Part shown: in pieces, positions 1-64,000 of the stretch
How the letters are laid out: every line of letters starts with the position of its first letter
Position numbering within the stretch: the first letter of the stretch is position 1
Sequence record: MK047718.1
DNA length: 64,000 nt
Strand: one strand, 5' to 3'
Source of the DNA: Escherichia phage p000y
Program-made: the position numbers and the translations under genes
The notes under the pieces: generated by a model
Told to the model about the DNA's origin: nothing
What the model saw: the letters and a program-made list of their open reading frames with translations, nothing else
Databases searched by the model: none

Positions 1-84
1 TCTTCAATGTAGAATGGCTATTATTAACAGTAAACGACTACCAGGAAAAGCTTCTAAAGCAGTGATTAAAATCTAGAGGTAAAC

Positions 85-627
85 ATGAGAAAAGCACTAC
101 TCGCTGGTCTATTTGCTCTTTCGTTATCAGCACATAGCTCCGAGCATACTTTTAGTAATGTCCAACTCGATAACTTGAATTATGCTTATCAGTTTGGGGA
201 ACAGTTTTCTAAGGATGGAAAATTTAAAACGCATGAAAATATGCATAAGAAAGGACTTGGATACATAATGGCCGCAATACTATGGCAGGAATCATCTGCC
301 GGTATTAATCTTAAAGATAAGAAAGGTCACCATGCGTATGGAATGTTCCAAAATTATCTACCAACAATGAGGGCAAGAATTAACCAACTTGGTTATAATA
401 TGACTGATGCCCAAATTAAGAAAATGCTATCTAAGCGGTCTAATTCAGCCAGATGGGCTTATATCGAATTTTCTTATTGGTTAAATATACATAACGGGGA
501 TATAAGAAAAGCTATATCCTCATATAATGCGGGATGGAAGACAAGTGCCGGAAGTAAATATGCTTCTGAAGTCCTAGAAAAGGCTAATTACCTTAAATCA
601 AATAAACTACTGGAAATAAAAGAATGA
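85..627 (+). CDS. Secreted lytic transglycosylase-like (lysozyme-fold) protein, 180 aa
   Basis: N-terminal signal peptide (MRKALLAGLFALSLSAHS); SLT-type motifs QESS, GMFQ and YNAG in the translation. Confidence 0.5.
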   Translation: MRKALLAGLFALSLSAHSSEHTFSNVQLDNLNYAYQFGEQFSKDGKFKTHENMHKKGLGYIMAAILWQESSAGINLKDKKGHHAYGMFQNYLPTMRARINQLGYNMTDAQIKKMLSKRSNSARWAYIEFSYWLNIHNGDIRKAISSYNAGWKTSAGSKYASEVLEKANYLKSNKLLEIKE

Positions 628-971
628 CCAAAATGTTGGCTTTAATAGTTAGCTTGGTTTCATTTAACGCTCTTGCTAATACTACATATACTGATGTAAC
701 GGAGTATACAAACAGAACGGCGTCTGATTATTGTGGTAAAAGTCAAGAGTGTAAAGTAGATTTTTCACAAAAATTGTTATATGCGTATAAAGACGGAGAA
801 AAAGACGGGGCGTCTAGTAGGTTCAAGGCGTCTACCTTAATTAAAAGATACTATAAAAAATGGCAAATATTAGAATGCTCGGTGGCGGAACCTAAAGATA
901 AGGCAGCATGCAATTCTATGGTGGACCGTCTAGTTGACTCTTATAATAGAGGACTTGCAGCAAGTGATTAA
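624..971 (+). CDS. Small secreted Cys-containing protein, 115 aa
   Basis: Signal-peptide-like N-terminus; ATGA start/stop overlap with the upstream ORF. Confidence 0.4.
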   Translation: MTKMLALIVSLVSFNALANTTYTDVTEYTNRTASDYCGKSQECKVDFSQKLLYAYKDGEKDGASSRFKASTLIKRYYKKWQILECSVAEPKDKAACNSMVDRLVDSYNRGLAASD

Positions 972-1431
972 AAACTATATCAAGGGCGATATTGTCGCCC
1001 TGTTTTCTAAAGGTAATAATATTGCTCATGGGTGTAATTGTTTTCATACAATGGGCGCCGGTGTAGCAGGCCAATTAGCAAAGGCTTATCCAAAAATTTT
1101 AGAAGCCGATAAACTTCAAACCGAATTCGGAGACAAGTCTAAACTCGGGACTTATTCGGTTTATGAAAAATATTTTAAGACCCATAAAGCTTATTGCTTT
1201 AATCTTTATACACAGTTTGAGCCGGGACCTAATTTTGAGTACTCTGCTTTAATGAATTGTATAATAGAATTAAATGAATTCGGAAAGAATAAGATAATAA
1301 AGCCTGTAATTTATATGCCAAGAATTGGTGCAGGTATTGGTGGTGGAAACTGGGATGTCATCGAAGAGATTTTAGATACGTATTCTACTAAACTAGAAAT
1401 TGTGATTGTTGATTGGGAACCGTTATTATGA
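934..1431 (+). CDS. Macro-domain (ADP-ribose binding/processing) protein
   Basis: HGCNCF...MGAGVAGQL glycine-rich loop typical of macro domains; no in-frame ATG at the 5' end, so the start is uncertain (TTG 934 or GTG 964). Confidence 0.5.
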   Translation: MTLIIEDLQQVIKNYIKGDIVALFSKGNNIAHGCNCFHTMGAGVAGQLAKAYPKILEADKLQTEFGDKSKLGTYSVYEKYFKTHKAYCFNLYTQFEPGPNFEYSALMNCIIELNEFGKNKIIKPVIYMPRIGAGIGGGNWDVIEEILDTYSTKLEIVIVDWEPLL

Positions 1432-1640
1432 ATATACATTATCCACATCCATATGACCCAAAGAATAAGGCAGTAATTATTCGTCAATGGGAACGCATTT
1501 GTCGTACCAAATGTCCAATTAATAGTCAACATGATGTAGATAAAGACTACATCGGAACATTCGTTGAATATACCTTTATTGATAAGAAAGGCCATAAACA
1601 ACATGTAGAAGAATATTGCTTAAAGGTGACATGGCTATGA
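1428..1640 (+). CDS. Hypothetical protein, 70 aa
   Basis: ATG 1428 overlaps the upstream stop (ATGA); His/Cys-containing translation. Confidence 0.4.
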   Translation: MNIHYPHPYDPKNKAVIIRQWERICRTKCPINSQHDVDKDYIGTFVEYTFIDKKGHKQHVEEYCLKVTWL

Positions 1641-1843
1641 GTCAAACAAAAATTCTTACAGGTGCTAAATGCGAAAAATGCGAATGGCCTGTAGTTTTTG
1701 CTTTATGCAATGACGAAATGGCTTGTGATTTTGATTATTGGTGTTACTGTTCGAACAAAGGTTGTAGCAATCATAAAGGTGAAGGGTTTTACTCAGGGTT
1801 TTACCCTTACCCAGATTTCGTTAAAGAAGGTGAACCTAAATGA
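1637..1843 (+). CDS. Cys-rich small protein, 68 aa (probable metal-binding)
   Basis: ATGA coupling; multiple CxxC-type pairs (CEKCEW, CYCSNKGC). Confidence 0.4.
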   Translation: MSQTKILTGAKCEKCEWPVVFALCNDEMACDFDYWCYCSNKGCSNHKGEGFYSGFYPYPDFVKEGEPK

Positions 1844-2022
1844 AATTGACTAAAGAAGAGAAAACTAAACTGTTTGAACTTATCCATGACCTATTGGATG
1901 AGCAAGCAGCCACCAATGCGTATGATGAATATGCTCCTTTGACGGACGAAGAATATCAAGCATTGTTGGAATCATTTGACAGGAAAGAACAAGAACTCAT
2001 TGACTACGTGAATTCACTATAA
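1840..2022 (+). CDS. Acidic hypothetical protein, 60 aa
   Basis: ATGA-coupled ORF immediately upstream of tk. Confidence 0.35.
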   Translation: MKLTKEEKTKLFELIHDLLDEQAATNAYDEYAPLTDEEYQALLESFDRKEQELIDYVNSL

Positions 2023-2031
2023 GGGACTCTT

Positions 2032-2613
2032 ATGGCTAGTTTAATTTTTACCTATGCCGCTATGAACGCTGGTAAGTCTGCTTCATTACTTACTGCCGCA
2101 CATAACTATAAAGAACGTGGCATGGGTGTATTAGTTCTTAAACCGGCTATTGATACTCGCGATTCAAAAGGTGAAATAGTCTCTCGTATTGGTATTCGTC
2201 AGGACGCCAATATAATTACAAAAGACATGGATATCTTTGAATTTTATAAATGGGCTGCAGCACAAAAGGATATTCACTGCGTATTTGTTGACGAAGCTCA
2301 GTTCTTAACTACTGAAAAGGTGTATCAACTTAGTCGTATTGTTGACGTGTACAATGTGCCGGTAATGGCATATGGACTACGAACAGATTTTAAAGGTAAT
2401 CTATTTGAAGGTTCTCAAGCATTAATGGCTATTGCCGATAAGCTTGTTGAACTTAAAGGTGTCTGTCATTGTGGTAAAAAGGCCACAATGGTAGCTAGAG
2501 TCACGGAAGACGGACTTCCAATTACAGATGGCAGTCAAATTGAAATTGGTGATACCGATAGATATGTGTCATTATGCCGGAAGCATTGGAATGATTTGAC
2601 AGGGTTGTTATAA
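2032..2613 (+). CDS. tk: Thymidine kinase
   Basis: 193 aa, P-loop AAMNAGKSASLL, C-terminal zinc ribbon CHCGKKA...; T4 tk family. Confidence 0.92.
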   Translation: MASLIFTYAAMNAGKSASLLTAAHNYKERGMGVLVLKPAIDTRDSKGEIVSRIGIRQDANIITKDMDIFEFYKWAAAQKDIHCVFVDEAQFLTTEKVYQLSRIVDVYNVPVMAYGLRTDFKGNLFEGSQALMAIADKLVELKGVCHCGKKATMVARVTEDGLPITDGSQIEIGDTDRYVSLCRKHWNDLTGLL

Positions 2614-2640
2614 ATACTAATATCTAACCAAGAGGTATAT

Positions 2641-2853
2641 ATGCAGCAATTAAACGAAAGACAACTTCGTAATCTTACTGTAACCCAATTAGATGAAATC
2701 CGAAGAGAATTAGGACATTCTATTTCTCATTTAAACGAGGATATCCGTCAAACTGGTTCTAAAGCTGATTATACACGCAAGCGCAAGCTGGAAAAATACC
2801 TCACAGATGTTAAGGCCGTCCAAAGGCGAAAAATAAATACTGGCCAAAATTAA
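2641..2853 (+). CDS. Hypothetical protein, 70 aa
   Basis: ORF with RBS AAGAGG upstream; sits between tk and rI as T4 rI.1 does. Confidence 0.4.
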
Positions 2854-2865
2854 CAGGAGGCCTAT

Positions 2866-3168
2866 ATGGCCTTAAGAGCGATAGCTGTCATAGCGATGCT
2901 GGGGTTTTTTGCAGCAACAACTCCTATCGTTGGTACTGCACATATCGACCCATATTTTGATAACTTTATGGAATCAGGGATTAAAAACGTATATACTTTG
3001 TTTGAAATTCAAAATGTCGAGAATTCTGAAAAATTCTATAAGTATATGGCAAAGCATTACAAAAATAGCCCCTGTGATGATGCATTTGAATGTCATGAAC
3101 AAGGCATAAAAACTGCCAGACAATTTGCCGAGTTCATGAAAATAAAATTAGAGCCTACATCTATCTAA
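2866..3168 (+). CDS. rI: Lysis inhibition regulator rI (membrane-anchored periplasmic protein)
   Basis: 100 aa; N-terminal hydrophobic anchor then DPYFDNFMESGI...; reads as a T4 rI homologue; RBS AGGAGG. Confidence 0.8.
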   Translation: MALRAIAVIAMLGFFAATTPIVGTAHIDPYFDNFMESGIKNVYTLFEIQNVENSEKFYKYMAKHYKNSPCDDAFECHEQGIKTARQFAEFMKIKLEPTSI

Positions 3169-3174
3169 TTTACT

Positions 3175-3203
3175 AGCCCCTTCCGAAAGGTCGGGGCTTT
3201 TTG
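3175..3203 (+). terminator. Rho-independent terminator after rI
   Basis: AGCCCC...GGGGCT stem with inner CC-GAAA-GG, followed by TTTTT. Confidence 0.6.
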
Positions 3204-3213
3204 GCATCTATCA

Positions 3214-3242
3214 GTTTACTTCTCCTCAGGTTGTGTTATAGT
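3214..3242 (+). promoter_or_regulatory. Early sigma70-type promoter (GTTTAC -35, TATAGT -10)
   Basis: GTTTAC 3214-3219, 17-bp spacer, TATAGT 3237-3242. Confidence 0.55.
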
Positions 3243-3269
3243 AAACCTTACTTACTAGAGGAGAACGTT

Positions 3270-3449
3270 ATGTCACGTAAAGAAAAAATTTCTAAGTTAA
3301 TGTTTTTGATTGAAGAGTACGCTAATGCGGTATCTGATTGGGAAAATGCTCATGGTTGCGAAGATGGAGACATCGACATTAACAGAGCTATGAAAAAGAT
3401 GGCCGAAGCCCACACCGAATTGCAAATGTATGTTAACGAGATTATGTGA
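3270..3449 (+). CDS. Hypothetical protein, 59 aa
   Basis: RBS GAGGAG upstream of ATG 3270. Confidence 0.4.
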   Translation: MSRKEKISKLMFLIEEYANAVSDWENAHGCEDGDIDINRAMKKMAEAHTELQMYVNEIM

Positions 3450-3456
3450 GGATATT

Positions 3457-3663
3457 ATGCTTTACGATTATACTGGAAAATCTGAAGACGGTGTACTTGA
3501 ACTTTTACCTGAAAGCGCTGAAGATGATGATATGGTGGTGATGTTTTGTAAAAATGGCCCTGGGGATAAGGGATGGATTTATCTTCGTCAAGAAAATGAC
3601 TTAATTGTTTTGGACCCTAAACAAGTTGAAGAACTTTATCAACATTTAAAACACAATCGGTAG
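3457..3663 (+). CDS. Hypothetical acidic protein, 68 aa
   Basis: RBS GTGAGG upstream of ATG 3457. Confidence 0.4.
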   Translation: MLYDYTGKSEDGVLELLPESAEDDDMVVMFCKNGPGDKGWIYLRQENDLIVLDPKQVEELYQHLKHNR

Positions 3664-3698
3664 TTTACATCTTGGTAGGACTATGTTATAGTAGTCCT
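3663..3698 (+). promoter_or_regulatory. Early promoter with embedded stem-loop (PeSL-like cassette)
   Basis: GTTTAC 3663-3668, TATAGT 3687-3692; 8-bp inverted repeat TAGGACTA/TAGTCCTA spans the -10. Confidence 0.55.
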
Positions 3699-3827
3699 AT
3701 CAAAACAAACGGAGAACAAAATGAAACTTTTGCTTATCGCTTATGTTGTAGTACAATACAATTATCCGATGTTTACTTATAACATGGTAAACGGCATAGT
3801 GAATCTTATTGAAACGAGTATGGTAAA

Positions 3828-4007
3828 ATGACCCGTGAACAAGCTAATAAATTGATGGAACTTATCCGTAACTTACGTGAAGCCGATTCAGATTTGAATG
3901 ATGTAGCTTATCATGCAGTAAATGATAACGAAGACTTTTATGAAAATCAGGTTGATGCTTGTCTGAATGATTTGGTGAATTTTGTTGAAACTTTAATTGG
4001 TGAATAA
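3828..4007 (+). CDS. Hypothetical acidic protein, 59 aa
   Basis: ORF below the track threshold; ATGA-coupled to a preceding 36-aa ORF (3721-3831) that has a strong RBS AACGGAG. Confidence 0.35.
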   Translation: MTREQANKLMELIRNLREADSDLNDVAYHAVNDNEDFYENQVDACLNDLVNFVETLIGE

Positions 4008-4008
4008 T

Positions 4009-4539
4009 ATGAAAACTGTAATTGAAACAACCGAGTTGTTTGGCGATTTATGTATCGAAAAACGTGGTTATGCTTACGTTCTGACACAAGAAGATGATGC
4101 TGTTACTATTCTTCCTATGGAACTGGACAAGATTTTGAAACTCAATCCGCCCGGCCATGCATCTGTAATTAACATTGATGAAGACCTTCAAGTTCGTTTT
4201 TATCACGGTCTTTATAGTGGGGTTAATATCGAAACAGAAGATGAATGCCTTTCTATCAATAATTGGAAAACATTCGTCACTAAGGTGAAAGAATTAATGG
4301 AATCTGAAACAGCCAAAAAGGCCAAACTTCAATGGGCTAAATGCCGTAATGCTTTTATTACAAATCAGGACCGCCCTGACTATACAACAGTCCTAGGCGT
4401 TAATCCTTCTTATGAAGACGGTGATGTCGTAGTTATTCGCCAAATTGATGACCTTCGTCAACATATCATTACATTAGACAAAGATGAAGCAGTTGCTCTT
4501 AAAGCTTATCTTGATTCTATTATCCCAACCTTGAAATAA
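4009..4539 (+). CDS. Hypothetical protein, 176 aa
   Basis: ATG 4009 (the track ORF begins at an upstream TTG). Confidence 0.45.
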   Translation: MKTVIETTELFGDLCIEKRGYAYVLTQEDDAVTILPMELDKILKLNPPGHASVINIDEDLQVRFYHGLYSGVNIETEDECLSINNWKTFVTKVKELMESETAKKAKLQWAKCRNAFITNQDRPDYTTVLGVNPSYEDGDVVVIRQIDDLRQHIITLDKDEAVALKAYLDSIIPTLK

Positions 4540-4549
4540 GGAAATTATT

Positions 4550-5023
4550 ATGATTATCAATGAAAACTCTTGGCACTTTAAAATTTATGCCACGTTTAAT
4601 AGTACATGGAATCGTCCGAAAACGTTGTGTGCTTATTTTTGGAAAACGCTAATCCCGGTATTGGCTGCTTCAATTATTGGATTTGCGATTTTAGCAGCAG
4701 TCACAATCATTGGTCAGGAAATTTTAACTAAATTCTTTGTTTTTAGCAGTCTATGGACATTAGTTCCAGCTTCAATTGGTATAGGCATTTTAACAATATC
4801 AGTAATGGTTCTTATTGCTGTCGGGGCGGTAATTGGTCCATCTTGGTTATTAGACAAATATAACGACAGAAAATATTATAAAGAAATTGAGCTCATTGCA
4901 CAAAACCAAGAACGAATTAAAAATGGACTTGAGCCTATTGAACGTAAGAAATCATTAATAGGTGAATACATTAAAGCTCGTAAAGAAAAAGTCTGTCCTA
5001 CTCTTGAATATAAGGCTAAATGA
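4550..5023 (+). CDS. Integral membrane protein, 157 aa
   Basis: Several long hydrophobic segments (LIPVLAASIIGFAILAAVTIIG..., LVPASIGIGILTISVMVLIAVGAVIG). Confidence 0.5.
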   Translation: MIINENSWHFKIYATFNSTWNRPKTLCAYFWKTLIPVLAASIIGFAILAAVTIIGQEILTKFFVFSSLWTLVPASIGIGILTISVMVLIAVGAVIGPSWLLDKYNDRKYYKEIELIAQNQERIKNGLEPIERKKSLIGEYIKARKEKVCPTLEYKAK

Positions 5024-6009
5024 TGAAAACAATTATGAAAGGCTACTTTGGTAGCCACCTTTATGGAACGTCTACTCCTGAATCTGACGTCGATTTTAAA
5101 GAAATTTATGTCCCTCATGCTCGTGATATCTTGACCGGTAACGTTAAAGAACACATGAGCAAGAACACTAACAACACTGCTTCTAAGAACACAAAAGACG
5201 ACGTGGACCATGAGTTGTATAGTCTCAAATATTTCTTTAAACTAGCTGCAGATGGTGAAACCGTCGCATTAGATATGCTTCACACCCCACAAAGTCTAGT
5301 AGTTAAATCTGATTTGCCTGATGTATGGAAGTATATTCAAGATAACAGGTCTCGTTTCTATACCACTAACATGAAATCTTATTTAGGGTATGTCCGTAAG
5401 CAAGCTTCTAAATATGGTGTCAAGGGTTCTCGACTGGCTGTTCTTCGTCAAGCCCTTAAACGTTCTAATGAATGGGGACAATACTTTGATAATGGTGCAG
5501 TAATTCGTTTATCACATATGAAGAACGTTCTGCCTGTAGGTGAATTTGCTTCATGGGTTGAAACCGAAAACGAGAAAACAGGTAAGCAAACATTCTATAA
5601 TCTGTTGGACCGTAAATTCCAAGACACGTTAACCAATAAAGAGTTCAATGCCATCCTGGTTAAACTGGAAGAGAACTATGGTGAACGTGCTCGTAAGGCG
5701 GAAGCCAACGAAGGTATTGACTGGAAAGCATTGAGTCATGCATGTCGTGGTGGACTTCAACTATTGGAAATTTATAAAACCGGTGACTTGGTTTACCCAC
5801 TTCAGGATGCTCCATTTATTCTCGATGTTAAGCTTGGTAAACATACGTTTAAAACTGTACAAGAATTCCTAGAAGATATTGTTGACCAAGTTGAACATGC
5901 GTCAGAACAAGCTGCCAAGAATGGTATGCAACAAAAAGTAGATATGAGTTTCTGGGATGATTTCCTTGAGCAAGTCTATCTCGAAAATCATAATTCTTAC
6001 TATAAATAA
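5020..6009 (+). CDS. Pol-beta-superfamily nucleotidyltransferase-fold protein, 329 aa
   Basis: GS-x(n)-DhD motif GSHLYGTSTPESDVDF plus a downstream acidic ETVALDML, the hallmark of minimal NTases; ATGA-coupled to the membrane protein. Confidence 0.5.
   Translation: MMKTIMKGYFGSHLYGTSTPESDVDFKEIYVPHARDILTGNVKEHMSKNTNNTASKNTKDDVDHELYSLKYFFKLAADGETVALDMLHTPQSLVVKSDLPDVWKYIQDNRSRFYTTNMKSYLGYVRKQASKYGVKGSRLAVLRQALKRSNEWGQYFDNGAVIRLSHMKNVLPVGEFASWVETENEKTGKQTFYNLLDRKFQDTLTNKEFNAILVKLEENYGERARKAEANEGIDWKALSHACRGGLQLLEIYKTGDLVYPLQDAPFILDVKLGKHTFKTVQEFLEDIVDQVEHASEQAAKNGMQQKVDMSFWDDFLEQVYLENHNSYYK
6001..6008 (+). promoter_or_regulatory. Candidate late promoter (TATAAATA)
   Basis: Exact TATAAATA about 33 nt upstream of the 6041 start. 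Confidence 0.35.
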
Positions 6010-6040
6010 ATAGATAAATAACCATTCACTTGAGGTAAAT

Positions 6041-6307
6041 ATGAAAAAATTAGTAATTGGTTTATTCGCAGTAATGATGGCGTTCTCTGTTGGTGCTACC
6101 ACGGGTGCAGGAGCTGGTGGTAACCAGTCTTCTGGGCCTTCCAATGGTTCGGTAAATGCATCACATTCTCAGGGTATTGAGAATATCAAATCAAGCTATA
6201 TTAATAGCACGGCTGGACAAGCAACTGAAGCATGGTCAAAGGGCCGAGTAGTTACTCACTCTGTATTCTGTGATATGCCTAATTATGTTGCTAAGTGCGA
6301 TAAGTAA
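6041..6307 (+). CDS. Small secreted Gly/Ser-rich protein, 88 aa
   Basis: Signal peptide MKKLVIGLFAVMMAFSVGA; RBS TGAGG. Confidence 0.5.
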   Translation: MKKLVIGLFAVMMAFSVGATTGAGAGGNQSSGPSNGSVNASHSQGIENIKSSYINSTAGQATEAWSKGRVVTHSVFCDMPNYVAKCDK

Positions 6308-6311
6308 ATGT

Positions 6312-6333
6312 GGGGACCTTCGGGTCCCTTTAG
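6312..6333 (+). terminator. Rho-independent terminator (UUCG tetraloop hairpin)
   Basis: GGGACC-TTCG-GGTCCC followed by TTT. Confidence 0.6.
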
Positions 6334-6358
6334 GGGGTTAAAATATTTTAAAAAAGTA

Positions 6359-6387
6359 GTGTACATGCTTTTAGGATATGTTATTAT
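6359..6387 (+). promoter_or_regulatory. Early promoter (GTGTAC -35, TATTAT -10)
   Basis: 17-bp spacing; followed by the TATAGACCTATC element. Confidence 0.5.
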
Positions 6388-6425
6388 AGACCTATCGAAA
6401 CGAAATGAGTAAATTGGAGAATAAA

Positions 6426-7406
6426 ATGTTCAACGTTCAAATCAAAAAAGGTATCTATCGTAATAACGAAATCTCTGGATCTTATGTCGCCACAAAGACA
6501 TGGTTCCCAGCAAAGCTTAATCCTGAATGTTCCCACTTAGGTGATGGTAAAATTTTCGTTATGATTGATGGTTCTGAACGTGGAGTATGGGTCTTCAAAT
6601 CAGACATCGTAATGGAAGGAGTTGAGACATCACCAGTTGCAGTTGTTGAAAGCACTGAAGATATGAAAACTCGTATCAACAAACGCTTTAAAGTAATGAA
6701 CATGATGACGAATGGCATTATCGATGGCAAAATTCGTTCACTCATCATTTCAGGTGCAGCCGGTATTGGTAAGACGTATTCTCTGGATAAAGCACTTAAT
6801 AATGCTAATGATAATGGTTTCATCAAATACAAAAGCATTAATGGTAAAATCTCTGGTATCGGCCTTTACGAACAACTTTGGCTCAACCGTGATGCAGACA
6901 GCGTTCTCTTAATCGACGATGTTGATGTATTCTCTGATATGGATATCTTGAACCTTCTTAAAGCAGCATTAGATACCGGAGATAAACGCAAAGTTTGTTG
7001 GAGCACTGCGTCATCTTATCTTGATGATAAGGGTATTGATAAAGAATTTGAGTTTGAAGGTACTATCGTTTTCATTACAAACGTTGATATCGATAAAGAG
7101 TTAGAACGTGGTTCGAAACTTGCCCCACACCTTCAAGCTTTAGTATCTCGTTCAGTGTATCTCGACCTTGGAGTACACTCTAATGAAGAGATTATGGTTC
7201 GAGTTGAAGACGTAATATTATCTACTGACATGATGCAGAAACGTGGTCTGACTGATGCTGAAACGTACAAAGCATTGTCCTGGATGAAGGCTAACGTATC
7301 TCGTCTTCGCAATGTATCATTACGTACGGCTCTTTATGTAGCAGATTTTATTTCAACTGATAAAGATGGTTGGGAGGAAATCTCCGAAGTAACTTTACTG
7401 AAATAA
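6426..7406 (+). CDS. AAA+/P-loop ATPase, about 326 aa
   Basis: Walker A GAAGIGKT and Walker B LLIDDVD; start placed at ATG 6426 with RBS GGAG (the track ORF starts at 6405). Confidence 0.55.
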   Translation: MFNVQIKKGIYRNNEISGSYVATKTWFPAKLNPECSHLGDGKIFVMIDGSERGVWVFKSDIVMEGVETSPVAVVESTEDMKTRINKRFKVMNMMTNGIIDGKIRSLIISGAAGIGKTYSLDKALNNANDNGFIKYKSINGKISGIGLYEQLWLNRDADSVLLIDDVDVFSDMDILNLLKAALDTGDKRKVCWSTASSYLDDKGIDKEFEFEGTIVFITNVDIDKELERGSKLAPHLQALVSRSVYLDLGVHSNEEIMVRVEDVILSTDMMQKRGLTDAETYKALSWMKANVSRLRNVSLRTALYVADFISTDKDGWEEISEVTLLK

Positions 7407-7543
7407 GCTTATAGGAAGTTCTGAGGTAACAAAAGCCATAAAGATGAATAATCATATGGCTTACCTCAAAGAAGGACACCAGGAACCTACTGAGGGCATA
7501 GAAATATTTAAAATAATGATGTACAAATCAAAGAGGATATGTT

Positions 7544-7831
7544 ATGGATTTTATGCAAAAAATTAAAGCCGCAGTCGAACTCTATGCTCATCGTATAGTT
7601 AGTTCTACGATGCAATATAGCGAGGAGGTTCGCCAGGACTCTTCCTTGAAAGGAAAAACTAAAGCCTTAATTACCTTAGATCGTTTGCAAAAGAATGCCA
7701 TAGAGATGCTCCAGTACGACAAGGGTGTATATAAGAAAGAACAGGAAGAGAAACTTAAATCTGAAAAATTACAAAAAATCCCGAAGTCTGTTTGGTTCAG
7801 TGGAAAAAATACCGAAAAAAGTTTCTTTTAG
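7544..7831 (+). CDS. Hypothetical protein, 95 aa
   Basis: RBS AGAGGA upstream of ATG. Confidence 0.4.
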   Translation: MDFMQKIKAAVELYAHRIVSSTMQYSEEVRQDSSLKGKTKALITLDRLQKNAIEMLQYDKGVYKKEQEEKLKSEKLQKIPKSVWFSGKNTEKSFF

Positions 7832-7833
7832 TT

Positions 7834-7868
7834 GTTTACAAGGTCTATGGTTATGTTATTATAGACCT
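7834..7868 (+). promoter_or_regulatory. Early promoter with stem-loop (PeSL-like)
   Basis: GTTTAC 7834-7839, TATTAT 7857-7862; inverted repeat AGGTCTAT/ATAGACCT. Confidence 0.55.
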
Positions 7869-7889
7869 ATCAACTACTGGAGGTAAAAC

Positions 7890-8417
7890 ATGAACGCTAA
7901 AGATATTTTCAACCTGGTAAATTATAACGACGGTAAATTTAAATCTGAAGCACAAAGCAAGTTCTTTAACGATGTTGCTTATGGTAACGAGATTACCGTG
8001 GATGGAGGTCAGATTTTCAAATCTCGCTGGAATTGGATTGTTATCATCGATTCAGTTGGAATTGTGGAAGTCTACAAAAACACTAACAAAAAACGTACAT
8101 TATTCTGGTCTCGTGAAACTAACGAGCAGTACAAAAAGGATAAAGCATCTCGTTTATCCAAAGTAACCCAGGAAGATATCGACTTCATCAAGAAAGATAT
8201 CGAGATGTACGAAAATTTAATTGCTGAAGACCAGGCAGTACTCGATAAGTTTGATGAAATTAAAGCTTCTCGTGAAATCCCTGACTTCATGAAAGAAACA
8301 GTAAACGAACGATACGCTCTCACTTCAGAACGTATTGCAAACTACACAAAACAGAAAGCAGAACGTATTAGTACTCTTCGGAAATTTGAAGAACGTTTAA
8401 AGACGGTTCACGCATAA
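7890..8417 (+). CDS. Hypothetical protein, 175 aa
   Basis: RBS GGAGG upstream; C-terminal coiled-coil-like region. Confidence 0.45.
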   Translation: MNAKDIFNLVNYNDGKFKSEAQSKFFNDVAYGNEITVDGGQIFKSRWNWIVIIDSVGIVEVYKNTNKKRTLFWSRETNEQYKKDKASRLSKVTQEDIDFIKKDIEMYENLIAEDQAVLDKFDEIKASREIPDFMKETVNERYALTSERIANYTKQKAERISTLRKFEERLKTVHA

Positions 8418-8419
8418 AC

Positions 8420-8444
8420 GCTTTACCCAAGGACGGGTTATAAT
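8420..8444 (+). promoter_or_regulatory. Middle-type promoter (MotA-box-like GCTTTA plus TATAAT)
   Basis: GCTTTA 8420-8425, 13 nt, TATAAT 8439-8444; the spacer carries the CCAAGGACGG motif. Confidence 0.45.
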
Positions 8445-8479
8445 GGTTTTGAGTTCCAATTCAATCTGAGGAAATAGTT

Positions 8480-9475
8480 ATGAGCATTACATCTGATGCG
8501 ATAAAACATGAAATTAACGGTTTATGTGCTTCACAGATTAAAGTGTGGTTTAAAGACCATAATGATCGCAGAGCGCTTAATTATGAACGAATTGCTATCC
8601 AAGTTCATCAATTACTGGTTAGTAAATTTGATTTTCATATGCCGTCTGAAATCTATACTAATCTACCGCAAGCGCTTATTAAAGCGTGTAAAGGCTACGG
8701 AAAATCAATGGCTGATGGAATCTTCAGCGCGCTGAATAAACTTAACGTTCTGTCGATGATTAACTCTAACAATATCCTGCGTAATCTAGGACGTACTGAT
8801 TTGTTCGGTCGTGAACAGTGTAAAATGCCTTTGAAATGGATTGTTGCTCATCTTAACGAGAACCAAACACGTTTTATGGCCGTAACAGCACGTTTACAAA
8901 TGGGCCTAGATCGTCAGATGAACTTTAAAACTCATCCACGTTATTCAGGTTCAACTGACTTTTATAAATGTGAGCTTCAAAAGATTGCAGGCAAAACTGT
9001 CTTAGTAGTTCGTGTAACGTTTGAAGGACGTCGTCAAGGATATTTTGACCTAATCGGCTCTGGTCTCAAACATTGTGGATTTATCGACGAAGTTGATATC
9101 AAGCGAGACGGCACTGGATACCGTATTGGGTATGTTTGTACTCTTAAAGAAGAGATTTCAGGACCAGCACCAGGACTAAAAGACGTTAGATATAAAGACG
9201 AGCTAGTTGAAGAAATAAAAGAAGTTGAATACGATATCAACCAAGAAGATGCTCTTAAAGACCTTATTGACGAACTAAACCAAGACGTTATTCCGGTTCA
9301 GAAATTTGAATCAAAACATGCTGAGCAAATCAAATACTTTGAAGCTTTGATTAACGAACTTAATGTAACTATTCAACAGACTGACGATGAAATCTCACGA
9401 TTAGCAGGCTTAAATGGTAAAAATAAAACAGAACGAGCTAATCTTATTCAAGTAGTAAAACTTCTTAAGGAATGA
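8480..9475 (+). CDS. Hypothetical protein, 331 aa, with C-terminal coiled coil
   Basis: RBS GAGGAAA upstream; heptad-like C-terminus. Confidence 0.45.
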   Translation: MSITSDAIKHEINGLCASQIKVWFKDHNDRRALNYERIAIQVHQLLVSKFDFHMPSEIYTNLPQALIKACKGYGKSMADGIFSALNKLNVLSMINSNNILRNLGRTDLFGREQCKMPLKWIVAHLNENQTRFMAVTARLQMGLDRQMNFKTHPRYSGSTDFYKCELQKIAGKTVLVVRVTFEGRRQGYFDLIGSGLKHCGFIDEVDIKRDGTGYRIGYVCTLKEEISGPAPGLKDVRYKDELVEEIKEVEYDINQEDALKDLIDELNQDVIPVQKFESKHAEQIKYFEALINELNVTIQQTDDEISRLAGLNGKNKTERANLIQVVKLLKE

Positions 9476-9504
9476 TGTACAACCAAGGATGGTTGGAGTA
9501 TAAT
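9475..9504 (+). promoter_or_regulatory. Early promoter, copy of the repeated CAACCAAGGATGGTTGGAGTATAAT cassette
   Basis: ATGTAC -35, TATAAT 9499-9504; palindromic spacer CAACCA-AGGA-TGGTTG. Confidence 0.55.
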
Positions 9505-9530
9505 AAATTTTTCAACATGAGGAATATAAA

Positions 9531-10490
9531 ATGGCTTTTATTACACGTAGAGAACTTATCAAAGAATTTACCTCGAACGCATATACCCCAGGACCTAATC
9601 CTATCCGTATGCCTGTAAAGACTCCTGAAGAGATTGAGGAAATCTGTTCATATTATGGGATTACTTCTCGTAAGTTTACTCAATTTGAATGCGTTACTAA
9701 CACACCCGTTAAAGAGTTCATTAAAAATGGTGAGTTCAGCCGTTTATTAGCCAAACAGAAACTTCGTAATTTTTGTATCGGCGGTGAAGGACAATATTTC
9801 GCTAAACAGTTCCGAAATAACCTTAACAATCTGATGGCCATTGCTTCTCGTATTCGTCCTCAAGCAATTAACATGAAACATTTGAAATATACTTATGATA
9901 AGTTAGAAATCATGGTTATCAGTGAGAATGAGTTCACTCTTACATATAAACCTAAGAATGATAACGTTGCTCGTGTATTCCACCAAGCGTTGGAAGTTTT
10001 AGGTGATAATATCCACCAGATTAAAGCGATTTATTCTCGTGAGCTTAATATTATCAACCCTATCAAGAATAAGGGCCATATCGCTATCCAGGCTCGTGTA
10101 TCTATTGGTAAAAAGGTTCCTGCGCCGTGGTGGCACAAAGACTCTGAATACTATCAAAATCTTAAAAAGGAAAATGCAACGTTTGAAGCATCGCTTACTG
10201 GGACCCCAATTGAACAGGCCGAAGTCCTAAGTGCTTATTCTACTTCGGGTAAATCAATGTTTAAAGGTTTGCCAAATGTGTGCAAACTGTCTGCAGTAAA
10301 ACTAAATGTTTCTAATGACCTTCTTCCGGCCGAAGATTACCATTACAATCAAATCAAGGCCACTATGGACCAACTGTCTGTTGAACTTGACAAAGCACAA
10401 GCTAAGCTTCGTGATGCTCAACAAGTAGTTACCAATCTCCAGTTGCAGTACTCTAAACTTTTTAACGCAATGAATGCATTAAAATCATAA
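9531..10490 (+). CDS. Hypothetical protein, 319 aa, with C-terminal coiled coil
   Basis: RBS GAGGAA upstream; C-terminus ...QAKLRDAQQVVTNLQLQYSKL. Confidence 0.45.
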   Translation: MAFITRRELIKEFTSNAYTPGPNPIRMPVKTPEEIEEICSYYGITSRKFTQFECVTNTPVKEFIKNGEFSRLLAKQKLRNFCIGGEGQYFAKQFRNNLNNLMAIASRIRPQAINMKHLKYTYDKLEIMVISENEFTLTYKPKNDNVARVFHQALEVLGDNIHQIKAIYSRELNIINPIKNKGHIAIQARVSIGKKVPAPWWHKDSEYYQNLKKENATFEASLTGTPIEQAEVLSAYSTSGKSMFKGLPNVCKLSAVKLNVSNDLLPAEDYHYNQIKATMDQLSVELDKAQAKLRDAQQVVTNLQLQYSKLFNAMNALKS

Positions 10491-10494
10491 ATCA

Positions 10495-10524
10495 GTTTAC
10501 AACCAAGGATGGTTGGAGTATAAT
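10495..10524 (+). promoter_or_regulatory. Early promoter, second copy of the repeated cassette
   Basis: GTTTACAACCAAGGATGGTTGGAGTATAAT, identical to the 52491-52520 copy. Confidence 0.55.
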
Positions 10525-10552
10525 GAATCTATCTTAACGAGAGGAAAATATT

Positions 10553-11497
10553 ATGACACGTTCACATTACATTGATTATTTTGCAGGTCTTATCGCTAAT
10601 GTTCATGCCCAACGTGCTTCTGGTTCATTAGGATTTGATGTTCCACACCGAGATGTAGTAAGTGGTATTCTTCGCGATTTTGGTACATATACCGGCCAAG
10701 AAAATCATATCTGTAAAGATACTCAAAATGCGTATTCTCATTCATTAGGGACACTGCTTCAATGGTTCAAACGTTCTCGTTTATTATCTTCTACTGTAGC
10801 TCGCGATAACATTAAAAACTTTATGAAACCGAGCTTTATTAAATCTGTGACATCTAAAACCGATTTGGTTGAATTCACTATTGTTAATGATGTTAAAAAG
10901 ACTCATTTAGCTGATTGGTTATCTACCATTCCTGAAACTAAATTTGCTGATAAATTTGCTTGTGAATTCAATAACCAAGTGAATATGCTTTTTAAACATT
11001 CTCGTAAATTATTCACTGGCGGTGATGGTCGTACAAATAAAGTTCATGTTAAAGATTGGGTTACTGCAGTATTCAAACCAACCGGTAATGGTAACGCATC
11101 ATTATCAATTGATATCCAGGTTCCTTATTACTACTCACGTAATCTCGGTACCATGAAAGCCGAAGAAATTAAGAAGCACAATAAAACCGTTCGTTCGCTG
11201 TCTTATAAACTTCGTATGATGTTACAGACTATGGATGTTGTTGAAATGTTCGACGAAACCGAAGATAACGGTTCAATGTTATTCAGTTCTCGAATTAAAA
11301 TTAAACTGAAGAACCCTAATGTGTTTAAGCCTATTAAAGAACCTAAAGCAGAAAAGGTTGATATCATGGCTGAAGAACGTGAGTACCTCAAATCTCGTCT
11401 GAAAGAAGTCGAAGCCCAGATTGCAGAACAAACTAAATCGTTAAAAGCTCTGAATGCGAAAGCGGATGGTTTACGAAATGCCATTGAGGTGTTATAA
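10553..11497 (+). CDS. Hypothetical protein, 314 aa, with C-terminal coiled coil
   Basis: RBS GAGAGGAAA upstream; C-terminus ...LKEVEAQIAEQTKSLKALNAKADGLRNAIEVL. Confidence 0.45.
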   Translation: MTRSHYIDYFAGLIANVHAQRASGSLGFDVPHRDVVSGILRDFGTYTGQENHICKDTQNAYSHSLGTLLQWFKRSRLLSSTVARDNIKNFMKPSFIKSVTSKTDLVEFTIVNDVKKTHLADWLSTIPETKFADKFACEFNNQVNMLFKHSRKLFTGGDGRTNKVHVKDWVTAVFKPTGNGNASLSIDIQVPYYYSRNLGTMKAEEIKKHNKTVRSLSYKLRMMLQTMDVVEMFDETEDNGSMLFSSRIKIKLKNPNVFKPIKEPKAEKVDIMAEEREYLKSRLKEVEAQIAEQTKSLKALNAKADGLRNAIEVL

Positions 11498-11802
11498 TGA
11501 AACTACGTCTTCTAGAGGATATTGATATGAGCACTAATCATGGCTTGGTTAAGTTTATTGACGATAGTTCAAAGATTGAATTTGTTCAGCGAGATAAAAT
11601 CCACGGTGAAGAAGAGTTCGTTCCTCCGGCATGGAACGAAATAATGAAAATGGTTGAACGACGTGAAAATGCTGCCAAATCGGCAGCAAAACATCCATGC
11701 CCGGAATGTGGAACTATCCAAGTCCAACTGGTTAACTGGACCACTGATAACTTGAAATTGAAATGCCGTAAATGCTTCCACAAATTTGAGAGAACATTAT
11801 AA
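11497..11802 (+). CDS. Zinc-ribbon protein, 101 aa
   Basis: CPEC ... CRKC pairs in the C-terminal half. Confidence 0.45.
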   Translation: MKLRLLEDIDMSTNHGLVKFIDDSSKIEFVQRDKIHGEEEFVPPAWNEIMKMVERRENAAKSAAKHPCPECGTIQVQLVNWTTDNLKLKCRKCFHKFERTL

Positions 11803-12215
11803 TGAGATATAGCCTTCGTTGTTTTATCGCAGCTTTAGTTTTTGCTATTATTCCATTCATTTGGAACAGCCAGAATACTTACATGGAAACTAAAGTAATT
11901 CCTGTGGAGGTAGTGGAATTAATCTCAGGTCAATCTACAGGAAAATATTCTAAATTAGAATTTATTGCAGTCTATAAAGATGAGCAAGGACGAGTTTTTG
12001 ACAGGCATGTATCACCATCGTTTTATACGCTTCTGAATAAAGGTGATACGATAGCTATAGAAATTCGTGAGATGGATATCAAACAAACTACTAAAGATAA
12101 CTTGATTTGGTTCTTTGGTACGGTGTTGTTGGTTTCTATCTGTATCACAGGTTTTATTACATGTATTGTATTTGGCATTGCATATTTAATCGATGAAAGG
12201 AAAAATAATGTTTAA
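11802..12215 (+). CDS. Membrane protein, 137 aa
   Basis: N-terminal and C-terminal hydrophobic helices. Confidence 0.45.
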   Translation: MRYSLRCFIAALVFAIIPFIWNSQNTYMETKVIPVEVVELISGQSTGKYSKLEFIAVYKDEQGRVFDRHVSPSFYTLLNKGDTIAIEIREMDIKQTTKDNLIWFFGTVLLVSICITGFITCIVFGIAYLIDERKNNV

Positions 12216-12471
12216 AGTGTACGGGTACGACTCTACTATTCATAAATGCATTTATTGTGATAATGCGAAACGATTGCTGACTGTTAAGAAACAGCCATTT
12301 GAATTCATTAATGTTATGCCAGAAAAAGGTGTTTTTGATGATGAGAAAATTGCTGAGCTTCTGGTTAAGCTTGGACGTGAATCACAAGTCGGATTGACTA
12401 TGCCCCAAGTGTTTGCTCCTGATGGAACTTCGATTGGTGGCTTTGACCAACTACGAGAATATTTTAAATGA
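12208..12471 (+). CDS. nrdC: Thioredoxin/glutaredoxin NrdC
   Basis: 87 aa starting MFKVYGYDS..HKC.YCDNAKRLL, which reads as T4 NrdC; RBS AAGGAAA. Confidence 0.85.
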   Translation: MFKVYGYDSTIHKCIYCDNAKRLLTVKKQPFEFINVMPEKGVFDDEKIAELLVKLGRESQVGLTMPQVFAPDGTSIGGFDQLREYFK

Positions 12472-12824
12472 CATATTCATTAAATCTTAAAGATTTCCAA
12501 GATGTATACGAAGTTTGTGCCAATGAACTTGGTCCTGATGCTCCAACTATTATTGAAGTTTTAAATGTGCTCCCTTCGTCATTAGCTTACGAAGCCAAAT
12601 CATGGGGTTGGAACGACACTGTCGTTCGTGATGACCTTTACGTCCTGATGAACGATATGATGGTTAAAAAGGCAGAACCGGTTGCACCAATGGTTACCAT
12701 TACCGTTGAAGAATATAATCGCCTGCAAGCCATTGAAGAGCTTCTGTGGAACATTGAATGTGACCTGCCATCAGGGCTAGAATCCTGGATTGATTATGAA
12801 GAGCTCAATAAACTCCGGGGTTAA
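12468..12824 (+). CDS. Hypothetical protein, 118 aa
   Basis: ATGA-coupled to nrdC. Confidence 0.45.
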   Translation: MTYSLNLKDFQDVYEVCANELGPDAPTIIEVLNVLPSSLAYEAKSWGWNDTVVRDDLYVLMNDMMVKKAEPVAPMVTITVEEYNRLQAIEELLWNIECDLPSGLESWIDYEELNKLRG

Positions 12825-12873
12825 ACCGTGGTATTCTGCTCGATGGGAGACTGTCGAGCCAGACGTCGAAACA

Positions 12874-12903
12874 GTTTACAACGACGAAGAAACATGTTAT
12901 GAT
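12874..12903 (+). promoter_or_regulatory. Early promoter (GTTTAC, TATGAT)
   Basis: GTTTAC 12874-12879, 18-bp spacer, TATGAT 12898-12903. Confidence 0.45.
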
Positions 12904-12952
12904 GAACCTTCAATAAATGAATTAATTGATATGGAGATGGGAAGAGATTATT

Positions 12953-13123
12953 ATGCAAGTTAAATTATTGTACCGTTTATTAAAAAATGGCAAGCACGAT
13001 TGGTATTTGCTTATTAAAACCGATCCGAATTTTTTCTCTGGGCAACCATTTACAGTTCGTCCTACTAAACGTCAGCTTCGCAAAGCTAAACGTTCTCATC
13101 GTAACTTTTATAGAGAATATTGA
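12953..13123 (+). CDS. Small basic protein, 56 aa (paralogue of 13548-13727)
   Basis: C-terminus RPTKRQLRKAKRSHRNFYREY resembles RPTKKMIRQYKRFHRDFYNVY in the downstream ORF. Confidence 0.4.
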   Translation: MQVKLLYRLLKNGKHDWYLLIKTDPNFFSGQPFTVRPTKRQLRKAKRSHRNFYREY

Positions 13124-13124
13124 T

Positions 13125-13538
13125 ATGAATATTTCTGAAACTCGCGGTAAATGGTTCAAGATTGTTAAAGAAGATGAAGAACTACAAGTCAAGTTTCCTG
13201 AATTAAAGAAAGGAACAATCATCAAGGTAATTGGTACTACTACCGAAGATGGTTATGGCGACCATGGCATTATCGAAGTGATGTTGAACACAGGTGAGAA
13301 ACTTTGCATCTATGACCGTGATACTTGTCTTTGGTGCTTCTGGGAATCCCATTCAATAGATGAACTCGAAGAAATTGACCAAGTAGTTTGTGACAGTGAA
13401 CTTGGCAAATTTGAAGGTGAACGTATTTCTTATGCTTTAGCTAAATTAGCCGCCCAAGAAAATAATGACGGTTATGAAGGTAATCTGATGCAAGCCGCAG
13501 CGGAATACATTGAATATTTAGAAAGACGTTTAAGTTAA
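13125..13538 (+). CDS. Hypothetical acidic protein, 137 aa
   Basis: ATG 13125 immediately after the upstream stop. Confidence 0.45.
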   Translation: MNISETRGKWFKIVKEDEELQVKFPELKKGTIIKVIGTTTEDGYGDHGIIEVMLNTGEKLCIYDRDTCLWCFWESHSIDELEEIDQVVCDSELGKFEGERISYALAKLAAQENNDGYEGNLMQAAAEYIEYLERRLS

Positions 13539-13547
13539 AGGTTTATT

Positions 13548-13727
13548 ATGAAAACTGAATTATTTTATGGTGAAAGAAAAAATGGGCAAAAATCCTGGAA
13601 ATTTATTATGATTGGGGCCCCAAACAATCCAAATATGAGGACTTCAATTATTTCAGTAACACGTCCTACTAAGAAAATGATTCGTCAATATAAACGTTTT
13701 CATCGAGACTTTTATAACGTTTACTAA
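13548..13727 (+). CDS. Small basic protein, 59 aa (paralogue of 12953-13123)
   Basis: Below the track size cutoff; shared C-terminal basic motif. Confidence 0.4.
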   Translation: MKTELFYGERKNGQKSWKFIMIGAPNNPNMRTSIISVTRPTKKMIRQYKRFHRDFYNVY

Positions 13728-13729
13728 AT

Positions 13730-13760
13730 TATAAATACCCTTATCTATTTAAGGTAAGGG
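13730..13760 (+). promoter_or_regulatory. Late promoter TATAAATA plus RBS-sequestering hairpin upstream of gene 49
   Basis: TATAAATA 13730-13737; inverted repeat CCCTTA (13738-13743) / TAAGGG (13755-13760) covers the Shine-Dalgarno. Confidence 0.55.
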
Positions 13761-13766
13761 TTTATC

Positions 13767-14240
13767 ATGTTATTATCAGGCGCAAAATATAAAGAAGAAA
13801 AACAAAAATTTTATGATGCACAGAACGGTAAGTGTCCTATTTGCCACCGTGAATTAGACCCTGATGTTCAAGGTAACCATCTTGACCATGACCACGAATT
13901 AAATGGGCCAAAAGCCGGTAGAGTTCGTGGATTACTCTGTAATCTGTGCAACGCAGCAGAAGGTCAAATGAAGCATAAGTTCAACCGTTCCGGTTTGAAA
14001 GGTCAAAACGTTGACTACTTAGAATGGCTTGAAGCTCTTCTTGCTTATTTGAAACAAGATTATTCTGATAATAATATCCATCCTAATTTTGTTCCAGACA
14101 AAACTAAAGAGTTCTCAAGACTAGGTAAAGAGGAAATGATGGCCGAGATGCTTCAAAGAGGATTTGAATATAATGAATCTGATACTAAAACACAATTAAT
14201 AGCTTCATTCAAAAAGCAACTTAGAAAGAGTTTAAAATGA
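13767..14240 (+). CDS. 49: Endonuclease VII (Holliday junction resolvase)
   Basis: 157 aa; CPICHRELD...HLDHDHELNG...CNLCN reads as T4 gp49. Confidence 0.9.
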   Translation: MLLSGAKYKEEKQKFYDAQNGKCPICHRELDPDVQGNHLDHDHELNGPKAGRVRGLLCNLCNAAEGQMKHKFNRSGLKGQNVDYLEWLEALLAYLKQDYSDNNIHPNFVPDKTKEFSRLGKEEMMAEMLQRGFEYNESDTKTQLIASFKKQLRKSLK

Positions 14241-16054
14241 AAATTGAAAAAGAAATTGAAGGATTAATTCGTAAAACTAATAAAGATCTTTTGAACGAGA
14301 ATGCTAATAAAGATTCTCGTGTTTTTCCAACTCAACGGGACCTTATGGCTGGTATTGTGTCTAAGCACATTGCCAAAAATATGGTCCCGTCTTTTATTAT
14401 GAAAGCGCATGAAAGTGGAATTATCCATTTTCATGATATTGATTATTCCCCTGCTCTTCCATTTACTAATTGCTGTTTAGTAGATTTAAAAGGAATGCTT
14501 GAGAACGGGTTTAAGCTTGGTAATGCGCAGATTGAAACACCTAAATCAATCGGTGTTGCTACTGCAATTATGGCACAAATTACTGCGCAAGTTGCTTCTC
14601 ATCAATATGGCGGAACGACTTTTGCGAATGTAGATAAAGTACTTTCTCCTTATGTTAAACGCACCTATGCAAAACATATCGAGGACGCGGAAAAATGGCA
14701 AATCGCTGATGCACTGAATTATGCTCAATCTAAAACAGAAAAAGATGTATATGATGCATTCCAAGCTTATGAATATGAAGTAAATACTCTCTTTAGTTCA
14801 AACGGGCAAACGCCTTTTGTAACGATTACATTTGGTACAGGAACTGACTGGGCTGAGCGAATGATTCAGAAGGCAATTCTTAAAAACCGCATTAAAGGTC
14901 TCGGCCGTGATGGAATAACTCCTATTTTCCCTAAGCTTGTTATGTTCGTTGAAGAAGGCGTTAATCTTTACAAAGACGATCCGAACTATGATATTAAACA
15001 GCTTGCTCTAGAGTGCGCAAGCAAAAGGATGTATCCTGATATTATTTCAGCTAAGAATAATAAAGCTATCACCGGTTCATCTATTCCTGTTTCTCCGATG
15101 GGTTGCCGTAGTTTCTTGAGCGTATGGAAAGATTCGACTGGTAATGAAATTCTTGATGGACGTAATAATCTTGGTGTTGTAACGCTGAATCTTCCTCGCA
15201 TTGCGTTAGATTCTTATATTGGAACACAATTTAACGAACAGAAATTTGTTGAATTATTCAATGAACGAATGGATTTGTGTTTTGAAGCTTTGATGTGTAG
15301 AATTAGTTCTTTAAAAGGAGTTAAAGCAACTGTTGCTCCTATTCTTTACCAAGAAGGTGCATTCGGGGTTCGTCTTAAACCGGATGATGATATAATTGAG
15401 TTATTTAAAAACGGTAGAAGTTCAGTGTCCCTAGGATACATTGGTATTCACGAATTGAATATTCTTGTTGGTCGTGATATTGGACAAGAAATTTTATCTA
15501 AAATGAATGCTCGTCTTAAGCAGTGGACTGAAAGAACCGGATTTGCTTTTAGCTTGTATTCTACTCCTGCTGAAAACTTGTGTTATCGCTTCTGTAAACT
15601 TGATACCGAAAAATATGGAAGTGTAAAGGATGTTACTGATAAAGGCTGGTACACTAACAGTTTCCATGTTTCAGTAGAAGAAAATATTACTCCGTTTGAA
15701 AAGATTTCCCGCGAAGCCCCATATCATTTCATTGCGACAGGTGGTCACATTTCTTATGTTGAACTTCCTGATATGAAAAATAACCTAAAAGGTCTTGAGG
15801 CTGTATGGGATTATGCTGCACAACATTTAGATTATTTTGGTGTTAATATGCCAGTAGATAAATGTTTTACATGTGGAAGTACCCATGAAATGACTCCGAC
15901 TGAAAACGGATTTGTTTGTTCAGTTTGTGGAGAAACTGATCCTAAAAAGATGAACACAATAAGAAGAACATGCGGCTACCTGGGAAATCCGAACGAACGC
16001 GGATTTAATCTCGGTAAAAATAAAGAAATAATGCATAGGGTTAAACACCAATGA
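14237..16054 (+). CDS. nrdD: Anaerobic ribonucleoside-triphosphate reductase NrdD
   Basis: 605 aa; glycyl-radical motif RTCGYLG and C-terminal zinc ribbon CFTCGS...CSVCG; no intron interruption. Confidence 0.92.
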   Translation: MKIEKEIEGLIRKTNKDLLNENANKDSRVFPTQRDLMAGIVSKHIAKNMVPSFIMKAHESGIIHFHDIDYSPALPFTNCCLVDLKGMLENGFKLGNAQIETPKSIGVATAIMAQITAQVASHQYGGTTFANVDKVLSPYVKRTYAKHIEDAEKWQIADALNYAQSKTEKDVYDAFQAYEYEVNTLFSSNGQTPFVTITFGTGTDWAERMIQKAILKNRIKGLGRDGITPIFPKLVMFVEEGVNLYKDDPNYDIKQLALECASKRMYPDIISAKNNKAITGSSIPVSPMGCRSFLSVWKDSTGNEILDGRNNLGVVTLNLPRIALDSYIGTQFNEQKFVELFNERMDLCFEALMCRISSLKGVKATVAPILYQEGAFGVRLKPDDDIIELFKNGRSSVSLGYIGIHELNILVGRDIGQEILSKMNARLKQWTERTGFAFSLYSTPAENLCYRFCKLDTEKYGSVKDVTDKGWYTNSFHVSVEENITPFEKISREAPYHFIATGGHISYVELPDMKNNLKGLEAVWDYAAQHLDYFGVNMPVDKCFTCGSTHEMTPTENGFVCSVCGETDPKKMNTIRRTCGYLGNPNERGFNLGKNKEIMHRVKHQ

Positions 16055-16521
16055 ATTATGATAGATTTTATCCTTGCGATTTTGTGAATGGCCCTGGTTG
16101 CAGGGTCGTTCTTTTCGTTACAGGTTGTTTGCATAAATGCGAAGGGTGTTATAATAAATCAACATGGAATGCTAGAAATGGTATTCAATTCACTGGTGAA
16201 ACACTAGAACAATTAATTGAATGTTTGAATAATGATTATATAGAAGGATTAACTATAACTGGAGGTGACCCTCTTTATCCTGATAACAGAGACGTGATTC
16301 ACTCTGTGGTACAAACTATTAAAAATCTTTATCCCAATAAAAGCATTTGGTTGTGGACAGGATATAAGTTTGAAGATATTAAACAACTAGAAATGCTTAA
16401 ATATGTTGATGTTATTATTGATGGTAAGTATGAGAAAAATCTTCCGACCAAAAAGTTGTGGCGAGGATCAGATAATCAGCGACTTTGGTCAAATACCAAC
16501 GGGGTGTGGAAACATGATTAA
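16051..16521 (+). CDS. nrdG: Anaerobic RNR activating enzyme NrdG (radical SAM)
   Basis: 156 aa; CLHKCEGC (Cx3Cx2C); ATGA-coupled to nrdD. Confidence 0.88.
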   Translation: MNYDRFYPCDFVNGPGCRVVLFVTGCLHKCEGCYNKSTWNARNGIQFTGETLEQLIECLNNDYIEGLTITGGDPLYPDNRDVIHSVVQTIKNLYPNKSIWLWTGYKFEDIKQLEMLKYVDVIIDGKYEKNLPTKKLWRGSDNQRLWSNTNGVWKHD

Positions 16522-16635
16522 ATTGAATTATATTATGGATACTATAAATGATATGATTTTTCATTTTGGTCCAGAATTTTATTCACAGTGTAGTTTAGTG
16601 CTTATCAATGCTTGGTTAACCAATTAAGGGTAAAT

Positions 16636-16851
16636 ATGTATAAATTTCGTAAAGGTTTAGCTGATTTTCTTACAACTGTAACGTTCTTTTTGTTTATGGC
16701 AGTTGGAGCTATTTTTCTTATTCCTTTTACTGTTGTATTTTTCTTGATTAGTTTAATTTCTCCGGAAAAGGGTTTATCCTCCAGCGAATTCAATGAACGT
16801 TTGGACAAAATTACTAATAAACTGAATTCTGTTCTTGATAAAAAGGCTTAA
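16636..16851 (+). CDS. Small membrane protein, 71 aa
   Basis: ATG 16636 with RBS AAGGG; hydrophobic stretch TVTFFLFMAVGAIFLIPFTVVFFLI. Confidence 0.45.
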   Translation: MYKFRKGLADFLTTVTFFLFMAVGAIFLIPFTVVFFLISLISPEKGLSSSEFNERLDKITNKLNSVLDKKA

Positions 16852-16853
16852 TT

Positions 16854-17171
16854 ATGATTAGTTTTGAGCGGTATGTGGTAGAGAGTTGGAAGGGGTTTGA
16901 TATGTTCGGTAATGACTATTATTTTTACGAATGTAGTCTAAATCCTAGTTTTTGGGCTGGACGTGAACGAGATCTCGAAGAAATTAATGCTCGTGCCGAA
17001 TTGTTAGGTGAACTGCCTACGGTTTATTTTACCTTTGATGCATCTGGATTTGTTATCCAGGTTTATTTTCCTGAAGAAAACTCTGGTGAGGATTCTGTTA
17101 ATCCTCCTTATTGGGCTTATCAAGGAATTATTTCTCGTGGAACAAAACTCGAACTTAAAGAACAAGATTGA
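16854..17171 (+). CDS. Hypothetical protein, 105 aa
   Basis: ORF in frame 0; its 3' end overlaps the glutaredoxin-domain frame. Confidence 0.45.
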   Translation: MISFERYVVESWKGFDMFGNDYYFYECSLNPSFWAGRERDLEEINARAELLGELPTVYFTFDASGFVIQVYFPEENSGEDSVNPPYWAYQGIISRGTKLELKEQD

Positions 17172-17460
17172 AATCTATGGCATCCCTGAAGAAGTTGGAC
17201 GTTGTCCAGGATGTTATACTGTTACAAAACTTTTAAAGGAGCTCAATGCTCCTTATACATTTTATAAAGTCCTCACTAATAATGGTAAGATTGAATATGA
17301 CCGTCCTTTAATCGTATCTCTTGCTAAACGTGCAGGATTCACTTCACTTAATATTCGTTATCCTGTCATATTTTTAAATGGTAAGAAACAAAAGAATATT
17401 GCAGAGTTTAAAAAGTCCTTGATTTCATTAGGATACGACTCTGATATCATAGAAGATTGA
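17167..17460 (+). CDS. nrdH: Glutaredoxin-like NrdH domain; start codon unresolved
   Basis: ...IEIYGIPEEVGRCPGCYTVTKLL... (CPGC redox site); no in-frame ATG near the domain start (only ATT 17167 or the distant ATG 17008); see findings. Confidence 0.5.
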   Translation: MEIYGIPEEVGRCPGCYTVTKLLKELNAPYTFYKVLTNNGKIEYDRPLIVSLAKRAGFTSLNIRYPVIFLNGKKQKNIAEFKKSLISLGYDSDIIED

Positions 17461-17485
17461 CCAGGTGCCGCCTGGTCTTCTTTAT
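17459..17485 (+). terminator. Rho-independent terminator
   Basis: GACCAGG-TGCCG-CCTGGTC followed by a T-rich tract. Confidence 0.6.
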
Positions 17486-17568
17486 CCCATTTCTAATATA
17501 ATCTATTGGAACCCTCACTTCACTATCTCCTTGTGCCCCTCTCAAATCAAAAATATTTTCATAAAACA

Positions 17569-17597
17569 GTTTACATCCTCAATAGATGTGTTAAGAT
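17569..17597 (+). promoter_or_regulatory. Early promoter (GTTTAC, TAAGAT)
   Basis: GTTTAC 17569-17574, 17-bp spacer, TAAGAT 17592-17597. Confidence 0.45.
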
Positions 17598-17625
17598 TAA
17601 ACCATCTACTATAGAGGAAAATAAA

Positions 17626-17807
17626 ATGACAATTGAAGATAAAGAATTAAGGTCGACCAGTACTATTCTGTCAACGGTAATGCAGTACAGATAACCAGAG
17701 TTTCAAGCCTGGATGTTTGGTACCGTTCAATCAAATATCCAGAAATTGGTGAAATGCTTTGTGACCGTGGTATCTTCTGTTCAATTGCGAAGGAAATTAA
17801 GCCATGA
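17626..17807 (+). pseudogene. Small gene apparently split by a frameshift (ATG 17626 in one frame, 55-codon open continuation in another)
   Basis: RBS GAGGAAA upstream of ATG 17626, which stops after 22 codons at 17692; the frame starting at 17643 is open to TGA 17805-17807 and ATGA-coupled to the next gene but has no start codon. Confidence 0.35.
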
Positions 17808-18052
17808 TTAGTTTAGACTCAAAGAAAGTTGTTCTAACCCTTAAAGTTAATGACGAGCGACTGGTATTCATTACCATTTCCGATTTACATGTTGAAATTG
17901 CTAATGGCGTCCGTACTTATCAAACGACTAAAACACAATGGGATTATATCCCGATGTTGACGCTTACTCAGCGTTTAGAATCAATCGGTCTTAAAGACCT
18001 TTCAGTAAGTGAAGTGAATTTTATCAAACGTGTCGTATCAATCAACCTCTGA
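17804..18052 (+). CDS. Hypothetical protein, 82 aa
   Basis: ATGA-coupled ORF. Confidence 0.45.
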   Translation: MISLDSKKVVLTLKVNDERLVFITISDLHVEIANGVRTYQTTKTQWDYIPMLTLTQRLESIGLKDLSVSEVNFIKRVVSINL

Positions 18053-18059
18053 GGTACTT

Positions 18060-18353
18060 ATGGGTAAAACATATCGTCGTAAAGATTTGAAAGTTCGCGA
18101 TTACGACTATTTTGGTAAGCGTAAAGCTCCTGACGGTGTTAGCCACAAAGACATGGTTGAAAACATTTTCCGCTCAGATAAATGGAAACGTATGAAAGGC
18201 GTTGATTCTGAAGTCAAGAATGAAATGAATCGACAACTCCGCAAAGAAGTTCGTAAGTTGAAAAAAGATGTTTACAGTAAAGAAGAGTATGATTATAATA
18301 CTTCTCATACTGAAGCCAAACGTAAAGCTAACGAATGTTATCGTTACAGTTGA
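18060..18353 (+). CDS. Highly basic small protein, 97 aa
   Basis: RBS GAGG upstream of ATG 18060; Lys/Arg-rich. Confidence 0.45.
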   Translation: MGKTYRRKDLKVRDYDYFGKRKAPDGVSHKDMVENIFRSDKWKRMKGVDSEVKNEMNRQLRKEVRKLKKDVYSKEEYDYNTSHTEAKRKANECYRYS

Positions 18354-18360
18354 GGAAATT

Positions 18361-18495
18361 ATGAATATCAAACGAATGCTTTTTAAGCAGGGATTATATA
18401 CTTTAAATGTTAATCCAAAGGGTGATACAACTAAATGGTCTGTAAATGACTGGATTAAGTTCATCGATGAAAATGGGGCGTGGAACACAAAATGA
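18361..18495 (+). CDS. Small protein, 44 aa
   Basis: RBS GAGGAAA upstream of ATG 18361. Confidence 0.3.
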   Translation: MNIKRMLFKQGLYTLNVNPKGDTTKWSVNDWIKFIDENGAWNTK

Positions 18496-18692
18496 ATCCT
18501 GAAAATATTGTGTCATGGCAACTTCGTGAAGAACGTGCCGAATTCTTTGCCAATATGAAACTCAACGGTGTTGAGGATGAAGACTTTTTACGCTGGTTCT
18601 GGATTTACAAATACAAAGAATGTCAACATGCTGTGCTATTGACTTGTGCAGCTATGTACGAAGGCTGGAAAGGCGCTAAAAAGTTCGGTTAA
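18492..18692 (+). CDS. Hypothetical protein, 66 aa
   Basis: ATGA-coupled. Confidence 0.4.
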   Translation: MNPENIVSWQLREERAEFFANMKLNGVEDEDFLRWFWIYKYKECQHAVLLTCAAMYEGWKGAKKFG

Positions 18693-18755
18693 TAGTTTAC
18701 AATGGTAGGAAGATAATAACATGTCTTCCTATCGTCTTAAAATGAGGAAAATATC

Positions 18756-18995
18756 GTGGCCCAAGAATTAGATTTTATCAAATTCAAAAAACACCTCGAC
18801 GTTAAAATTGGGGATTCAATTGTTAGGATTGAGTATGACATTTTAACAGATGCTATTACTGTTAGATGTGATGGAAATAGTTTCAGCTTCGATACAACCG
18901 AAAACAAATACCCAATCTATAAAGGCATCTTTGATATGGGTGTTGATATTACTCCGCGTGATACAAATTACTTACTTTTCATGCTTAAAAAATAG
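18756..18995 (+). CDS. Hypothetical protein, 79 aa (GTG start)
   Basis: RBS GAGGAAA upstream of GTG 18756. Confidence 0.4.
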   Translation: MAQELDFIKFKKHLDVKIGDSIVRIEYDILTDAITVRCDGNSFSFDTTENKYPIYKGIFDMGVDITPRDTNYLLFMLKK

Positions 18996-19030
18996 TATAC
19001 AAACTCTTGAGAGATGAGTATAATTCTCTC
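18995..19030 (+). promoter_or_regulatory. Early promoter with stem-loop (PeSL-like), near-duplicate of 63962-63996
   Basis: GTATAC -35, TATAAT 19019-19024; GAGAGA/TCTCTC inverted repeat. Confidence 0.55.
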
Positions 19031-19061
19031 GTTGGATAATAAAATAACCGAGGAAAATAAT

Positions 19062-19394
19062 ATGTCTACTAAAATCAAAAACGTAGTTAATTCTTTCGCT
19101 TTCGATAAAGTTGTTACTCTTCTGGAATCCGGCAATATTGTTACTCCTCAAGTTCTTGACGCGTGGGAATTCCGTCTTTATGAAATCATGCAAAAACACG
19201 ACCAGAAAATTGGACGTAATTCTATTCGTGAAATTCTAGTACAATATATTCTTTCCGAATTTGACGTTGCTGCATTTGGTGTTGAATCTAAAGCTTATCA
19301 GAAACATGAAATCTCTGAAAAAACTATCCGTCGTATGAAAAATCAACGTAAGAAAAAATTCGCTGACTTGAAAATTGTTAAGGCGGTAAAATGA
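19062..19394 (+). CDS. Hypothetical protein, 110 aa
   Basis: RBS GAGGAAA upstream of ATG 19062. Confidence 0.45.
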   Translation: MSTKIKNVVNSFAFDKVVTLLESGNIVTPQVLDAWEFRLYEIMQKHDQKIGRNSIREILVQYILSEFDVAAFGVESKAYQKHEISEKTIRRMKNQRKKKFADLKIVKAVK

Positions 19395-19618
19395 GCGTAT
19401 TAACAGAAACTTTGATTAATGACCTGCGTCTAGCTGGTTACGAAGTTGGTACAAATAGTCTAGGTCTTCCTCAGATTGAAGGTCCTGGATTTATTCTAGA
19501 ATACGAATTCAAACAATGGTGGTTATATGCTACGGTTGACGATGCGTTGAATATTGATTTCGTTGACCAATTTGATTCGCTGGATGCTGCTCTTGAAGCG
19601 GCAAAGGAACTAGAATGA
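19391..19618 (+). CDS. Hypothetical acidic protein, 75 aa
   Basis: ATGA-coupled. Confidence 0.4.
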   Translation: MSVLTETLINDLRLAGYEVGTNSLGLPQIEGPGFILEYEFKQWWLYATVDDALNIDFVDQFDSLDAALEAAKELE

Positions 19619-19884
19619 AATTAACTCGAATCAGTATAACTGAAGAAAAGCTGGGCGAATTTTATGTTGACGAATACATGAAAGTCACGTATTTTCCATT
19701 CGTTAAAGGTGTTGGTTTTTGGGAAACTCATGTATCTCAATTAAACGAAGGCGACTATAACGAAACGCATGAGAACTTTTTAGATTTTCTTTATAATGCC
19801 GGTCTTACTGAGCTTTATATCGATATCCATGAGTTCAAACGTTTAATGGAAAAAGTATTCCAGGCTTATTGTTTGCTCCGATAG
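19615..19884 (+). CDS. Hypothetical protein, 89 aa
   Basis: ATGA-coupled. Confidence 0.4.
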   Translation: MKLTRISITEEKLGEFYVDEYMKVTYFPFVKGVGFWETHVSQLNEGDYNETHENFLDFLYNAGLTELYIDIHEFKRLMEKVFQAYCLLR

Positions 19885-19891
19885 TATCTCG

Positions 19892-19935
19892 TGCTTTAAG
19901 ATAGGTCTCTAAATATTATGATATAATAGACCTAT
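19892..19935 (+). promoter_or_regulatory. MotA-box (TGCTTTA) with downstream stem-loop and TATAAT, upstream of gene 55
   Basis: TGCTTTA 19892-19898; inverted repeat ATAGGTCT/AGACCTAT 19901-19935; TATAAT 19922-19927. Confidence 0.4.
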
Positions 19936-19956
19936 GAATTGAGCCAAGAGGTACTT

Positions 19957-20514
19957 ATGACTGAACAAAAACCTAAAAATAACTATGTGAATAATAAAGA
20001 GCTTCTCGCCGCTATAATCGAGTGGAAAAAGGAGCTCTTAAATAATAAAGACCCAAACAAAATTATTCGTCAGAATGATACCATCGGTTTAGCAATTATG
20101 CTTATCGCCGAAGGCCTGTCCAAACGTTTCAACTTTTCAGGATATACCCAGTCTTGGAAGCAGGAGATGATTGCAGATGGGATTGAAGCCTCTATTAAGG
20201 GACTTCATAATTTCGACGAAACTAAGTACAATAACCCACATGCATACATAACTCGAGCTTGTTTTAATGCTTTTGTCCAACGTATCAAAAAAGAACGTAA
20301 GGAAGTTGCAAAGAAATATAGTTACTTCGTTCATAATGTCTACGACAGTCATGACGATGATATGGTAGCGTTGGTAGATGAAACGTTTATTCAAGACATC
20401 TACGATAAAATGACGCATTATGAAGAATCCGCTTATAAAGCTCCTGGGGCTGAAAAGAAGGAAGTTGTTAGCGATTCGCCTAGTTTGGATTTTTTATATG
20501 AGGATGACAATTGA
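19957..20514 (+). CDS. 55: Late-transcription sigma factor gp55
   Basis: 185 aa from ATG 19957 (RBS GAGG); ...[13 protein letters not shown]...[50 protein letters not shown]... reads as T4 gp55. Confidence 0.9.
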
Positions 20515-20713
20515 CATCTCTAACTACTTAGAAGAACCTTTTGACGAAGCAATCCCTTATTTGGTAAAACTGTTGGGTCGAGAATTTAAAATTAATTTTG
20601 ACATCGACCCTTTGAACCCGCATGACGTGTCATTTTCGATAAATGGGACTCCAGTTGAGTACGAGTTCTGTATTGAAGAGGACGGACGTTTTTATTTTAA
20701 TTTAATGAGATAA
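20498..20713 (+). CDS. Hypothetical protein, 71 aa
   Basis: ATG overlapping the gene 55 3' end. Confidence 0.4.
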
Positions 20714-20714
20714 T

Positions 20715-21038
20715 ATGACTACCGAGATTATTGAAAATAAAGAAGCAGAAGATGCAGTAGCTAAAATGCTACAAGAAATCCAAAAGAAAAATGAAGCTGA
20801 AGCACGTAAAAAATCCGAAAAGATTCTTAAAAAGAATCGTTTTGAACTAAACCGTCTTTATGCACATGCTCAAGAAGCAGCAATTCAAAACAACTTCGAA
20901 GCTTACGAATATGCTATTAAGAAATCTCGGGATATTCTACGACAACCGTATAATGACAAGTTAATTAAAATACAGTGGGTTACTACTCGTCAGGCTATTG
21001 AGGACATCATTAATGGCGCTAGTTCAAACAAAGTTTAA
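20715..21038 (+). CDS. Hypothetical protein, 107 aa
   Basis: ORF directly after the previous stop; charged helical translation. Confidence 0.4.
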   Translation: MTTEIIENKEAEDAVAKMLQEIQKKNEAEARKKSEKILKKNRFELNRLYAHAQEAAIQNNFEAYEYAIKKSRDILRQPYNDKLIKIQWVTTRQAIEDIINGASSNKV

Positions 21039-21219
21039 ACGTCTGAAGCTGAACGCAGGGTTCACCGTTAAATTGGGTGGTCCTCTTTGTGTTAAAATTT
21101 CTGAAAAGGAATATCACGACGGTTCTATTACAGAAATTTGTCCGCCTATTGTAAAGGCAGACCCAAAACAACTCGTGTGGGTTGATTCATTTCAAGTTAA
21201 GAAATGGTGGAAACGATGA
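21013..21219 (+). CDS. Hypothetical protein, 68 aa
   Basis: ATG 21013 overlapping the upstream ORF. Confidence 0.3.
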   Translation: MALVQTKFKRLKLNAGFTVKLGGPLCVKISEKEYHDGSITEICPPIVKADPKQLVWVDSFQVKKWWKR

Positions 21220-21258
21220 GAGAAATCGATTTAGGCATTTTCTGAGAGGTGCTTATGC

Positions 21259-21432
21259 ATGACGAACATCCCGACTTCTGAAAATTTCGATAAAATCCGT
21301 AAAGGCAAAGCAGAAAGAATGAGACGTTTTAAAGAGTCTTATGATAAAGCTAAAGCCGAAGGAACTATTACGTACAAGCCCATTCGATTTAAAAGTTCAA
21401 ATGAGCCTCTGTACGGTGTACTATGTGGATAG
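21259..21432 (+). CDS. Small basic protein, 57 aa
   Basis: Below the track cutoff; RBS GAGAGG; stop abuts the terminator hairpin. Confidence 0.4.
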   Translation: MTNIPTSENFDKIRKGKAERMRRFKESYDKAKAEGTITYKPIRFKSSNEPLYGVLCG

Positions 21433-21456
21433 GAACTCTTCGGAGTTCCTTTTTTG
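21431..21456 (+). terminator. Rho-independent terminator (UUCG tetraloop)
   Basis: AGGAACTC-TTCG-GAGTTCCT followed by TTTTT. Confidence 0.75.
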
Positions 21457-21478
21457 CTTTATAAACGGATGATAGAAT
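21456..21478 (+). promoter_or_regulatory. Middle promoter (MotA box GCTTTA plus TAGAAT) for gene 47
   Basis: GCTTTA 21456-21461, 11 nt, TAGAAT 21473-21478; same ...GGATGATAGAAT arrangement as the gene 39 promoter. Confidence 0.5.
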
Positions 21479-21501
21479 GAATTAACTAATGAGGAAATAA
21501 T

Positions 21502-22521
21502 ATGAAAATTTTGCACTTAGGCGACTTCCATATCGGAGTCAAACAAGACGACCCATGGGTTCAAGATATTCAACGTGATGGTATTCGACAAGCAATTGAA
21601 TACTCTAAGAAACACGGGATTAAAACTTGGATTCAGTACGGTGATTGGTTTGACGTTCGTAAAGCAATAACACATCGTACAATGGAATTCAATCGTGAAA
21701 TCGTTGATATGATTTCTAAAGCAGGCATTCACGTTCATGTCACGATAGGAAACCATGACATGGCGTTTAAGAATACAATAACACCTAACACTGTTTCTGA
21801 ATTGTTAACTCAATTTGAAAACTTTACTATTTACGAGCATCCAACTACTGTAGATTTTGACGGATGTCTGATTGATATCGTTCCATGGATGTGTGAAGAA
21901 AATACAGGTGAAATCTTAGAGCACATCAAGACTTCTTCTGCTGCGTATTGTGTTGGTCACTGGGAACTGAACGGCTTTTATTTCTATAAAGGAATGAAGT
22001 CCCATGGGCTTGAACCTGATTTCTTAAAGACCTATAAACAAGTCTGGTCCGGCCACTTCCACACAATCTCTGAAGCTGCTAACGTCAAATATATTGGGAC
22101 ACCATGGACCCTTACTGCAGGTGACGAGAACGACCCACGTGGATTCTGGGTATTTGACACTGATGTTGAACGTATGGAATTTATTCCTAATGAAACAACA
22201 TGGCATCGACGAATCACTTATCCATTTAAAGGCAAAATCAATTATTCTGATTATACTAATCTAGCCGTACGTGTTATAGTATCAGAAATTGATTCAGAGT
22301 TGACTAAGTTTGAATCTGAACTTGAAAAAGTAGTTCACTCTCTTCGTATGGTTTCTAAAGTTGATAACAGTGTTGAATCTGATGACGACCAGGAAATCGA
22401 GATTAAATCACTTCAAGATATCATTAAAGAATATATTGACGCGATTCCAGATATCTCAGACGAAGACAGAGAAGCGCTGGTCAAATATTCCAACGAACTT
22501 TATATTGAGGCAACACAATGA
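21502..22521 (+). CDS. 47: Recombination endonuclease subunit gp47 (Mre11-like)
   Basis: 339 aa; phosphoesterase motifs LGDFHIG, GDWFD, GNHD. Confidence 0.9.
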   Translation: MKILHLGDFHIGVKQDDPWVQDIQRDGIRQAIEYSKKHGIKTWIQYGDWFDVRKAITHRTMEFNREIVDMISKAGIHVHVTIGNHDMAFKNTITPNTVSELLTQFENFTIYEHPTTVDFDGCLIDIVPWMCEENTGEILEHIKTSSAAYCVGHWELNGFYFYKGMKSHGLEPDFLKTYKQVWSGHFHTISEAANVKYIGTPWTLTAGDENDPRGFWVFDTDVERMEFIPNETTWHRRITYPFKGKINYSDYTNLAVRVIVSEIDSELTKFESELEKVVHSLRMVSKVDNSVESDDDQEIEIKSLQDIIKEYIDAIPDISDEDREALVKYSNELYIEATQ

Positions 22522-22775
22522 CTTTAGATGAATTTAATAATGCTGGGCTCGGGCTTGAAGTTGAAATAGACGTTAAAGATGATGATGGATTCGAGAACAC
22601 TATCAAGTATTGGATTGAGCCATTACGCGTTGAAGGCAATGAAGTTAAAGCCGTTCATGTCTGTACCGACTGGGCTATTGAATTTAGCTTTAATATAATG
22701 GACAACGATACTCCTAGCTCTATTCTTAAAATGGCTGAAGCGTGTATTGAGGATGCGTATAATGACGAAGACTGA
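22518..22775 (+). CDS. Hypothetical acidic protein, 85 aa
   Basis: ATGA-coupled to gene 47. Confidence 0.4.
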   Translation: MTLDEFNNAGLGLEVEIDVKDDDGFENTIKYWIEPLRVEGNEVKAVHVCTDWAIEFSFNIMDNDTPSSILKMAEACIEDAYNDED

Positions 22776-23001
22776 CTATGAAATCCATCGTCACGAATTT
22801 AGTATTGGCGACGGTTATATTGGTATCGTTGAATGGACTGAGAATTACGAGGAATCAACTCCTCGTTTCTTTGGAACAATGTATGTTACCTGTGAGTACG
22901 CACCAGGTGTTGTTATGTATGCAGAACTAGATGAATATTTTGCTGATAGAGATGACATGTTAAAATATGTAGAGGACTTCATTCGAAGAGAATACATATG
23001 A
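22747..23001 (+). CDS. Hypothetical protein, 84 aa
   Basis: Overlaps its neighbours at both ends. Confidence 0.4.
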   Translation: MRMRIMTKTDYEIHRHEFSIGDGYIGIVEWTENYEESTPRFFGTMYVTCEYAPGVVMYAELDEYFADRDDMLKYVEDFIRREYI

Positions 23002-24686
23002 AATCATTTAAATTAAATCGTGTTCGTTATCAAAACATCATGTCGGTAGGTGGGAATCCTATTGATATCCAATTAGATAAAGTCCAAAAGACATTAATCA
23101 CTGGTAAAAATGGCGGTGGTAAATCTACGATGTTAGAAGCCATTACTTTCGGACTTTTCGGTAAACCATTTCGTGATGTTAAGAAAGGACAAATCATTAA
23201 TAGCACGAACAAGAAAGAGCTCTTAGTTGAGCTTTGGATGGAATTCGATGATAAAAAATACTTCATTAAACGTGGCCAAAAGCCCAATATTTTCGAAATC
23301 TCCGTTGACGGTGTTCGTCTTGATGAATCTGCCAGCAGTCGCGACTTCCAAGAAGAATTTGAACGTAGCATCGGAATGTCATACGCGTCTTTTAAACAGA
23401 TCGTTGTGCTTGGGACGGCAGGGTATACCCCTTTCATGGCTCTTAGCACCCCTGCTCGCAGAAAGCTTGTTGAAGACTTATTAGAAGTTGGAACACTCGC
23501 TGAAATGGATAAAATCAATAAGTCTCAAGTTCGAGAACTTAATTCCCAGGGGCAAGTTCTCGATGCCAAGAAAGATGGTATTATCCAACAAATTAAGATT
23601 TATAACGAGAATATCGAACGTCAAAAGAAATTATCTGGCGATAATGTAGCGCGTCTACAGAATATGTATGACGACCTAGCCAAAGAAGCTCGTTCATTAA
23701 AAGCAGAAATCGAAGAAGCTAATGAGCGACTACTTAATATCGTTCTTGATGAAGACCCTACTGAGGCATTCAATAAGATAGGACAAGAAGCATTCTTGAT
23801 TAAATCTAAAATTGACTCATATAACAAAGTTATTAAGATGTATCATGATGGCGGTACATGTCCTACTTGCGCATCACAGTTGCACCAGGGTGATCCTATT
23901 GTCTCTAAGATTACCGATAAGCTTCATGAATGTAATCACTCATTCGAGCAACTTACCTGCCACAGAGATAATCTGAGTGTCCTAGTGGACGAATATAGAG
24001 CTAATGTTAAGACTAAGCAGGACCTTGCATCTGATATTCGTACCAAGAAACAAGCAATGATTGCCACTATTGATAAAGCTAAGAAAGTTAAAGCTGCAAT
24101 AGAGCAAGCCTCGGCAGAATTTATCGACCATGCCGATGAGATAGCTTTGCTTCAAAAAGAACTTGATAAAATCATTAAAACAAAATCAGATATCGTTCTT
24201 GAAAAATACCATCGTGGTATTATCACAGATATGTTAAAAGATTCTGGTATTAAAGGTGCTATCATTAAAAAATATGTGCCTCTGTTCAACAAGCAGATTA
24301 ACCATTACCTTAAAATCATGGAAGCTGATTACGTGTTTTCTATTGATGAAGAATTCAATGAATCTATAAAATCACGTGGCCGTGAAGAGTTCAGTTATGC
24401 TTCATTTAGTCAAGGTGAAAAGGCACGTATCGATATCGCATTGTTGTTTACATGGCGAGATATTGCTGAAAAAGTTTCCGGTGTTAAAATCAACACGTTG
24501 ATTCTTGATGAGGTTTTTGATGGGGCAGTTGATTCTGAAGCTGTTAAGGCTATAGATACCATTCTTGGAAGTTTACAAAATACTAACGTGTTCATTATCT
24601 CTCATCGAGACCATGACCCTCAACGTTATGGACAACATCTTCAGATGAGTAAAGTTGGACGATTTACTGTGATGACTGTTTCATAA
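22998..24686 (+). CDS. 46: Recombination endonuclease subunit gp46 (Rad50/SbcC-like ATPase)
   Basis: 562 aa; Walker A GKNGGGKST, central coiled coil with CxxC zinc hook (CPTC), C-terminal LILDEVFDG. Confidence 0.92.
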   Translation: MKSFKLNRVRYQNIMSVGGNPIDIQLDKVQKTLITGKNGGGKSTMLEAITFGLFGKPFRDVKKGQIINSTNKKELLVELWMEFDDKKYFIKRGQKPNIFEISVDGVRLDESASSRDFQEEFERSIGMSYASFKQIVVLGTAGYTPFMALSTPARRKLVEDLLEVGTLAEMDKINKSQVRELNSQGQVLDAKKDGIIQQIKIYNENIERQKKLSGDNVARLQNMYDDLAKEARSLKAEIEEANERLLNIVLDEDPTEAFNKIGQEAFLIKSKIDSYNKVIKMYHDGGTCPTCASQLHQGDPIVSKITDKLHECNHSFEQLTCHRDNLSVLVDEYRANVKTKQDLASDIRTKKQAMIATIDKAKKVKAAIEQASAEFIDHADEIALLQKELDKIIKTKSDIVLEKYHRGIITDMLKDSGIKGAIIKKYVPLFNKQINHYLKIMEADYVFSIDEEFNESIKSRGREEFSYASFSQGEKARIDIALLFTWRDIAEKVSGVKINTLILDEVFDGAVDSEAVKAIDTILGSLQNTNVFIISHRDHDPQRYGQHLQMSKVGRFTVMTVS

Positions 24687-24688
24687 AC

Positions 24689-24721
24689 GCTTTAACACGA
24701 TGTGGTTATAATGACCACATC
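24689..24721 (+). promoter_or_regulatory. Middle promoter (GCTTTA, TATAAT) with stem-loop
   Basis: GCTTTA 24689-24694, 12 nt, TATAAT 24707-24712; inverted repeat GATGTGGT/ACCACATC. Confidence 0.5.
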
Positions 24722-24740
24722 AAATTAAATGGAGAACAAC

Positions 24741-24929
24741 ATGGAGTATTCAACCGGACAACATCTTCTTGTTGTCCCTGAAATTAAAAAATATGTTTTG
24801 ACCAATACGTTTTCAGGTGAAGAACATATTGTTACTGAACAAATGCTCAAATCTGCTTTTAAAGATGAGTATAATAAAATAATGTCTAATCGCAATTCCG
24901 CATGGACAGTTACTGACTTCTACGAATAA
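24741..24929 (+). CDS. gp45.2-like small protein, 62 aa
   Basis: RBS GGAG upstream of ATG 24741; size and position match T4 45.2. Confidence 0.45.
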   Translation: MEYSTGQHLLVVPEIKKYVLTNTFSGEEHIVTEQMLKSAFKDEYNKIMSNRNSAWTVTDFYE

Positions 24930-24941
24930 GAGAGAAATAAT

Positions 24942-25358
24942 ATGTTTACTACTGCTAAAGGTTTCACTGCTGCTGATCTGAAAGTTACTTCTATCCGTAC
25001 TGACGCTAACCCGCATAACCATAATCGTGTTCGTAAAGCATGGGTCCTGCATTGTGATGACGCAAGTGCTAAAAAGCTTCAATCTTTGCCACAAGAAACT
25101 CGTTTTATGATTTATGGTTTTATTGATAACGATGTATCTGATATGTGGATTCATCTGATGCGTAAGCACTATAAAGATTCTATTGAAGCCGGTGGAAAAA
25201 TCGTTCTTGATAAAGATGGTTCTGAGCGTCTGGAAGATTTCTACTGTGTTGATGCCGACGAACAATTAATTGCAGCTGGCGAAATTGTTGCTTCTAAAAT
25301 TCCAGAATATATTGAATCACTGCCTGAAGCTATTAAAAAGCAGATGGTTGCTGCATAA
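24942..25358 (+). CDS. rpbA: RNA polymerase-binding protein RpbA-like
   Basis: 138 aa; sits between 46 and 45 as T4 rpbA does. Confidence 0.5.
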   Translation: MFTTAKGFTAADLKVTSIRTDANPHNHNRVRKAWVLHCDDASAKKLQSLPQETRFMIYGFIDNDVSDMWIHLMRKHYKDSIEAGGKIVLDKDGSERLEDFYCVDADEQLIAAGEIVASKIPEYIESLPEAIKKQMVAA

Positions 25359-25400
25359 TAAATTTGTTATAAACTTTGAATTGTCTTGAAAGGAAATAAA

Positions 25401-26087
25401 ATGAAACTGTCTAAAGATACTATCGCTATTCTGAAAAACTTTGCCTCTATTAACTCCGGTATTCTGCTGAGTCAAGGTAAATTTATTATGACCCGTGCAG
25501 TTAATGGCACCACTTATGCGGAAGCAAATATCTCTGATGAAATTGATTTTGACGTAGCACTTTATGATTTGAATAGCTTCTTAAGCATTTTGAGTCTAGT
25601 GTCTGACGATGCTGAAATTTCAATGCACACTGATGGCAATATTAAAATTGCAGATACACGTTCCACAGTTTATTGGCCTGCTGCCGACAAGAGCACTATT
25701 GTTTTTCCTAATAAGCCAATTCAATTCCCGGTGGCTTCTGTGATTACTGAAATTAAAGCTGAAGACCTTCAACAATTGCTTCGAGTTTCACGTGGTCTCC
25801 AAATTGATACAATTGCTATTACAAATAAAGATGGTAAAATTGTTATCAATGGTTACAATAAAGTTGAAGATTCTGGCTTGACTCGTCCTAAGTATTCTTT
25901 GACTCTTACCGATTATGATGGTTCTAACAACTTTAACTTCGTAATCAATATGGCTAATATGAAAATCCAGCCAGGTAACTATAAAGTAATGCTGTGGGGA
26001 GCTGGTGATAAAGTTGCAGCCAAGTTTGAAAGCTCTCAAGTAAGTTATGTTATTGCAATGGAAGCCGATTCTACTCACGACTTCTAA
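25401..26087 (+). CDS. 45: Sliding clamp gp45
   Basis: 228 aa from ATG 25401; MKLSKDT.A.LKNFA.INSGI... reads as T4 gp45. Confidence 0.92.
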   Translation: MKLSKDTIAILKNFASINSGILLSQGKFIMTRAVNGTTYAEANISDEIDFDVALYDLNSFLSILSLVSDDAEISMHTDGNIKIADTRSTVYWPAADKSTIVFPNKPIQFPVASVITEIKAEDLQQLLRVSRGLQIDTIAITNKDGKIVINGYNKVEDSGLTRPKYSLTLTDYDGSNNFNFVINMANMKIQPGNYKVMLWGAGDKVAAKFESSQVSYVIAMEADSTHDF

Positions 26088-26120
26088 GTCAAAGCTTTAA
26101 GTTTATTGTGATACGATTAC

Positions 26121-26136
26121 GGAGGAGAAATCCTCC
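26121..26136 (+). promoter_or_regulatory. RNA hairpin between genes 45 and 44
   Basis: GGAGGA-GAAA-TCCTCC perfect stem-loop with no following T-tract. Confidence 0.35.
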
Positions 26137-26162
26137 AGTTTAATGATAATGAGGAAAATTAC

Positions 26163-27125
26163 ATGATTACTATCAATTCCAAAGAACACATTCTAGAACA
26201 GAAATATCGTCCTTCTTCCATTGACGAATGTATTCTGCCTGCGTATGACCATGAAACATTCAAGTCTTTAGTATCTAAAGGAAAACTTCCTCATATTATT
26301 TTACACTCTCCTTCTCCTGGTACAGGTAAAACAACCGTAGCAAAAGCATTATGTAATGATATCAATGCCGAAATGATGTTCGTCAACGGTTCTGATTGTA
26401 AGATTGATTTTGTGCGTGGTCCGTTAACTGCATTCGCTCGTTCAGTCTCAATGGAAGGCAAGCCGAAAGTTATTGTTATTGATGAATTTGACCGTAGTGG
26501 CCTTGCTGAATCACAACGGCACCTTCGTACATTCATGGAAGAATTCTCTAGTAACTGTTCTATTATTATTACTGCTAACAACATCGATGGAATTATTGAA
26601 CCATTACGTAGTCGTTGTCGAGTTATCGAATTCGGACGTCCAACCGAAGAAGATAAAATCTCGATGATGAAGAAAATGATTCATCGTATGGTTGAAATCT
26701 GTAAGAATGAAAATATCGAAATCGCTGATATGAAAGTTGTTGCAGCTCTGGTTAAAAAGAATTTCCCGGACTTTCGACGTACAATTGGCCAATTAGACCA
26801 GTACTCGTCTAAAGGTGTTCTTGATGCAGGTATTCTGTCTATCGTAACTAATGACCGTGGCACAGTCTCTGATGTTATCGAAGCAATGAAGAACAAAGAT
26901 ATCAAACAACTTCGTGCATTAGCTCCAAAATATGCTGCAGATTATTCATGGTTCATCGATAAATTAGTTTCAGAATGTTATGACCAAGTTGCACCTGGTA
27001 AAAGTATTATTTCGCTTTACGAAATTGCAGGCGAAAATAATAAGTTTCATGGACTAGCAAGTAATATTGAATTACATGTTATGTATATGCTTCTTCAACT
27101 GACCTGCGAACTGACTTGGAAATAA
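26163..27125 (+). CDS. 44: Clamp loader large subunit gp44 (AAA+)
   Basis: 320 aa; Walker [11 protein letters not shown], Walker B VIDEFD. Confidence 0.92.
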
Positions 27126-27126
27126 T

Positions 27127-27690
27127 ATGAACTTATTCGATGATGACGTCCAGCTTAACGAGCACCAAATTGCATGGAAGTCTAATGACGCTGATGCGAT
27201 TCAAAAATGTGCTGATATGTTTAAAGAAAAACCTGAGAATGAATTCTTTAAAATCATTAATGCTATTAATGAAAAGAAATCTATGTCAATTGCTCAGGTC
27301 GACTACTCAAAATTTATGGTTGAGAACTCATTATCCCAGTTCCCGGAATGTATGCCAGCCGTTTACATGATGAACTTAGTCGGTTCTGAATTAAGCGATG
27401 AAGCGCACTTCAACTATATGATGGCGGCAATTCCACGTGGCCGACGATTCTCTAAATGGGCTAAACTAGTCGAAGACACTTCAGAGTTACTAGTTATCAA
27501 ACTGTTGATGAAACATTACACAATCAACATGAATGATGCTACCGAGTATAAGCGGCTCCTTGAAAAAAATAACAAGTTGCCAATAGTCCTTAAAGAACTG
27601 AAGGCCATGGTCACTGATGAGTTTCTCAAAGAAGTTACAAAAAATGTGAAAGAACAAAAACAATTTAAAAAATTAGCATTGGAATGGTAA
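27127..27690 (+). CDS. 62: Clamp loader small subunit gp62
   Basis: 187 aa, immediately downstream of 44. Confidence 0.85.
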
Positions 27691-27692
27691 AA

Positions 27693-28061
27693 ATGATTGA
27701 AATTAAATTGAAGAACCCTGAAGATTTTCTGAAAGTCAAAGAGACTTTGACCCGTATGGGCATCGCTAATAACAAGGATAAAGTCCTTTACCAGTCTTGT
27801 CATATCCTCCAAAAGCAGGGTAAATATTACATCGTCCACTTTAAAGAAATGTTGCGTATGGACGGACGTCAGGTTGATATTGACGGTGAAGACTATCAGC
27901 GACGTGATTCGATTGCCCAGTTGCTTGAAGACTGGGGATTGATTGTTATTGAAGACTCTGCTCGTGAAGATCTGTTTGGCCTGACTAATAACTTCCGTGT
28001 TATCTCTTTTAAACAGAAAGATGACTGGACTTTGAAAGCAAAATACACAATTGGTAATTAA
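27693..28061 (+). CDS. regA: Translational repressor RegA
   Basis: 122 aa from ATG 27693; MIEI.LK.PEDFLKVKETLTRMGIANNKDKVLYQSCHILQK... reads as T4 RegA. Confidence 0.9.
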   Translation: MIEIKLKNPEDFLKVKETLTRMGIANNKDKVLYQSCHILQKQGKYYIVHFKEMLRMDGRQVDIDGEDYQRRDSIAQLLEDWGLIVIEDSAREDLFGLTNNFRVISFKQKDDWTLKAKYTIGN

Positions 28062-28064
28062 AGC

Positions 28065-28084
28065 AATGGGACTTCGGTCCCATT
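28065..28084 (+). terminator. UUCG-tetraloop hairpin after regA (weak T-tract)
   Basis: AATGGGAC-TTCG-GTCCCATT followed only by TGG; may act as a partial terminator or stability element. Confidence 0.4.
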
Positions 28085-28142
28085 TGGAGTATAATAAGTT
28101 CATCAACAAACAAAAGACAATAACTCGTCTAAAGGAAATTAA

Positions 28143-30854
28143 ATGAAAGAATTTTACTTAACGGTTGAACAGATTGGTGATTCAATTTTTGAACGTTACA
28201 TCGATTCTAATGGCCGTGAACGTACTCGTGAAGTAGAATATAAACCATCACTGTTTGCTCATTGTCCAGAAAGTCAGGCTACGAAATATTTCGATATCTA
28301 CGGTAAGCCGTGTACTCGTAAGTTGTTCGCTAATATGCGTGATGCCTCCCAATGGATTAAACGCATGGAAGATATCGGACTTGAAGCACTTGGCATGGAC
28401 GATTTCAAATTGGCGTATTTGTCTGACACTTATAACTATGAAATCAAATACGACCATACAAAAATTCGTGTGGCTAACTTCGACATCGAAGTAACATCTC
28501 CGGACGGGTTCCCTGAGCCGGCACAAGCAAAGCATCCGATTGATGCTATCACCCATTATGACTCAATTGACGACAGGTTCTATGTATTTGATCTATTGAA
28601 TTCTCCATACGGCAATGTGGAAGAATGGTCTATCGAAATTGCGGCTAAGCTTCAAGAACAAGGTGGTGATGAAGTTCCATCCGAAATTATCGACAAAATT
28701 GTTTATATGCCGTTTGATAATGAAAAAGAATTATTGATGGAATATCTCAACTTCTGGCAACAGAAAACTCCTGTCATTTTGACTGGATGGAACGTTGAGT
28801 CATTTGATATTCCATATGTGTATAACCGAATCAAGAATATTTTTGGCGAATCTACTGCGAAACGTTTATCACCACATCGTAAAACTCGTGTTAAAGTTAT
28901 CGAAAACATGTATGGTTCTCGTGAAATCATTACATTGTTCGGTATCTCTGTTCTTGATTACATTGACCTTTACAAAAAGTTCTCTTTCACGAACCAACCG
29001 TCGTATTCTCTGGATTACATTTCAGAATTTGAATTGAACGTTGGTAAACTGAAATATGACGGCCCTATTTCTAAACTTCGTGAAAGCAATCACCAACGAT
29101 ATATTTCTTATAACATTATCGATGTGTATCGTGTATTGCAAATTGATGCTAAGCGTCAGTTCATCAACTTGAGTTTGGACATGGGTTATTATGCTAAAAT
29201 TCAGATTCAATCTGTGTTCAGTCCAATTAAAACATGGGATGCTATTATTTTTAATAGCCTTAAAGAGCAGAACAAGGTGATTCCACAAGGTCGTTCTCAC
29301 CCGGTTCAACCTTATCCTGGCGCTTTTGTTAAGGAACCTATTCCAAATCGATACAAATATGTAATGAGTTTCGACCTTACATCTCTGTATCCAAGTATTA
29401 TTCGCCAAGTGAATATTAGCCCTGAAACAATAGCAGGAACGTTTAAAGTAGCTCCACTGCATGATTATATTAACGCAATCGCTGAACGTCCTTCAGATGT
29501 GTACAGTTGCTCTCCTAACGGCATGATGTATTATAAAGACCGTGATGGTGTAGTTCCAACTGAAATCACTAAGGTCTTTAATCAACGTAAAGAACATAAA
29601 GGTTACATGCTTGCAGCTCAACGTAATGGTGAAATAATTAAAGAGGCATTGCATAATCCTAATCTTTCTGTTGACGAACCATTAGATGTTGATTATCGTT
29701 TTGACTTCACTGACGAGATTAAAGAAAAGATTAAAAAGTTGTCTGCTAAATCTCTTAATGAAATGTTGTTTAGAGCTCAACGTACTGAAGTTGCAGGTAT
29801 GACTGCACAAATTAACCGTAAATTGCTTATCAACTCACTTTATGGTGCACTTGGCAACGTTTGGTTCCGTTATTATGATTTGCGTAATGCTACTGCAATC
29901 ACAACATTTGGTCAAATGGCTTTACAGTGGATTGAACGTAAAGTTAATGAATATCTGAATGAAGTTTGTGGTACAGAAGGTGAAGCTTTCGTTCTTTATG
30001 GTGATACAGACTCTATTTACGTATCTGCTGATAAAATTATCGATAAGGTTGGTGAATCTAAATTCCGTGATACCAACCATTGGGTAGACTTCTTAGATAA
30101 GTTTGCTCGTGAACGTATGGAACCTGCTATTGATAGAGGTTTCCGTGAAATGTGTGAATACATGAACAATAAACAACACTTAATGTTCATGGACCGAGAA
30201 GCTATCGCTGGGCCTCCGCTTGGTTCTAAAGGTATTGGCGGATTTTGGACTGGTAAGAAACGTTATGCATTAAACGTGTGGGATATGGAAGGTACTCGTT
30301 ACGCTGAGCCTAAACTCAAAATCATGGGTCTCGAAACACAGAAATCTTCGACTCCTAAAGCAGTACAGAAAGCTCTTAAAGAATGTATTCGTCGTATGCT
30401 TCAAGAAGGTGAAGAATCATTACAAGAATATTTTAAAGAGTTTGAAAAAGAATTCCGTCAATTGAATTATATTAGCATCGCGTCGGTATCTTCTGCGAAT
30501 AACATTGCTAAATATGATGTAGGTGGATTCCCGGGTCCTAAATGCCCGTTCCATATTCGTGGAATTCTGACATATAACCGAGCTATCAAAGGTAATATTG
30601 ATGCACCACAAGTTGTAGAAGGTGAAAAAGTATATGTTCTGCCTTTACGTGAAGGAAACCCATTCGGTGATAAATGTATCGCATGGCCTTCTGGTACTGA
30701 AATCACAGATTTAATTAAAGACGATGTACTTCATTGGATGGACTACACTGTTCTCCTTGAGAAGACATTTATTAAACCACTTGAAGGATTCACATCAGCA
30801 GCTAAACTCGATTACGAGAAGAAAGCATCTCTGTTCGATATGTTTGATTTTTGA
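28143..30854 (+). CDS. 43: DNA polymerase gp43 (family B)
   Basis: 903 aa; exo motif FDIEV, pol motifs DLTSLYPSII, KLLINSLYG, YGDTDS; length and N-terminus read as RB69-type gp43. Confidence 0.95.
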   Translation: MKEFYLTVEQIGDSIFERYIDSNGRERTREVEYKPSLFAHCPESQATKYFDIYGKPCTRKLFANMRDASQWIKRMEDIGLEALGMDDFKLAYLSDTYNYEIKYDHTKIRVANFDIEVTSPDGFPEPAQAKHPIDAITHYDSIDDRFYVFDLLNSPYGNVEEWSIEIAAKLQEQGGDEVPSEIIDKIVYMPFDNEKELLMEYLNFWQQKTPVILTGWNVESFDIPYVYNRIKNIFGESTAKRLSPHRKTRVKVIENMYGSREIITLFGISVLDYIDLYKKFSFTNQPSYSLDYISEFELNVGKLKYDGPISKLRESNHQRYISYNIIDVYRVLQIDAKRQFINLSLDMGYYAKIQIQSVFSPIKTWDAIIFNSLKEQNKVIPQGRSHPVQPYPGAFVKEPIPNRYKYVMSFDLTSLYPSIIRQVNISPETIAGTFKVAPLHDYINAIAERPSDVYSCSPNGMMYYKDRDGVVPTEITKVFNQRKEHKGYMLAAQRNGEIIKEALHNPNLSVDEPLDVDYRFDFTDEIKEKIKKLSAKSLNEMLFRAQRTEVAGMTAQINRKLLINSLYGALGNVWFRYYDLRNATAITTFGQMALQWIERKVNEYLNEVCGTEGEAFVLYGDTDSIYVSADKIIDKVGESKFRDTNHWVDFLDKFARERMEPAIDRGFREMCEYMNNKQHLMFMDREAIAGPPLGSKGIGGFWTGKKRYALNVWDMEGTRYAEPKLKIMGLETQKSSTPKAVQKALKECIRRMLQEGEESLQEYFKEFEKEFRQLNYISIASVSSANNIAKYDVGGFPGPKCPFHIRGILTYNRAIKGNIDAPQVVEGEKVYVLPLREGNPFGDKCIAWPSGTEITDLIKDDVLHWMDYTVLLEKTFIKPLEGFTSAAKLDYEKKASLFDMFDF

Positions 30855-30894
30855 TATAATGCCAAGGACGGCCAACTAATTAAATGAGAGAAAT

Positions 30895-31530
30895 ATGAAA
30901 ACTACACCAATCACTATCGCTATTGACGCAATCGTAAAACAAGCTTCATCTCTTGCCACTATGGCTAAAGTAATTAGTCAAAACCCTGCTCGTTATAATG
31001 CTATTCTAGAAACTCTTCGACGCCCGGGACTTAGTAATTATGAAAGCCGAGTAATTATTACAGGTGTTGGTAAGAACGCTAATATCGCAACTAAAGCTTC
31101 CGAGACTTTTGCTTCACTCGGTATCCCAAGTATGTACTTGAACACTGGGCATTATTCTCATGGTGACGCAGGATTTATTGCACCTAATGATGTATTAGTT
31201 CACATCAGTCGTTCTGGTAAGACTGAAGAAATGATAGGTGTTGCTAAACATCTTCGTATGATTCGTCCTCAGGTTAAACAGATTCTGTTACATTGTAACC
31301 CTGACATTCCACAAGAATACGAAGCTCTTTTTGATTATACGTTCTGTACCGGTATCGCGGTAGAAGTTGACGAGAACTCTTTAGCTCCGACAATGTCTAC
31401 TACATTGTTGTTAGCGCTTATCGATACGTTCGCTATCAACCTTTCGTCTGAACGTGGATTTACCTCTAATGACTTCCTTAAGTTCCATCCAGGCGGTGCA
31501 CTAGGTGCCATGTTACGAGGCGAACAATGA
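30895..31530 (+). CDS. SIS-domain sugar-phosphate isomerase (KdsD/arabinose-5-phosphate isomerase-like)
   Basis: 211 aa; ITGVGKNANIATKASETFASLGIPS...HGDAG...HISRSGKTEE follows the KdsD/GutQ SIS pattern (GxGKS, ATFASxG, HGDxG, SxSGxTxE). Confidence 0.6.
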   Translation: MKTTPITIAIDAIVKQASSLATMAKVISQNPARYNAILETLRRPGLSNYESRVIITGVGKNANIATKASETFASLGIPSMYLNTGHYSHGDAGFIAPNDVLVHISRSGKTEEMIGVAKHLRMIRPQVKQILLHCNPDIPQEYEALFDYTFCTGIAVEVDENSLAPTMSTTLLLALIDTFAINLSSERGFTSNDFLKFHPGGALGAMLRGEQ

Positions 31531-31670
31531 AAGCAATAACAATAGGACTTTTACTATTGATGCTTGTCATGACTATCTACTGGAGCTTAACGGCTCCAGT
31601 AATGATTCCAACACTTGTAATTGGATGGATTATGATTGGACTACAAGCAAAGTATGAATGCTTTAACTAG
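31527..31670 (+). CDS. Small hydrophobic membrane peptide, 47 aa
   Basis: ATGA-coupled to the SIS gene; MKAITIGLLLLMLVMTIYWSLTAPVMIPTLVIGWIMIGL...; below the track cutoff. Confidence 0.4.
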   Translation: MKAITIGLLLLMLVMTIYWSLTAPVMIPTLVIGWIMIGLQAKYECFN

Positions 31671-31711
31671 AATAGTGTACAATACTCCTACTTACCAATG
31701 AGGACTTCAAC

Positions 31712-33397
31712 ATGAAAAAAGCTGTTATTCTTGGTGCTGGATTGGCAACTCGTTTATATCCAATAACGCATCATATTCCTAAGGTGCTTGTTAACTATAA
31801 ACAAGACACTATTCTGAGCAATTTGTATACAATTTATTCTGACCTTGGCGCAGATGAAATTATTGTAGTAGTTCATTCAAAATTTGCTGAAACTGTTCGA
31901 GCTTATTGTGAGCAAGAAGGGTTCAATGTGACTATTCGTACAGTTGATGAAGCATACGGTTCTGCTTATGCTCTTGCTAAATTACACAAAGATTTAGACG
32001 GCCATAACGTAATTGTTAACTGGTGTGATATTATTCCTGACTTTGGTTCATGGTCTTGGAATGTTAACGCAATCTATGTTAAGGGTGATGAATGTCGATA
32101 TAATTTCGATGGTGAAAATATCACTAACGTAGGTTCAACAGGTGGTAATGTTGTAGGAATTTATCAGTTCAAAGACTGGGAATTCTACATGGGTTCTACT
32201 GATGAGGAAATTCACGAATACTGCAAAGGTCGTGATTTCGTAGAATTCCTTTACGGCAGTGCATTCAATAAATCAGAGCTTATGAATCTAATTGATTTAG
32301 GTGATATGCCTAAACTTGAAAAGGCTCATGAAGTTCGTGAACTGAATCGTAGTTTTAATGCAGTTGAAATTGGCGAAGAAACTGTAACTAAATTCGCGTT
32401 AACCGAACAAGGTCGAGCTCTTCAAAAAGATGAGATTTCATGGTATTTGAAAGTGAAATCAGATTCAGTTCCTCAGTTAGTTTCGGTAAATGAAAATAAT
32501 TTTGAAATGGAACGTATTAAAGGTAAGCCGGCATTTGAATATATTAAATCCAAATCAAGTCTTGCTCGTCCACAAATTGTTGATGCAATTTTAGATGCAC
32601 TGAAATTCAGCACGGACACTTATTTTGTAAGTCCTGAAACTGTTCGCCGTGATTTCACTAAAGAGTTCTATACGAAAGTTATTGATCGTTGTGAAAGCAT
32701 TCAGCCATTGATTGATTCATTTGGTAAAATCACACACGTGAACTACACTAAAATTGGACGTCTGAAGCCAATGTTGAAACAAGCTTTAGAACATCTTATT
32801 CGTTATCATAACCGTTCTCAGGGACAGTACTCTGTTATTCATGGTGACCCGAACTTCAGTAATACTATGATTACCGATAACGGCGAAGTCAAGTTTATCG
32901 ACCCTCGTGGATATTTTGGTGAAACCAAGATTTACGGGCCAAAATTATATGATGAAGCTAAAGTGCTTTATGCTGTTTCAGGTTATGATGAATTCAATGC
33001 TAATCCGACCTGGGGACAGTTTACTATTGATGAAACAACTTGTAATGTGACTATTAACATCAATCCATTAGTTTACAAATATGGAAAGATGAGTTCGTTT
33101 AACGAGTATCATCATTTGGCTGTAGCAATTATCTGGATTGCATTAGGTGGTTATTTCAAGAATAATCCACTTAAAGCGGTTGCCGCATATTATAAAGGTA
33201 TGGAACTTCTGACTAAGCAATTACGTAACATGGGCCGTGTACTTCAAGACGGCTCTATTAGTTATGACGTAGCAGAACCTGTAACGGCTACTCTGATTAC
33301 AAAAAATCCTGGTAAATGGGTACTAACTGATAAAGAAACTGGTGTTTCCTATCGTCCAATCGGCGGCGATATCACTCATCAATGGGAACGAATCTAA
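31712..33397 (+). CDS. Bifunctional sugar-1-phosphate nucleotidyltransferase / APH-fold anomeric sugar kinase (MurU-AmgK-like fusion)
   Basis: 561 aa; N-terminal NTase motif AVILGAGLATRL; C-terminal kinase motifs HGDPNFSNTMI and FIDPRGYFG; RBS TGAGGA. Confidence 0.6.
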   Translation: MKKAVILGAGLATRLYPITHHIPKVLVNYKQDTILSNLYTIYSDLGADEIIVVVHSKFAETVRAYCEQEGFNVTIRTVDEAYGSAYALAKLHKDLDGHNVIVNWCDIIPDFGSWSWNVNAIYVKGDECRYNFDGENITNVGSTGGNVVGIYQFKDWEFYMGSTDEEIHEYCKGRDFVEFLYGSAFNKSELMNLIDLGDMPKLEKAHEVRELNRSFNAVEIGEETVTKFALTEQGRALQKDEISWYLKVKSDSVPQLVSVNENNFEMERIKGKPAFEYIKSKSSLARPQIVDAILDALKFSTDTYFVSPETVRRDFTKEFYTKVIDRCESIQPLIDSFGKITHVNYTKIGRLKPMLKQALEHLIRYHNRSQGQYSVIHGDPNFSNTMITDNGEVKFIDPRGYFGETKIYGPKLYDEAKVLYAVSGYDEFNANPTWGQFTIDETTCNVTININPLVYKYGKMSSFNEYHHLAVAIIWIALGGYFKNNPLKAVAAYYKGMELLTKQLRNMGRVLQDGSISYDVAEPVTATLITKNPGKWVLTDKETGVSYRPIGGDITHQWERI

Positions 33398-33783
33398 TGC
33401 ACCGTGTAGAAAACATGCTTAATCTTTGTTTTGATGTCGATGATTGTATAACAGAGTGGAATAACAATCGTGATTACGTGAACTTCAAACCAGACGTCGA
33501 AATGGTGTCTGCCATTAATGCCCTGTATGATGCAGGGCATACCATAACGCTTTACACTGCCCGTGGTATGAAGTCGGTAGGTCCTGGTCGTATAGCAATT
33601 GACATTCTCCCAAGTCTGATTCAGAACTTGGAAAACATTGGTTTGAAGTACCATAATTTGCTAACACATAAACCAGTATATGATTGGATTATCGACGACA
33701 AAGCTATGCGTCCTGACGAATTCAAAGCTCTTATGAATAAAGGCGAATTCGAAACATTTAAATCATATAAACCAAATCTATAA
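33397..33783 (+). CDS. HAD-superfamily phosphatase (KdsC-like), about 128 aa
   Basis: HAD motif I FDVDDCIT, motif II LYTARG, motif IV WIIDDKA; TAATG overlap with the upstream gene. Confidence 0.55.
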   Translation: MHRVENMLNLCFDVDDCITEWNNNRDYVNFKPDVEMVSAINALYDAGHTITLYTARGMKSVGPGRIAIDILPSLIQNLENIGLKYHNLLTHKPVYDWIIDDKAMRPDEFKALMNKGEFETFKSYKPNL

Positions 33784-33829
33784 TAATTTAAGTAAGACCT
33801 GCAAAAACCATCGCATCAATTAACGCGAG

Positions 33830-34999
33830 ATGCAAAAAATGAATACTTTTAAAATCGGAACGAATTTTGATTTAGCTCTTCTTGATAAAATCGTAGAGCT
33901 CAATAAAACCTATCCTAATAGCTTGATAAACGAAGTATATGGCTCTACAAGAGAAATGGCTTTTGTAGCAGCCAGACCTGATTTTAGGCTTCCTGACGTT
34001 GACAAAAAGATGTTAGAAGACTACGTTAAACGTTGTAACGAATTAGGTATTTGCTTTAACTATACACTCAACACGATAAATCCTGGTTCAAAAAGAGAAC
34101 TAGTTGAGTGGAAGAAGAAAGCTATTCAGGATTATGTTCAGTATCTTTGGTCAATAGGCGTATGGCGTATTACTATCGCTAACCCTGTTGTTATGGAAAT
34201 TGTTCGTGAAGTCAATAAAGATATTGAGATTGAAGTTTCAACAATTCTACATGTCGATGCGGTAACTCAAATCAAATACTTACATGACCAATATAACATC
34301 AAAAAGGTCTGTTGCGGAATTCATAAGAACCGTTCAGTTTCTTTCCTGAAGCGTGCAGCAGAGTTTTGCAATAAGAACAATATAATATTTGAAGTTCTTG
34401 TAAATGAGTTCTGTTCTAATGCTGGTAAAGGGTATACAACACATTGTAGTTATCGTGACTCTTGCTATATTTTCCATAGTACTGATGTTACCGCTGATGA
34501 TGCTAAATCCTTAAATGGATATCCTATGCAGCACTGTATTAAAGCTCGTGATACAGACCCATTTAACTGGTTGAGAACTCGTTTTGTTCGTCCTCAAGAT
34601 TTGAAACTTTATAATGATATTGGTATCACTCAATTCAAAGTTTCAGGACGTACAGGTAGCACAGACTACATTTTGAAAGTTCTTGAAGCATACGCTTCTG
34701 AAAAGTTTGAAGGTAATTTGTTAGAACTGTGGAAGCCTTTAGAGACTATTTTCACTCTTGAAAATGAGACTGAGTTTTCACATACAGTAAATATTGAAAC
34801 CTCTTTGTTAGATGGCTTTTTAGAAAAAAGGTGGTTCAGACATCCAGATTTTGATTGTGCTAATGAAATCTGTGGGTCAACGTGTACATATTGTGAAAGG
34901 TATTATAAACGTCAATTATCTAAAAACGGGTTAGCAGAAAACTCCATATCTATTATTGATATAACTAACTCTGATGACGCTTTGAGGTACCCGGAATGA
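33830..34999 (+). CDS. Cys-rich enzyme of unknown function, 389 aa (possibly peptidase-U32-like/Fe-S)
   Basis: Clustered cysteines (VCCGIH, FCSNAGKGYTTHCSYRDSCY, C-terminal CANEICGSTCTYC); family assignment is tentative. Confidence 0.35.
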   Translation: MQKMNTFKIGTNFDLALLDKIVELNKTYPNSLINEVYGSTREMAFVAARPDFRLPDVDKKMLEDYVKRCNELGICFNYTLNTINPGSKRELVEWKKKAIQDYVQYLWSIGVWRITIANPVVMEIVREVNKDIEIEVSTILHVDAVTQIKYLHDQYNIKKVCCGIHKNRSVSFLKRAAEFCNKNNIIFEVLVNEFCSNAGKGYTTHCSYRDSCYIFHSTDVTADDAKSLNGYPMQHCIKARDTDPFNWLRTRFVRPQDLKLYNDIGITQFKVSGRTGSTDYILKVLEAYASEKFEGNLLELWKPLETIFTLENETEFSHTVNIETSLLDGFLEKRWFRHPDFDCANEICGSTCTYCERYYKRQLSKNGLAENSISIIDITNSDDALRYPE

Positions 35000-35235
35000 T
35001 TTCTAGAAAAAGTTTTAATTATAAACTTAACGAAGAGATTTTGACTATGAAACTGAACACTAACGAACAAATTCTTAAAAAGGCCCTTATGGGCCTGTTT
35101 GAAACCAAAGCGGCTAAAGTGATTAAAGAACCTGTTCAATTGGAATACTACACTGATGCATTCCTTCATAGTGTTCTTGGAAGTATAGATTCTGAAGCTT
35201 TACGTTATATCAACATTGTCAAGAAATTCAAATAA
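34996..35235 (+). CDS. Hypothetical protein, 79 aa
   Basis: ATGA-coupled ORF. Confidence 0.35.
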   Translation: MISRKSFNYKLNEEILTMKLNTNEQILKKALMGLFETKAAKVIKEPVQLEYYTDAFLHSVLGSIDSEALRYINIVKKFK

Positions 35236-35258
35236 GCTTTACGAATTGAGTATATAAT
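35236..35258 (+). promoter_or_regulatory. Middle promoter (GCTTTA plus TATAAT) upstream of the hydroxymethylase gene
   Basis: GCTTTA 35236-35241, 11 nt, TATAAT 35253-35258; RBS GAGG before ATG 35278. Confidence 0.5.
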
Positions 35259-35277
35259 AAATTGTATTGAGGTAAAC

Positions 35278-35994
35278 ATGGGAAAACATAACACAATGAA
35301 ATATATCAAAGCCGCAGATTTTCAAACCGCATTTAAAGCAGTCAATCGTGAAATTTTAGAAAACCCGGAATTCGTAACTGATTCTCGTATTGGACGTTGT
35401 AATGAAATTGGGTCTATGACAGTAGTTGTTGACACTCCATCATCATTCAAAATGACCGACCCACGTATTAACCGCATCTCTTATGAATATGCCGAAGACT
35501 TCTGGAAGTTTATGATTTCTGGTGGTACCAACGCAGAAGAAGCGTTTAAGGCATATCCTAATGTCGCTAAATTTATTTCTAAACCAAAATCAGATGTTTT
35601 GCCGGCGAACTTCAACACTTTCTATGGTCCTCGCATTGCGGCCCAATTACCAACTCTTCTAAAAGAACTTAAAGAAAAACCTAACTCTCGAAGAGTTGTG
35701 TTCCAAATTCTAGAAAGTTCTGATCAGGCTTTGCTTGATTCGGACGAAACACTTGAATATCCATGTACTGACTCAGTAACTTATTATATTCGTGATGGTA
35801 AGCTTTATACCCACTGTCATATGCGTTCTCAGAACTGTGCTGTTGTTATGCAGTTGGATTTTTATCTCCAAGGAAAATTACTTCATTATATCGCTAACGA
35901 ATGCGGTGTAGAAGTTGGTGATTATACTCATACCATGGTAAGTGCCCATGTGTTTGAACGTGATTTTGATTATGTTAAAGGATTCCTTGACTAA
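35278..35994 (+). CDS. 42: Thymidylate-synthase-fold pyrimidine hydroxymethylase (gp42 dCMP hydroxymethylase-like, divergent)
   Basis: 238 aa; nucleophile-Cys context YPCTDSVTYYIRD and HMRSQN typical of the TS / dCMP-hydroxymethylase fold; same position as T4 gene 42. Confidence 0.6.
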   Translation: MGKHNTMKYIKAADFQTAFKAVNREILENPEFVTDSRIGRCNEIGSMTVVVDTPSSFKMTDPRINRISYEYAEDFWKFMISGGTNAEEAFKAYPNVAKFISKPKSDVLPANFNTFYGPRIAAQLPTLLKELKEKPNSRRVVFQILESSDQALLDSDETLEYPCTDSVTYYIRDGKLYTHCHMRSQNCAVVMQLDFYLQGKLLHYIANECGVEVGDYTHTMVSAHVFERDFDYVKGFLD

Positions 35995-36893
35995 TGGCTA
36001 TTTTCCGCGTACCAATCTTGAGTATGCGGTCTTATGAAACTGGACAGTATGCTATCCTTAAGGATGGCAACTTCCAACTTCATTTGCACCGTGCTAATCC
36101 GGGTGATGTGATTACATATCCACGTAATGCATCTGATATTAAAGAATGCGAACGTCTTTTCCCAGAATTTAAGTTTGTTCCATTATGGTATAAAGATAAC
36201 GCGTATAACACTCGTAAATATTTCTGGACTGAAAATGAATTTGTGGTTGATTCATTAATTGATTATTATGATTGTGATTTTCTAATCACAGATATCACTG
36301 GTTATGGCGGCGCTTTTGATGTGGAATTCAATTTCAATATCACTGCAGACCCTAATAAACCACGTTTTTATATTGATGAATTCTTAAAAACCGACATGTT
36401 GTCTGTTAATCGTTCACTTCAAACTACTGTGTTGAATGAACGTCAAAAAGAAGTGCTGGTTAACGCAGGTGCAGATGGTAATAAGATTATCGTAACGCAG
36501 AAAGTTATACGTCCTTCCATCATGCAGCGTCTTGTAGGTGATTTGGCTCCTATTCATCTAGATGGTATTTTTCATCCATTTCGAATTAGTGACCCATGTT
36601 ATCGTTTTGAACAAGTGGTTGAATGTGCAATTCAATTAGGTCAACCGCTTTATATAACCGATCCAAATAATAGCTTCGACAGAAATAAGTATCCTGAAGA
36701 AGCGCTGATTCGAATTTTTAAACCAACTAAAACTGAGTACTATCAAATTCTTAAAGGACGTCCGAAAATTCAATATTTCGAAAATCCTGAAGAAGTATTC
36801 CATCCAGGTCTTGGTGAGTTCATCTACTTTAATGCTTTAATTTCTTCGCCGTATAATATACCTAAATACGAAGATGTCGTAATCGAGGAATAA
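35994..36893 (+). CDS. Hypothetical protein, 299 aa, at the position of T4 beta-glucosyltransferase
   Basis: ATGA-coupled to the hydroxymethylase gene; no recognisable motif. Confidence 0.4.
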   Translation: MAIFRVPILSMRSYETGQYAILKDGNFQLHLHRANPGDVITYPRNASDIKECERLFPEFKFVPLWYKDNAYNTRKYFWTENEFVVDSLIDYYDCDFLITDITGYGGAFDVEFNFNITADPNKPRFYIDEFLKTDMLSVNRSLQTTVLNERQKEVLVNAGADGNKIIVTQKVIRPSIMQRLVGDLAPIHLDGIFHPFRISDPCYRFEQVVECAIQLGQPLYITDPNNSFDRNKYPEEALIRIFKPTKTEYYQILKGRPKIQYFENPEEVFHPGLGEFIYFNALISSPYNIPKYEDVVIEE

Positions 36894-36894
36894 A

Positions 36895-37443
36895 ATGGCT
36901 AAAATTATTTTAGTAGATGGCCCGGATAATGCTGGTAAAACAACTTTCATTAATGACATAATGGAAATTAGTGAAAGATATGTAAAGATTGATTTCCCTA
37001 AACGAACAGTTGATGGACGTTTCGATGTTAAGTCTCGAAATGAAGTTGGCTGTTTCGAAACGATGTTGAATTATTTAGACCCTACTAAGATTTATCTGTT
37101 AGACCGTGGATATATTAGTAACTGGGTTTATGGACGTATTCGACAAGATGCGGACTCGATTCTTGACGTTTATGAACAGGACTATGTTCGTCTTTGCCAA
37201 AACCATGATGTGTTCACAATTATTTTAACACGTAACGAAATGACTGAAAGTTTTGAAGACGACCTTATTACTTTGTCTTCATTCGGTTTTAATACAGTCA
37301 TTTCACATTTTGAAGAGTTTGCAATTCATAACAAAATCCAAACGTATCAATTACTTAATCATGATGGTGCTAACAAAGTTATAGGATTTAATGCAAGCGA
37401 ACGTAATTATTTGATTACAGAAATTATCAAATGGGCTCGTTAA
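36895..37443 (+). CDS. P-loop nucleoside/nucleotide kinase-like protein, 182 aa
   Basis: Walker A ILVDGPDNAGKTT, then LLDRGYISNWVYG resembling the dNK/TMPK fold. Confidence 0.5.
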   Translation: MAKIILVDGPDNAGKTTFINDIMEISERYVKIDFPKRTVDGRFDVKSRNEVGCFETMLNYLDPTKIYLLDRGYISNWVYGRIRQDADSILDVYEQDYVRLCQNHDVFTIILTRNEMTESFEDDLITLSSFGFNTVISHFEEFAIHNKIQTYQLLNHDGANKVIGFNASERNYLITEIIKWAR

Positions 37444-37541
37444 GAGCCATTTAAAGTTTTAAATGCTGTATAACCCTTAGTATATAATCATCTTATCTTT
37501 TAAACATGAGTAAAATATAATGATGCCTATGGAAAAATACA

Positions 37542-38714
37542 ATGTCTGATTTAAAATCTCGTCTGATTAAAGCTTCTACTTCTAAAATGACTGCAGACTT
37601 GACTAAGTCTAAGCTGTTTAATAATCGTGATGAAGTCCCTACTCGTATTCCGATGTTGAATATTGCATTAGGTGGTGCACTGAATGCCGGGTTGCAATCA
37701 GGCTTAACTATTTTTGCTGCTCCTTCTAAACACTTTAAAACGTTGTTTGGGCTGACCATGGTTGCAGCATATATGAAGAAATATAAAGATGCAATCTGTT
37801 TGTTTTATGACTCAGAATTCGGTGCTTCAGAATCTTATTTTCGTTCAATGGGTGTTGATTTAGACCGTGTAGTTCATACTCCGATTCAATCTGTCGAACA
37901 ACTTAAAGTTGATATGACTAATCAGCTTGACGCGATTGAACGCGGTGATAAAGTTATTATCTTTATCGATTCAATCGGTAATACTGCATCTAAGAAAGAA
38001 ACCGAAGATGCGTTGAACGAGAAAGTTGTAGGTGATATGTCTCGTGCTAAGGCACTTAAATCTCTGTTTCGCATTGTGACCCCGTATCTGACTATTAAAG
38101 ATATTCCGTGTGTTGCAATTAACCATACCGCAATGGAAATCGGCGGACTATATCCTAAAGAGATTATGGGTGGTGGTACAGGTATTCTTTACTCTGCTAA
38201 CACTGTATTCTTTATCTCTAAACGTCAGGTTAAAGAAGGTACAGAATTGACCGGTTATGACTTCACGTTGAAAGCAGAAAAATCTCGTACAGTTAAAGAG
38301 AAATCTACTTTCCCAATCACAGTTAATTTTGATGGTGGTATCGACCCATTCAGTGGCTTGTTAGAAATGGCAACTGAAATTGGTTTTGTAGTTAAGCCTA
38401 AAGCCGGGTGGTATGCTCGTGAATTCCTTGACGAAGAAACAGGTGAAATGATTCGTGAAGAGAAATCATGGCGTGCTAAAGCTACTGATTGTGTAGAATT
38501 CTGGGGACCGTTGTTTAAACACAAACCTTTCCGTGACGCAATTGAAACTAAATATAAACTAGGTGCTATCTCTTCTATTAAAGAAGTTGATGACGCTGTT
38601 AATGACCTTATTAATTGCAAAGCAACAACTAAAGTTCCGGTTAAAACTTCTGATGCTCCGTCTGCAGCAGATATAGAAAACGACCTTGATGAAATGGAAG
38701 ATTTCGATGAATAA
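37542..38714 (+). CDS. uvsX: Recombinase UvsX (RecA-like)
   Basis: 390 aa; ...MLNIALGGALNAGLQSGLTIFAAPSKHFKT... RecA-fold Walker A; reads as T4 UvsX. Confidence 0.92.
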   Translation: MSDLKSRLIKASTSKMTADLTKSKLFNNRDEVPTRIPMLNIALGGALNAGLQSGLTIFAAPSKHFKTLFGLTMVAAYMKKYKDAICLFYDSEFGASESYFRSMGVDLDRVVHTPIQSVEQLKVDMTNQLDAIERGDKVIIFIDSIGNTASKKETEDALNEKVVGDMSRAKALKSLFRIVTPYLTIKDIPCVAINHTAMEIGGLYPKEIMGGGTGILYSANTVFFISKRQVKEGTELTGYDFTLKAEKSRTVKEKSTFPITVNFDGGIDPFSGLLEMATEIGFVVKPKAGWYAREFLDEETGEMIREEKSWRAKATDCVEFWGPLFKHKPFRDAIETKYKLGAISSIKEVDDAVNDLINCKATTKVPVKTSDAPSAADIENDLDEMEDFDE

Positions 38715-39048
38715 TCTCGATGATTTAAATCTAGAAATCGTTGATGAATCCCCTTCTTCGGAAGGGGAAGACATTCGCAAAGAACGAGTGTTTAATGAAT
38801 CTCTTAAAATTGTCCGTTCAGCAATGGAAAATGTCATTCAAGAGATTCTGATTACGCTTGAAGATGGTTCTCATCATATAGTCTATATTACAAAACTAGA
38901 CTGGGTTGGTGGTAAAATCGTAATGGACTTTGCAGTTCTTGACCAGGGCAGAAAAGCAGAACTTGCACCACATGTTGAAAAATGTGTTACAATGCAAGTA
39001 CAACAAGCTTTTAATGAACGGACCAAGAAAAAATTTAAATTCTTTTAA
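38707..39048 (+). CDS. 40: gp40-like protein (head vertex assembly factor)
   Basis: 113 aa; sits between uvsX and 41 as T4 gene 40 does; overlaps the uvsX stop. Confidence 0.5.
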   Translation: MNNLDDLNLEIVDESPSSEGEDIRKERVFNESLKIVRSAMENVIQEILITLEDGSHHIVYITKLDWVGGKIVMDFAVLDQGRKAELAPHVEKCVTMQVQQAFNERTKKKFKFF

Positions 39049-39057
39049 GGAGTTATC

Positions 39058-40500
39058 GTGGTAGAAATTATTTTGTCTCATCTAGTATACGACCAGGCTT
39101 ATTTTTCTAAGGTCTGGCCTTATATGGATTCTGAGTATTTTGAGCGTGGACCGGCAAAAAATGTCTTTAAAATTATAAAGAGCCACGTTAACGAATATAA
39201 TGCAATGCCATCTATCAATGCGTTAAAGGTGGCTTTAGATAACAGTTCTTTAACTGAAGCCGAATATAAAGGAACTTCAGACCTAATTGAAAAATTGGCT
39301 GATACTCCTGAAGACCATGAGTGGTTGGTTAAAGAAACTGAGAAATATGTCCAGCAAAAAGCGATGTATAATGCTACATCCAAAATCATTGAGATTCAGT
39401 CTAATGCTGAACTACCTCCAGAACAACGTAACAAGAAAATGCCTGACGTAGGAGCTATTCCTGATATTATGCGTCAAGCACTTTCAATTTCGTTCGATAG
39501 TTATGTTGGACATGACTGGATGGAAGACTATGAAGCACGCTGGCTTTCTTATCTAAATAAAGCACGTAAGGTCCCGTTCAAATTAAACATTCTTAATAAA
39601 ATCACCAAAGGTGGCGCAGAAACAGGTACACTGAACGTTTTAATGGCCGGTGTTAACGTTGGTAAATCTTTAGGCCTTTGTTCACTTGCTGCAGATTATC
39701 TTCAAACAGGACATAATGTTCTTTATATTTCCATGGAAATGGCTGAAGAAGTTTGTGCTAAGCGTATAGATGCAAACATGCTTGACGTATCACTCGATGA
39801 TATCGATGATGGTAACGTATCTTATGCTGAATATAAAGCCAAGATGGAAAAATGGCGTTCAAAAACAACATTAGGACGTTTAGTAGTTAAACAGTATCCT
39901 ACTGGTGGAGCTAATGCTAATACATTTCGTGCATTGCTTAATGAGTTAAAACTTAAGAAGAACTTTGTGCCATCTGTAATCATGGTTGATTACTTAGGTA
40001 TTTGTGGGTCTTGTCGTATCAGAGTTTACACTGAAAATAGCTACACATTAGTTAAAGCTATCGCAGAAGAACTTCGTGCATTAGCAGTAGAATCTGAAAC
40101 AGTTCTATGGACTGCAGCTCAAGTAGGACGTGCAGCATGGGATGCTTCAGACATGAACATGAGTGATATCGCAGAATCGGCAGGTTTACCAGCAACGGCA
40201 GATTTCATGTTGGCTGTAATTGAAACCGAAGAACTTGCACAAGCTGAACAACAACTTATCAAACAAATCAAATCACGATACGGCGATAAGAATAAGTGGA
40301 ATAAATTCCTGATGGGTGTACGTAAAGGCAATCAGAAATGGGTTGAGATTGAGCAAGAAGGCATGAACACACCTAACACAGTAAATGAAAACGCAGGTGC
40401 TCAGATGCGTCAGGCAGAGGTGAATCGTACGGAACGCGTAGGTAAAGCCAAAGCAACACGTGCTGACCTAGATAGCTTAGCCAATGAGTTAAAATTTTAA
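39058..40500 (+). CDS. 41: Replicative helicase gp41 (DnaB-like)
   Basis: 480 aa, GTG start; MVEIILSHL..DQAYFSKVWPYMDSEYFE, Walker A GVNVGKS. Confidence 0.92.
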   Translation: MVEIILSHLVYDQAYFSKVWPYMDSEYFERGPAKNVFKIIKSHVNEYNAMPSINALKVALDNSSLTEAEYKGTSDLIEKLADTPEDHEWLVKETEKYVQQKAMYNATSKIIEIQSNAELPPEQRNKKMPDVGAIPDIMRQALSISFDSYVGHDWMEDYEARWLSYLNKARKVPFKLNILNKITKGGAETGTLNVLMAGVNVGKSLGLCSLAADYLQTGHNVLYISMEMAEEVCAKRIDANMLDVSLDDIDDGNVSYAEYKAKMEKWRSKTTLGRLVVKQYPTGGANANTFRALLNELKLKKNFVPSVIMVDYLGICGSCRIRVYTENSYTLVKAIAEELRALAVESETVLWTAAQVGRAAWDASDMNMSDIAESAGLPATADFMLAVIETEELAQAEQQLIKQIKSRYGDKNKWNKFLMGVRKGNQKWVEIEQEGMNTPNTVNENAGAQMRQAEVNRTERVGKAKATRADLDSLANELKF

Positions 40501-40505
40501 TAAAA

Positions 40506-40523
40506 AGGAGACTTCGGTCTCCT
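40506..40523 (+). terminator. UUCG-tetraloop hairpin after gene 41
   Basis: AGGAGAC-TTCG-GTCTCCT followed by TT. Confidence 0.5.
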
Positions 40524-40529
40524 TTCGGG

Positions 40530-40558
40530 GTTTACATCTTCCTCTAGGCATGATATGA
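40530..40558 (+). promoter_or_regulatory. Early promoter (GTTTAC, TATGAT)
   Basis: GTTTAC 40530-40535, 17-bp spacer, TATGAT 40553-40558. Confidence 0.5.
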
Positions 40559-40588
40559 TGAACTTACACCAACCAAGAGGAAAACATT

Positions 40589-40963
40589 ATGAATATGTCT
40601 CAAGCAATTTTTACTGCAATCACCGAAAACACAACTGTTGAAGTAGTTTCTCCACTGGCAACCTACGTTATTCTTGCTCCTAAAACTATTGTATCTCGTA
40701 TGGAAAACATGGGCAAACGTATCGTACAAATAGTTGGAGCTGGAAATCAAAAACTTGATTATCTACGAACCATCAAAGCTTATGAACATTTCCAACTCGA
40801 AAAAGGTTCTCCTATCCAGGTAGAACTCGTAAATGGTGATATCGTTCGAGCAATGTTCCATCATTTCTATGCATTGAATGACCCATCTAAAGCGGTTCGT
40901 TTAATTGCATACGACGCAAACCAAAAAGAAATCAACGCAGATGTATCTAAATTACGTTTTTAA
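40589..40963 (+). CDS. Hypothetical protein, 124 aa
   Basis: RBS AAGAGGAAA upstream. Confidence 0.45.
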   Translation: MNMSQAIFTAITENTTVEVVSPLATYVILAPKTIVSRMENMGKRIVQIVGAGNQKLDYLRTIKAYEHFQLEKGSPIQVELVNGDIVRAMFHHFYALNDPSKAVRLIAYDANQKEINADVSKLRF

Positions 40964-41010
40964 GTTTACTTCTCCAGTAGTTGTGTTATTATAGACCTAT
41001 CAACTACTGG
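40964..41010 (+). promoter_or_regulatory. Early promoter inside a 10-bp inverted repeat (PeSL-like)
   Basis: GTTTAC 40964-40969, TATTAT 40987-40992; CCAGTAGTTG ... CAACTACTGG flank the -10. Confidence 0.55.
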
Positions 41011-41018
41011 AGAACAAA

Positions 41019-41336
41019 ATGAAAACCATCGATTGTAAAGCAGAATTTAAGATTTTTTATCACGGTTCAAGTAGTTCAGCTAACATCGAAAACATGCTTT
41101 GTCCTCCTGAGGAAACAGGAGTTCTGTCTGAAACTGGACGTAAGAAAAACTTGGATCGTGTATTCTTTACTGAAGATATCGGTTTAGCAAAGATTTATGC
41201 AGGACGAGCGGCACGCTCTTATGGAGGTGAACCACGTCTCTATCGAGTAATTTCTCCGGTAGACGTAGTTCAAATGAATAATACTAAAGGTGCTACAGTT
41301 TATCACGCTGAATGGGCATTTTGCGAGGAAATATGA
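41019..41336 (+). CDS. Hypothetical protein, 105 aa
   Basis: RBS GGAGAA upstream. Confidence 0.4.
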   Translation: MKTIDCKAEFKIFYHGSSSSANIENMLCPPEETGVLSETGRKKNLDRVFFTEDIGLAKIYAGRAARSYGGEPRLYRVISPVDVVQMNNTKGATVYHAEWAFCEEI

Positions 41337-41521
41337 GCAAATTAACTAAAATTACTTTTATTGGCTGGTTTAAAAGCGGTGAGATGTTCACTAAAGATAT
41401 CATGTTATCAGGTGATCGTGAAGAAATCGAGTGGGTTGCGGTACAACTTGCTGAAGTAAACAATGCATTAGTTAAAGCATTTATTAATGACGAGAAAGTT
41501 TTTGAAGCAGATTTTCGATAA
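41333..41521 (+). CDS. dmd: Dmd-like antitoxin (discriminator of mRNA degradation; anti-RnlA/LsoA)
   Basis: About 62 aa; ...FIGWFKSGEMFTKDIML...VAVQLAEVNNALVKAFINDEKV... reads as T4 Dmd; located just downstream of gene 41 as in T4. Confidence 0.65.
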   Translation: MSKLTKITFIGWFKSGEMFTKDIMLSGDREEIEWVAVQLAEVNNALVKAFINDEKVFEADFR

Positions 41522-41534
41522 TTTTAAAATAACT

Positions 41535-41564
41535 GTTTACAAGCACCGCATACTGTGTTACTAT
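41535..41564 (+). promoter_or_regulatory. Early promoter (GTTTAC, TACTAT)
   Basis: 18-bp spacing. Confidence 0.45.
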
Positions 41565-41592
41565 CTTTCTATCAACTACAGAGGAAATTGAA

Positions 41593-41961
41593 ATGAAAAA
41601 ATTAATCGCTTTAGCAATGGTATTTGGATTAACCGGATGTGGTGCCCACGGCTTTATCCCTAATAACGTTGGCCAACTGATTTACAATCCGAATGTTAAA
41701 CAGTACGACCAACCTAAAGTTGAAGTGGAAGATCCGGTTACTGTAGGTAATCGAATGATTCAAGCTGATGCTCATGCTCAACGTTATCGTGATTCTGATA
41801 CTGTAGCATTGTCAAAAGAACAACGCGTTAAAGAACATTGTCTACAGGCTACTGAAATCGCATTCATTCGCTATGTTGAAACAACTGGTAAAGAGCCTAC
41901 CCAGAAACAAATCGCGAATAACTACGTCCAGTGTATTGAACGTTTAAACAAATTTAATTAA
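41593..41961 (+). CDS. Lipoprotein, 122 aa
   Basis: Signal peptide with lipobox LTGC (MKKLIALAMVFGLTGCGAHG). Confidence 0.55.
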   Translation: MKKLIALAMVFGLTGCGAHGFIPNNVGQLIYNPNVKQYDQPKVEVEDPVTVGNRMIQADAHAQRYRDSDTVALSKEQRVKEHCLQATEIAFIRYVETTGKEPTQKQIANNYVQCIERLNKFN

Positions 41962-42022
41962 TTGGTTTACGCAAAAGTTAAAACAAGATACTATAAACAT
42001 AACAAATCAAGAGGAAATTAAC

Positions 42023-42271
42023 ATGGAATTATTCGTAGCTAGTTCAGTAGCAGTTTTAATCGCAGGTATTGGTTCAATCATCATTTACATGTTGCCTTGG
42101 GTAATCGCACTTATTCGTGGCACAAAAAGCACAACAGCAATCTTCTTTGTATCTTTACTCTTTAACTGGACGATGATTGGTTGGATTGGAACTTTAATTT
42201 GGTCTATCGTTGCCGAAAAGAAATCTGCTCAGCAGCCTCAACAAGTAATTATTATTCGCGAAAAAGAATAA
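42023..42271 (+). CDS. Small membrane protein, 82 aa
   Basis: Two hydrophobic helices. Confidence 0.45.
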   Translation: MELFVASSVAVLIAGIGSIIIYMLPWVIALIRGTKSTTAIFFVSLLFNWTMIGWIGTLIWSIVAEKKSAQQPQQVIIIREKE

Positions 42272-42275
42272 ACTT

Positions 42276-42310
42276 GTTTACATTATAGATGGACTATAGT
42301 ATAGTAGTCC
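42276..42310 (+). promoter_or_regulatory. Early promoter with stem-loop (PeSL-like)
   Basis: GTTTAC 42276-42281, TATAGT 42300-42305; GGACTA/TAGTCC inverted repeat. Confidence 0.5.
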
Positions 42311-42334
42311 TATCAAATCAACTAAGGAGTTAAA

Positions 42335-42628
42335 ATGAAAAAGTTATCATTGGCAGCAATCTTACTTGCAGTATCATGTGCACCGGCTCCAGTTACGGCA
42401 GGTTATGATAAAGACCTCTGTGAGTGGTCAATGACTGCAAATCAAGAAGATGTTGAACAACAAATCTTCTCTGATATCATGAACATCACTAAACGAGACC
42501 GTCCTAATATGGTTAATAAAGTTGTTGAACAACTTAAGTCTGGTGGTATCATGCAGTACAACTATGTTTTGTATTGTGACCCTAATTTCGATAACAAAGA
42601 TATCGTAACCGAAATCACAGGTGAATAA
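42335..42628 (+). CDS. sp: Periplasmic protein, 97 aa; candidate Spackle (sp) superinfection-exclusion protein
   Basis: Signal peptide MKKLSLAAILLAVSCAPA; size and position relative to 41/61 match T4 sp. Confidence 0.4.
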   Translation: MKKLSLAAILLAVSCAPAPVTAGYDKDLCEWSMTANQEDVEQQIFSDIMNITKRDRPNMVNKVVEQLKSGGIMQYNYVLYCDPNFDNKDIVTEITGE

Positions 42629-42629
42629 T

Positions 42630-43280
42630 ATGATTTATTATATGCACAAAAACGCACCATTTAAATATGGTAAATTTCCTAATGCACAATGTTATAATAT
42701 AACGCCGAACGAAAATAATAACGGATATCATATTGGTGTAATTTTTGTAATTGTTAAAGATAACGAAATCATTGCCTGGGCCGATTTTAAAGGTACAACA
42801 TATGATGTTAATCCTGTGCCTTTCACATATTACAATATAATGGATTTGGCATATGATTATAATTGGTTTAATCATGACACGTTGGCTCATATTGAAGGTG
42901 TAGGATTTGACATCTCTTATTCTAGCTATTCATTATGTCCTATGAGCCGAGCTCACGGTAAAGATGTATCATATCTTTCAATTCGGAAACGTGTAAACTT
43001 CAAACGTAGTACAGAGTATGTTGGTGGACTCTTTGTTAAAGATAATAAAATAACCCGTATTAGTTATCCTTTAAGTGTAGGTCAAAAAGATGTTGACGTT
43101 GATTTGGACTTAACTGAAAATAACATTAATCGTATTGCTTCTGTATATTTTGATATCGATGAAAAAATTGTAGTGTGTGGATACGAATTACCACCTGAAG
43201 AAAAGGCTGAAGCAATTGAAGTCGAATTAGAAATTTCTGTTGATGACCAAATATTTAATGCATTTATGAATCGAGGTTAA
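42630..43280 (+). CDS. Hypothetical protein, 216 aa
   Basis: ATG 42630 (the track ORF starts at GTG 42621). Confidence 0.4.
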   Translation: MIYYMHKNAPFKYGKFPNAQCYNITPNENNNGYHIGVIFVIVKDNEIIAWADFKGTTYDVNPVPFTYYNIMDLAYDYNWFNHDTLAHIEGVGFDISYSSYSLCPMSRAHGKDVSYLSIRKRVNFKRSTEYVGGLFVKDNKITRISYPLSVGQKDVDVDLDLTENNINRIASVYFDIDEKIVVCGYELPPEEKAEAIEVELEISVDDQIFNAFMNRG

Positions 43281-43281
43281 A

Positions 43282-43479
43282 ATGACTACTGCAATTTGCA
43301 CTGGTTCTAAAATTAGTGTTTTTACAAGTTTTGAAGATTATGAAGTTGTTTCAAAACACCAATGCCATATTAGCGTAAAAGCTAATGACGGTGTAATTTG
43401 GAATATTCCACAGTATGAAGGCACTACATATGAAGTCACAGATATAAATGGTAACAAAGCAATCTTTGTAATTGATTAA
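43282..43479 (+). CDS. Hypothetical protein, 65 aa
   Basis: ORF directly after the previous stop. Confidence 0.35.
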   Translation: MTTAICTGSKISVFTSFEDYEVVSKHQCHISVKANDGVIWNIPQYEGTTYEVTDINGNKAIFVID

Positions 43480-43498
43480 ATATACTCAGGAGGTACCT

Positions 43499-43966
43499 AT
43501 GGGTATTATTAACACTGCAATAGATTCTGTTTACGCATATAAGTTTATTCGACTAATGCAAAAACCTTTTACCGAATGGAAAGCATACGAAGCCAAAATC
43601 ATCGATGAACGTGGAAGTGTTCTTAAACGCCCTTCCACTCCTGAAGAGAAAGCGGCTTATACACCTTTTCATGCTTCAGTTCGTTCAATGAAGCGAATGA
43701 TGAACACTGTTCCAGGTCTTAATGGAATGGCATCAATGATGTCTGCCTGGAGTGCTGTAGCATCCCGCTATAACATTACAGAAGAACAGCAGAAAGAAAT
43801 ATTTAAAGAACTCCCTTTATTTGAGGATATGGTGGCTGGTGATTCAGGTGGCAGCCCTCAAGCTATTGCATCAGGAACAACCACAGGTGCAGTCGTAAAT
43901 AAAGGTCCAGAACAAATTCCTTCCAAGAAAAGAAAGCGAATTAAAGTAAATATTAATAAGTTGTGA
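43499..43966 (+). CDS. Hypothetical protein, 155 aa
   Basis: RBS AGGAGG upstream of ATG 43499. Confidence 0.45.
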   Translation: MGIINTAIDSVYAYKFIRLMQKPFTEWKAYEAKIIDERGSVLKRPSTPEEKAAYTPFHASVRSMKRMMNTVPGLNGMASMMSAWSAVASRYNITEEQQKEIFKELPLFEDMVAGDSGGSPQAIASGTTTGAVVNKGPEQIPSKKRKRIKVNINKL

Positions 43967-44005
43967 TATGATGGCCTTATTAATTTAAGGCCTCTGGAGA
44001 ATACT

Positions 44006-45028
44006 ATGGCTGAATGGATAGATAATGAATTTGCTTATCGTGCGTTTTCTCACCTCCCTCGTTTTAGACAAATCAATAATTCAAGCACATTTAAATTAAC
44101 GTTTCGTTGTCCAGTTTGTGGCGACTCCCAGACAGATGCAATGAAAGCTCGCGGATGGTATTATGGCGGTACTCCTGGTAATGTACATTGCTATAACTGC
44201 CAATACCACAATACAATTTCCGGATACTTAAAAGAGTATGATGAAGAGCTTTATCGCGAATATCTAATGGAAGTTCGTAAAGAAAAAGCTAGAATGGAAC
44301 CGAAGATTGAAAAGGTTCCTGAACATAAACCAGAACCGGAGAAAAAGACTATAAATTCTTTGCCGTCTTGTTCTCGTCTGGACAAACTGCCTGAAGAGCA
44401 TCCTATTGTGAAATATGTTAAGTCTCGGTGTATTCCTAAAGAATCGTGGAATAGATTATGGTTCACATTAGAATGGCCTAAATTGGTCAACAAGATTCAA
44501 CCTGGTACGTATAAGAAAGAGATTCCCGAGCCACGTTTAGTGATTCCTATTTTTAATAAAGACGGGAAGGCCGAGTCATTCCAAGGACGTGCACTTCGTA
44601 AAGATGCTCCTCAGAAATATATCACTATTAAAGCGTTTGAGTCTGCAACAAAAATTTATGGTGTTGAACGTGTTAAGGAAGGAGACGTCTGGGTAATGGA
44701 AGGCCCTATTGATAGTTTATTCATACCCAATGCAATCGCTATTACAGGCGGCTCAATAGATTTAGATGTGGTACCATTTAAAGAACGTCGGGTATGGGTA
44801 ATGGATAATGAACCTAGGCATCCAGATACTATAGCTCGCATGAAGCGATTAGTTGATGCAGGCGAACGTGTCATGTTCTGGGACCGAGCTCCATGGAGAT
44901 CAAAGGATGTGAATGATATGGTAATGAAAGAAAATGCAACACCACAAGAAATTTTAGAATATATGAAACAGAATATTTCAAGTGGGTTGCATGCTAAAAT
45001 GAGATTATCTCGTTATTCGAAGATTTAA
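44006..45028 (+). CDS. 61: DNA primase gp61
   Basis: 340 aa; zinc ribbon CPVCGDS...CYNC and TOPRIM region. Confidence 0.9.
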   Translation: MAEWIDNEFAYRAFSHLPRFRQINNSSTFKLTFRCPVCGDSQTDAMKARGWYYGGTPGNVHCYNCQYHNTISGYLKEYDEELYREYLMEVRKEKARMEPKIEKVPEHKPEPEKKTINSLPSCSRLDKLPEEHPIVKYVKSRCIPKESWNRLWFTLEWPKLVNKIQPGTYKKEIPEPRLVIPIFNKDGKAESFQGRALRKDAPQKYITIKAFESATKIYGVERVKEGDVWVMEGPIDSLFIPNAIAITGGSIDLDVVPFKERRVWVMDNEPRHPDTIARMKRLVDAGERVMFWDRAPWRSKDVNDMVMKENATPQEILEYMKQNISSGLHAKMRLSRYSKI

Positions 45029-45222
45029 ACAAGCCCTATAATAGCAAAGGCCAAATCAACTACAGTATCCAATGGAACAGAAGGAACTATAATACCATGG
45101 GCAACTAACAATGGTGCAATCCCGAAGTTCCATGAAATAATGCCACCTACAACTATTGCAGCGATAGCAGTTTTCTTTTTATTGCCTTTAATAGCGTTGA
45201 TTAACGATGGAAGTTTAAACAT
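45025..45222 (-). CDS. Small membrane protein, 65 aa, on the reverse strand
   Basis: Only ORF in the 61-56 intergenic gap; strong RBS TAAGGAG 8 nt upstream of ATG on the minus strand; two hydrophobic helices; convergent stop overlap with gene 61. Confidence 0.5.
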   Translation of the reverse strand: MFKLPSLINAIKGNKKKTAIAAIVVGGIISWNFGIAPLLVAHGIIVPSVPLDTVVDLAFAIIGLV

Positions 45223-45310
45223 AATATCTCCTTAGTTACCTATTATTTATTACGCTTTATAAAATTAATGTTAGAATTAACTCTCTTATATTGAATTGAA
45301 AGGAAAAATA

Positions 45311-45832
45311 ATGGCACACTTTAACGAATGTTCACAACTTATTTCCGGTGTTGATAAAGCAGAAGAAGCTTATTTTAATGCTCTGATTCACGAAGATAAA
45401 GACCCACTGCAGGTAATGCTTGATATGCAGAAATCTTTACAGGTTCGTCTGGCAAATGACAAGCCTGAACATAACAAACATCCTGATGAATTGGCCACTG
45501 CTGGTGATGTTGTTGATTGGCTGCGTAATCAGAAAGATTATATTGATGATGAATTTCGTGAACTGCTGACTTCACTTGGTGGTATGAGCAACGGTGAAAA
45601 AGCCGCCAGCAGTGTATGGAAGCCGTGGAAGGCACAACATGCTGAATATCGTAATCGTCGTATTGATGAACTGTCTCCTGAAGACCAGCTCGAAATTAAA
45701 TTCGAAATGATTGATATTCTGCACTTCGTTCTGAACATGTTCCAAGGTCTGGGTCTTTCTGCTGAAGAAATCTTTAAACTGTATTATCTGAAGAATGCTG
45801 AAAACTTTGCTCGTCAAGACCGAGGTTATTAA
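45311..45832 (+). CDS. 56: dCTPase/dCTP pyrophosphatase gp56 (MazG-like)
   Basis: 173 aa from ATG 45311 (RBS AAGGAAA); MAHFNEC...DPLQVMLDMQ...LANDKPE...LSPEDQLEIKFE...AEEIFKLYYLKNAENFARQDRGY reads as T4 gp56. Confidence 0.9.
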   Translation: MAHFNECSQLISGVDKAEEAYFNALIHEDKDPLQVMLDMQKSLQVRLANDKPEHNKHPDELATAGDVVDWLRNQKDYIDDEFRELLTSLGGMSNGEKAASSVWKPWKAQHAEYRNRRIDELSPEDQLEIKFEMIDILHFVLNMFQGLGLSAEEIFKLYYLKNAENFARQDRGY

Positions 45833-46005
45833 TGGCTCGTTTAAATAAACGTCAGCTTAAGAAAGCTCATAAGAAACGTATTGACCAACTATTTAAAAAT
45901 GATAACAGTGAGCTTATTTGTAAGCTCCTGTCTAATCAACTTCAGCATGTTAGTCAATTATCAGACCATCTACATATGGTTGATTGGGTTGCAAATGAAA
46001 CTTGA
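45832..46005 (+). CDS. Small basic protein, 57 aa
   Basis: ATG overlaps the gene 56 stop; below the track cutoff. Confidence 0.3.
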   Translation: MARLNKRQLKKAHKKRIDQLFKNDNSELICKLLSNQLQHVSQLSDHLHMVDWVANET

Positions 46006-46219
46006 TTTTTATGCATGGCAAAAAGCCGGGAGACCGGCTAATAAAGCATTCGGCTCTGATGGATATAATACTAGACTCCACTGGAAATTTAATACTCCAG
46101 ATGATTATTCTCCGGTAATAATTAACGGTGATGTTGTTATATTAGCTAAATTCGGATATTTTATTGTCCCGAAGAAATTCATTATAAATACACCTGTAAT
46201 TAAACAACAAAGGAGTTAA
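45995..46219 (+). CDS. Hypothetical protein, 74 aa
   Basis: ATG 45995 within the track ORF 45881-46219. Confidence 0.35.
   Translation: MKLDFYAWQKAGRPANKAFGSDGYNTRLHWKFNTPDDYSPVIINGDVVILAKFGYFIVPKKFIINTPVIKQQRS
46183..46190 (+). promoter_or_regulatory. Late promoter TATAAATA upstream of soc
   Basis: Exact TATAAATA 32 nt before the soc ATG, with RBS AAAGGAG; consistent with soc being a late capsid gene. Confidence 0.55.
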
Positions 46220-46221
46220 TT

Positions 46222-46458
46222 ATGGGTGGTTATGTAAACATCAAAACCTTTACGCATCCTGCTGGTGAAGGTAAAGAAGTTAAAGGTATGGAAGTTTCTG
46301 TTCCGTTTGAAATCTATTCTAACGAGCATCGTATTGCAGATTCTCATTACCAAATCTTTCCATCAGAAAAGGCAGCTTATTCTACTGTAGTTTCTGATGC
46401 AGCTGACTGGAAAACTAAGAACGCTGCAATGTTTACCCCTACACCAGTAAGTGGTTAA
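46222..46458 (+). CDS. soc: Small outer capsid protein Soc
   Basis: 78 aa; ...GYVNIKTF...YQIFPSEKAAYSTV... reads as T4 Soc. Confidence 0.85.
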   Translation: MGGYVNIKTFTHPAGEGKEVKGMEVSVPFEIYSNEHRIADSHYQIFPSEKAAYSTVVSDAADWKTKNAAMFTPTPVSG

Positions 46459-46466
46459 ATAATTTA

Positions 46467-46492
46467 AGGAATCCTTCGGGATTCCTTTTTTT
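46467..46492 (+). terminator. Rho-independent terminator after soc
   Basis: AGGAATCC-TTCG-GGATTCCT followed by TTTTTT. Confidence 0.8.
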
Positions 46493-46502
46493 GTTTCTAC
46501 AG

Positions 46503-46531
46503 TTTACAACCACTAAAAACTGTGTTAAGAT
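46503..46531 (+). promoter_or_regulatory. Early promoter (GTTTAC, TAAGAT)
   Basis: 17-bp spacing. Confidence 0.45.
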
Positions 46532-46559
46532 ATTCTTACTTACTCAAGAGGAGAACAAT

Positions 46560-46787
46560 ATGTTAAATCGTTGGATTAAACCTAATAACACATTAGGTGC
46601 TTTGATTGCTCAAGAAGTTTCGTTGAAATACGGTCTTGGATATTACGATGATGTAGTCGTACACTCATTCATGATGGATGGTGAAGACGTCAAATTTAAT
46701 GCCGAAATCCGTTGGGATGACGGTGGTGTTCGTTTTGTTCGAGGAACAATTAATGCTTACGATGCTGAAGAAGTTGTTTGCTGTTAA
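46560..46787 (+). CDS. Hypothetical protein, 75 aa
   Basis: RBS AGAGGAG upstream of ATG 46560. Confidence 0.45.
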   Translation: MLNRWIKPNNTLGALIAQEVSLKYGLGYYDDVVVHSFMMDGEDVKFNAEIRWDDGGVRFVRGTINAYDAEEVVCC

Positions 46788-46800
46788 ACCAGGCGAAGGT

Positions 46801-46989
46801 ATGATGCCTATTCCTGATACACACGAAAAAAGTTGGGAATACATTGGTGACGGCATGATGGAAGAAGTTATTCGTCCTAAGTCTGCTTCAAACTCTTCAA
46901 GTTATAATCATTCATACGTATCGTCTTGGCCTGGTGATTCCGGGTCAAGTTATTCTGATTGTGGTTCAAGCTCAGGGAGCTGCGAATGA
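46801..46989 (+). CDS. Ser-rich small protein, 62 aa
   Basis: RBS GAAGG upstream of ATG 46801. Confidence 0.35.
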   Translation: MMPIPDTHEKSWEYIGDGMMEEVIRPKSASNSSSYNHSYVSSWPGDSGSSYSDCGSSSGSCE

Positions 46990-47165
46990 ACAAGATAGTT
47001 AAATGGTTTAAAAGCTGGGACGATGGTGTCGGTCCAGAAGATTGGCTGGATGTTCTTGAAGAGAATATGGCTAAAGAATTCCAGAAACATGAAGAAAAGC
47101 TCGTCGAAGATGAAGGCGAACGTATTGTAAAACTTTATATGGGTGAACCATCGAGGAAATTATAA
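46986..47165 (+). CDS. Hypothetical protein, 59 aa
   Basis: RBS GGAG upstream; ATGA overlap. Confidence 0.35.
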   Translation: MNKIVKWFKSWDDGVGPEDWLDVLEENMAKEFQKHEEKLVEDEGERIVKLYMGEPSRKL

Positions 47166-47629
47166 TGGATGCTATGCTATTTAAAATGTATTTGCTTGAA
47201 GCCAAGTCATTTAAACATATACCAGTAGAAGATAAGACTCCACTAGAAATAGCTATTCTCATTAACAAAAGTCTAAATAATCCGCAATATATCGTAGAAG
47301 AATTCTGCAAATTGCAGATTCCTAAAGGTTACAAAATTCGTGTAGAGCGAGTTGGAGCTATTACTCGTTCTAAAAATTCTCCGTTTAGTCTTGAAGAAGG
47401 CATAAAGGACTTAGGTTATGAATCTACGGAAAATGCAGTTTATGTGAATCCTGAAAAGCGTTTAGACCTGTTTGAAAAGCGAGACCATAAGTATTTTGCC
47501 AAAAAATACTTTATTACATCATTAGCAGATTTAATCCATTTGCAACGAGCTATTTGGAAATTTTTTAAGACAAAAGGTGTAGCACTAGAAACGTTCTCTG
47601 AACCTGCTAGTTTTTATCTCGGTGAATAA
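47165..47629 (+). CDS. Hypothetical protein, 154 aa
   Basis: ORF overlapping the upstream stop. Confidence 0.45.
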   Translation: MDAMLFKMYLLEAKSFKHIPVEDKTPLEIAILINKSLNNPQYIVEEFCKLQIPKGYKIRVERVGAITRSKNSPFSLEEGIKDLGYESTENAVYVNPEKRLDLFEKRDHKYFAKKYFITSLADLIHLQRAIWKFFKTKGVALETFSEPASFYLGE

Positions 47630-47630
47630 T

Positions 47631-47810
47631 ATGGACCTTATGAGTATGTTTGATGAGCCTGAAGTTGAGGCTCCTAAAGTGCATCGTAGTGAACTTGTTG
47701 ATGAACTAGATAGTATTATACAGCGTCATGGCTTTAGTTTACCATTAGATGTCCTGAAAGACCTCGCCTCTTATTATGATGACCCTCCACCATGGAGTCC
47801 ATGGAAATGA
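47631..47810 (+). CDS. Acidic small protein, 59 aa
   Basis: ATG 47631. Confidence 0.35.
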   Translation: MDLMSMFDEPEVEAPKVHRSELVDELDSIIQRHGFSLPLDVLKDLASYYDDPPPWSPWK

Positions 47811-47970
47811 AAGAGAAATTGAAAGAGAAATTCTTACTAGAAATCAAGGAAAAAGACTTTGAGACATGGTATCGAATGGTGAAAGGGTTGACATTGCTTT
47901 TTAAAGCATCCTTATTCATGTTAGAACAACCTGGTCCTGATGGACCTTTAGTAGGAAAGCTTAAAAAGTA

Positions 47971-47999
47971 GTTTACATTCCCTCCTCTCGTGTTATGAT
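47971..47999 (+). promoter_or_regulatory. Early promoter (GTTTAC, TATGAT)
   Basis: 17-bp spacing. Confidence 0.5.
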
Positions 48000-48026
48000 A
48001 GGCTTATCTTTAAATGGAGGTCTATC

Positions 48027-48608
48027 ATGACATGTCAATCTGAACTTCAAGAACGTGAATACCTAACAAATCTGATTGATAGCAAATTCACCCGCCAAGA
48101 ACAAAACATTCTCTGGGCTTGCACCGATTCTAAGGAAGACCCAGATTTCCACTATGAATTAGACCATCTTGTTCGTAAGCATATGACTTCTACAGTACCA
48201 GTAGAACTCTACCGTGGTGTAACTCCAGAAGAAGTAGAACGTCTTTCCCTTCTTTCTGTTGGATGCCATTGGTCTCCTGGACGAGTAACATCGTTCACAA
48301 CTGATTTCGGTACGGCTCGTCAATTCTCCGGGAGATGGGAATATCAGACGTACACTATTCTTAGTCTCAGGAATGCTCCATTCATTTTTGATTACTACCA
48401 AAACATGGTTAACATTGTACTCGCCGGAAAGAACCCTAAACATGTTATGGAAGAAACGCGTGTTGACGTCTTAGATATGATTGAATCTGAACAAGAGTAC
48501 ATGGTCTCAAGTATCTCTAGATTTGAGATTGTGGAAATTGAAGACTTAGAATATGACCCTTTATCTCGATTATACAAAATCATTCATTTGAAAATGTTGA
48601 ATTTTTAG
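48027..48608 (+). CDS. modB: ADP-ribosyltransferase, ModB-like
   Basis: 193 aa; R ... S-x-S ... E-x-E arrangement (YRG, SFT, ESEQE); paralogue of the next gene; position upstream of srd/dda as in T4. Confidence 0.5.
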   Translation: MTCQSELQEREYLTNLIDSKFTRQEQNILWACTDSKEDPDFHYELDHLVRKHMTSTVPVELYRGVTPEEVERLSLLSVGCHWSPGRVTSFTTDFGTARQFSGRWEYQTYTILSLRNAPFIFDYYQNMVNIVLAGKNPKHVMEETRVDVLDMIESEQEYMVSSISRFEIVEIEDLEYDPLSRLYKIIHLKMLNF

Positions 48609-48637
48609 TGTACAAACTCTTCCGATGATGATACTAT
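48608..48637 (+). promoter_or_regulatory. Early promoter (GTGTAC, TACTAT)
   Basis: 18-bp spacing; followed by TATAGACCTATC. Confidence 0.45.
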
Positions 48638-48665
48638 AGACCTATCAACCACAGGAGAAACCTAA

Positions 48666-49274
48666 ATGTTTATGCCGTATAACGAGTGTGAAATTGAAGA
48701 AATGGTTCGTCGTGCTCAAAACCCTGAATATCAAGATGAATTGCAGTATGAAATTGATAGTCAATTCAGTGACATTGAACAAAGTGTACTGTGGCGGTGT
48801 ATGGAAAACAAGCCAGACTGTATTCAACAGGAGTTAAGTTCAATCGTTCGTAGAAATTGGACGTCTTCTGTTCCTGAGACAATGTATCGTGGAATCTCTA
48901 AGAAAACTATGGCCGCACTCGATGATAAAGGCATTGGTAGTATTATTAAATTTGACAGAGTAATGAGCTTCAGCCCAGTGTTCGGTGTAGCACGTAACTT
49001 TGCTTCGTATAATTTTTACGGAACATTTAATATGTTCTGCATCAAAGATGCACCATTTGCTTTCAACTTCCGTGAACATATGCTTAACATGATTCTGGCT
49101 GCGCCATCTTGTGAGTTCAATGGAGCTTTCCCTGAAGCGACAAGACGGTCTAATGCTAGACTTATATCCGACGAATGTGAATTTATGCTCCCTATAGGGA
49201 CTACACTGCGTGTAGATTCTATTATTCAAGATGGACGTTATACAATCTGGAATCTGTCTATTGTCAGTTACTGA
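48666..49274 (+). CDS. modA: ADP-ribosyltransferase, ModA-like
   Basis: 202 aa; YRG, SFS and ECEF motif elements; shared architecture with 48027-48608. Confidence 0.5.
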   Translation: MFMPYNECEIEEMVRRAQNPEYQDELQYEIDSQFSDIEQSVLWRCMENKPDCIQQELSSIVRRNWTSSVPETMYRGISKKTMAALDDKGIGSIIKFDRVMSFSPVFGVARNFASYNFYGTFNMFCIKDAPFAFNFREHMLNMILAAPSCEFNGAFPEATRRSNARLISDECEFMLPIGTTLRVDSIIQDGRYTIWNLSIVSY

Positions 49275-49348
49275 CTGAATTGGAATAACCGGATGGAACT
49301 CAGAACCATTATAACACATAAAAAATTAAAGCATTTTACGAAAAAAGA

Positions 49349-49377
49349 GTGTACACTACCTGAGGGCATGATATTAT
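49349..49377 (+). promoter_or_regulatory. Early promoter (GTGTAC, TATTAT)
   Basis: 17-bp spacing. Confidence 0.45.
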
Positions 49378-49427
49378 AGACTTATCAGCTAAATGACCTT
49401 AACGTCCGTAAGACAGAGGAAAATATT

Positions 49428-50174
49428 ATGTTATCAAATAATAAAATTAACAAAATCAATCGTCGTCTTGACCACACCAGAGCTTCTGCGAAGAGACGCT
49501 CTAAGGATTTTAACTTAGACTTTAATTACCTTAAAAACATTCTTGATCAAAAGGTCTGCGCTTACTCAGGCGAATCTTTCAATAACTCTGTTGAAGGTGA
49601 GAAATTATCCTTAGAACGTTTTAATAACGATATCGGCTACATTAAAGGTAATGTTATCCCAGTTAAGAAAAAATATAACACGGCTCGTTCTGATTTAACA
49701 TTAGAAGAACTTATTGAGAAACGTGACGCTGTTGCAAGACGTATTGCTAATCCTTCTGCCCGTAAAGTAGAGAAACTTAATCTCGACGAGAAGAAATGGG
49801 CCCAAATTAAAAAGGTTTATGATACTATTTTAAAAATACGAGCAAAACGTGAAAATCGTGTTAAGCATATGGCGAACATGATGAAAAATCAACCTTTATC
49901 TAACGAATCTAAACTTAGAATTGTTGCTTTGAAAGCACGCATTAATGGCTCACATCAAGCAGAAGGCCATGAACTTACTAAACTCAACGTTCTTCTTAAA
50001 GGCTCTGACTGGAAAACTAAAACTAAATTAACTGACGCTGAATCGCTTTTCGATACATATGATAAAGTTATCCAAGGTCTGCAACGTTTTGAAAAGATTG
50101 GTTTCATTGGTAAATTAAAATTGAAACGTGGCTTACCACTTAGCGCATCATTATTCCAACTGATTAAAGGTTAA
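49428..50174 (+). CDS. srd: Srd-like basic protein
   Basis: 248 aa, basic; position between modA and dda as in T4. Confidence 0.4.
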   Translation: MLSNNKINKINRRLDHTRASAKRRSKDFNLDFNYLKNILDQKVCAYSGESFNNSVEGEKLSLERFNNDIGYIKGNVIPVKKKYNTARSDLTLEELIEKRDAVARRIANPSARKVEKLNLDEKKWAQIKKVYDTILKIRAKRENRVKHMANMMKNQPLSNESKLRIVALKARINGSHQAEGHELTKLNVLLKGSDWKTKTKLTDAESLFDTYDKVIQGLQRFEKIGFIGKLKLKRGLPLSASLFQLIKG

Positions 50175-50176
50175 TT

Positions 50177-50488
50177 ATGGTTTATGTATATGCAATAGTT
50201 TATCGAGATATGGAAGGATTTACTGTCCCGGTTCCACTTGATGAGCATCGTCCTGCAGTATTTTTTAGAAAGGATATTGCAGATAAAGTTTTCGATACTT
50301 TGAAAACACAGTATAAAACAGATTTAAAAATGGGAGTTCTAAGAATGGTCGAAACTCCGCGTAAGTTTTGGTTTAATAAGCTTGAAATGAAACACGTTAA
50401 ACTAGATGCGGAGACGCAAAGATTGTATCAACGAATTCTGGACACAGGCCGTATTGTTAGTATTCCAATTGCAGGGACTTTACGATGA
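50177..50488 (+). CDS. Hypothetical protein, 103 aa (dda.1 position)
   Basis: Tightly packed upstream of dda. Confidence 0.4.
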   Translation: MVYVYAIVYRDMEGFTVPVPLDEHRPAVFFRKDIADKVFDTLKTQYKTDLKMGVLRMVETPRKFWFNKLEMKHVKLDAETQRLYQRILDTGRIVSIPIAGTLR

Positions 50489-51798
50489 CATTTGATGATT
50501 TGACTGAAGGTCAGAAAAACGCCTTCAACGTTGTTATGAACGCTATTAAAGAAAAGAAACATCACGTAACTATTAATGGGCCCGCTGGTACAGGTAAAAC
50601 AACCCTTACTAGATTCATCGTTGAAGCTCTTATTTCTGCCGGAGAATCAGGTATTATTTTAGCAGCCCCTACACATGCTGCTAAAAAGGTTCTAAGCAAA
50701 CTTGCTGGTCAAGAAGCATCGACTATTCATAGCATTCTTAAAATCAACCCAACTACATACGAAGAAAACGTATTGTTTGAACAGAAAAAGGTTCCCGACT
50801 TAGCCTTGTGTCGTGTACTGTTATTTGATGAAGCGTCAATGTGCGACCGTTCTCTGTTTAAAATAATGTTAGCTAGTATCCCTAAATGGTGTACAGTAAT
50901 TGGAATCGGCGACCGATGCCAGATTCGTCCGGTAGACCCAGGCGAATCAACTGCGTATCTAAGTCCTTTCTTCACTCACAAAGACTTCGTGCAATGCAAC
51001 CTTACAGAAGTTAAACGTAGCAATGCACCAATTATTGATGTTGCGACTGATATTCGTAATGGCAAATGGATTTACGATAAAGTAGTTGATGGACACGGTG
51101 TTCATGGATATACAGACCTTAAATCCTATATGATGAACTATTTTAACGTCGTTAAAACTCCTGAAGACCTTTTCGAAAATCGAATGATGGCATTCACAAA
51201 TAAGTCGGTGGACAAGTTGAATTCAATTATTCGCCGAAAACTTCTTGAAACAGAAAAACCGTTTATTAAAGACGAAGTCATTGTTCTACAAGAGCCATTT
51301 ACTAAGACATATAAACTAGATGGCAAAAATATGACCGAAATGCTTTTCAATAACGGGCAATTCGTTCGTATTCGAGATGCTGTAGAAACGTCTACATTCG
51401 TTAAAGCACGTGGTGTTTCAGGCGAATATATGATACGATACTGGAATCTTACAGTAGAAACATATGGGGATGATGAAGAATACATCCGCGAAGATATAAA
51501 GGTTATTTCTTCTGAAGAAGAGCTTTATAAATTCAATTTGTTTTTGGCTAAGACCGCAGAAACATACAAATTCTGGAATAAAGGCGGTAAAGCTCCATGG
51601 AGCGAATTCTGGGATGCTAAACGTATGTTCACTAAGGTGAAGGCACTACCAGTATCAACCTTCCATAAGGCCCAGGGCATGTCCGTCAATACAGCCTTTG
51701 TTTATACTCCGTGTATCCATTACGCTGATTCAGAATTAGCTAAACAGTTATTGTATGTCGGCACAACTCGTGGTCGTTTTGACGTCCATTTTATTTGA
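50485..51798 (+). CDS. dda: DNA helicase Dda (SF1B)
   Basis: 437 aa; Walker A GPAGTGKTT, Walker B LFDEASM. Confidence 0.9.
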   Translation: MTFDDLTEGQKNAFNVVMNAIKEKKHHVTINGPAGTGKTTLTRFIVEALISAGESGIILAAPTHAAKKVLSKLAGQEASTIHSILKINPTTYEENVLFEQKKVPDLALCRVLLFDEASMCDRSLFKIMLASIPKWCTVIGIGDRCQIRPVDPGESTAYLSPFFTHKDFVQCNLTEVKRSNAPIIDVATDIRNGKWIYDKVVDGHGVHGYTDLKSYMMNYFNVVKTPEDLFENRMMAFTNKSVDKLNSIIRRKLLETEKPFIKDEVIVLQEPFTKTYKLDGKNMTEMLFNNGQFVRIRDAVETSTFVKARGVSGEYMIRYWNLTVETYGDDEEYIREDIKVISSEEELYKFNLFLAKTAETYKFWNKGGKAPWSEFWDAKRMFTKVKALPVSTFHKAQGMSVNTAFVYTPCIHYADSELAKQLLYVGTTRGRFDVHFI

Positions 51799-51807
51799 GA
51801 GAAAATT

Positions 51808-52485
51808 ATGAGCACTGATGTTATTATAGATTTTGAAACATTCGGCAATACATCAAAAGCGGCTGTTATTGACCTTGCGGTTATTGCATATAATTCCGAC
51901 CCTGAAGTTGTTGAATCATTTGAAGAACTTGTTCAACGAGGTAAGCGAATTAAATTTAATTTAGCTTCTCAGAAAGGGAAGCGAGTTTTCGCTAAATCCA
52001 CTATGAAATGGTGGAAAGAACAATCAGCAGAAGCACGTAAAAACCTGGCTCCGTCTGAAGACGATGTCACTACGCTTGAAGGTATTAAAATCTTTTTAGA
52101 TTATTGTCGAGCTAATAAAGTTGACCAATGGAAATCACAGATGTGGTGCCGTGGTATGAGCTTTGACTTCCCGATCTTGGTCGATTTGATTCGTGATCTC
52201 TATCGTGATGAAGGTGTTCTTGAACCAGATATTGATACTGATAAATTAGAACCTGTTAAATTCTGGGCTCAACGTGATATTCGTACGGCAATCGAAGCTT
52301 ACTCGTTGACACGAGGATTAAGTATGTGTCCATTACCGATGGGTACGCTAAAAGGATTCGTTGCCCATGATAGTATTCACGATTGTGCTAAAGATATTTT
52401 GATGTTAAAATATGCTCAGCGTTATGCGCTTGGCCTTGAAGATGTCCCTGAGAATCCTGACCCGTTAAGTGTAAAACAGCGATAA
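51808..52485 (+). CDS. dexA: Exonuclease A (DEDDh 3'-5' exonuclease)
   Basis: 225 aa; motif I IIDFETFG. Confidence 0.85.
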   Translation: MSTDVIIDFETFGNTSKAAVIDLAVIAYNSDPEVVESFEELVQRGKRIKFNLASQKGKRVFAKSTMKWWKEQSAEARKNLAPSEDDVTTLEGIKIFLDYCRANKVDQWKSQMWCRGMSFDFPILVDLIRDLYRDEGVLEPDIDTDKLEPVKFWAQRDIRTAIEAYSLTRGLSMCPLPMGTLKGFVAHDSIHDCAKDILMLKYAQRYALGLEDVPENPDPLSVKQR

Positions 52486-52490
52486 AACCA

Positions 52491-52520
52491 GTTTACAACC
52501 AAGGATGGTTGGAGTATAAT
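52491..52520 (+). promoter_or_regulatory. Early promoter, third copy of the repeated cassette
   Basis: GTTTACAACCAAGGATGGTTGGAGTATAAT, identical to the 10495-10524 copy. Confidence 0.55.
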
Positions 52521-52550
52521 CTTTCTATCTTAACCAAACAGGAAAACATT

Positions 52551-53045
52551 ATGAATATCAATACCACGGCTACTTACATCCTGAAAGATGAAAAACAAAT
52601 CAACTGGTACGGTGCTTCAGTGCGAGCTTATGAAAAGTTTTGTGAAATTTTAGGTGCCACTCAAGGTAATAGTTTCACTATTGTTAACTTCATCAAACAA
52701 GTTGAAGGCCCTTGGTTATTCTTAGAAATTAAAAATTCATATGGTATAATTTCTACTACCGCCCTTCCAAGCACCGACTTTGAACTGTTGATTGAAGAAG
52801 TAGAACCCGTTAAAGATATCTGTATTGATATGGATATCGCTTGTATGTACGGTACTCTGATTAAGCCTATTGAGCCTACTGATTTGTTGTGTAAATATGT
52901 TTCAATTCGACGCCCATTCGCTGGTCCAGTAAATGGATGGGTAACTGACCAATGGATTGAAGACGGTGTTGAACTTCTGAACGTTGTTCATGCAGGTGAT
53001 TTTAGTGTAGTTCCACGTAGTGCTGTGGTTAATATCCTTAATTAA
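52551..53045 (+). CDS. Paralogue family member 1 (C-terminal VTDQWIEDG motif), 164 aa
   Basis: ATG 52551 with RBS AGGAAA; shares its C-terminal motif with the two following ORFs. Confidence 0.45.
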   Translation: MNINTTATYILKDEKQINWYGASVRAYEKFCEILGATQGNSFTIVNFIKQVEGPWLFLEIKNSYGIISTTALPSTDFELLIEEVEPVKDICIDMDIACMYGTLIKPIEPTDLLCKYVSIRRPFAGPVNGWVTDQWIEDGVELLNVVHAGDFSVVPRSAVVNILN

Positions 53046-53047
53046 TG

Positions 53048-53077
53048 TTGTACATCCAAGGACGGATGGAGTATAAT
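53048..53077 (+). promoter_or_regulatory. Early promoter, variant of the repeated cassette
   Basis: TTGTAC ... CCAAGGACGGATGGAG TATAAT. Confidence 0.5.
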
Positions 53078-53107
53078 GAATTCAACTTAAACAAAGAGAG
53101 AGAAATT

Positions 53108-53563
53108 ATGATTACTATTGGTGAAATTAAGCGTGTATCGTCTGCATCTCGTTCTAAAGCTGCAGGTCGTCTAGTTGAAGTGGTAGGACTTCGTACTAAT
53201 GGTACTGGTCGTGTTAAAGAAGTTAAAGTTCGAATCATTCCTAGTTCTGGAAAAACTGAAACTCAGTACGCTTACGTAAGTCCTAAATTCTTGGAAACTC
53301 ATGTGAGCGCTCATTTTGCTTCTACTGAACCTAATGTACAGTTCAAATGGGCCTTGTGTAAAGGTGTTGAATTCCAGACTGATAAAGAATTTGACTTCAT
53401 CGATGAATACGGTTATCCAAGCAAAACTGATACTATGTGTGGCTTCATTAGTGACCAATGGGTTGAAGATGGTGAAAAGTTATACAATATCGTATTCTTA
53501 GGTGACTTCCGAGTTGTTAAAGAATCTGAAATCACTCGCTATGTGTCTCCTCGTAAAGCTTAA
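53108..53563 (+). CDS. Paralogue family member 2 (FISDQWVEDG motif), 151 aa
   Basis: ATG 53108 with RBS AGAGAGAGAAA. Confidence 0.45.
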   Translation: MITIGEIKRVSSASRSKAAGRLVEVVGLRTNGTGRVKEVKVRIIPSSGKTETQYAYVSPKFLETHVSAHFASTEPNVQFKWALCKGVEFQTDKEFDFIDEYGYPSKTDTMCGFISDQWVEDGEKLYNIVFLGDFRVVKESEITRYVSPRKA

Positions 53564-53572
53564 GGAATTATT

Positions 53573-53992
53573 ATGAATATTGTAAATCTCTCTACAGGTG
53601 ATTACGTATATGTATCTGTTGCTTCTCGCTCTAAAGTTGCCGGGAAGTTGGTTGAAGTTCTTTCTGTGAGTGATCCGGTTTTTGGTCGTAACCAAGTTAA
53701 AGTTCGTGATGCTAATGGTAATATTGGCTACATCTCAAGCCAGTTCATTGAGCCAGAAGAACGTGCGTTCAAATGGAAACTGTGCAGGTCAGTTTTAGTT
53801 GTAAAAGACCATGAATTTACTATTGCTGCCGCAACTGATGGGTCTCCATGGACAACGAATCAAGTCGCTGGTTTTATTTCAGACCAATGGGTTGAAGATG
53901 GTGTTAAGCTTTATAACATCGTTTTCGCCGGACAGTTCATGGTAGTTCCTGAATTCCAAATCAAAGGATATAGCCAAGCATCTTTTGCATAA
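53573..53992 (+). CDS. Paralogue family member 3 (FISDQWVEDG motif), 139 aa
   Basis: N-terminal SRSK(A/V)AGKLVEV and C-terminal GFISDQWVEDGVKLYNIVF shared with member 2. Confidence 0.45.
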   Translation: MNIVNLSTGDYVYVSVASRSKVAGKLVEVLSVSDPVFGRNQVKVRDANGNIGYISSQFIEPEERAFKWKLCRSVLVVKDHEFTIAAATDGSPWTTNQVAGFISDQWVEDGVKLYNIVFAGQFMVVPEFQIKGYSQASFA

Positions 53993-53996
53993 AGTT

Positions 53997-54025
53997 GTTT
54001 ACTTCTCCTCCGGTTTTGATATTAT
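53997..54025 (+). promoter_or_regulatory. Early promoter (GTTTAC, TATTAT) with flanking inverted repeat
   Basis: 17-bp spacing; CTCCTCCGGTT ... AACCAGAGGAG. Confidence 0.5.
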
Positions 54026-54051
54026 AACCATATCAACCAGAGGAGAATAAT

Positions 54052-54576
54052 ATGTTAGTTTACCGCGTAGAACGTAGTTTTTGTACTCAACGTGAATCAT
54101 TACCAGGAATTGCTATCGAAGACGGTAAAGCCGTCAGAATTTGGGAAACCTCTTGGAATAAAGAACCTCGCTCGCCATACGGTTGGTCGGGCACCGACAA
54201 CTCTGAAGAAACATGGGAGTTCCTTGATAAGCATGGAATACTCTCAGGTAACTTCTACCATCACGGCGACAACTATAATGTCCCTAATCGTCCTACAGTA
54301 AATGAAGACAAACTCCTTGAACAAAATATCTTAAGATACCATAGAATTGAGTACACATTTGAATTGAGTGAAGATTGGGCTCAAGGGTTCTATTTTGGAT
54401 TTGAAAGCGTTGACGCGGTTTATGCATGGTTTGATGACCAGGTGGATGTTGAACTCTTGAAAGCTAAAGGATACTACATCGCGGTCTATGAAGCACCTGA
54501 TTTCATCCTCGGAAGTTGTCAATTAATGTTCAGACGTTCATTGGCAGAACAAGTTGATTTTATTTTGCTAAAATGA
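54052..54576 (+). CDS. Hypothetical protein, 174 aa
   Basis: RBS AGAGGAG upstream. Confidence 0.45.
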   Translation: MLVYRVERSFCTQRESLPGIAIEDGKAVRIWETSWNKEPRSPYGWSGTDNSEETWEFLDKHGILSGNFYHHGDNYNVPNRPTVNEDKLLEQNILRYHRIEYTFELSEDWAQGFYFGFESVDAVYAWFDDQVDVELLKAKGYYIAVYEAPDFILGSCQLMFRRSLAEQVDFILLK

Positions 54577-54605
54577 TGTACAACAACTATGGTTTATGAT
54601 ACTAT
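54576..54605 (+). promoter_or_regulatory. Early promoter (ATGTAC, TACTAT)
   Basis: 18-bp spacing; followed by TATAGACCTATC. Confidence 0.45.
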
Positions 54606-54633
54606 AGACCTATCAAATCAAGAGGAGAATATT

Positions 54634-54861
54634 ATGAAATGTCAAATCATTAAAAACGTAACTACTGATTCAAACATCGATGAGTTTGAAGATGTTCTGT
54701 TTAATCCTGATTTAGTTGTTGTACAGAAAAACTGGACCGGATTTTTATGCTACACCGAAGTGGTTTACGTTTACGAAAAACTCGGCGATGAAATGCCTAT
54801 CTATGGTATCTTCCGTGAAATCACTGAAAACGGTACAACTTATTGGAAGGAAACTTACTAA
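54634..54861 (+). CDS. Hypothetical protein, 75 aa
   Basis: RBS AGAGGAG upstream of ATG 54634. Confidence 0.4.
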
Positions 54862-55271
54862 TGGCTAATAAATTCCGCGTTAACTCATGGTACCAATTTA
54901 AAGATAAACGTGCCCAAGAAGAGTTTATTAAGGACCACACCGATAATGGTATTTATGCACGACGTCTTGGCATGGAACCATTTAAAGTATTAGATGTTGA
55001 CCATCTTGGTCGTCCTACTAAAATTGTGACATCTACTGGCATGGTTGGATACGCGACAGGTGGTGATATCCTTGATGAAAACTTTATCTGGCTCTCCACG
55101 AATGAAGCAGAGTTTTTTGATGAAGTGGGAAATCCGTATCAAGCGTCCGAAGAGCAAGATTCTGGTGAACTTGACGAATTGTCTGAATTTCCGGTGATGA
55201 CAATTACTATCGAAAATAACGACCAGGCATGGTCTTTGTATCAAATGTTGAAAGCACATTTTAAGGAATAA
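54861..55271 (+). CDS. Hypothetical acidic protein, 136 aa
   Basis: TAATG overlap start. Confidence 0.4.
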
Positions 55272-55273
55272 TA

Positions 55274-55453
55274 ATGCCGTTATACGACTATAAATGCCAA
55301 TCTGAAGATTGCGGACATGAATATGAAAAAATTAAAAGGATTTCTGAACGAGAAAACGATGTTTGCCCTGAATGTCATCGTCTGTCTACTCGTCGGGTTT
55401 CTGCTCCTAAACATGTGAACGGTGGTTTTTACGACTTACTTAAGAAGGGTTAA
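55274..55453 (+). CDS. FmdB-type zinc-ribbon protein, 59 aa
   Basis: MPLYDYKCQSEDCGHEYE...CPECH; below the track cutoff. Confidence 0.45.
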   Translation: MPLYDYKCQSEDCGHEYEKIKRISERENDVCPECHRLSTRRVSAPKHVNGGFYDLLKKG

Positions 55454-55455
55454 TT

Positions 55456-55878
55456 ATGGCTTTTAAAGGTTTTGAAGTTGGTAAGAAATATCGTATTATC
55501 AAAGGACAGGAAGATAATTTCTTGAGAATTCTTAATACGACTGGTAAACGTCTTAACACTACTCTGCATACAGTTTTATTATCAAGAGATTTTATTGTAG
55601 AAGAGATGATTGGTTATGGTGTTTCAATGATTGCCGCTGAAACCGATGGACCTGGACGTACAATCATTAGTATGCAAGGTGATATTCTGATTTATGGTGC
55701 AGAATTTAAATTCTTTGAAGAAGTTCCGGAACAAGATACAGCTGTCGATTTCAAAAAAGGCTCTATAGAATTTGTTGATGGTTCGGTGATCGTATCAGGC
55801 GATGTGGTCATTACAGTTAAAAGTGAACAAGGGCGTTTGGCTGCAATTGATGCACTTCAGAAAATTAAATTTAAATAA
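55456..55878 (+). CDS. Hypothetical protein, 140 aa
   Basis: ORF ending at the terminator. Confidence 0.45.
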   Translation: MAFKGFEVGKKYRIIKGQEDNFLRILNTTGKRLNTTLHTVLLSRDFIVEEMIGYGVSMIAAETDGPGRTIISMQGDILIYGAEFKFFEEVPEQDTAVDFKKGSIEFVDGSVIVSGDVVITVKSEQGRLAAIDALQKIKFK

Positions 55879-55895
55879 GGGCTTCGGCCCTTTTT
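55878..55895 (+). terminator. Rho-independent terminator
   Basis: AGGGC-TTCG-GCCCT followed by TTTTT. Confidence 0.65.
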
Positions 55896-55919
55896 GCTTT
55901 AGATTTCGGATGATAGAAT
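55896..55919 (+). promoter_or_regulatory. Middle promoter (MotA box GCTTTA plus TAGAAT) for gene 39
   Basis: GCTTTA 55896-55901, 12 nt, TAGAAT 55914-55919. Confidence 0.5.
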
Positions 55920-55941
55920 ACCTTCATAACGAGGAGACAAC

Positions 55942-57759
55942 ATGATTAAAAATGAAATTAAGGTATTGTCAGATGTAGAACATATTAAGAAACGTAGTGG
56001 TATGTATATTGGTTCTTCTGCTAAAGAAGCACATGAGCGTTTTTTGTTTGGTAAATATCAACAAGTTGAATATGTTCCAGGTCTGGTTAAATTAATCGAT
56101 GAGATTATTGACAACTCGGTTGATGAAGCTATTCGTACATCATTTAAGTTTGCAAATAAAATTGATGTGCAAATTAAAAATAATCAAGTTTCGGTGGAAG
56201 ATAACGGACGTGGTATTCCTCAAGGTTTAGTTACCGACCAAACAGGTGAACAAATTCCTGGTCCTGTAGCAGCCTGGACTATTCCAAAGGCCGGTGGTAA
56301 CTTTGGTGATGACTCTGAACGCAAGACTGGTGGTATGAACGGCGTCGGGAGTAGTTTAACTAATATCTTCTCTACGTTGTTTACAGGCATCACGTCAGAT
56401 GGCGAAAATGAAATCACTGTTAACTGTTCAAACGGAATGGAAAACAAATCATGGTCTTCTAAGAAATCTAAAGGTAAAGGCACTAAAGTAATCTTCACTC
56501 CTGATTTCTCTTCATTTGAAGAGCATAATTTATCTCAAATTTATTTAGATATTACTTTAGACAGACTTCAAACATTGGCAGTCGTTTATCCTGATATCAA
56601 GTTCACATTTAATGGTAAAAAGGTTGATGGTAATTTTAAACGATTTGCTAAACAATTTGGTGAAGATAACATCATTCAAGAAAATGATAAAGTCTCTATA
56701 GCATTCACAACATCACCAGATGGCTTCCGTCATTTAACTTATGTGAATAACATCCATACTAAAAATGGTGGTCATCATGTTGAATGTGTAATGGATGATA
56801 TCTGCGAACATCTTTTGCCTGGTATTAAAAAGAAATATAAGGGTATTGAAGTCACTAAAGCTCGTGTTAAAGAATGCCTCACAATGTTGATGTTTATTAG
56901 AGACATGAGCAATATGCGTTTTGATTCTCAGACTAAAGAACGTTTAACGTCAACGTATGGTGATATTCGTAATCATATCCAATTAGATGCTAAGAAAATT
57001 GCTCAGGCACTTCTTAAAAACGAAGCCTTGATTATGCCTATTGTTGAAGCAGCATTAGCTCGTAAATTGGCGGCAGAAAAGGCTGCAGAAACTAAAGCAG
57101 CTAAAAAGGCAACTAAAGCTAAGGTTCATAAGCATATTAAAGCTAACCAATGTGGTAAAGACGCAGATACGACATTGTTCTTAACAGAAGGTGATTCTGC
57201 AATTGGTTATCTCATTGATGTTCGTGACCGTGAACTACACGGCGGATTCCCATTACGTGGTAAGGTGATGAATAGCTGGGGTATGTCATATGCGGATATG
57301 ATGAAGAACAAAGAGCTCTTTGATATCTGTGCTATCACAGGTCTTATTCTTGGTGAAAAGGCCGAGAATACGAACTATCGTAATATTGCAATTATGACTG
57401 ACGCAGATCACGACGGTCTTGGAAGTATCTATCCGGCTTTGCTTGCTTTCTTTAGTAATTGGCCTGAATTGTTTGAACAAGGACGTATTCGCTTTGTTAA
57501 AACACCTGTAATTATTGCACAAATTGGCAAAACTCAAAAATGGTTTTATACTGTAGCTGAGTATGAAGAAGTTAAAGATACACTGCCTAAGCATAGTATT
57601 CGATACATCAAGGGATTAGGCTCCCTTGAAAAGTCAGAGTATCGTGAAATGATTCAGAACCCTGTGTACGACGTAGTTAAACTTCCTGAAAATTGGAAAG
57701 AACTCTTTGAAATGTTGATGGGTGATGATTCAGAACTTCGTAAAGAATGGATGTCCTAA
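55942..57759 (+). CDS. 39: DNA topoisomerase II large subunit gp39 (uninterrupted 39+60-type)
   Basis: 605 aa; GHKL ATPase region plus TOPRIM motif LTEGDSAIGY; single ORF rather than the split 39/60 arrangement of T4. Confidence 0.88.
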   Translation: MIKNEIKVLSDVEHIKKRSGMYIGSSAKEAHERFLFGKYQQVEYVPGLVKLIDEIIDNSVDEAIRTSFKFANKIDVQIKNNQVSVEDNGRGIPQGLVTDQTGEQIPGPVAAWTIPKAGGNFGDDSERKTGGMNGVGSSLTNIFSTLFTGITSDGENEITVNCSNGMENKSWSSKKSKGKGTKVIFTPDFSSFEEHNLSQIYLDITLDRLQTLAVVYPDIKFTFNGKKVDGNFKRFAKQFGEDNIIQENDKVSIAFTTSPDGFRHLTYVNNIHTKNGGHHVECVMDDICEHLLPGIKKKYKGIEVTKARVKECLTMLMFIRDMSNMRFDSQTKERLTSTYGDIRNHIQLDAKKIAQALLKNEALIMPIVEAALARKLAAEKAAETKAAKKATKAKVHKHIKANQCGKDADTTLFLTEGDSAIGYLIDVRDRELHGGFPLRGKVMNSWGMSYADMMKNKELFDICAITGLILGEKAENTNYRNIAIMTDADHDGLGSIYPALLAFFSNWPELFEQGRIRFVKTPVIIAQIGKTQKWFYTVAEYEEVKDTLPKHSIRYIKGLGSLEKSEYREMIQNPVYDVVKLPENWKELFEMLMGDDSELRKEWMS

Positions 57760-57782
57760 GCTCCTTCGGGAGCTTCATTTTA
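57759..57782 (+). terminator. Rho-independent terminator after gene 39
   Basis: AGCTCC-TTCG-GGAGCT followed by a T-rich tract. Confidence 0.6.
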
Positions 57783-57801
57783 ATTTTAATAAGGCTTAAT
57801 T

Positions 57802-58902
57802 ATGAAAGTTATGTTTATCCCATCTCGCGCAGTCCCATTTAACCCAGAACGTGTACAAGGTGGTCTTGAAGCAGTACATTTAAATGTGTTGAAATATTTA
57901 GTTTCTATCTGTGCTGATATTGATTATATCGGTTTTGATAATGACACATTTGGTGATTGGAAGGTTAATCATCATCCTGTTGGTCATCTGACAAAATTCA
58001 GTCTAGGTATGAGTTATACTATGGCTCGTAAGATTGTTGAACTAGCCGGCATCCATGAATACGATTTCGTTGTTACTATGGAACCGACTAAACTAACCGT
58101 TCAGGCAATTAAAGACGCAGGCCTCTCTAAAGTTCATAAGAATTTTATGGCAACACCATTTGAACCGGTATCTCGTGGCATTGTTCAAATTTGGGACCAG
58201 ACTATTCAAATTCATAAGAATGGTGGTAAGAGTTATGCTCCTACTAAAGCCTTCCGTGAATTTGAACGCAAATATTGTTATATGACTTCAGGTCTGACTG
58301 ACAAAATTGATTATGATTATTGGCGAGCAAATCCGTTGTTTGAAGCCGAAGATTATCCGGTTATTTGTTTGAATGAGAAACCTGAAGTTCTTCCGGCGAC
58401 GGATCTGATTATTAGTGCACAACGTTATGACACTAAAATGCGTCGTACTGATGTTGCTCTTGAAGCGATTAAAGCACTAGGCGAAAATGGTGCAGGATAC
58501 TGTCCTAGTAAATGGGCACCACCAGCTAAATATCCTGTTATTATTGATGCTCCACACAGTGAAATCATGGAACGCCTTAAAACAGCTAAAGCACTTATTA
58601 ATACGTGTCCTGACACAGGTACGGTAGAGAATAGTTCTATTGAAGCCATCTCTAAAGGTGTCCCTGTAATCCAGTTAGTTTTTAAGGATTATCCTCATGC
58701 GACATTTGAATACGACCCAGATACTGTGCGTGTAGAAATTGATTCCTCTACTCCTAAGAAAGAAGTAGTTGCGCTTTACACAAAAGCTGTATTAGAATTC
58801 ACTGACACATACGAAGCTCGAGTTAAACGTGCTGAAGCAGTATGGAAGAAGTATAACCGAGATGCAGTTGTTGCGATGTGGGATAAAATCTTCACAGCGT
58901 AA
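57802..58902 (+). CDS. GT-B fold glycosyltransferase (GT4-like), 366 aa; candidate DNA sugar transferase
   Basis: N-terminal MKVMFIP...GGLEAVHLNVLKYL and C-terminal TGTVENSSIEAISKGVPVI resemble GT4 donor-binding motifs; RBS AAGG. Confidence 0.55.
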   Translation: MKVMFIPSRAVPFNPERVQGGLEAVHLNVLKYLVSICADIDYIGFDNDTFGDWKVNHHPVGHLTKFSLGMSYTMARKIVELAGIHEYDFVVTMEPTKLTVQAIKDAGLSKVHKNFMATPFEPVSRGIVQIWDQTIQIHKNGGKSYAPTKAFREFERKYCYMTSGLTDKIDYDYWRANPLFEAEDYPVICLNEKPEVLPATDLIISAQRYDTKMRRTDVALEAIKALGENGAGYCPSKWAPPAKYPVIIDAPHSEIMERLKTAKALINTCPDTGTVENSSIEAISKGVPVIQLVFKDYPHATFEYDPDTVRVEIDSSTPKKEVVALYTKAVLEFTDTYEARVKRAEAVWKKYNRDAVVAMWDKIFTA

Positions 58903-58917
58903 ATCCTGAATAGCCTG

Positions 58918-58969
58918 AGGCACTATTACACATAAGATGATAGATTATATGGTCTTTAGTAATAGTGCC
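58918..58969 (+). promoter_or_regulatory. Large stem-loop with promoter-like -10 in the loop
   Basis: 11-bp inverted repeat GGCACTATTAC (58919-58929) / GTAATAGTGCC (58959-58969); loop contains GATGATAGATTAT. Confidence 0.4.
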
Positions 58970-58994
58970 CTAGGAATCTACTGAAGAGAATATT

Positions 58995-59195
58995 ATGAGA
59001 ACATATAACGTGGACTTGGAACTTTTTGATAAAGCAGTGCTCCGGGAATTCCGGCTTATCCAAAGATTTTTTGATATTGAGTCAGCAGAGTCCTTTAAAG
59101 AACGCTTTAAAGAAATTCGATATAAAATACAAACTGATACAGCTACTAAAGAAGAACTTCTCGAAGTGGCAGAAATTTTTAAACGTAACTTGTGA
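58995..59195 (+). CDS. Hypothetical protein, 66 aa (rIIA.1 position)
   Basis: RBS GAAGAG upstream. Confidence 0.4.
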   Translation: MRTYNVDLELFDKAVLREFRLIQRFFDIESAESFKERFKEIRYKIQTDTATKEELLEVAEIFKRNL

Positions 59196-59207
59196 TGAGA
59201 GAAAAAT

Positions 59208-61421
59208 ATGATTATTGAAACGGCTAAAGAAACAATTATTGGTTCAGGCGGTAAGAGCACAGCATTTACTATTCAAGGCAATAGCAAAGTTTATAAGATT
59301 TTGTCTAATGACCTTTATACAAACAAAGAATTGGCTTGTGTACGTGAATTAATCACAAACTGTATCGATGGACAAATTCTTAATGGTTGCACCGACAAGT
59401 TTATTGTTCAGGCTCCAGGTCGTTTAGACCCACGTTTTGTAGTTCGAGACTTTGGTCCTGGTATGAGTGATTTCACCATTCGAGGTAATGATGAAGAGCC
59501 AGGAATCTATAACTCATATTTTGCTTCAACTAAAACATCGAGTAACGATTTCATTGGTGGTTTCGGTCTCGGTTCTAAAGCTCCATTAGCATATACTGAT
59601 ACGTTTAACCTTACGTCTTATCACAACGGTGAAGTTCGTGGTTACGTAATTTACCAAGATGACACGGGTCCACAAATTAAGCCAACCTTTGTAGATAAGA
59701 TGGGCCCTGATGACAGTACGGGTGTAGAAGTAGTTGTACCGGTTAACCCAGAAGATTTTGAAAAGTTCGCATCCGAAATTGCTTATGTTATGCGTCCTCT
59801 CGGCGATATTGCAGAAGTTCGTGGTGTTAAAGATATTAAATACTTTCCTGAATTTGACGATGTATATTTGGCCAAGGAAGCTCCATGGGGTGAACGTGGT
59901 AATATCATGGCTGTTTATGGTGGTATTGTATATCCAATCGGAAGTGTTATTAAAGAACAAACATGGATGATGACACGATGCACTACAGCTTATATTAAAT
60001 TCCCTATGGGTGAACTAGATGTAGCCCCGTCTCGTGAAGCATTGTCATTTGATAAACGTACAGTAGCAAATATCCATAAACGCGTTGCAGAAATCGATGC
60101 AAAATTATTTGCTGAAGATTCTAAGAAATGGATTGATTGTGAATATCCACGTCATGTATTCCGTGAAATCGATTCTCTTGGTTACTCTGCTCGTAAATAT
60201 ATGGAAAAGGCCGGGTCTAATATTGAATCACTGAAATACTCTAAAGAACAACTAACTTATTCTGAGTTGTACAAACGTTTTAAAATGGGGCCTGAGTGGT
60301 GTAATCTTGGTGTCGTATACGATATCGTTGAATCCCCTCGTCTTCGTCGTATTCGTGAAAGCGGTAGCTCAACGGCAACCATTTCAATTAACAGTCTGAT
60401 TGGCATTAACATTAAAAACGTTGAAATTGTTATTGACGACGTTAAGGGACGCGTTCCATTAATGCGAGCTCTTAATTCAATTGAAATGTCTAAAGACGAG
60501 GTTAAATTAACCGGTAAAGTTCCACGCGGTTTTGGTAAAAGCGTACTATTCGTTGACCCTACAGACGAAGATGCAATGAAACTTCTGGAACGCCTTAAAG
60601 TTATCTTTGATGGCGACAACATTAACATGTACAAGACTTCAGAGCTTTTACAAATCGTTAAGCCATGGATTGAAGTCAAGACTCGTTCTAATGGGCCTCG
60701 TCCTAAATCCCCAAGTGCTCATCGGTTCTTTAAGAATGAAAACGATGTTTGGGTATCAGAAGACCTCTTTATTCCGGCAAGTGAAGCAGATGAAATCCAA
60801 GGTTATGCTATAGTTCGTAATCGTTCTAATGCTGAATGTCTTGACTCAGATAAAGGTTGGTTGAACTATGACTCCAATTTCTTGACCCGTATTGCTGATT
60901 TGTCAGGTATTAAAGAGTTCACTGTAGTTCGTCCACAGATTGCTAAGAAAGTTCGTAAACTTGGTGAAGTAGAATGCTTGTTCGAAAAATCAATTAATGA
61001 CTATATTACGCTAATCGATAAAGTAGATTATGATGAGTATGTATCACCAAGTCGTAGAGCACAGCCCTATCTAAACCATATTACTCGTAATGAAGAGCTT
61101 AACTTCCTTAGTAAGTATTTTAGCTCTAAGAACAAAGAAATCAGTAAAGACTTTGCAAAACTCTCCACAGTAAATAATCGCTGGGGATGGAATCGATTCG
61201 CAGGTGCTACTAATACAGACCTGAATAAGAAGTTAGAATTGTGTGCTAAAATTTTCGATAAGCTTAAAGATAATGCTTACGATAATGATGATAAAATGGT
61301 TATTGAATTCGAAACCAATTATCATATTGTGTCAGACTACATGGGACGACGTGGTACTCTTTCCAAAGAACAGGTCGCTCAAATCGTTAAATTCATGAAG
61401 GCCGTGGAAGCGGCCAAATAA
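59208..61421 (+). CDS. rIIA: Rapid-lysis protein rIIA
   Basis: 737 aa; N-terminal GHKL-type motifs ELITNCIDG and DFGPGMS. Confidence 0.85.
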   Translation: MIIETAKETIIGSGGKSTAFTIQGNSKVYKILSNDLYTNKELACVRELITNCIDGQILNGCTDKFIVQAPGRLDPRFVVRDFGPGMSDFTIRGNDEEPGIYNSYFASTKTSSNDFIGGFGLGSKAPLAYTDTFNLTSYHNGEVRGYVIYQDDTGPQIKPTFVDKMGPDDSTGVEVVVPVNPEDFEKFASEIAYVMRPLGDIAEVRGVKDIKYFPEFDDVYLAKEAPWGERGNIMAVYGGIVYPIGSVIKEQTWMMTRCTTAYIKFPMGELDVAPSREALSFDKRTVANIHKRVAEIDAKLFAEDSKKWIDCEYPRHVFREIDSLGYSARKYMEKAGSNIESLKYSKEQLTYSELYKRFKMGPEWCNLGVVYDIVESPRLRRIRESGSSTATISINSLIGINIKNVEIVIDDVKGRVPLMRALNSIEMSKDEVKLTGKVPRGFGKSVLFVDPTDEDAMKLLERLKVIFDGDNINMYKTSELLQIVKPWIEVKTRSNGPRPKSPSAHRFFKNENDVWVSEDLFIPASEADEIQGYAIVRNRSNAECLDSDKGWLNYDSNFLTRIADLSGIKEFTVVRPQIAKKVRKLGEVECLFEKSINDYITLIDKVDYDEYVSPSRRAQPYLNHITRNEELNFLSKYFSSKNKEISKDFAKLSTVNNRWGWNRFAGATNTDLNKKLELCAKIFDKLKDNAYDNDDKMVIEFETNYHIVSDYMGRRGTLSKEQVAQIVKFMKAVEAAK

Positions 61422-61430
61422 GGAAACATT

Positions 61431-62357
61431 ATGTACAATATCAAATGCTTGTCCCAAGAAGAACAGTTAGAAGCTTACAGACTGGTTGAATCAGGTCAAT
61501 GGACCCGTCGGGAAATTGCTGATTACTTCGACATTTCAACAGATACTCTTCGTAAGATTGTTAAGAATTTTAAAGCCGAAGATGAGACTTCGAAAGTTGA
61601 AGAAGTTCCAGAAAATGATGAACCTATTATCGGCGGCCATCGTCCTGAAATCGTATGGAACGCGTCATCTAAATTTATTTCAATTATTGAAGGACGCGTA
61701 GCATATAATGCGACTCCATCAAGTCATGCAAATTTTGAAGAAATTAAAGCTAATCTGGTCGCAGGAAACCTTAGTAAAGCTGTCGAACTTATTAACATCA
61801 AGAAAGCTATTAGTAAGTTTGTTGACGGTAATGTTGTTATTGAAGGTGGTAGTTTATTTTATCAAGGTATAGAGATTCGTTCAGGGCTGGTTAACCGTAT
61901 TATTGATTCCATGGAAAAAGGCGAAGACTTTAAATTCTATCTGCCATTCCTTGAAAACCTGTTAGAAAACCCAAGTGAAAAAGCTGTACAACGTTTATTC
62001 GACTTCTTGGTTGCAAACGATATTGAAATCACTGAAGATGGTCATTTCTATGCGTGGAAAGTAGTTCGTAAGGACTATTTAGACTGCTATAGTGGTACAT
62101 TCGATAACTCACCAGGTAAAGTTGTTTCAATGCCTCGTACTCGTGTTAACGATGATGATACTCAAACCTGCTCCCGTGGTCTACATGTTTGTGCTAAATC
62201 TTATATTCGCCACTTTGGTTCAAGCTCAGATAAAGTTGTTAAGGTTAAAGTTCATCCACGTGATGTTGTATCTATCCCAGTTGACTACGGCGATGCTAAG
62301 ATGCGTACTTGTCGTTACGAAGTAATTTCAGACGTTACTGAATTATTTGCAGAATAA
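61431..62357 (+). CDS. rIIB: Rapid-lysis protein rIIB
   Basis: 308 aa; MYNIKCL..., ...HFYAWKVVR..., ...KVVKVKVHPRDVV... read as T4 rIIB. Confidence 0.85.
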   Translation: MYNIKCLSQEEQLEAYRLVESGQWTRREIADYFDISTDTLRKIVKNFKAEDETSKVEEVPENDEPIIGGHRPEIVWNASSKFISIIEGRVAYNATPSSHANFEEIKANLVAGNLSKAVELINIKKAISKFVDGNVVIEGGSLFYQGIEIRSGLVNRIIDSMEKGEDFKFYLPFLENLLENPSEKAVQRLFDFLVANDIEITEDGHFYAWKVVRKDYLDCYSGTFDNSPGKVVSMPRTRVNDDDTQTCSRGLHVCAKSYIRHFGSSSDKVVKVKVHPRDVVSIPVDYGDAKMRTCRYEVISDVTELFAE

Positions 62358-62362
62358 TAATT

Positions 62363-62385
62363 GGGGACTTCGGTCCCCTTTTTTC
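62363..62385 (+). terminator. Rho-independent terminator after rIIB
   Basis: GGGGAC-TTCG-GTCCCC followed by TTTTTT. Confidence 0.8.
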
Positions 62386-62398
62386 TTTAGGGGTAATT

Positions 62399-62686
62399 AT
62401 GATTCATCCATTTGACGTATCAGAATCCAAAATTGCTAATCTTCGTGGTCATCATAAGTGTAAATCGGTTTATTGTGCTAAATTGGTAAAACACCCAGGT
62501 GATGCACACTATGGCTGGTTAGAATGCGACGAAGTTGTTAATGAAATTCCACCTGTAGATGCTGAATATCTTGAAGAAGGTGACCGCATTTATTTTGGCG
62601 AACTACACATCAGAGGTATCTATGGTAAAGACGAACTTGGGATTGTTGAGACTGAAGAGTCTTCCGACATTTATTCTGTCGAATGA
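62399..62686 (+). CDS. Hypothetical protein, 95 aa
   Basis: ORF after the rIIB terminator. Confidence 0.4.
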   Translation: MIHPFDVSESKIANLRGHHKCKSVYCAKLVKHPGDAHYGWLECDEVVNEIPPVDAEYLEEGDRIYFGELHIRGIYGKDELGIVETEESSDIYSVE

Positions 62687-62702
62687 GTTTTTGACTAGTG
62701 AA

Positions 62703-63179
62703 ATGAAGGTGAAGATTGCTGACACTGCTCGATATTCGTTGAGCCAAAATCCAGGTCAAATAAAAGAAGACGTTGTTCGACGTTGTAAGGTTGCAGTCTT
62801 TGCAGAGTATGTAGTAGCAAATTGGCTAGACGGATATGTTAATAAAGGTAATGAAGACGTAGAAGACCCGTACACGTATGCATGGGACGTTTTAGCTCAT
62901 CCTAAGTACTGTGGTCTACGCGTAGAAGTAAAGACCCATCAGATGGATTCGAAATGGATTTCGGTTACCACAGGATACGGTGGTGATTATCCGGGTGGTA
63001 ATGGAATCAATATAGGGCCCTTCTTGAATCATCGAGTCGCAGATTGTATTATTATATTAGATGTCAAAGAAACCTCACCTGACGTCTTCTCTTATTCTAT
63101 AAAGTTCGTGGGAGACCATGAAGACCTAAAGAAAATCGTCCGTAAGAGCAACTACAACGGATGGTATCTTCATCTTTAA
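62703..63179 (+). CDS. Hypothetical protein, 158 aa (position of T4 denB/ndd block)
   Basis: ATG 62703 just after the upstream stop; the 5' part of the track ORF is an out-of-frame overlap. Confidence 0.35.
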   Translation: MKVKIADTARYSLSQNPGQIKEDVVRRCKVAVFAEYVVANWLDGYVNKGNEDVEDPYTYAWDVLAHPKYCGLRVEVKTHQMDSKWISVTTGYGGDYPGGNGINIGPFLNHRVADCIIILDVKETSPDVFSYSIKFVGDHEDLKKIVRKSNYNGWYLHL

Positions 63180-63191
63180 TTTCATAAAAGT

Positions 63192-63226
63192 GTTTACAAC
63201 TAAGTAGGACTATGATATAGTAGTCC
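63192..63226 (+). promoter_or_regulatory. Early promoter with stem-loop (PeSL-like)
   Basis: GTTTAC 63192-63197, TATAGT 63216-63221; TAGGACTA/TAGTCCTA inverted repeat, as at 3663. Confidence 0.55.
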
Positions 63227-63247
63227 TATCTAAAAGAGGATAACATC

Positions 63248-63511
63248 ATGAAATTTAAATTTTTCTACGCAAAACATAAAGTAACAGGCGAATTTGTTTC
63301 AATGTACAACACTGCAGATGACGAAGGGATGATTTATACCCATTTGGGTCTATCTCATTGGGACTCAGACGTGCCTTATATGTCATCTGAAGCCGAAATA
63401 ACTCGTTTAGTTAACGGACATATGAACGACCATTTTAGTGTTATTCTTTCTAAAGACCTTAAAGAGGTTATCAACAAAGGATATATGGAACTTGCGGAAG
63501 TTGAGATATGA
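63248..63511 (+). CDS. Hypothetical protein, 87 aa
   Basis: RBS AGAGGA upstream. Confidence 0.4.
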   Translation: MKFKFFYAKHKVTGEFVSMYNTADDEGMIYTHLGLSHWDSDVPYMSSEAEITRLVNGHMNDHFSVILSKDLKEVINKGYMELAEVEI

Positions 63512-63700
63512 GCTCTAAAATGTGGATCGGAATATGGTTGCTTAGTATCCCTATGATTTGTATAATATTTTCAATTGCATTGAGGTACTTATGAAAAATG
63601 CACTTATTGTATTAAGAACAATTTGTGATACGGGTTTTTACATTGCATGTTCGTTCACTGGAACATGGTTGGCTTTAACATATTTTAATGTAATTTAATT

Positions 63701-63735
63701 GTTTACAACAAGGTAGGATTATGGTATAGTAGTCC
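63701..63735 (+). promoter_or_regulatory. Early promoter with stem-loop (PeSL-like)
   Basis: GTTTAC 63701-63706, TATAGT 63725-63730; TAGGA(T/C)TAT / ATAGTAGTCCTA. Confidence 0.5.
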
Positions 63736-63758
63736 TACTGAAACATGAGGAACACAAA

Positions 63759-63959
63759 ATGGCTAAGCTTTTTAAAGATGTTGAAATTGGTGAAAAATTT
63801 GTTCTGAATAACGGTCAGCAGCTTATTCGTGTAGCTTCTATCGCCGGACAAACTCATAACTGTATCGCCCCAACGTGTTGGACTCGATTCTTTATTGAAG
63901 ATGACACTGAATGTTTAACTGTTGAAGAGCTTTTTGAACGTTCCGATATAGCCGAATAA
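63759..63959 (+). CDS. Hypothetical protein, 66 aa
   Basis: RBS TGAGGAA upstream. Confidence 0.4.
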   Translation: MAKLFKDVEIGEKFVLNNGQQLIRVASIAGQTHNCIAPTCWTRFFIEDDTECLTVEELFERSDIAE

Positions 63960-63961
63960 AA

Positions 63962-63996
63962 TTGTACAAACTCTTGAGAGCAGAGTATAATGCTCT
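63962..63996 (+). promoter_or_regulatory. Early promoter with stem-loop, near-duplicate of 18995-19030
   Basis: TTGTAC -35, TATAAT 63986-63991; GAGAGC/GCTCTC inverted repeat. Confidence 0.5.
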
Positions 63997-64000
63997 CATG

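What the first reader, a model, noticed from the sequence alone, without database searches (positions are those of the whole stretch)
934..1431. Macro-domain protein in a phage that also encodes two ADP-ribosyltransferases
The macro fold (HGCNCF...MGAGVAGQL) binds or hydrolyses ADP-ribose. With ModB-like and ModA-like ADP-ribosyltransferases at 48027-49274, the phage appears to carry both writer and eraser/reader activities. The macro protein could reverse host ADP-ribosylation-based defence or tune the phage's own modifications. Its start codon is non-ATG or unclear.
Basis: partly seen in the sequence, partly recalled or inferred. Interest (0 to 1): 0.5.

Follow-up and report, generated by a model that had tools for sequence, protein, structure and literature searches.

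The report
T4 Tk.4/AdfM macrodomain ortholog
This gene is the counterpart, in a T4-like coliphage, of T4 tk.4 (AdfM), a small ADP-ribose-removing "macro" enzyme recently shown to protect T4 from the bacterial DarTG2 defence that ADP-ribosylates phage DNA. It is real but already known.

Summary

The true CDS is 964-1431, 155 aa, starting at GTG. The TTG at 934 is an ORF-finder artefact.

The window is a Mosigvirus (T4-like). The gene is the syntenic ortholog of T4 tk.4: 85% identity, no gaps, in the order regB-vs.1-vs-tk.4-tk.3...tk.

A 2025 preprint named T4 tk.4 "AdfM". Knocking it out makes T4 sensitive to DarTG2, whose toxin ADP-ribosylates thymidine in ssDNA.

The other idea, an eraser paired with ModA/ModB, has no support. 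The two Mod-like genes are real but lie 47 kb away.

One added detail: this family has an invariant Gln where DarG, TARG1 and PhiKZ AdfM have the catalytic Lys. That matches SCO6735, a stand-alone bacterial thymidine-ADPr hydrolase. Bacterial homologs checked had no DarT2 homolog within 4 kb. T4-type AdfM is therefore not a DarG copy.

Already known; low interest.

The parts
964..1431 (+). CDS of the macro-domain protein (155 aa, GTG start, TGA stop); ortholog of T4 tk.4 / AdfM
949..953 (+). Shine-Dalgarno GAGGA, 10 nt upstream of GTG 964. The start overlaps the end of vs (stop 969-971) by 8 nt, which suggests translational coupling.
   Evidence: Read from the sequence. T4 has the same GAGGA at nearly the same spacing before its ATG.
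1027..1062 (+). Codons H22-G33 (HGCNCFHTMGAG): Asn25 and the GxG loop that line the ADP-ribose pocket in macro domains
   Evidence: G23, N25, C26 and G33 are invariant in 63 homologs. H22 and N25 are kept in 80/80 bacterial homologs. N25 aligns with PhiKZ AdfM N23, whose N23A mutation reduces activity (PMC13309987).
1201..1215 (+). Codons N80-L-Y-T-Q84: the family-invariant Gln sits at the position of the catalytic Lys of DarG (K80) and TARG1 (K84)
   Evidence: N80, Y82 and Q84 are invariant, and N80 and Q84 are kept in 80/80 bacterial loci. Q84 falls in the same column as DarG K80, TARG1 K84 and the PhiKZ FPTK Lys. The profile alignment places Q84 opposite TARG1 K84 and the BT1257 Gln. SCO6735 Gln85 is the equivalent residue and Q85A is inactive (PMC9411070).
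1318..1347 (+). Codons P119-G128 (PRIGAGIGGG): second glycine-rich, diphosphate-binding loop of the macro fold
   Evidence: P119, I121, G122 and G124 are invariant. I125, G127 and G128 are at least 90% conserved.
48027..48608 (+). ModB-like ADP-ribosyltransferase.
   Evidence: PHROG 832 E=1e-37. 38% identity to T4 ModB with R, S and ExE aligned.
48666..49274 (+). ModA-like ADP-ribosyltransferase.
   Evidence: PHROG 832 E=1e-37. 30% identity to T4 ModA with R, S and ExE aligned.

Best explanation
Window 964-1431 encodes the ortholog of phage T4 Tk.4, now called AdfM (anti-DarT factor, Macrodomain). It is a single-domain, 155-aa macrodomain of the TARG1/DarG/SCO6735 (ALC1-like) class.

**Proposed mechanism**
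- When the phage infects a cell carrying the DarTG2 toxin-antitoxin defence, the DarT2 toxin ADP-ribosylates thymidines in single-stranded phage DNA and blocks replication.
- The phage macrodomain binds the ADP-ribose moiety and hydrolyses the N-glycosidic bond to the base, restoring the DNA. It acts as an orphan, phage-borne antitoxin.
- Catalysis most likely follows the SCO6735 type, because the invariant Gln84 sits where DarG and TARG1 have the catalytic Lys. In that mechanism Gln positions the distal ribose and an activated water attacks.

**Shown here**
- Macro fold and class.
- Orthology and synteny with T4 tk.4.
- Conservation of the pocket residues.

**Shown in the literature for the T4 ortholog only:** genetic requirement for growth on DarTG2 hosts.

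**Inferred**
- That this allele does the same.
- That the protection is enzymatic.
- The Gln-type chemistry.
For: **Orthology**
- 85% identity over the full length to T4 Tk.4.
- Same gene order regB-vs.1-vs-tk.4-tk.3-tk.2-tk.

**Fold and class**
- Pfam Macro and AF2 pLDDT 96.

**Function of the ortholog**
- tk.4 was the single significant hit in a T4 transposon screen on a DarTG2 host.
- A clean knock-out became DarTG2-sensitive (preprint).
- T4 lacking adfA and adfN stays DarTG2-resistant, so another factor was expected (PMC11825919).

**Chemistry precedent**
- SCO6735 has Gln85 at the Lys position. It cleaves thymidine-ADPr on ssDNA and rescues DarT toxicity, and Q85A is dead (PMC9411070).
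- Q84 is invariant in 63 phage/metagenome homologs and in 80/80 bacterial homologs.
- An unrelated phage macrodomain, PhiKZ gp104, removes DarT2 marks in vitro (PMC13309987).

**Context:** the same window also carries AdfA (Pfam PF23813, E=9e-120), so this genome holds layered anti-DarT genes.
Against: - No biochemical assay exists for T4 Tk.4 or for this allele. The T4 evidence is genetic and comes from one preprint.
- The catalytic Lys of DarG/TARG1 is absent. The SCO6735-type mechanism is carried over by alignment. I could not obtain a direct residue-level alignment to SCO6735 around Gln85, because pairwise HMMER covered only the C-terminal part.
- The loop after the Gln is shorter than in BT1257 (profile alignment), and it lacks the extra length that SCO6735 has relative to DarG/TARG1 (PMC9411070).
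- The allele differs from T4 at 23 positions, including G127 here against K127 in T4. Here the window carries the family consensus.
- Sensitivity of this phage to DarTG2 has not been tested.
Confidence: 0.75

Rival explanations
1. Small-molecule ADP-ribose processing. The protein would be a Poa1p-like ADP-ribose-1''-phosphate phosphatase or O-acetyl-ADP-ribose deacetylase that cleans up NAD-derived metabolites. This is what the database label 'phosphatase' implies.
For: - T4 tk.4 is annotated 'phosphatase; contains A1pp phosphatase motif', and PHROG 335 is labelled phosphatase.
- One bacterial homolog lies in a cluster with NADAR-like, MacroD-like, NAD-synthetase-like and Nudix-like genes, recognised by eye in the output.
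Against: - In the T4 DarTG2 screen tk.4 was the single significant hit, depleted specifically in the presence of DarTG2.
- The 'phosphatase' label comes from a motif, not from an assay.
- From my own knowledge, T-even phages have no KptA/Tpt1 pathway that would produce Appr>p.
- A side activity on such metabolites is not excluded.
Confidence: 0.08
2. Non-catalytic antitoxin. The protein would protect mainly by binding DarT2 or ADP-ribosylated DNA rather than by hydrolysis.
For: - Catalytically dead SCO6735 Q85A still inhibits DarT in vitro, more strongly than DarG K80A or TARG1 K84A (PMC9411070).
- The other phage factors AdfA and AdfB act by binding DarT.
- The catalytic Lys is absent here.
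Against: - Every pocket residue, including the Gln that is essential for SCO6735 catalysis, is invariant across phage and bacterial homologs. That is what an enzyme would show.
- The bacterial homologs have no DarT2 homolog within 4 kb, so conservation cannot be explained by a toxin-binding surface.
Confidence: 0.1
3. Eraser for the phage's own ADP-ribosyltransferases. The macrodomain would reverse or tune Alt/ModA/ModB marks on host proteins.
For: - The genome carries ModB-like and ModA-like genes.
- An arginine-specific macrodomain (MavL) is known (reference), so the chemistry is not impossible for the fold.
Against: - There is no genomic linkage: the genes are 47 kb apart.
- The protein's class (TARG1/DarG/SCO6735) is documented on thymine/uracil-N3 and Glu/Asp linkages, not Arg.
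- In the T4 screen tk.4 was depleted specifically in the presence of DarTG2.
- Homologs occur in about 2800 phage records from many groups and in many bacterial chromosomes. I did not check how many of these also carry Mod-type enzymes.
Confidence: 0.04

Closest known systems
Phage T4 Tk.4 = AdfM (NP_049723; bioRxiv 10.1101/2025.11.20.689424)
   Same: Same length (155 aa), 85% identity with no gaps, and the same neighbours (vs upstream with overlapping stop/start, tk.3 downstream). The same invariant residues are present.
   Different: There are 23 substitutions, including G127 here (the family consensus) against K127 in T4. The start codon is GTG instead of ATG. The host genome is a Mosigvirus, not a Tequatrovirus. 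The DarTG2 phenotype has not been tested for this allele.
Streptomyces coelicolor SCO6735 (PDB 5E3B) and Bacteroides BT1257 (PDB 2AFC/2FG1)
   Same: Both are stand-alone single macro domains of the ALC1-like class with Gln in place of the catalytic Lys. BT1257 is the best sequence and structure match. SCO6735 cleaves thymidine-ADPr on DNA and needs Gln85.
   Different: Identity is only about 25-30%. BT1257 has a roughly six-residue longer loop after the Gln. SCO6735's mobile loop is five residues longer than in DarG/TARG1 and carries two extra Lys. They are cellular, DNA-damage-linked genes rather than phage counter-defence genes.
DarG antitoxin macrodomain (M. tuberculosis 5M3I, T. aquaticus 5M31)
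   Different: It has no catalytic Lys80 (Gln instead), no C-terminal DarT-binding domain and no adjacent darT. The NCBIfam DarG model scores 32 bits against a cut-off of 250.
PhiKZ gp104 'AdfM' (Cell Rep 2026, PMC13309987)
   Same: It is a phage-encoded single macrodomain that counters DarTG2. The conserved pocket Asn is shared (N23 there, N25 here).
   Different: It comes from a different subfamily. gp104 is 35% identical to the Mtb DarG macrodomain and keeps the FPTK Lys. Against the window protein BLASTP finds only a 23-residue local match. The shared name covers two independent recruitments.
Human TARG1/OARD1 and yeast Poa1p
   Different: The TARG1 Lys84/Asp125 dyad is replaced by Gln84/Gly126. 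Poa1p is a metabolite phosphatase.

Membership tests
Macro domain superfamily (Pfam PF01661) | Profile match above the curated threshold | tested here: met
   28.4 bits against a gathering score of 22, E=1.7e-6, covering profile positions 2-117 of 118.
Macro domain superfamily (Pfam PF01661) | Three-layer alpha/beta/alpha macro fold | tested here: met
Macro domain superfamily (Pfam PF01661) | ADP-ribose pocket motifs (Asn after strand 2, GxG loop, second Gly-rich loop) | tested here: met
   N25, G31-A-G33 and P119-x-I-G-x-G-x-x-G-G128 are present and invariant or nearly invariant in the family.
T4 Tk.4 / AdfM orthologous group | Full-length high identity to T4 Tk.4 and conserved position between vs and tk.3 | tested here: met
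   85% identity over 155/155 residues; synteny.
T4 Tk.4 / AdfM orthologous group | Confers resistance to DarTG2 | not testable with these tools
   Shown only for T4 by knock-out. It needs plaque assays.
ALC1-like (TARG1/DarG/SCO6735/Poa1p) macro class | Closest structural and sequence neighbours are members of this class | tested here: met
Gln-type subclass (SCO6735/BT1257-like) | Gln at the position of TARG1 Lys84 / DarG Lys80 | tested here: met
   Q84 aligns with TARG1 K84 and the BT1257 Gln in the profile alignment, and with DarG K80 in the MAFFT alignment. The equivalence to SCO6735 Gln85 is taken from PMC9411070. It was not aligned directly here.
Gln-type subclass (SCO6735/BT1257-like) | Elongated, Lys-bearing mobile loop after the Gln | tested here: not met
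   The family loop QFEPGPNFEY has TARG1-like length. BT1257 needs a 6-residue insertion relative to the profile.
DarG antitoxin (NCBIfam NF048014) | Equivalog model score above cut-off | tested here: not met
   32.4 bits against a cut-off of 250.
DarG antitoxin (NCBIfam NF048014) | Catalytic Lys80 | tested here: not met
   Gln84 occupies that column.
DarG antitoxin (NCBIfam NF048014) | C-terminal DarT-binding domain and adjacent darT gene | tested here: not met
   The protein is a single 155-aa domain. tblastn with a DarT2 sequence finds nothing in the window beyond noise (E=4.2), and nothing next to 80 bacterial homologs.
Poa1p-type ADP-ribose-1''-phosphate phosphatase | Phosphatase activity on Appr-1''-p | not testable with these tools

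The most novel reading that the evidence does not exclude
T4-type AdfM may not be a captured DarG. It may instead be an independently recruited member of a widespread, stand-alone, Gln-type cellular nucleic-acid ADP-ribose hydrolase family.

Like SCO6735, it could then have a broader range than DarT2 reversal:
- uracil-ADPr on RNA;
- Glu-linked protein ADPr;
- direct DarT inhibition.

It could therefore also counter other, still unidentified ADP-ribosylating defences, or edit off-target marks of the phage's own transferases.
Probability: 0.2. Interest if true: 0.45.

Novelty: already known. Interest (0 to 1): 0.15.

Why it matters
It matters little as a discovery. The macro domain of T4 tk.4 has been annotated for two decades, and its role against DarTG2 was reported in 2025.

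**Practical value**
- A correct annotation for this genome: start at GTG 964, product AdfM-like anti-DarT2 macrodomain rather than "phosphatase".
- The genome carries at least two anti-DarT genes in this window, AdfA and the AdfM ortholog.

**Small conceptual addition**
- Two phage proteins now share the name AdfM (T4 Tk.4 and PhiKZ gp104), but they come from different macro subfamilies with different catalytic residues, Gln against Lys.
- Mechanistic conclusions should therefore not be carried from one to the other.
- The T4-type enzyme would be a convenient small model for Lys-independent thymidine de-ADP-ribosylation.

Tried and rejected
- **TTG 934 start (165 aa).** Rejected. It lies inside vs, T4 has an in-frame stop at the corresponding place, and related records start at the homolog of 964.
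- **Filing the protein as DarG.** Rejected on score, the missing Lys, the missing C-terminal domain and the missing darT.
- **ICP1 AdfB as a relative.** Rejected. The paper describes AdfB as acting through direct interaction with DarT and does not describe it as a macrodomain.
- **Direct residue alignment to SCO6735 around Gln85.** Tried by searching the PDB with the C-terminal 94 residues. HMMER aligned only residues 52-85 of that fragment, so the Gln equivalence rests on the BT1257 and TARG1 profile alignments plus the published structural alignment.
- **BT1257 pairwise alignment.** Pairwise phmmer to BT1257 places Q84 opposite Asp. The family profile places N80 and Q84 opposite the BT1257 Asn and Gln, with an insertion. 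I preferred the profile alignment because it matches two invariant residues.
- **DarT2 next to bacterial homologs.** None found with one DarT2 query within 4 kb of 80 loci. One query gives limited sensitivity.
- **Rfam scan of the window at gathering thresholds.** No hits.
- **Promoter scan of 1-3000.** No excess over shuffles.
- **First structure-prediction submission.** It was re-run without it.
- **A rule I had intended to use.** I meant to argue that macro domains never cleave Arg-ADPr. I dropped this after seeing the MavL reference.

Full report
**What is there**

The window is a T4-like coliphage. Its first 3 kb are 99.4% identical to Mosigvirus genomes such as Shigella phage JK36 and Escherichia phage KAW3E185. 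The mechanical ORF 934-1431 (+) translates to a protein containing the quoted HGCNCF...MGAGVAGQL motifs.

Profile and structure searches confirm a macro domain:
- Pfam Macro PF01661 at 28.4 bits, above the cut-off of 22.
- PHROG 335 at E=2.7e-66.
- PDB sequence hits to BT1257, Poa1p, SCO6735, DarG and TARG1.

I built an alignment of 63 homologs from the large protein collection and used it for AlphaFold2. The model has mean pLDDT 96.1 and pTM 0.91, with the expected alternating strand/helix order.

There is then a step down to 13.8 or less for coronavirus, PARP14, MacroD and other macro classes.

**Start codon**

The TTG at 934 is only the first permitted start codon after the previous in-frame stop, and it lies inside the vs gene (624-971). 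Three observations fix the start at GTG 964, giving 155 aa:
- JK36 and other records annotate that start.
- T4 tk.4 is exactly 155 aa. It starts at an ATG at the homologous codon and has an in-frame TAG immediately before it.
- A GAGGA Shine-Dalgarno (949-953) lies 10 nt upstream, at essentially the same spacing as in T4.

The start overlaps the vs stop codon (GTGATTAA), as ATGA does in T4.

**Identity**

The protein is 85% identical to T4 Tk.4 over all 155 residues without gaps. The gene order is that of T4:
- regB, upstream in JK36
- vs.1 (85-627, SLT-like)
- vs (624-971)
- this gene
- tk.3 (DUF7202)
- tk.2
- tk (2032-2613)
- rI.1
- rI

It is therefore the tk.4 ortholog.

**What tk.4 does**

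T4's record still calls it "phosphatase; contains A1pp phosphatase motif". The full-text library holds a November 2025 preprint (HIDEN-SEQ, 10.1101/2025.11.20.689424) with the following results:
- In a T4 transposon library grown on an E. coli host expressing DarTG2, tk.4 was the single significant hit.
- A clean tk.4 deletion made T4 sensitive to DarTG2.
- The gene was renamed adfM, anti-DarT factor Macrodomain.
- The authors infer enzymatic removal of ADP-ribose from DNA, but they do not show it.

This fits earlier work. T4 lacking adfA and adfN (gene 30.3, a NADAR enzyme acting on guanine-ADPr made by DarT1) stays resistant to DarTG2, whose toxin modifies thymidine (PMC11825919).

A separate 2026 paper uses the same name, AdfM, for PhiKZ gp104. 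It shows in vitro that gp104 removes DarT2 marks from a TNTC oligonucleotide and that N23A weakens it (PMC13309987).

**Active site**

- In the 63-sequence family alignment, G23, N25, C26, G33, A35, D49, G62, N80, Y82, Q84, P119, I121, G122 and G124 are invariant.
- When aligned with DarG (M. tuberculosis and T. aquaticus; sequences verified against PDB entries), PhiKZ gp104 and TARG1, the invariant Gln84 falls in the column of the catalytic Lys: DarG K80, TARG1 K84, gp104 "FPTK".
- The TARG1 Asp125 column is Gly126.
- The family profile aligned to PDB sequences gives the same result, with NlYtQ opposite TARG1 YLITK and opposite BT1257 NMIGQ.

This looked at first like an argument against catalysis, but the literature resolves it. 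S. coelicolor SCO6735 has Gln85 at the position of these lysines. It still cleaves thymidine-linked ADP-ribose from ssDNA and rescues DarT toxicity, and it is inactivated by Q85A. A water-mediated mechanism was proposed. The dead mutant also inhibits DarT by binding (PMC9411070). SCO6735, TARG1 and DarG also act on uracil-ADPr RNA (PMC13036486).

So the window protein belongs to a Gln-type branch of the TARG1/DarG class. It is not a DarG:
- The NCBIfam DarG equivalog scores 32 bits against a cut-off of 250.
- There is no C-terminal DarT-binding domain.
- There is no darT in the window.

PhiKZ gp104, by contrast, is 35% identical to the Mtb DarG macrodomain and keeps the Lys. Against the window protein BLASTP finds only a 23-residue local match. 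The two "AdfM" proteins therefore look like independent recruitments from different subfamilies.

**Distribution**

- tblastn finds homologs in about 2800 phage records (Escherichia, Klebsiella, Salmonella, Pseudomonas, Vibrio, Acinetobacter phages and others). Two allele groups occur among T-even phages, roughly 85-99% and roughly 58% identity.
- A scan of one genome per bacterial species returned 245 chromosomal relatives. The best 80 are 32-45% identical and come from Rhodobacterales, Verrucomicrobiota, Desulfobacterales, Bacteroidota and others.
- All 80 keep H22, N25, N80 and Q84.
- None has a DarT2 homolog within 4 kb by tblastn with one DarT2 query.

The family is thus mainly a stand-alone cellular enzyme, like SCO6735 and BT1257, and not a toxin-linked antitoxin.

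**The transferases**

The ORFs at 48027-48608 and 48666-49274 are Mod-type ADP-ribosyltransferases:
- PHROG 832, E about 1e-37 each.
- 38% identity to T4 ModB and 30% to T4 ModA, with the R, S and ExE motifs aligned.
- T4 gene order mrh-modB-modA-srd-dda.

They are divergent and have no Pfam hit at E of 0.001 or better. Nothing links them functionally to the macro gene. They are 47 kb away, and in the T4 screen tk.4 was depleted specifically in the presence of DarTG2. The class of this macrodomain is documented on base-N3 and acidic-residue linkages, not on the Arg linkage made by Alt and Mod enzymes. I do not treat this as a proof of impossibility, because an Arg-specific macrodomain (MavL) is known (reference seen).

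**Verdict**

Reversal of a host defence is right. The writer/eraser pairing is unsupported.
- The feature is already known as the T4 tk.4/AdfM ortholog.
- What remains open is biochemical: direct proof of hydrolysis, the Gln-type mechanism and the substrate range. It is the same for T4 itself.
- Interest is low.

Noticed in passing
window 983-1001 (+), inside the 5' end of the macro CDS: A terminator-like hairpin, AGGGCGAT-ATT-GTCGCCCT followed by GTTTTCT, with dG -13 kcal/mol and z -4.0 against shuffles. The 19 nt are identical in T4 and in Sf21, whose protein is only about 58% identical. In Krischvirus Makalu the stem is kept with different codons and amino acids (AGGGCGAT-CTC-ATCGCCCT). It is absent in Klebsiella phage Clarke. 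Other annotators marked a 'terminator' there. Its function is unknown; it could be an attenuator between vs and tk.4, an mRNA stability element, or a chance product of the conserved KGDIVAL codons.
   Followed up: partly
window 42621-43280 (+): AdfA (T4 gene 61.2 family; Pfam PF23813 Anti-DarT factor A, E=9e-120, matching residues 4-219). Published work ties this factor to DarTG1. The window therefore holds two anti-DarT genes, AdfA and the AdfM ortholog. The GTG start listed by the ORF finder may be a few codons too early.
   Followed up: partly
T-even phage records: The tk.4 locus exists in two clearly separated allele groups among T-even phages. One is about 85-99% identical to the window protein and includes T4 and RB33. 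The other is about 58% identical (Sf21, fPS-2 and many Tequatroviruses). The flanking vs gene remains alignable. This suggests allelic exchange or diversifying pressure at a counter-defence gene.
   Followed up: no
T4 Tk.4 residue 127 (L002) versus window codon 1342-1344: T4 itself has Lys127 in the second Gly-rich loop (IGAGIGKGNW). The window protein, at least 90% of the 63 family members and 76/80 bacterial homologs have Gly there. The characterised T4 allele is the atypical one at this pocket-loop position.
   Followed up: no
one of the bacterial loci printed (probably the Bacteroidales locus L077); macro gene at 4001-4441, flanking ORFs 3520-4017, 4426-4968, 5587-6423 and 6486-7184: A bacterial homolog of the macro protein sits in a tight same-strand cluster. 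The order is a NADAR/YbiA-like protein, the Tk.4-like Gln-type macro, a MacroD/YmdB-like macro, an NAD synthetase-like protein and a Nudix/NrtR-like protein. The neighbours were recognised by eye from their sequences, not by a profile search, and the locus header was lost in the truncated output. This looks like a possible ADP-ribose/NAD housekeeping island.
   Followed up: no
window 5020-6009 (+): A 329-aa protein matching Pfam RlaP (RNA repair pathway DNA polymerase beta family nucleotidyltransferase, E=7e-13) and PHROG 388. It lies in the variable region between rI and nrdC.
   Followed up: no
window 48027-49274 (+): The ModB-like and ModA-like proteins are only 38% and 30% identical to their T4 counterparts, and they fall below Pfam detection. 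The macro protein, by contrast, is 85% identical to T4's. The transferases evolve much faster than the hydrolase in these phages.
   Followed up: partly
window 12987-13538 (+): PinA-type inhibitor of host Lon protease (Pfam Inhibitor_I24, E=1e-48). This is an ordinary T-even gene, noted only for annotation.
   Followed up: no

Follow-up and report, generated by a model that had tools for sequence, protein, structure and literature searches.

PeSL-type early-promoter cassettes in an RB69-like phage: stem-loop anatomy, selection for pairing and hybrid promoters at indel junctions

The early promoters in the accessory regions of Escherichia phage p000y (sequence record MK047718.1) are probably PeSL-type early-gene cassettes of a T-even-like phage, in which a hairpin would separate read-through RNA from RNA that is started locally. 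The analysis gives the anatomy of these promoter-early stem-loop (PeSL) cassettes, reveals selection for pairing between their arms and identifies hybrid promoters at indel junctions between related genomes. Modest additions to the existing concept are covariation, which proves selection on the hairpin, and a subclass in which the promoter spacer carries an anti-Shine-Dalgarno sequence.

The window, i.e. the whole stretch of DNA analysed, has a length of 64 kb and carries every long open reading frame (ORF) on the + strand. A megablast search assigned it to the Mosigvirus (RB69-like) group of T4-type coliphages, with 97-98% identity to Shigella phage JK36/JK42, APCEc01 and about 150 other records. 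According to the annotation of these relatives, the gene order starts with regB, vs, tk and rI, followed by the mobD/nrdC.x genes, 49, nrdD, nrdG, the 55.x genes and 55, and continues with 47, 46, 45, 44, 62, regA, 43, 42, uvsX and 41. Further downstream are located dmd, sp, 61, 56, soc, modB, modA, srd, dda, dexA, the motB paralogs and cef, and finally 39, rIIA, rIIB, denB and ndd. The window is T4's classical counter-clockwise early region in reverse-complement reading. It harbors 22 strong T4-type early promoters as well as two weaker or cut-off copies (18995 and 63962), and all cassettes are located at 3.2-19.9 kb, 40.5-54.6 kb or 63.2-64 kb, that is, in the hyperplastic regions. In the core replication block at 20-40 kb (gene 47 to gene 41), pattern and PWM scans detected no early promoter, leaving a gap from about 20 to 40.5 kb.

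Promoters were searched with the pattern T[GT]TAC-N16-18-TAnnnT followed by a Shine-Dalgarno (SD) sequence and ATG. The 22 clear promoters, all on the + strand, match T[GT]TAC-N16/17-TAnnnT with SD and ATG. Their predicted 5' UTR (+1 to start) measures 20-24 nt in 20 of 22 cases and 32 and 44 nt in the other two; for 15 of the 22, transcription is predicted to start at the A of ATC. A PWM derived from the 22 promoters reaches at least 14 bits at 27 positions of the + strand and at none of the - strand; the promoters are strand-specific and occur well above chance frequency. A scan of the window for the generic sigma70 consensus yielded 73 sites compared with 73 in shuffles and is uninformative because the genome is AT-rich. 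The distinctive feature is the T4-type promoter in gene-start context. The 25 nt upstream of the promoter contain 60-88% A+T in 20 of 22 cases, and the two exceptions, 3215 and 40531, are both preceded by terminators. The layout of a cassette would accordingly comprise an AT-rich UP region, GTTTAC, a spacer of 16-17 nt, often TGn, and TAnnnT, presumably forming a very strong sigma70 promoter about 20-24 nt before SD and ATG. We infer promoter activity from orthology to the T4 early promoters.

The sequence-only reading that drew attention to these elements had described a shared box behind the -10 hexamer, and this box is clearly enriched: AGWCCTAYC occurs 11 times in the window with 0.82 occurrences expected, and eight of the 11 copies are located on the + strand immediately 3' of a -10 hexamer, where the box spans -6 to +3. 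This position agrees with the preference of RB69 early promoters for C at -3 to -1 (PMC1524935). Folding from -35 to ATG revealed a stem that encloses the -10 hexamer with dG <= -10 kcal/mol in 10 of 22 promoters, or in 12 of 24 if 18995 and 63962 are counted, which bears out the earlier estimate of at least ten promoters with the -10 hexamer in a stem-loop. The 5' arm of these stems is promoter spacer, and the 3' arm is either the AG(T/A)CCTATC box or an equivalent discriminator, or the Shine-Dalgarno sequence. With respect to the five positions that the PeSL definition allows for a stem, 12 stems enclose the -10 hexamer, four lie between -35 and -10 and four are upstream terminator hairpins. 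The further sites named in the earlier reading are starts of G/A-T[GT]TAC -35 elements in promoters 55-58 nt 5' of SD and ATG; the stems at 7834, 40964, 42276, 63192 and 63701 are strong, with energies from -11 to -21 kcal/mol and z from -3.4 to -5.9, but the one at 54576 is weak.

In class A promoters, the 3' arm of the stem is the discriminator/+1 box. Members are 3664, 7835, 18995, 42277, 63193, 63702 and 63962, with a weak representative at 54577; these and all features described below lie on the + strand. The element under study (3663-3723) has its -35 at 3664-3669, the -10 hexamer TATAGT at 3687-3692, the box AGTCCTATC at 3693-3701 and the ATG at 3721, so that positions 3663-3698 read G-TTTACA-N17-TATAGT-AGTCCTATC. 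Its perfect 8-bp arms, TAGGACTA (3676-3683) and TAGTCCTA (3692-3699), are separated by an 8-nt loop. In RNA, a stem of 13 bp is predicted (3672-3684 with 3691-3703) with -18 kcal/mol and z = -6.8, a stability found in none of 200 shuffles. Most of the -10 hexamer is looped and its final one or two bases are part of the stem. In the ortholog of 3664 in phage HX01, three substitutions extend the stem and one disrupts a pair.

The other class A elements differ in the strength of their stems. At 7834-7892, positions 7841-7851 pair with 7858-7868 around the core AGGTCTAT/ATAGACCT (-13.4 kcal/mol, z = -4.0). The promoter upstream of sp (spackle; 42276-42337) pairs 42288-42297 with 42304-42314 (-11.1 kcal/mol, z = -3.4), the one in the denB-ndd region (63192-63250) pairs 63204-63213 with 63220-63229 (-13.2 kcal/mol), and the one at 63701-63761 pairs 63712-63722 with 63729-63739, including a U.G pair (-13.6 kcal/mol, z = -4.7). 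Two further members belong to the AACTCTTG family treated below. One of them (18995-19055) has the degenerate -35 TATACA and a hairpin of 19005-19014 with 19025-19036; its arms GAGAGA/TCTCTC correspond to GAGAGC/GCTCTC in the ortholog in relative L004, a compensatory change. The other (63962-64000, hairpin 63975-63982 with 63991-63998) is clipped by the end of the window. The weak stem at 54576-54636, in a promoter with the box AGACCTATC, consists of eight pairs, two of them G.U, with -6.9 kcal/mol; this promoter is also the right partner of a deletion in relative L001. Class A hairpins are located a few nucleotides 3' of the upstream stop codon and leave the SD uncovered, with an opening difference of about 0-2 kcal/mol.

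In class B promoters, an anti-SD run in the spacer (TCTCC...) pairs with the SD. The class includes 3215, 17570, 40531, 40965 and 53998. The first of these follows a GC-rich terminator with T run (3176-3202) within 3176-3272 and has its -35 at 3215 and its -10 at 3237-3242; the spacer TTCTCCTC (3220-3227) pairs with the SD GAGGAGAA (3258-3265), and in read-through RNA opening of the ribosome-binding site (RBS) is predicted to cost an additional 8.5 kcal/mol. At 17570-17628, TCCTC..TAGATG in the spacer pairs with CATCTA..GAGGA (opening difference 8.0 kcal/mol), and at 40504-40591 a TTCG-loop terminator (40504-40525) is followed by a promoter with -35 at 40531, in which the spacer TTCCTCT pairs with the SD AGAGGAA. 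The promoter at 40964-41021, which carries the box AGACCTATC, forms 14 perfect bp between 40970-40983 and 41001-41014 including the SD, with a hairpin energy of -21.1 kcal/mol and an opening difference of 14.7 kcal/mol. At 53997-54054, 54003-54010 pairs with the SD at 54040-54047, extended by GGTT/AACC with one C.A mismatch; this hairpin has -19.2 kcal/mol and an opening difference of 10.6 kcal/mol, and the promoter is the left partner of the deletion in L001. In the modB early promoter (47972-48029), it is the -10 and discriminator (TATGATAGGCT) that pair with the SD-AUG region (GGTCTATCATG). The predicted occlusion is common to this phage and T4, with RBS opening differences of 14.8 and 14.0 kcal/mol, respectively.

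Altogether, the predicted RBS opening energies, read-through minus own transcript, range from 8.0 to 14.8 kcal/mol at 3215, 17570, 40965, 47972 and 53998, compared with 4.0 kcal/mol or less at control gene starts (Mann-Whitney p = 0.001). On the basis of these models, the hairpin would bury the ribosome-binding site in read-through RNA at five or six promoters. T4, of which 22 kb were examined, has classes A and B as well: five of eight promoters have 13-18 pairs enclosing the -10, and the opening differences are 14.0 kcal/mol for modB, 11.3 for motB.2 and 6.3 for mrh.2.

Class C promoters have the repeated spacer ACCAAGGATGGTTGGAG, which folds into a small stem-loop within the interval from -35 to -10. 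The four copies are located at 9476-9533, 10496-10555 (almost identical to the former), 52492-52553 and 53049-53110, the last two being the left and right partners in a recombination that removed a motB paralog in relatives L001 and L003. The remaining promoters have little or no internal structure. No stem of any kind was found on folding the promoters at 41536 (41536-41595), 41966 (41966-42025) and 49350, the first two of which serve as internal negative examples, and only weak internal stems were found at 6360, 48609 and 54577. Among these, the promoter at 6359-6428 carries the box AGACCTATC, is preceded by a terminator-like stem (6323-6339) and is a hybrid promoter, and the modA early promoter (48608-48668) also carries the box AGACCTATC and lacks a convincing stem. 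At 46466-46562, a TTCG-loop terminator (46466-46487 and T run) precedes a promoter with -35 at 46503, for which this upstream terminator is the only hairpin. Overall, six or seven promoters are without a real internal stem. Conventional GC-rich hairpins with T run are located upstream of four promoters (3215, 6360, 40531 and 46503) and have a TTCG loop in two cases. The in-promoter stems were absent from the terminator scan and none has a U tract, the downstream sequence being A-rich, e.g. ...CCTATCAAAACAAAC. Finally, the region 5' of gene 55 (19892-19959) contains the MotA-box-like sequence GTGCTTTAA and a perfect 8-bp inverted repeat, ATAGGTCT (19901-19908)/AGACCTAT (19928-19935), around TATAAT, with -9.2 kcal/mol and z = -1.9. 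This repeat is a candidate for a middle-promoter (PmSL-like) version of the cassette.

The complementarity between spacer and downstream sequence is maintained by selection, judging from the agreement of four independent controls, i.e. shuffle, swap, inverted-repeat and covariation tests. The duplex between spacer and downstream sequence has a mean energy of -10.2 kcal/mol compared with -5.8 kcal/mol for shuffled spacers (sd of mean 0.4), and 12 promoters reach -9 kcal/mol or lower, where 2.6 would be expected and none of 300 shuffles gave more than 6. In a swap test, joining the 5' half of one promoter to the 3' half of a different one gave chimeras with weaker folds than the native promoters (permutation p < 5e-5). 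The general repeat listing consists mostly of short palindromes, and the census of inverted repeats was therefore taken with a purpose-made scan for perfect repeats and a simulated null. This systematic scan, which had been suggested as a check on the initial observation, supported it: the window contains 55 perfect inverted repeats with arms of at least 8 nt compared with 33 +/- 5 simulated, and seven of the 55 fall into promoter zones, which make up 2.2% of the window.

For covariation, promoter families were gathered by pattern scans of IMG/VR. Harvesting IMG/VR by anchor sequences or by the ModB protein gave too few loci for per-promoter covariation, and a scan with GTTTACA-N17-TATAGTA returned mostly chance matches, with about 10 usable T4-like promoters which were treated as anecdotal. 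The AACTCTTG family was defined by the pattern [GT]T[GT]TACA-AACTCTTG-N5-AGAG-TATAAT-N6 and is represented by 19 distinct sequences from T4 (motB), Mosigvirus (18995 and 63962) and other T4-like contigs. All of its 133 cells pair (133/133), compared with 35-52% in slid-partner controls. Compensatory double changes occur in four of seven pairs, the arms being GGACC/GGTCC, GGAGC/GCTCC, AGAGC/GCTCT, GGGTC/GACCC and AGAGA/TCTCT, and the covariation score of 0.55 (vs 0.29) was reached in none of 500 shuffles. In the GTTTACT-TCTCC-N11-TAT family, there are five distinct extensions of the 5' arm (AGTAGTTG/CAACTACT, TCTGGTT/AACCAGA, TCTAGTTG/CAACTAGA, TCATG/CATGA and TGTAGATG/CATCTACA), every one of which is exactly complementary to the bases 5' of GGAGA; the mean extension is 4.0 pairs in native and 1.2 in swapped combinations. 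Concerning the strand, eight of ten non-Watson-Crick pairs read as G.U in the sense orientation and two as A.C, a marginal asymmetry (about p = 0.055), and the sense and antisense folding energies show no difference in the window overall (p = 0.6 and 0.22). These data are no more than suggestive of an action of the pairing on the sense strand.

For the comparison of gene modules, 41 kb of the window were aligned by local blastn with eight segments from seven Mosigvirus genomes. The claim that the cassettes mark the boundaries of shuffled modules is directly supported: of 17 events, either indels or replacements, 8 touch a cassette, and the cassettes, which constitute 5.7% of the compared DNA, contain 13 of 34 breakpoints (binomial 2e-8), but 9 of 17 events are cassette-free. 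Relative to gene junctions the enrichment is only about two-fold, because breakpoints are confined to gene junctions and about a quarter of these (~25%) bear a cassette. In three events, the crossover inside a promoter can be followed at nucleotide resolution as a hybrid promoter. The motB paralog at 52521-53050 is lacking in L001 and L003 and is replaced by hybrid promoters whose left part corresponds to 52492 and whose right part corresponds to 53049, with a crossover point that differs between the two relatives. L001 also lacks the ORF 54052-54576 and has a 53998 x 54577 hybrid joined at GGTTT, in which the anti-SD stem is kept. Conversely, the promoter at 6360 in the window is a recombinant of two promoters which, in L005 and L007, lie on either side of an extra ORF; the join is within ATGTTATTATAGACCTATC. 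Of two more insertions, one has its boundary at a duplicated terminator immediately 5' of 3215 and the other at the UP region of 41536. The cassette-free events include a homing-endonuclease insertion and a recombination between repeated C-terminal coding motifs. The cassettes are thus one shuffling substrate among others, and 60-100 bp of common cassette sequence may provide the homology through which single-gene modules are gained, lost or exchanged by recombination.

Hairpin formation in RNA and an effect on translation or termination are inferred. Transcription from the cassette's own promoter would begin at or within the 3' arm, and the resulting mRNA would lack the 5' arm and be unstructured; the hairpin is therefore expected only in RNA from upstream promoters. 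In class B, it would bury the RBS in read-through RNA, and the gene would be translated essentially only from own-promoter transcripts, so that protein output might stop after early-promoter shut-off despite continued transcription across the region. We tentatively propose, as a possibility somewhat short of an even chance, that the spacer anti-SD (TCTCC...) defines a subclass of T-even-type early promoters whose genes would be translatable only from own-promoter transcripts and silent on read-through. If so, the promoter would include a built-in insulator which makes single-gene cassettes independent of the genomic context and limits translation to the immediate-early period. Silencing would cover read-through from upstream early promoters and from later middle-mode transcription, the reverse of the control that confines translation of e, soc and 49 to the late period. 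In class A, a hairpin without U tract at the end of the upstream cistron would most likely act as an attenuator, pause site or 3'-end barrier. This is our best guess for the function of class A, and it remains a guess because these hairpins do not cover the SD.

Other explanations of the stems have to be weighed against this reading. The in-promoter stems might be Rho-independent terminators or attenuators of upstream transcription, the role first proposed for the PeSL stem-loop. The position of the hairpins directly 3' of the upstream stop codon would fit such a role, and an RB49 PeSL stem-loop placed between promoter and lacZ cut expression as much as rrnB T1 (PMC2839356), but this assay cannot tell termination from translational or stability effects. 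Moreover, these AT-rich stems have loops that reach 30 nt and are not followed by a T run, and the separate termination signals upstream of 3215, 6360, 40531 and 46503 are GC-rich hairpins with T runs. Since the stems have no U tract and are absent from the terminator scan, the term terminator is not supported by their anatomy, and we regard this role as rather unlikely. The inverted repeats could also act in DNA, either by pre-melting the -10 through extrusion of a cruciform or hairpin or as a recombination hotspot, e.g. a substrate of endonuclease VII. In class A, the -10 is indeed located in a loop of 6-10 nt between perfect arms, crossovers are located within cassettes, and sense and antisense energies are similar overall. 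On the other hand, class B loops of 17-30 nt disfavour cruciform extrusion, wobble positions are mainly G.U on the sense strand, sigma70 promoters require a duplex spacer, and plain homology accounts for the crossovers. An action in DNA is thus unlikely in our view, slightly more so than termination.

The two remaining explanations are very improbable. Palindromes that overlap the -10 could be operators of a dimeric DNA-binding protein which shuts off early promoters, a process whose mechanism is not fully understood (PMC3014915). However, the arms are wholly different between promoters (TAGGACTA, AGGTCTAT, GAGAGC, GGGACC and TCTCCAGTAGTTG), and the free variation of arm sequences therefore indicates a constraint on pairing, not a protein-binding motif; the compensatory arm substitutions, too, fit nucleic-acid pairing and not a sequence-specific protein site. 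With an equally small probability, the complementarity might be functionless, arising by chance in AT-rich DNA or from one cassette copied round the genome. The lack of enrichment in the generic sigma70 scan (73 vs 73) and the paralogy of several cassettes, seen for example in the shared box and among all four promoters of class C, would be in line with such a by-product, but chance is rejected by the shuffle, swap and slid-partner controls, and compensatory double changes occur among both orthologs and paralogs. The covariation of the AACTCTTG family has largely refuted this explanation already.

A selected hairpin that distinguishes read-through from locally initiated RNA, the reading preferred here, offers an alternative to the terminator label, which the absence of U tracts calls into question. 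With the RB69-like Mosigvirus, a third T4-type lineage is found to have early promoters as portable promoter-hairpin cassettes. To the original PeSL descriptions, our analysis adds statistical and covariation evidence for a selected hairpin as well as hybrid promoters resolved to the nucleotide at natural indel junctions. For specialists, this is a refinement of a known concept and no surprise. It bears on the question how phages keep newly acquired accessory genes properly expressed at any landing site and may be of use for the design of insulated expression cassettes. A search of Rfam found no family matching the elements. In the work of Repoila et al. 1994, as cited in PMC4122927, repeated early-promoter sequences reportedly flank small variable genes at the internal-protein (IP) locus of T-even phages, and shuffling is said to have been proposed. 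The idea of promoter-mediated shuffling is the same as here; that work dealt with one locus, and hairpins lay outside it. Hairpin promoters of the N4 type are extruded DNA hairpins with a 5-7 bp stem and a 3-nt loop that are recognised by a phage RNA polymerase. The present elements are not of this type, as loops of 6-30 nt and canonical -35/-10 boxes of the host sigma70 rule it out.

The PeSL kind of element has already been described. Its defining features are an early promoter of the sigma70 type with AT-rich sequence 5' of it, a stem-loop that either lies between -35 and -10 or overlaps the -10, and a 3' SD with ATG (PMC2839356), and in RB49/phi1 PeSLs cluster in hyperplastic regions (Arbiol et al. 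2010, PMC2839356). At the level of sequence, the elements of the present phage fit this RB49/phi1 definition in full (PMC2839356), and the sequence-only reading had identified them correctly: the sigma70 early promoter, AT-rich upstream region, stem-loop, SD with ATG and hyperplastic location are all present. Promoter type, AT-rich upstream region, stem placement, SD and start codon, hyperplastic clustering and recombining cassettes are shared with the RB49/phi1 PeSLs (PMC2839356), in which single ORFs are lost or gained when adjacent cassettes recombine and encapsidated mini-circles are part of the description (PMC2839356). Terminator activity and mini-circles belong to the RB49 system, whereas the cassettes of the present phage are known from sequence alone. 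Further differences are that RB49 has polyG/polyC stems and a near-perfect TTGACA/TATAAT promoter (PMC2839356), in contrast to the AT-rich stems, the -35 GTTTAC and the lineage-specific box AG(T/A)CCTATC found here. The PeSLs of PST/T4 have the consensus TTTACW-N17-TAYWAT and stems of the form AGNA-loop-TCNT (Comeau et al. 2014, PMC4122927), and TAGGACTA/TAGTCCTA fits this T-even stem type (PMC4122927). In PST/T4, denB-ndd is a hotspot of PeSL exchange (PMC4122927), and the same region, in which 63193, 63702 and 63962 are located, is a hotspot here as well. The stems of PST lie just upstream of the promoter (PMC4122927, legend), whereas most stems described here enclose the -10. PeSL/PmSLs are known from nt-1/KVP40 (PMC4122927), to which the candidate middle-promoter version at gene 55 might correspond. 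RB69 or RB69-like phages, translation, ribosomes and covariation are not mentioned in the PeSL papers PMC2839356 and PMC4122927.

The closest functional parallel is found in the T4 genes e, soc, 49 and I-TevI, in which the SD or AUG is paired in longer transcripts initiated upstream and free in transcripts from the proximal late promoter (PMC3014915). As in these genes, the promoter is located in the 5' strand or the loop of the hairpin and own transcripts lack the inhibitory arm, which is predicted here from opening energies. The promoters of these four T4 genes are of the late type, depend on gp55 (TATAAATA) and bring about a temporal, late-only translation, whereas the internal promoters of the present elements are not of this gp55-dependent type (TATAAATA) and belong to the early sigma70 type. 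The elements would therefore work like the hairpins of e, soc, 49 and I-TevI without being members of that group, and, the internal promoter being early and not late, their effect would be cassette autonomy or early-only translation.

Tandem arrays of paralogous genes are present at two places in the window, one with three nrdC.6/.5/.3-like genes of about 320 aa each (8480-11497) and one with three motB-like genes (52551-53992). In each array, near-identical class C promoters, i.e. promoters with a repeated spacer carrying a small stem-loop between -35 and -10, lie in front of two of the genes (9476 and 10496; 52492 and 53049), which suggests that the cassettes of both arrays were duplicated via their promoters. 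A second route of cassette loss does not involve promoters and consists of recombination between repeated coding motifs. Two adjacent small ORFs are closed by a similar basic C-terminal motif, RPTKRQLRKAKRSHRNFY (13062-13115) and RPTKKMIRQYKRFHRDFY (13654-13710), and the 549 bp separating these motifs are missing from relatives L007 and L008, which points to such a promoter-free loss. In addition, the relative NRG-P0074 contains a 770-bp homing-endonuclease gene (L005 4818-5589) which is absent from the window (5014-5019); its insertion point is precisely where ORFs 4550-5023 and 5020-6009 meet.

Comparison with IMG/VR contigs of 171-175 kb (L018, L019, L045, and L055) indicates that the promoter architecture is shared with these other T4-like lineages and that the box, the short shared sequence directly after the -10, is lineage-specific. 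In these contigs the box reads ACTCCTACAC, and the spacers are pair-complementary to their own box or to the Shine-Dalgarno sequence, for example TTGGTGTAGGAG...ACTCCTACACCAA.

The 22 counted early promoters do not include a high-scoring early-promoter match at 12875-12903 (TTTACA-N17-TATGAT with TGn; 19.6 bits), which lacks a stem and is located within a small ORF or at its end, approximately 80 nt upstream of the ATG of pin at 12987. A palindromic element, TAGGAAGA-N10-TCTTCCTA (18696-18741), resembles a promoter on either strand. Its + strand reads GTTTACA-N15-TAACAT-G-TCTTCCTATC upstream of an ORF with a GTG start at 18756, and its - strand reads TTTAAG-N17-TATTAT, the highest PWM score of that strand (13.9 bits).

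Five perfect stems of 8-9 bp with a TTCG tetraloop (21431-21450, 28065-28084, 38749-38768, 40504-40525, and 46466-46487) look like the true terminators of the region; in at least two of the five, at 40504 and 46466, a T run follows the stem and an early promoter lies directly downstream. The unusually long 5' UTR of srd (44 nt) harbors TAACGTCCGTAAGA (49400-49413), which may represent a leader RNA motif; the T4 srd leader (NC_000866 near 11800) keeps the same motif as AACCGTCCGTAAGA, despite differing promoters.

Gene 55 has a MotA-box-like GTGCTTTAA in its upstream region (19892-19959) and, after this box, an inverted repeat with perfect 8-bp arms, ATAGGTCT...AGACCTAT, which encloses TATGATATAAT and terminates in a AGACCTAT box identical to that of the early promoters. 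This element may be a middle-promoter stem-loop ('PmSL') like those of nt-1 (Comeau et al. 2014, PMC4122927).

Follow-up and report, generated by a model that had tools for sequence, protein, structure and literature searches.

The window analyzed here is a 64,000-nucleotide stretch of the Escherichia phage p000y genome (MK047718.1). Positions 8000–12000 match Mosigvirus genomes at 97–98.5% identity by megablast. The window is from a Mosigvirus, an RB69-like relative of T4, and the locus holds the nrdC.6, nrdC.5, and nrdC.3 genes of its nrdC–mobD hyperplastic region. The gene order is nrdC.11, nrdC.10, nrdC.9, nrdC.8, ORF1 to ORF3, nrdC.2, nrdC.7, nrdC, pin, and gene 49. The three ORFs are adjacent on the + strand, and their coordinates and similar sizes agree with the preliminary description of this DNA.

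8480–9475, + strand: ORF1, 331 aa, NrdC.6 family (phrog_2257, PF26899)
9531–10490, + strand: ORF2, 319 aa, NrdC.5 family (Pfam DUF7235; phrog_2351)
10553–11497, + strand: ORF3, 314 aa, NrdC.3 family (phrog_1435, PF26897)

A GAGG Shine-Dalgarno sequence lies 7–9 nt 5' of each ORF, and ORF3 ends in a stop codon that overlaps the start codon (ATG) of the nrdC.2 homologue. T4 has four of these genes in a row (nrdC.6,.5,.4, and.3), p000y has three and is without nrdC.4, and the Dhakavirus array consists of nrdC.6, nrdC.5, and nrdC.4. Genes of the nrdC.3–.6 type are often mislabeled 'thioredoxin' in GenBank.

The spacer 5' of each ORF contains one exact CCAAGGAYGG (8427, 9483, and 10503). When up to one mismatch is allowed, the window contains 10 copies versus 2.8 expected, and none of 100 shuffles reached 10. 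The promoter-like elements are the following.

8417..8446, + strand: ORF1 variant cassette (CTTTACCCAAGGACGGGTTATAAT), the CCAAGGACGG core plus TATAAT, with the hairpin down to about 4 bp
9476..9504, + strand: ORF2 early-promoter cassette, TGTACA-17-TATAAT, 10/12 consensus (sigma-70 geometry)
10496..10524, + strand: ORF3 early-promoter cassette, TTTACA-17-TATAAT, 11/12 consensus, with a spacer hairpin as in the ORF2 cassette
11470..11498, + strand: promoter-like TTTACG-17-TATAAT within the final codons of ORF3 (GLRNAIEVL*)
52491..52520, + strand: cassette copy GTTTACAACCAAGGATGGTTGGAGTATAAT, 5' of a small, unrelated gene that lies downstream of dexA
53048..53077, + strand: TGTACATCCAAGGACGGATGGAGTATAAT, a cassette variant whose stem is compensated (CATCC/GGATG), 5' of the next small gene

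Repeated early-promoter cassettes precede the genes, as had been proposed, and the region is a hyperplastic one. The ORF2 and ORF3 cassettes form a 36-nt direct repeat that is 92% identical, with 27 nt exact, and sigma-70 geometry is correct in both. The preliminary description placed a copy or variant of one promoter in front of every ORF. The core motif is present in all three spacers, but the ORF1 copy is without a correctly spaced −35 element: its TTTACC is only 11 nt from TATAAT (12 nt by GTTTAC numbering). This spacing makes it doubtful that ORF1 has a promoter of its own. The Dhakavirus/T4 orthologue of the ORF1 cassette, CTTTATACCAAGGATGGTATAAT, has a 7-bp stem and a TGn extended −10. 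The cassette is not confined to ORF1–ORF3, as the near-identical copies at 52491 and 53048 demonstrate. Distant cassette copies have a 3-nt patch in common, and the genes that neighbor the cassettes vary from genus to genus. An origin of the ORF3 promoter by simple recombination of the T4 nrdC.4 promoter with that of nrdC.3 was considered and dropped because the predicted junction would have a 22-nt spacer.

The 17-nt spacer between the −35 and −10 elements contains a hairpin of 5–7 bp with an AGGA loop and no U-tract (about −7 kcal/mol; CAACCA-AGGA-TGGTTG in the ORF2 cassette). Its stability was unexceptional by RNA folding (z −0.7 to −2.2). Stem length showed no significant difference between promoter-spaced and other chance matches to the hairpin core in IMG/VR (Fisher P 0.10). 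The case for the hairpin thus rests on covariation among the T4-like cassette copies, which supports it. The hairpin has no T-run, and a terminator scan detected no + strand site in the spacers 5' of the three ORFs. PeSLs are mobile regulatory cassettes of T4-type phages in which a stem-loop located just upstream of a promoter acts as a terminator (Arbiol et al. 2010, PMC2839356; Comeau et al. 2014, PMC4122927). The window cassette resembles the published PeSLs. It combines a repeated sigma-70-type early promoter with a stem-loop, is intergenic, occurs at several loci and in a hyperplastic region, and flanks nonessential genes whose presence is variable among related phages. It is arranged differently, with the hairpin inside the −35/−10 spacer and no terminator features.

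Each ORF was assigned to its family by profile searches. The phrog_2257 profile covers residues 1–331 of ORF1, its full length (E 3.3e-127), and PF26899 is the corresponding Pfam family. ORF1 is 31% identical to T4 NrdC.6 over 236 aa (E 3.5e-18), and T4 NrdC.6 also belongs to phrog_2257; the T4 reference protein is shorter than ORF1 because a frameshift truncates it. The NrdC.6 family is narrow, with 6 matches among 1.84 billion representative proteins in the ORF1-family search. Positions 1–307 of the DUF7235 profile match ORF2 residues 15–318 (E 4.5e-123; 411 bits, with the cut-off at 30), and T4 NrdC.5 matches DUF7235 over its full length (E 5e-126, 420.6 bits). ORF2 occupies the NrdC.5 position: it follows an nrdC.6-like gene, precedes an nrdC.4/nrdC.3-like gene, and lies upstream of nrdC. 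T4 NrdC.5 is like ORF2 in its end-to-end DUF7235 match, array position, size, and heptad-rich C terminus. The two proteins differ at the sequence level: their alignment of 308 aa has just 25% identity, and they are not linked by tblastn at E 1e-3. ORF3 residues 1–314 match phrog_1435 (E 8.7e-102), which includes ORF3, T4 NrdC.3, and T4 NrdC.4; ORF3 is 57% identical to T4 NrdC.3 over 314 aa. PF26897 is precomputed on all ORF3 homologues, and just 6 loci were found when IMG/VR was scanned with the alignment of the ORF3 family. The T4 nrdC.3, nrdC.4, and nrdC.6 genes are 'conserved hypothetical' early genes, and ORF3 and ORF1 are syntenic with nrdC.3 and nrdC.6, respectively. Pfam and NCBIfam searches returned no functional domain; their matches were DUF7235 and weak coiled-coil noise. 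Sequence and profile searches of the PDB found no relatives, and no fold was assigned.

Pairwise BLASTP detects no similarity among the three proteins (best E 0.24–5), so the 'little obvious similarity' originally reported is correct at that level. Pfam and PHROGs list them as three separate families. Profile comparisons join these families into one. The comparisons included K330, a family of ~330-aa proteins encoded at the same locus in phages of Klebsiella, Serratia, Citrobacter, and Enterobacter. With HH-suite and HMMER, the NrdC.3, NrdC.4, and NrdC.5 families and K330 are joined over nearly their full length at E values of 1e-10 to 1e-14. The NrdC.3 and NrdC.4 families match with 97.5% probability (HH-suite; E 8e-12), and NrdC.4 merged with K330 matches the NrdC.5 family with 97.3% probability (E 1.7e-11, 236 columns). 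Positions 64–224 of a merged NrdC.3, NrdC.4, and K330 profile align with positions 28–173 of the NrdC.5 family (E 3.8e-10). The HH-suite controls (NrdC.10, NrdC.11, a ~260-aa neighbor family, and reversed profiles) all remained at or below 0.7% with E ≥0.085. The merged profiles were made with MAFFT across families, a procedure that could in principle inflate scores, and the controls gave no sign of inflation. HMMER was run against 806 six-frame ORFs including decoys. The NrdC.4 plus K330 HMM retrieved ORF3 at 4.7e-12, the T4-type NrdC.5 proteins at about 1e-10 to 1e-8, NrdC.6 members at 0.015–0.19, and ORF2 at 0.11, all before the first decoy (0.4). These data show significant, colinear, near-full-length profile similarity with clean controls for ORF2 and ORF3. 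A 348-aa protein of Acinetobacter phage Ac42 matches the merged profile with 60% probability (E 8.5e-5, 249 columns); four further Ac42 neighbor proteins were rejected.

ORF1 is the weakest link. The NrdC.3, NrdC.4, and K330 profile matches the NrdC.6 family with 80.7% probability (E 1.3e-5, 207 columns), and the NrdC.5 plus K330 profile does so with 82% (E 1e-5, positions 56–173 on 70–173). Membership of NrdC.6 and ORF1 in the superfamily is probable, not certain, on the strength of an E of ~1e-5 and 80% probability. The alternative is that ORF2 and ORF3 alone are paralogues and that the likeness of ORF1 reflects a convergent helical composition. It would account for the narrowness of the NrdC.6 family and the nonsignificant heptad signal of ORF1, and the HMMs of the other families do not retrieve the window ORF1, which scores only weakly with them (E ~2–4) and is tied in through the NrdC.6 family. 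We consider this alternative unlikely because three independent merged profiles match the same region of the ORF1 family (residues ~70–175) with the motifs in the same register. The NrdC.6-family HMM finds a K330 protein as its best non-self match (E 3.5e-4), the NrdC.5 plus K330 HMM places NrdC.6 members (5e-6 to 8e-4) ahead of every decoy, and the Dhakavirus and T4-type NrdC.6 proteins outrank all decoys with two HMMs. The C-terminal end motif and the array position are also shared. The ~260-aa protein encoded 5' of the K330 gene in the Klebsiella, Serratia, Citrobacter, and Enterobacter phages was evaluated as an NrdC.6 counterpart and rejected (≤1.1% probability).

An unsupervised MAFFT alignment placed the conserved motifs colinearly along the whole length of the proteins. 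The N-terminal helical domain contains 'SRLLS..A...L.NF', the second helix has 'F...L..IL...(S/A)R-L..GD.R', and a small alpha/beta region has 'L...L...MD.V'. A Pro-rich variable linker follows, and then a C-terminal amphipathic helix or coiled coil. The C-terminal helical module is common to ORF1–ORF3 and ends in '...L..A(I/L)..LK', which agrees with the earlier view that the three proteins belong together. The heptad-rich C termini ascribed to all three hold for two of them. A crude, home-made heptad score over the last ~45–50 residues gave z values of 4.8 for ORF2 (whose heptad-rich C terminus is at ~267–319) and 4.7 for ORF3, each reached by 0 of 300 shuffles, but the periodicity of ORF1 was nonsignificant (z 0.6), though its best window is also C-terminal. 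The ORF1 AF2 model, built on a 5-sequence alignment, has a pLDDT of 47 and is usable for secondary structure only. The predicted layout is an N-terminal helical region, two beta-hairpins, a linker, and C-terminal helices, with the variable linker at ~221–260. The ORF3 model (merged 46-sequence alignment) has a pLDDT of 64 and an unreliable middle. It contains a confident N-terminal helical domain (residues 1–85) and a long helix at 273–313 (pLDDT 75–86). When viral models were searched with the ORF3 model by Foldseek, the first match outside the family was a K330-type protein of 346 aa from a Serratia phage (E 4.9e-4, 320 columns), but its TM-score was 0.22 and TM-scores overall were 0.2–0.3. 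These weak models do not establish a common fold. Close relatives vary most in the linker before the C-terminal helix (ORF1 and ORF2) or at residues ~11–35 (ORF3), and the N-terminal domain as a whole is not the most variable segment.

The N-terminal and central profile matches together with the colinear motifs indicate that ORF1–ORF3 are diverged tandem paralogues of one architecture. One branch of the family has an experimental anti-defense role, as the preliminary description had anticipated for these proteins. T4 NrdC.5 neutralizes Dsr1 and restores the growth of T4 on Dsr1 cells (Srikant et al. 2022, eLife, PMC9391042). Family membership with T4 NrdC.5 supports an anti-defense role for ORF2; its target may differ from that of T4 NrdC.5 because the two are only 25% identical. 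For ORF1 and ORF3 we infer such a role by extension, and our literature search found no experiment on any NrdC.3, NrdC.4, or NrdC.6 homologue.

On balance, we favor the interpretation that ORF1–ORF3 are ancient tandem paralogues of one family of ~280–350-aa early proteins that most likely neutralize host defense. T4 nrdC.4 and the ~330-aa gene at the same position in other genera would belong to the same family. ORF2 and ORF3 would each be transcribed from their own host-type early promoter, and ORF1, with a degenerate promoter copy only, may be read from the nrdC.8 promoter. The proteins would be synthesized within minutes of infection and are probably soluble and cytoplasmic. By analogy with T4 NrdC.5, their most likely role would be the stoichiometric neutralization of host defense proteins. 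The diverged body of each paralogue may bind directly to a different target or to a different allele of one target, and the C-terminal helix may provide oligomerization. DSAD1 of SPbeta-like phages is described as an early phage protein that inhibits DSR2 by binding this SIR2-domain NADase defense protein; its likeness to the proposed mechanism is a functional analogy only.

The paralogues might instead act early in host takeover or as accessory proteins, in a role outside defense such as the modulation of a host or phage complex, the effect of NrdC.5 on Dsr1 being indirect or specific to that branch. The genes sit among early genes linked to nucleotide metabolism, the searches returned no fold or domain of known function, and the papers found describe no mechanism by which NrdC.5 blocks Dsr1. 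This explanation seems improbable to us. T4 can do without these genes in the laboratory host, and evolved T4 clones lost them at a cost in host range (PMC9391042). The copy number of the array differs among genera, and orthologues are 25–57% identical versus 77% for neighbors such as NrdC.10, as would be expected of arms-race genes.

The original proposal of variable N-terminal domains exchanged by cassette shuffling was not supported, since the joining profile matches are mainly N-terminal and central and the motifs are colinear. Its modular form, in which only the C-terminal coiled coil is shared and unrelated N termini of ~230 residues were joined by recombination at the cassettes, fits the empty pairwise BLASTP, the three database families, an hhalign run of the ORF2 family directly against the ORF3 family that aligns the C termini only (4.3%), and two short proteins (P0061 and P0062) that match just a C-terminal stretch of 60 residues in the ORF1 family, but it is very unlikely because with intermediate families the significant matches are N-terminal or central and colinear, the reversed and unrelated controls stay at background, and the short proteins look like gene fragments or frameshift products rather than independent modules.

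The preferred reading makes ORF1–ORF3 plausible anti-defense genes; it improves the annotation of a hyperplastic region that was already known and does not describe a new kind of system. T4 nrdC.5 is the only gene of the block with a known role. If nrdC.3 to nrdC.6 and the ~330-aa proteins of other T4-like genera form one family, the anti-Dsr1 finding offers a hypothesis for the function of several hundred phage genes that are now unannotated. A tentative generalization, possible but not one we would lean on, is that the nrdC.3–nrdC.6 array and its ~330-aa counterparts constitute one fast-evolving early family that inhibits host defense sensors in T4-like phages of Escherichia, Klebsiella, Serratia, Citrobacter, Enterobacter, and Acinetobacter. 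Its paralogues would be tuned to different Dsr1/Avs-type or other targets, and copy number would be adjusted through a special subclass of T4 early promoter with a selected hairpin in its spacer, serving as a cassette for recombination or regulation. The conserved motifs are targets for mutagenesis; candidate specificity determinants are the variable linker and the central region. The hairpin in the promoter spacer is a small, separate oddity of T4-type early promoters.

ORF1, ORF2 and ORF3 lie in the nrdC-mobD hyperplastic region and are already known from T4-like phages as "conserved hypothetical" early genes. Gene order was derived by comparison with the annotated T4 genome and by BLASTP against T4 proteins, and the sizes and coordinates of the three ORFs in the preliminary description proved correct. 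Each has a GAGG ribosome-binding site.

Gene order around ORF1-ORF3, with database families of the three proteins (ORF identities from BLASTP against T4 proteins).
5020: nrdC.11
6405: nrdC.10
7544: nrdC.9
7890: nrdC.8
8480-9475, + strand: ORF1, 331 aa, NrdC.6 homologue (31% identity); phrog_2257 / PF26899
9531-10490, + strand: ORF2, 319 aa, NrdC.5 homologue (25% identity); phrog_2351 / DUF7235
10553-11497, + strand: ORF3, 314 aa, NrdC.3 homologue (57% identity); phrog_1435 / PF26897, separate from the ORF1 and ORF2 families
11497: nrdC.2 homologue
11802-12215: nrdC.7 homologue, predicted membrane protein, 41% identical to T4 NrdC.7
12193: nrdC, with pin and gene 49 further on

Positions 8000-12000 matched 510 phage records by megablast, the best at 97-98.5% identity, and the matches whose classification was checked are Mosigvirus (RB69-like T4 relatives). 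The T4 array consists of four consecutive ~300-aa genes (nrdC.6,.5,.4 and.3), the window phage lacks nrdC.4, and the array of Dhakavirus IME08 is.6,.5,.4. The T4 reference nrdC.6 (275 aa; NC_000866 52066-52893, locus L003) appears to carry a frameshift after NKQIEEL; the conserved C-terminal helix FRLSGLSSKAKSEREKLIKIVDLLKS, ending in a stop, is readable in another frame of the nrdC.6-nrdC.5 spacer until just before nrdC.5, and close relatives have an intact ORF of 295 aa. Many GenBank homologues of the three ORFs, and also NrdC.10 and NrdC.11, are labeled thioredoxin. A scan of ORF1, ORF2 and ORF3 found no thioredoxin similarity, and the labels apparently derive from the nrdC.x gene names.

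Pairwise BLASTP among the three proteins gave no matches, in agreement with the little obvious N-terminal similarity first described. T4 NrdC.3 and NrdC.4 share phrog_1435. Loci from T4, Tequatrovirus-like IMG/VR contigs, two Dhakaviruses and Serratia, Citrobacter, Klebsiella, Enterobacter and Acinetobacter phages were compared, and all those fetched carry ~260-350-aa genes between nrdC.10 and nrdC. The proteins were clustered, and the family alignments were compared using hhalign. In direct comparisons, the NrdC.3 family matched the NrdC.4 family (97.5%) and K330, the ~330-aa family at this locus in Klebsiella, Serratia, Citrobacter and Enterobacter phages (78.6%); the NrdC.5 family matched K330 (78.2%) and the NrdC.4 family (54.6%), and the NrdC.6 family matched K330 at 27% over 216 colinear columns. 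A merged NrdC.4 and K330 profile matched the NrdC.5 family at 97.3% (E 1.7e-11, 236 columns) and the NrdC.3 family at 98.2% (E 4e-14). The NrdC.6 family was matched by merged NrdC.3, NrdC.4 and K330 at 80.7% (E 1.3e-5, 207 columns) and by merged NrdC.5 and K330 at 82% (E 1e-5). The 348-aa protein of Acinetobacter phage Ac42 scored 60% (E 8.5e-5) against the merged profile. All controls (NrdC.10, NrdC.11, a ~260-aa family and reversed-sequence profiles) stayed at or below 0.7%, with E of at least 0.085.

HMMER gave an independent test, with 806 six-frame ORFs from the window and the loci serving as decoys. With either the NrdC.4 and K330 or the NrdC.5 and K330 model, all NrdC.3, NrdC.5 and NrdC.6 family members outranked the first decoy. 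With the first of these models, the E values were 4.7e-12 for window ORF3, 0.11 for window ORF2 and 0.4 for the first decoy; window ORF1 joined the others through its family only. The significant profile matches are mainly N-terminal and central, outside the coiled coil, and unsupervised MAFFT aligned the same motifs across all families. These data correct the earlier idea of variable N-terminal domains. Two modest elements are new: one is the evidence from these data for a single paralogue family, diverged over the whole length, that takes in the three or four neighbouring families as well as their counterparts from other genera; the other is the spacer hairpin described below. On these profiles, ORF2 and ORF3 are judged diverged paralogues with high confidence, and ORF1 with moderate confidence. 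The ~260-aa gene is conserved directly 5' of the ~330-aa member in Serratia, Citrobacter, Klebsiella and Enterobacter phages (L012 12196-12999, L013 11828-12610, L014 11266-12084, L015 11835-12608), and it has no detectable relation to NrdC.6 or the superfamily.

C-terminal coiled coils had been proposed for all three proteins. A simple heptad score was significant for the C-termini of ORF2 (z 4.8) and ORF3 (z 4.7) and not for that of ORF1 (z 0.6). The AF2 model of ORF3, built from a 46-sequence alignment, has pLDDT 64, with a confident N-terminal helical domain (1-85), an unreliable middle and a single long helix in the final 40 residues (pLDDT 75-86); the ORF1 model (pLDDT 47) was unusable. 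Foldseek of the ORF3 model against viral models ranked its own family first, then a 346-aa K330-type Serratia phage protein (E 4.9e-4, 320 columns, with a TM of just 0.22). Further proteins of ~320-370 aa came next, including some from T4-like phages.

Records matched by tblastn in INPHARED phages.
ORF1 type: 741 records, ~150 at 95% identity or more, others below 60%
ORF2 type: 132 records, every match at 79% or more, all named Escherichia, Shigella, Enterobacteria or Mosigvirus
ORF3 type: 653 records, in identity classes of at least 90%, ~75% and ~56%
NrdC.10: 1303 records

Of 1.84 billion cluster representatives, only 6 belong to the ORF1 family. The stretch that varies most between close relatives is the linker preceding the C-terminal helix for ORF1 (221-260) and ORF2 (211-260), and residues ~11-35 for ORF3. 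A role as arms-race accessory genes fits the strong divergence (orthologue identity 25-57% versus 77% for NrdC.10 and 83% for NrdC.8, BLASTP against T4), the copy number of nrdC.3-.6-type genes that differs among genera, their dispensability in the laboratory host and their position behind early promoters.

Dsr1 is a SIR2-domain protein. Neither ECOR17 nor MG1655 with dsr1 supported growth of a T4 clone whose deletion had removed nrdC.5, and plasmid-borne nrdC.5 restored growth (Srikant et al. 2022, PMC9391042). That study is the sole experimental anchor for function, and one of the three ORFs, ORF2, comes from a family for which an anti-defence member has been published. The TPR sensor domain common to Dsr1 and Avs7 is reported in a 2026 preprint to recognize phage major capsid proteins. 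The papers found did not mention nrdC.3, nrdC.6, DUF7235 or the UniProt names of the ORF1-3 proteins, and they mention nrdC.4 once, as a gene in which two RB phages differ in sequence. In the explanation favoured here, the family would supply early inhibitors that act on host defence proteins, are probably oligomeric and have different targets for each paralogue; we infer direct binding and oligomerization, as well as what ORF1, ORF3 and the window ORF2 allele would target.

The proposed promoter cassette before each ORF was recovered as exactly one CCAAGGAYGG per upstream spacer (8427, 9483 and 10503). Across the window this motif is more frequent than chance predicts, with 10 matches at up to 1 mismatch versus 2.8 expected (0/100 shuffles had as many). 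The ORF2 and ORF3 cassettes form a 36-nt direct repeat, 92% identical, and rank first among the sigma-70-type promoter matches of the region (TGTACA/TTTACA-17-TATAAT). The ORF1 copy is a variant that keeps the core and TATAAT, with its TTTAC box too close to serve as -35; ORF1 may depend instead on the nrdC.8 promoter at 7835. A cassette variant 3' of nrdC.8 precedes nrdC.7 in T4 and nrdC.6 in the window phage and Dhakavirus. Another good promoter-like site, 11470-11498 (TTTACG-17-TATAAT with TG), lies inside the last codons of ORF3 (GLRNAIEVL and stop), where the TAA overlaps with the nrdC.2 homologue's ATG; the embedded promoter may thus restrict the conserved C-terminal peptide, and vice versa.

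The cassette also occurs away from ORF1-3: near-identical copies at 52491 and 53048 precede small genes downstream of dda/dexA. These are the first two of another tandem set of three small paralogues (52551-53042, 53105-53560 and 53573-53989), which has the C-terminal DQW(V/I)EDG..L.N.V..G.F.VV in common; the last two are 42% identical (E 1e-30). A CTT/GAA patch 3' of the -10 is common to distant cassette copies and orthologues. The only difference between the ORF3 cassette and its S143_2 orthologue is window GAA (10525-10527) versus CTT (L002 5526-5528), just after TATAAT. CTT is also present in the distant 52491 copy (52521-52523) and the IME08 nrdC.4 cassette, and gene conversion among cassette copies is therefore possible. 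The nrdC.7 gene, on opposite sides of the array in T4 (between nrdC.8 and nrdC.6) and the window phage (after the nrdC.2 homologue), was counted as another hint of exchange. These sequence patterns hint at exchange between copies, with no breakpoint mapped.

The cassette can be written as (G)TTTAC..NNCCA-AGGA-TGGN'N'..TATAAT across the window, T4, Dhakavirus and IMG/VR T4-like contigs. Changes in the two arms on either side of the AGGA loop are compensatory (AACCA/TGGTT, ATCCA/TGGAT, CCACA/TGTGG, AGCCA/TGGCT, TACCA/TGGTA and CTTCA/TGAAG). In seven variants, from loci fetched regardless of the hairpin, 83.7% of cells paired versus 61.4% in shuffles (0/500), with 10 double-sided changes versus 3.5 (0/500); slid controls gave 21-41% pairing. 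The figures were similar with six added IMG/VR variants, which were chosen from a stem-length-sorted list. The RNA hairpin is short, at about -6.9 kcal/mol, and unexceptional versus shuffles. This covarying hairpin within a promoter spacer is new. PeSLs, the published promoter-early stem-loop cassettes, have a terminator-like stem-loop upstream of the promoter (PMC2839356, PMC4122927). The cassette resembles them in context and repetition, but by published anatomy it is not a PeSL because its stem-loop is inside the spacer. GGAG, the recognition motif of the RegB endoribonuclease, lies directly 3' of the spacer hairpin (..TGGTTGGAGTATAAT) at 9494-9498, 10514-10518, 52510-52514 and 53067-53071; as an idea only, read-through transcripts might undergo RegB-type processing there.
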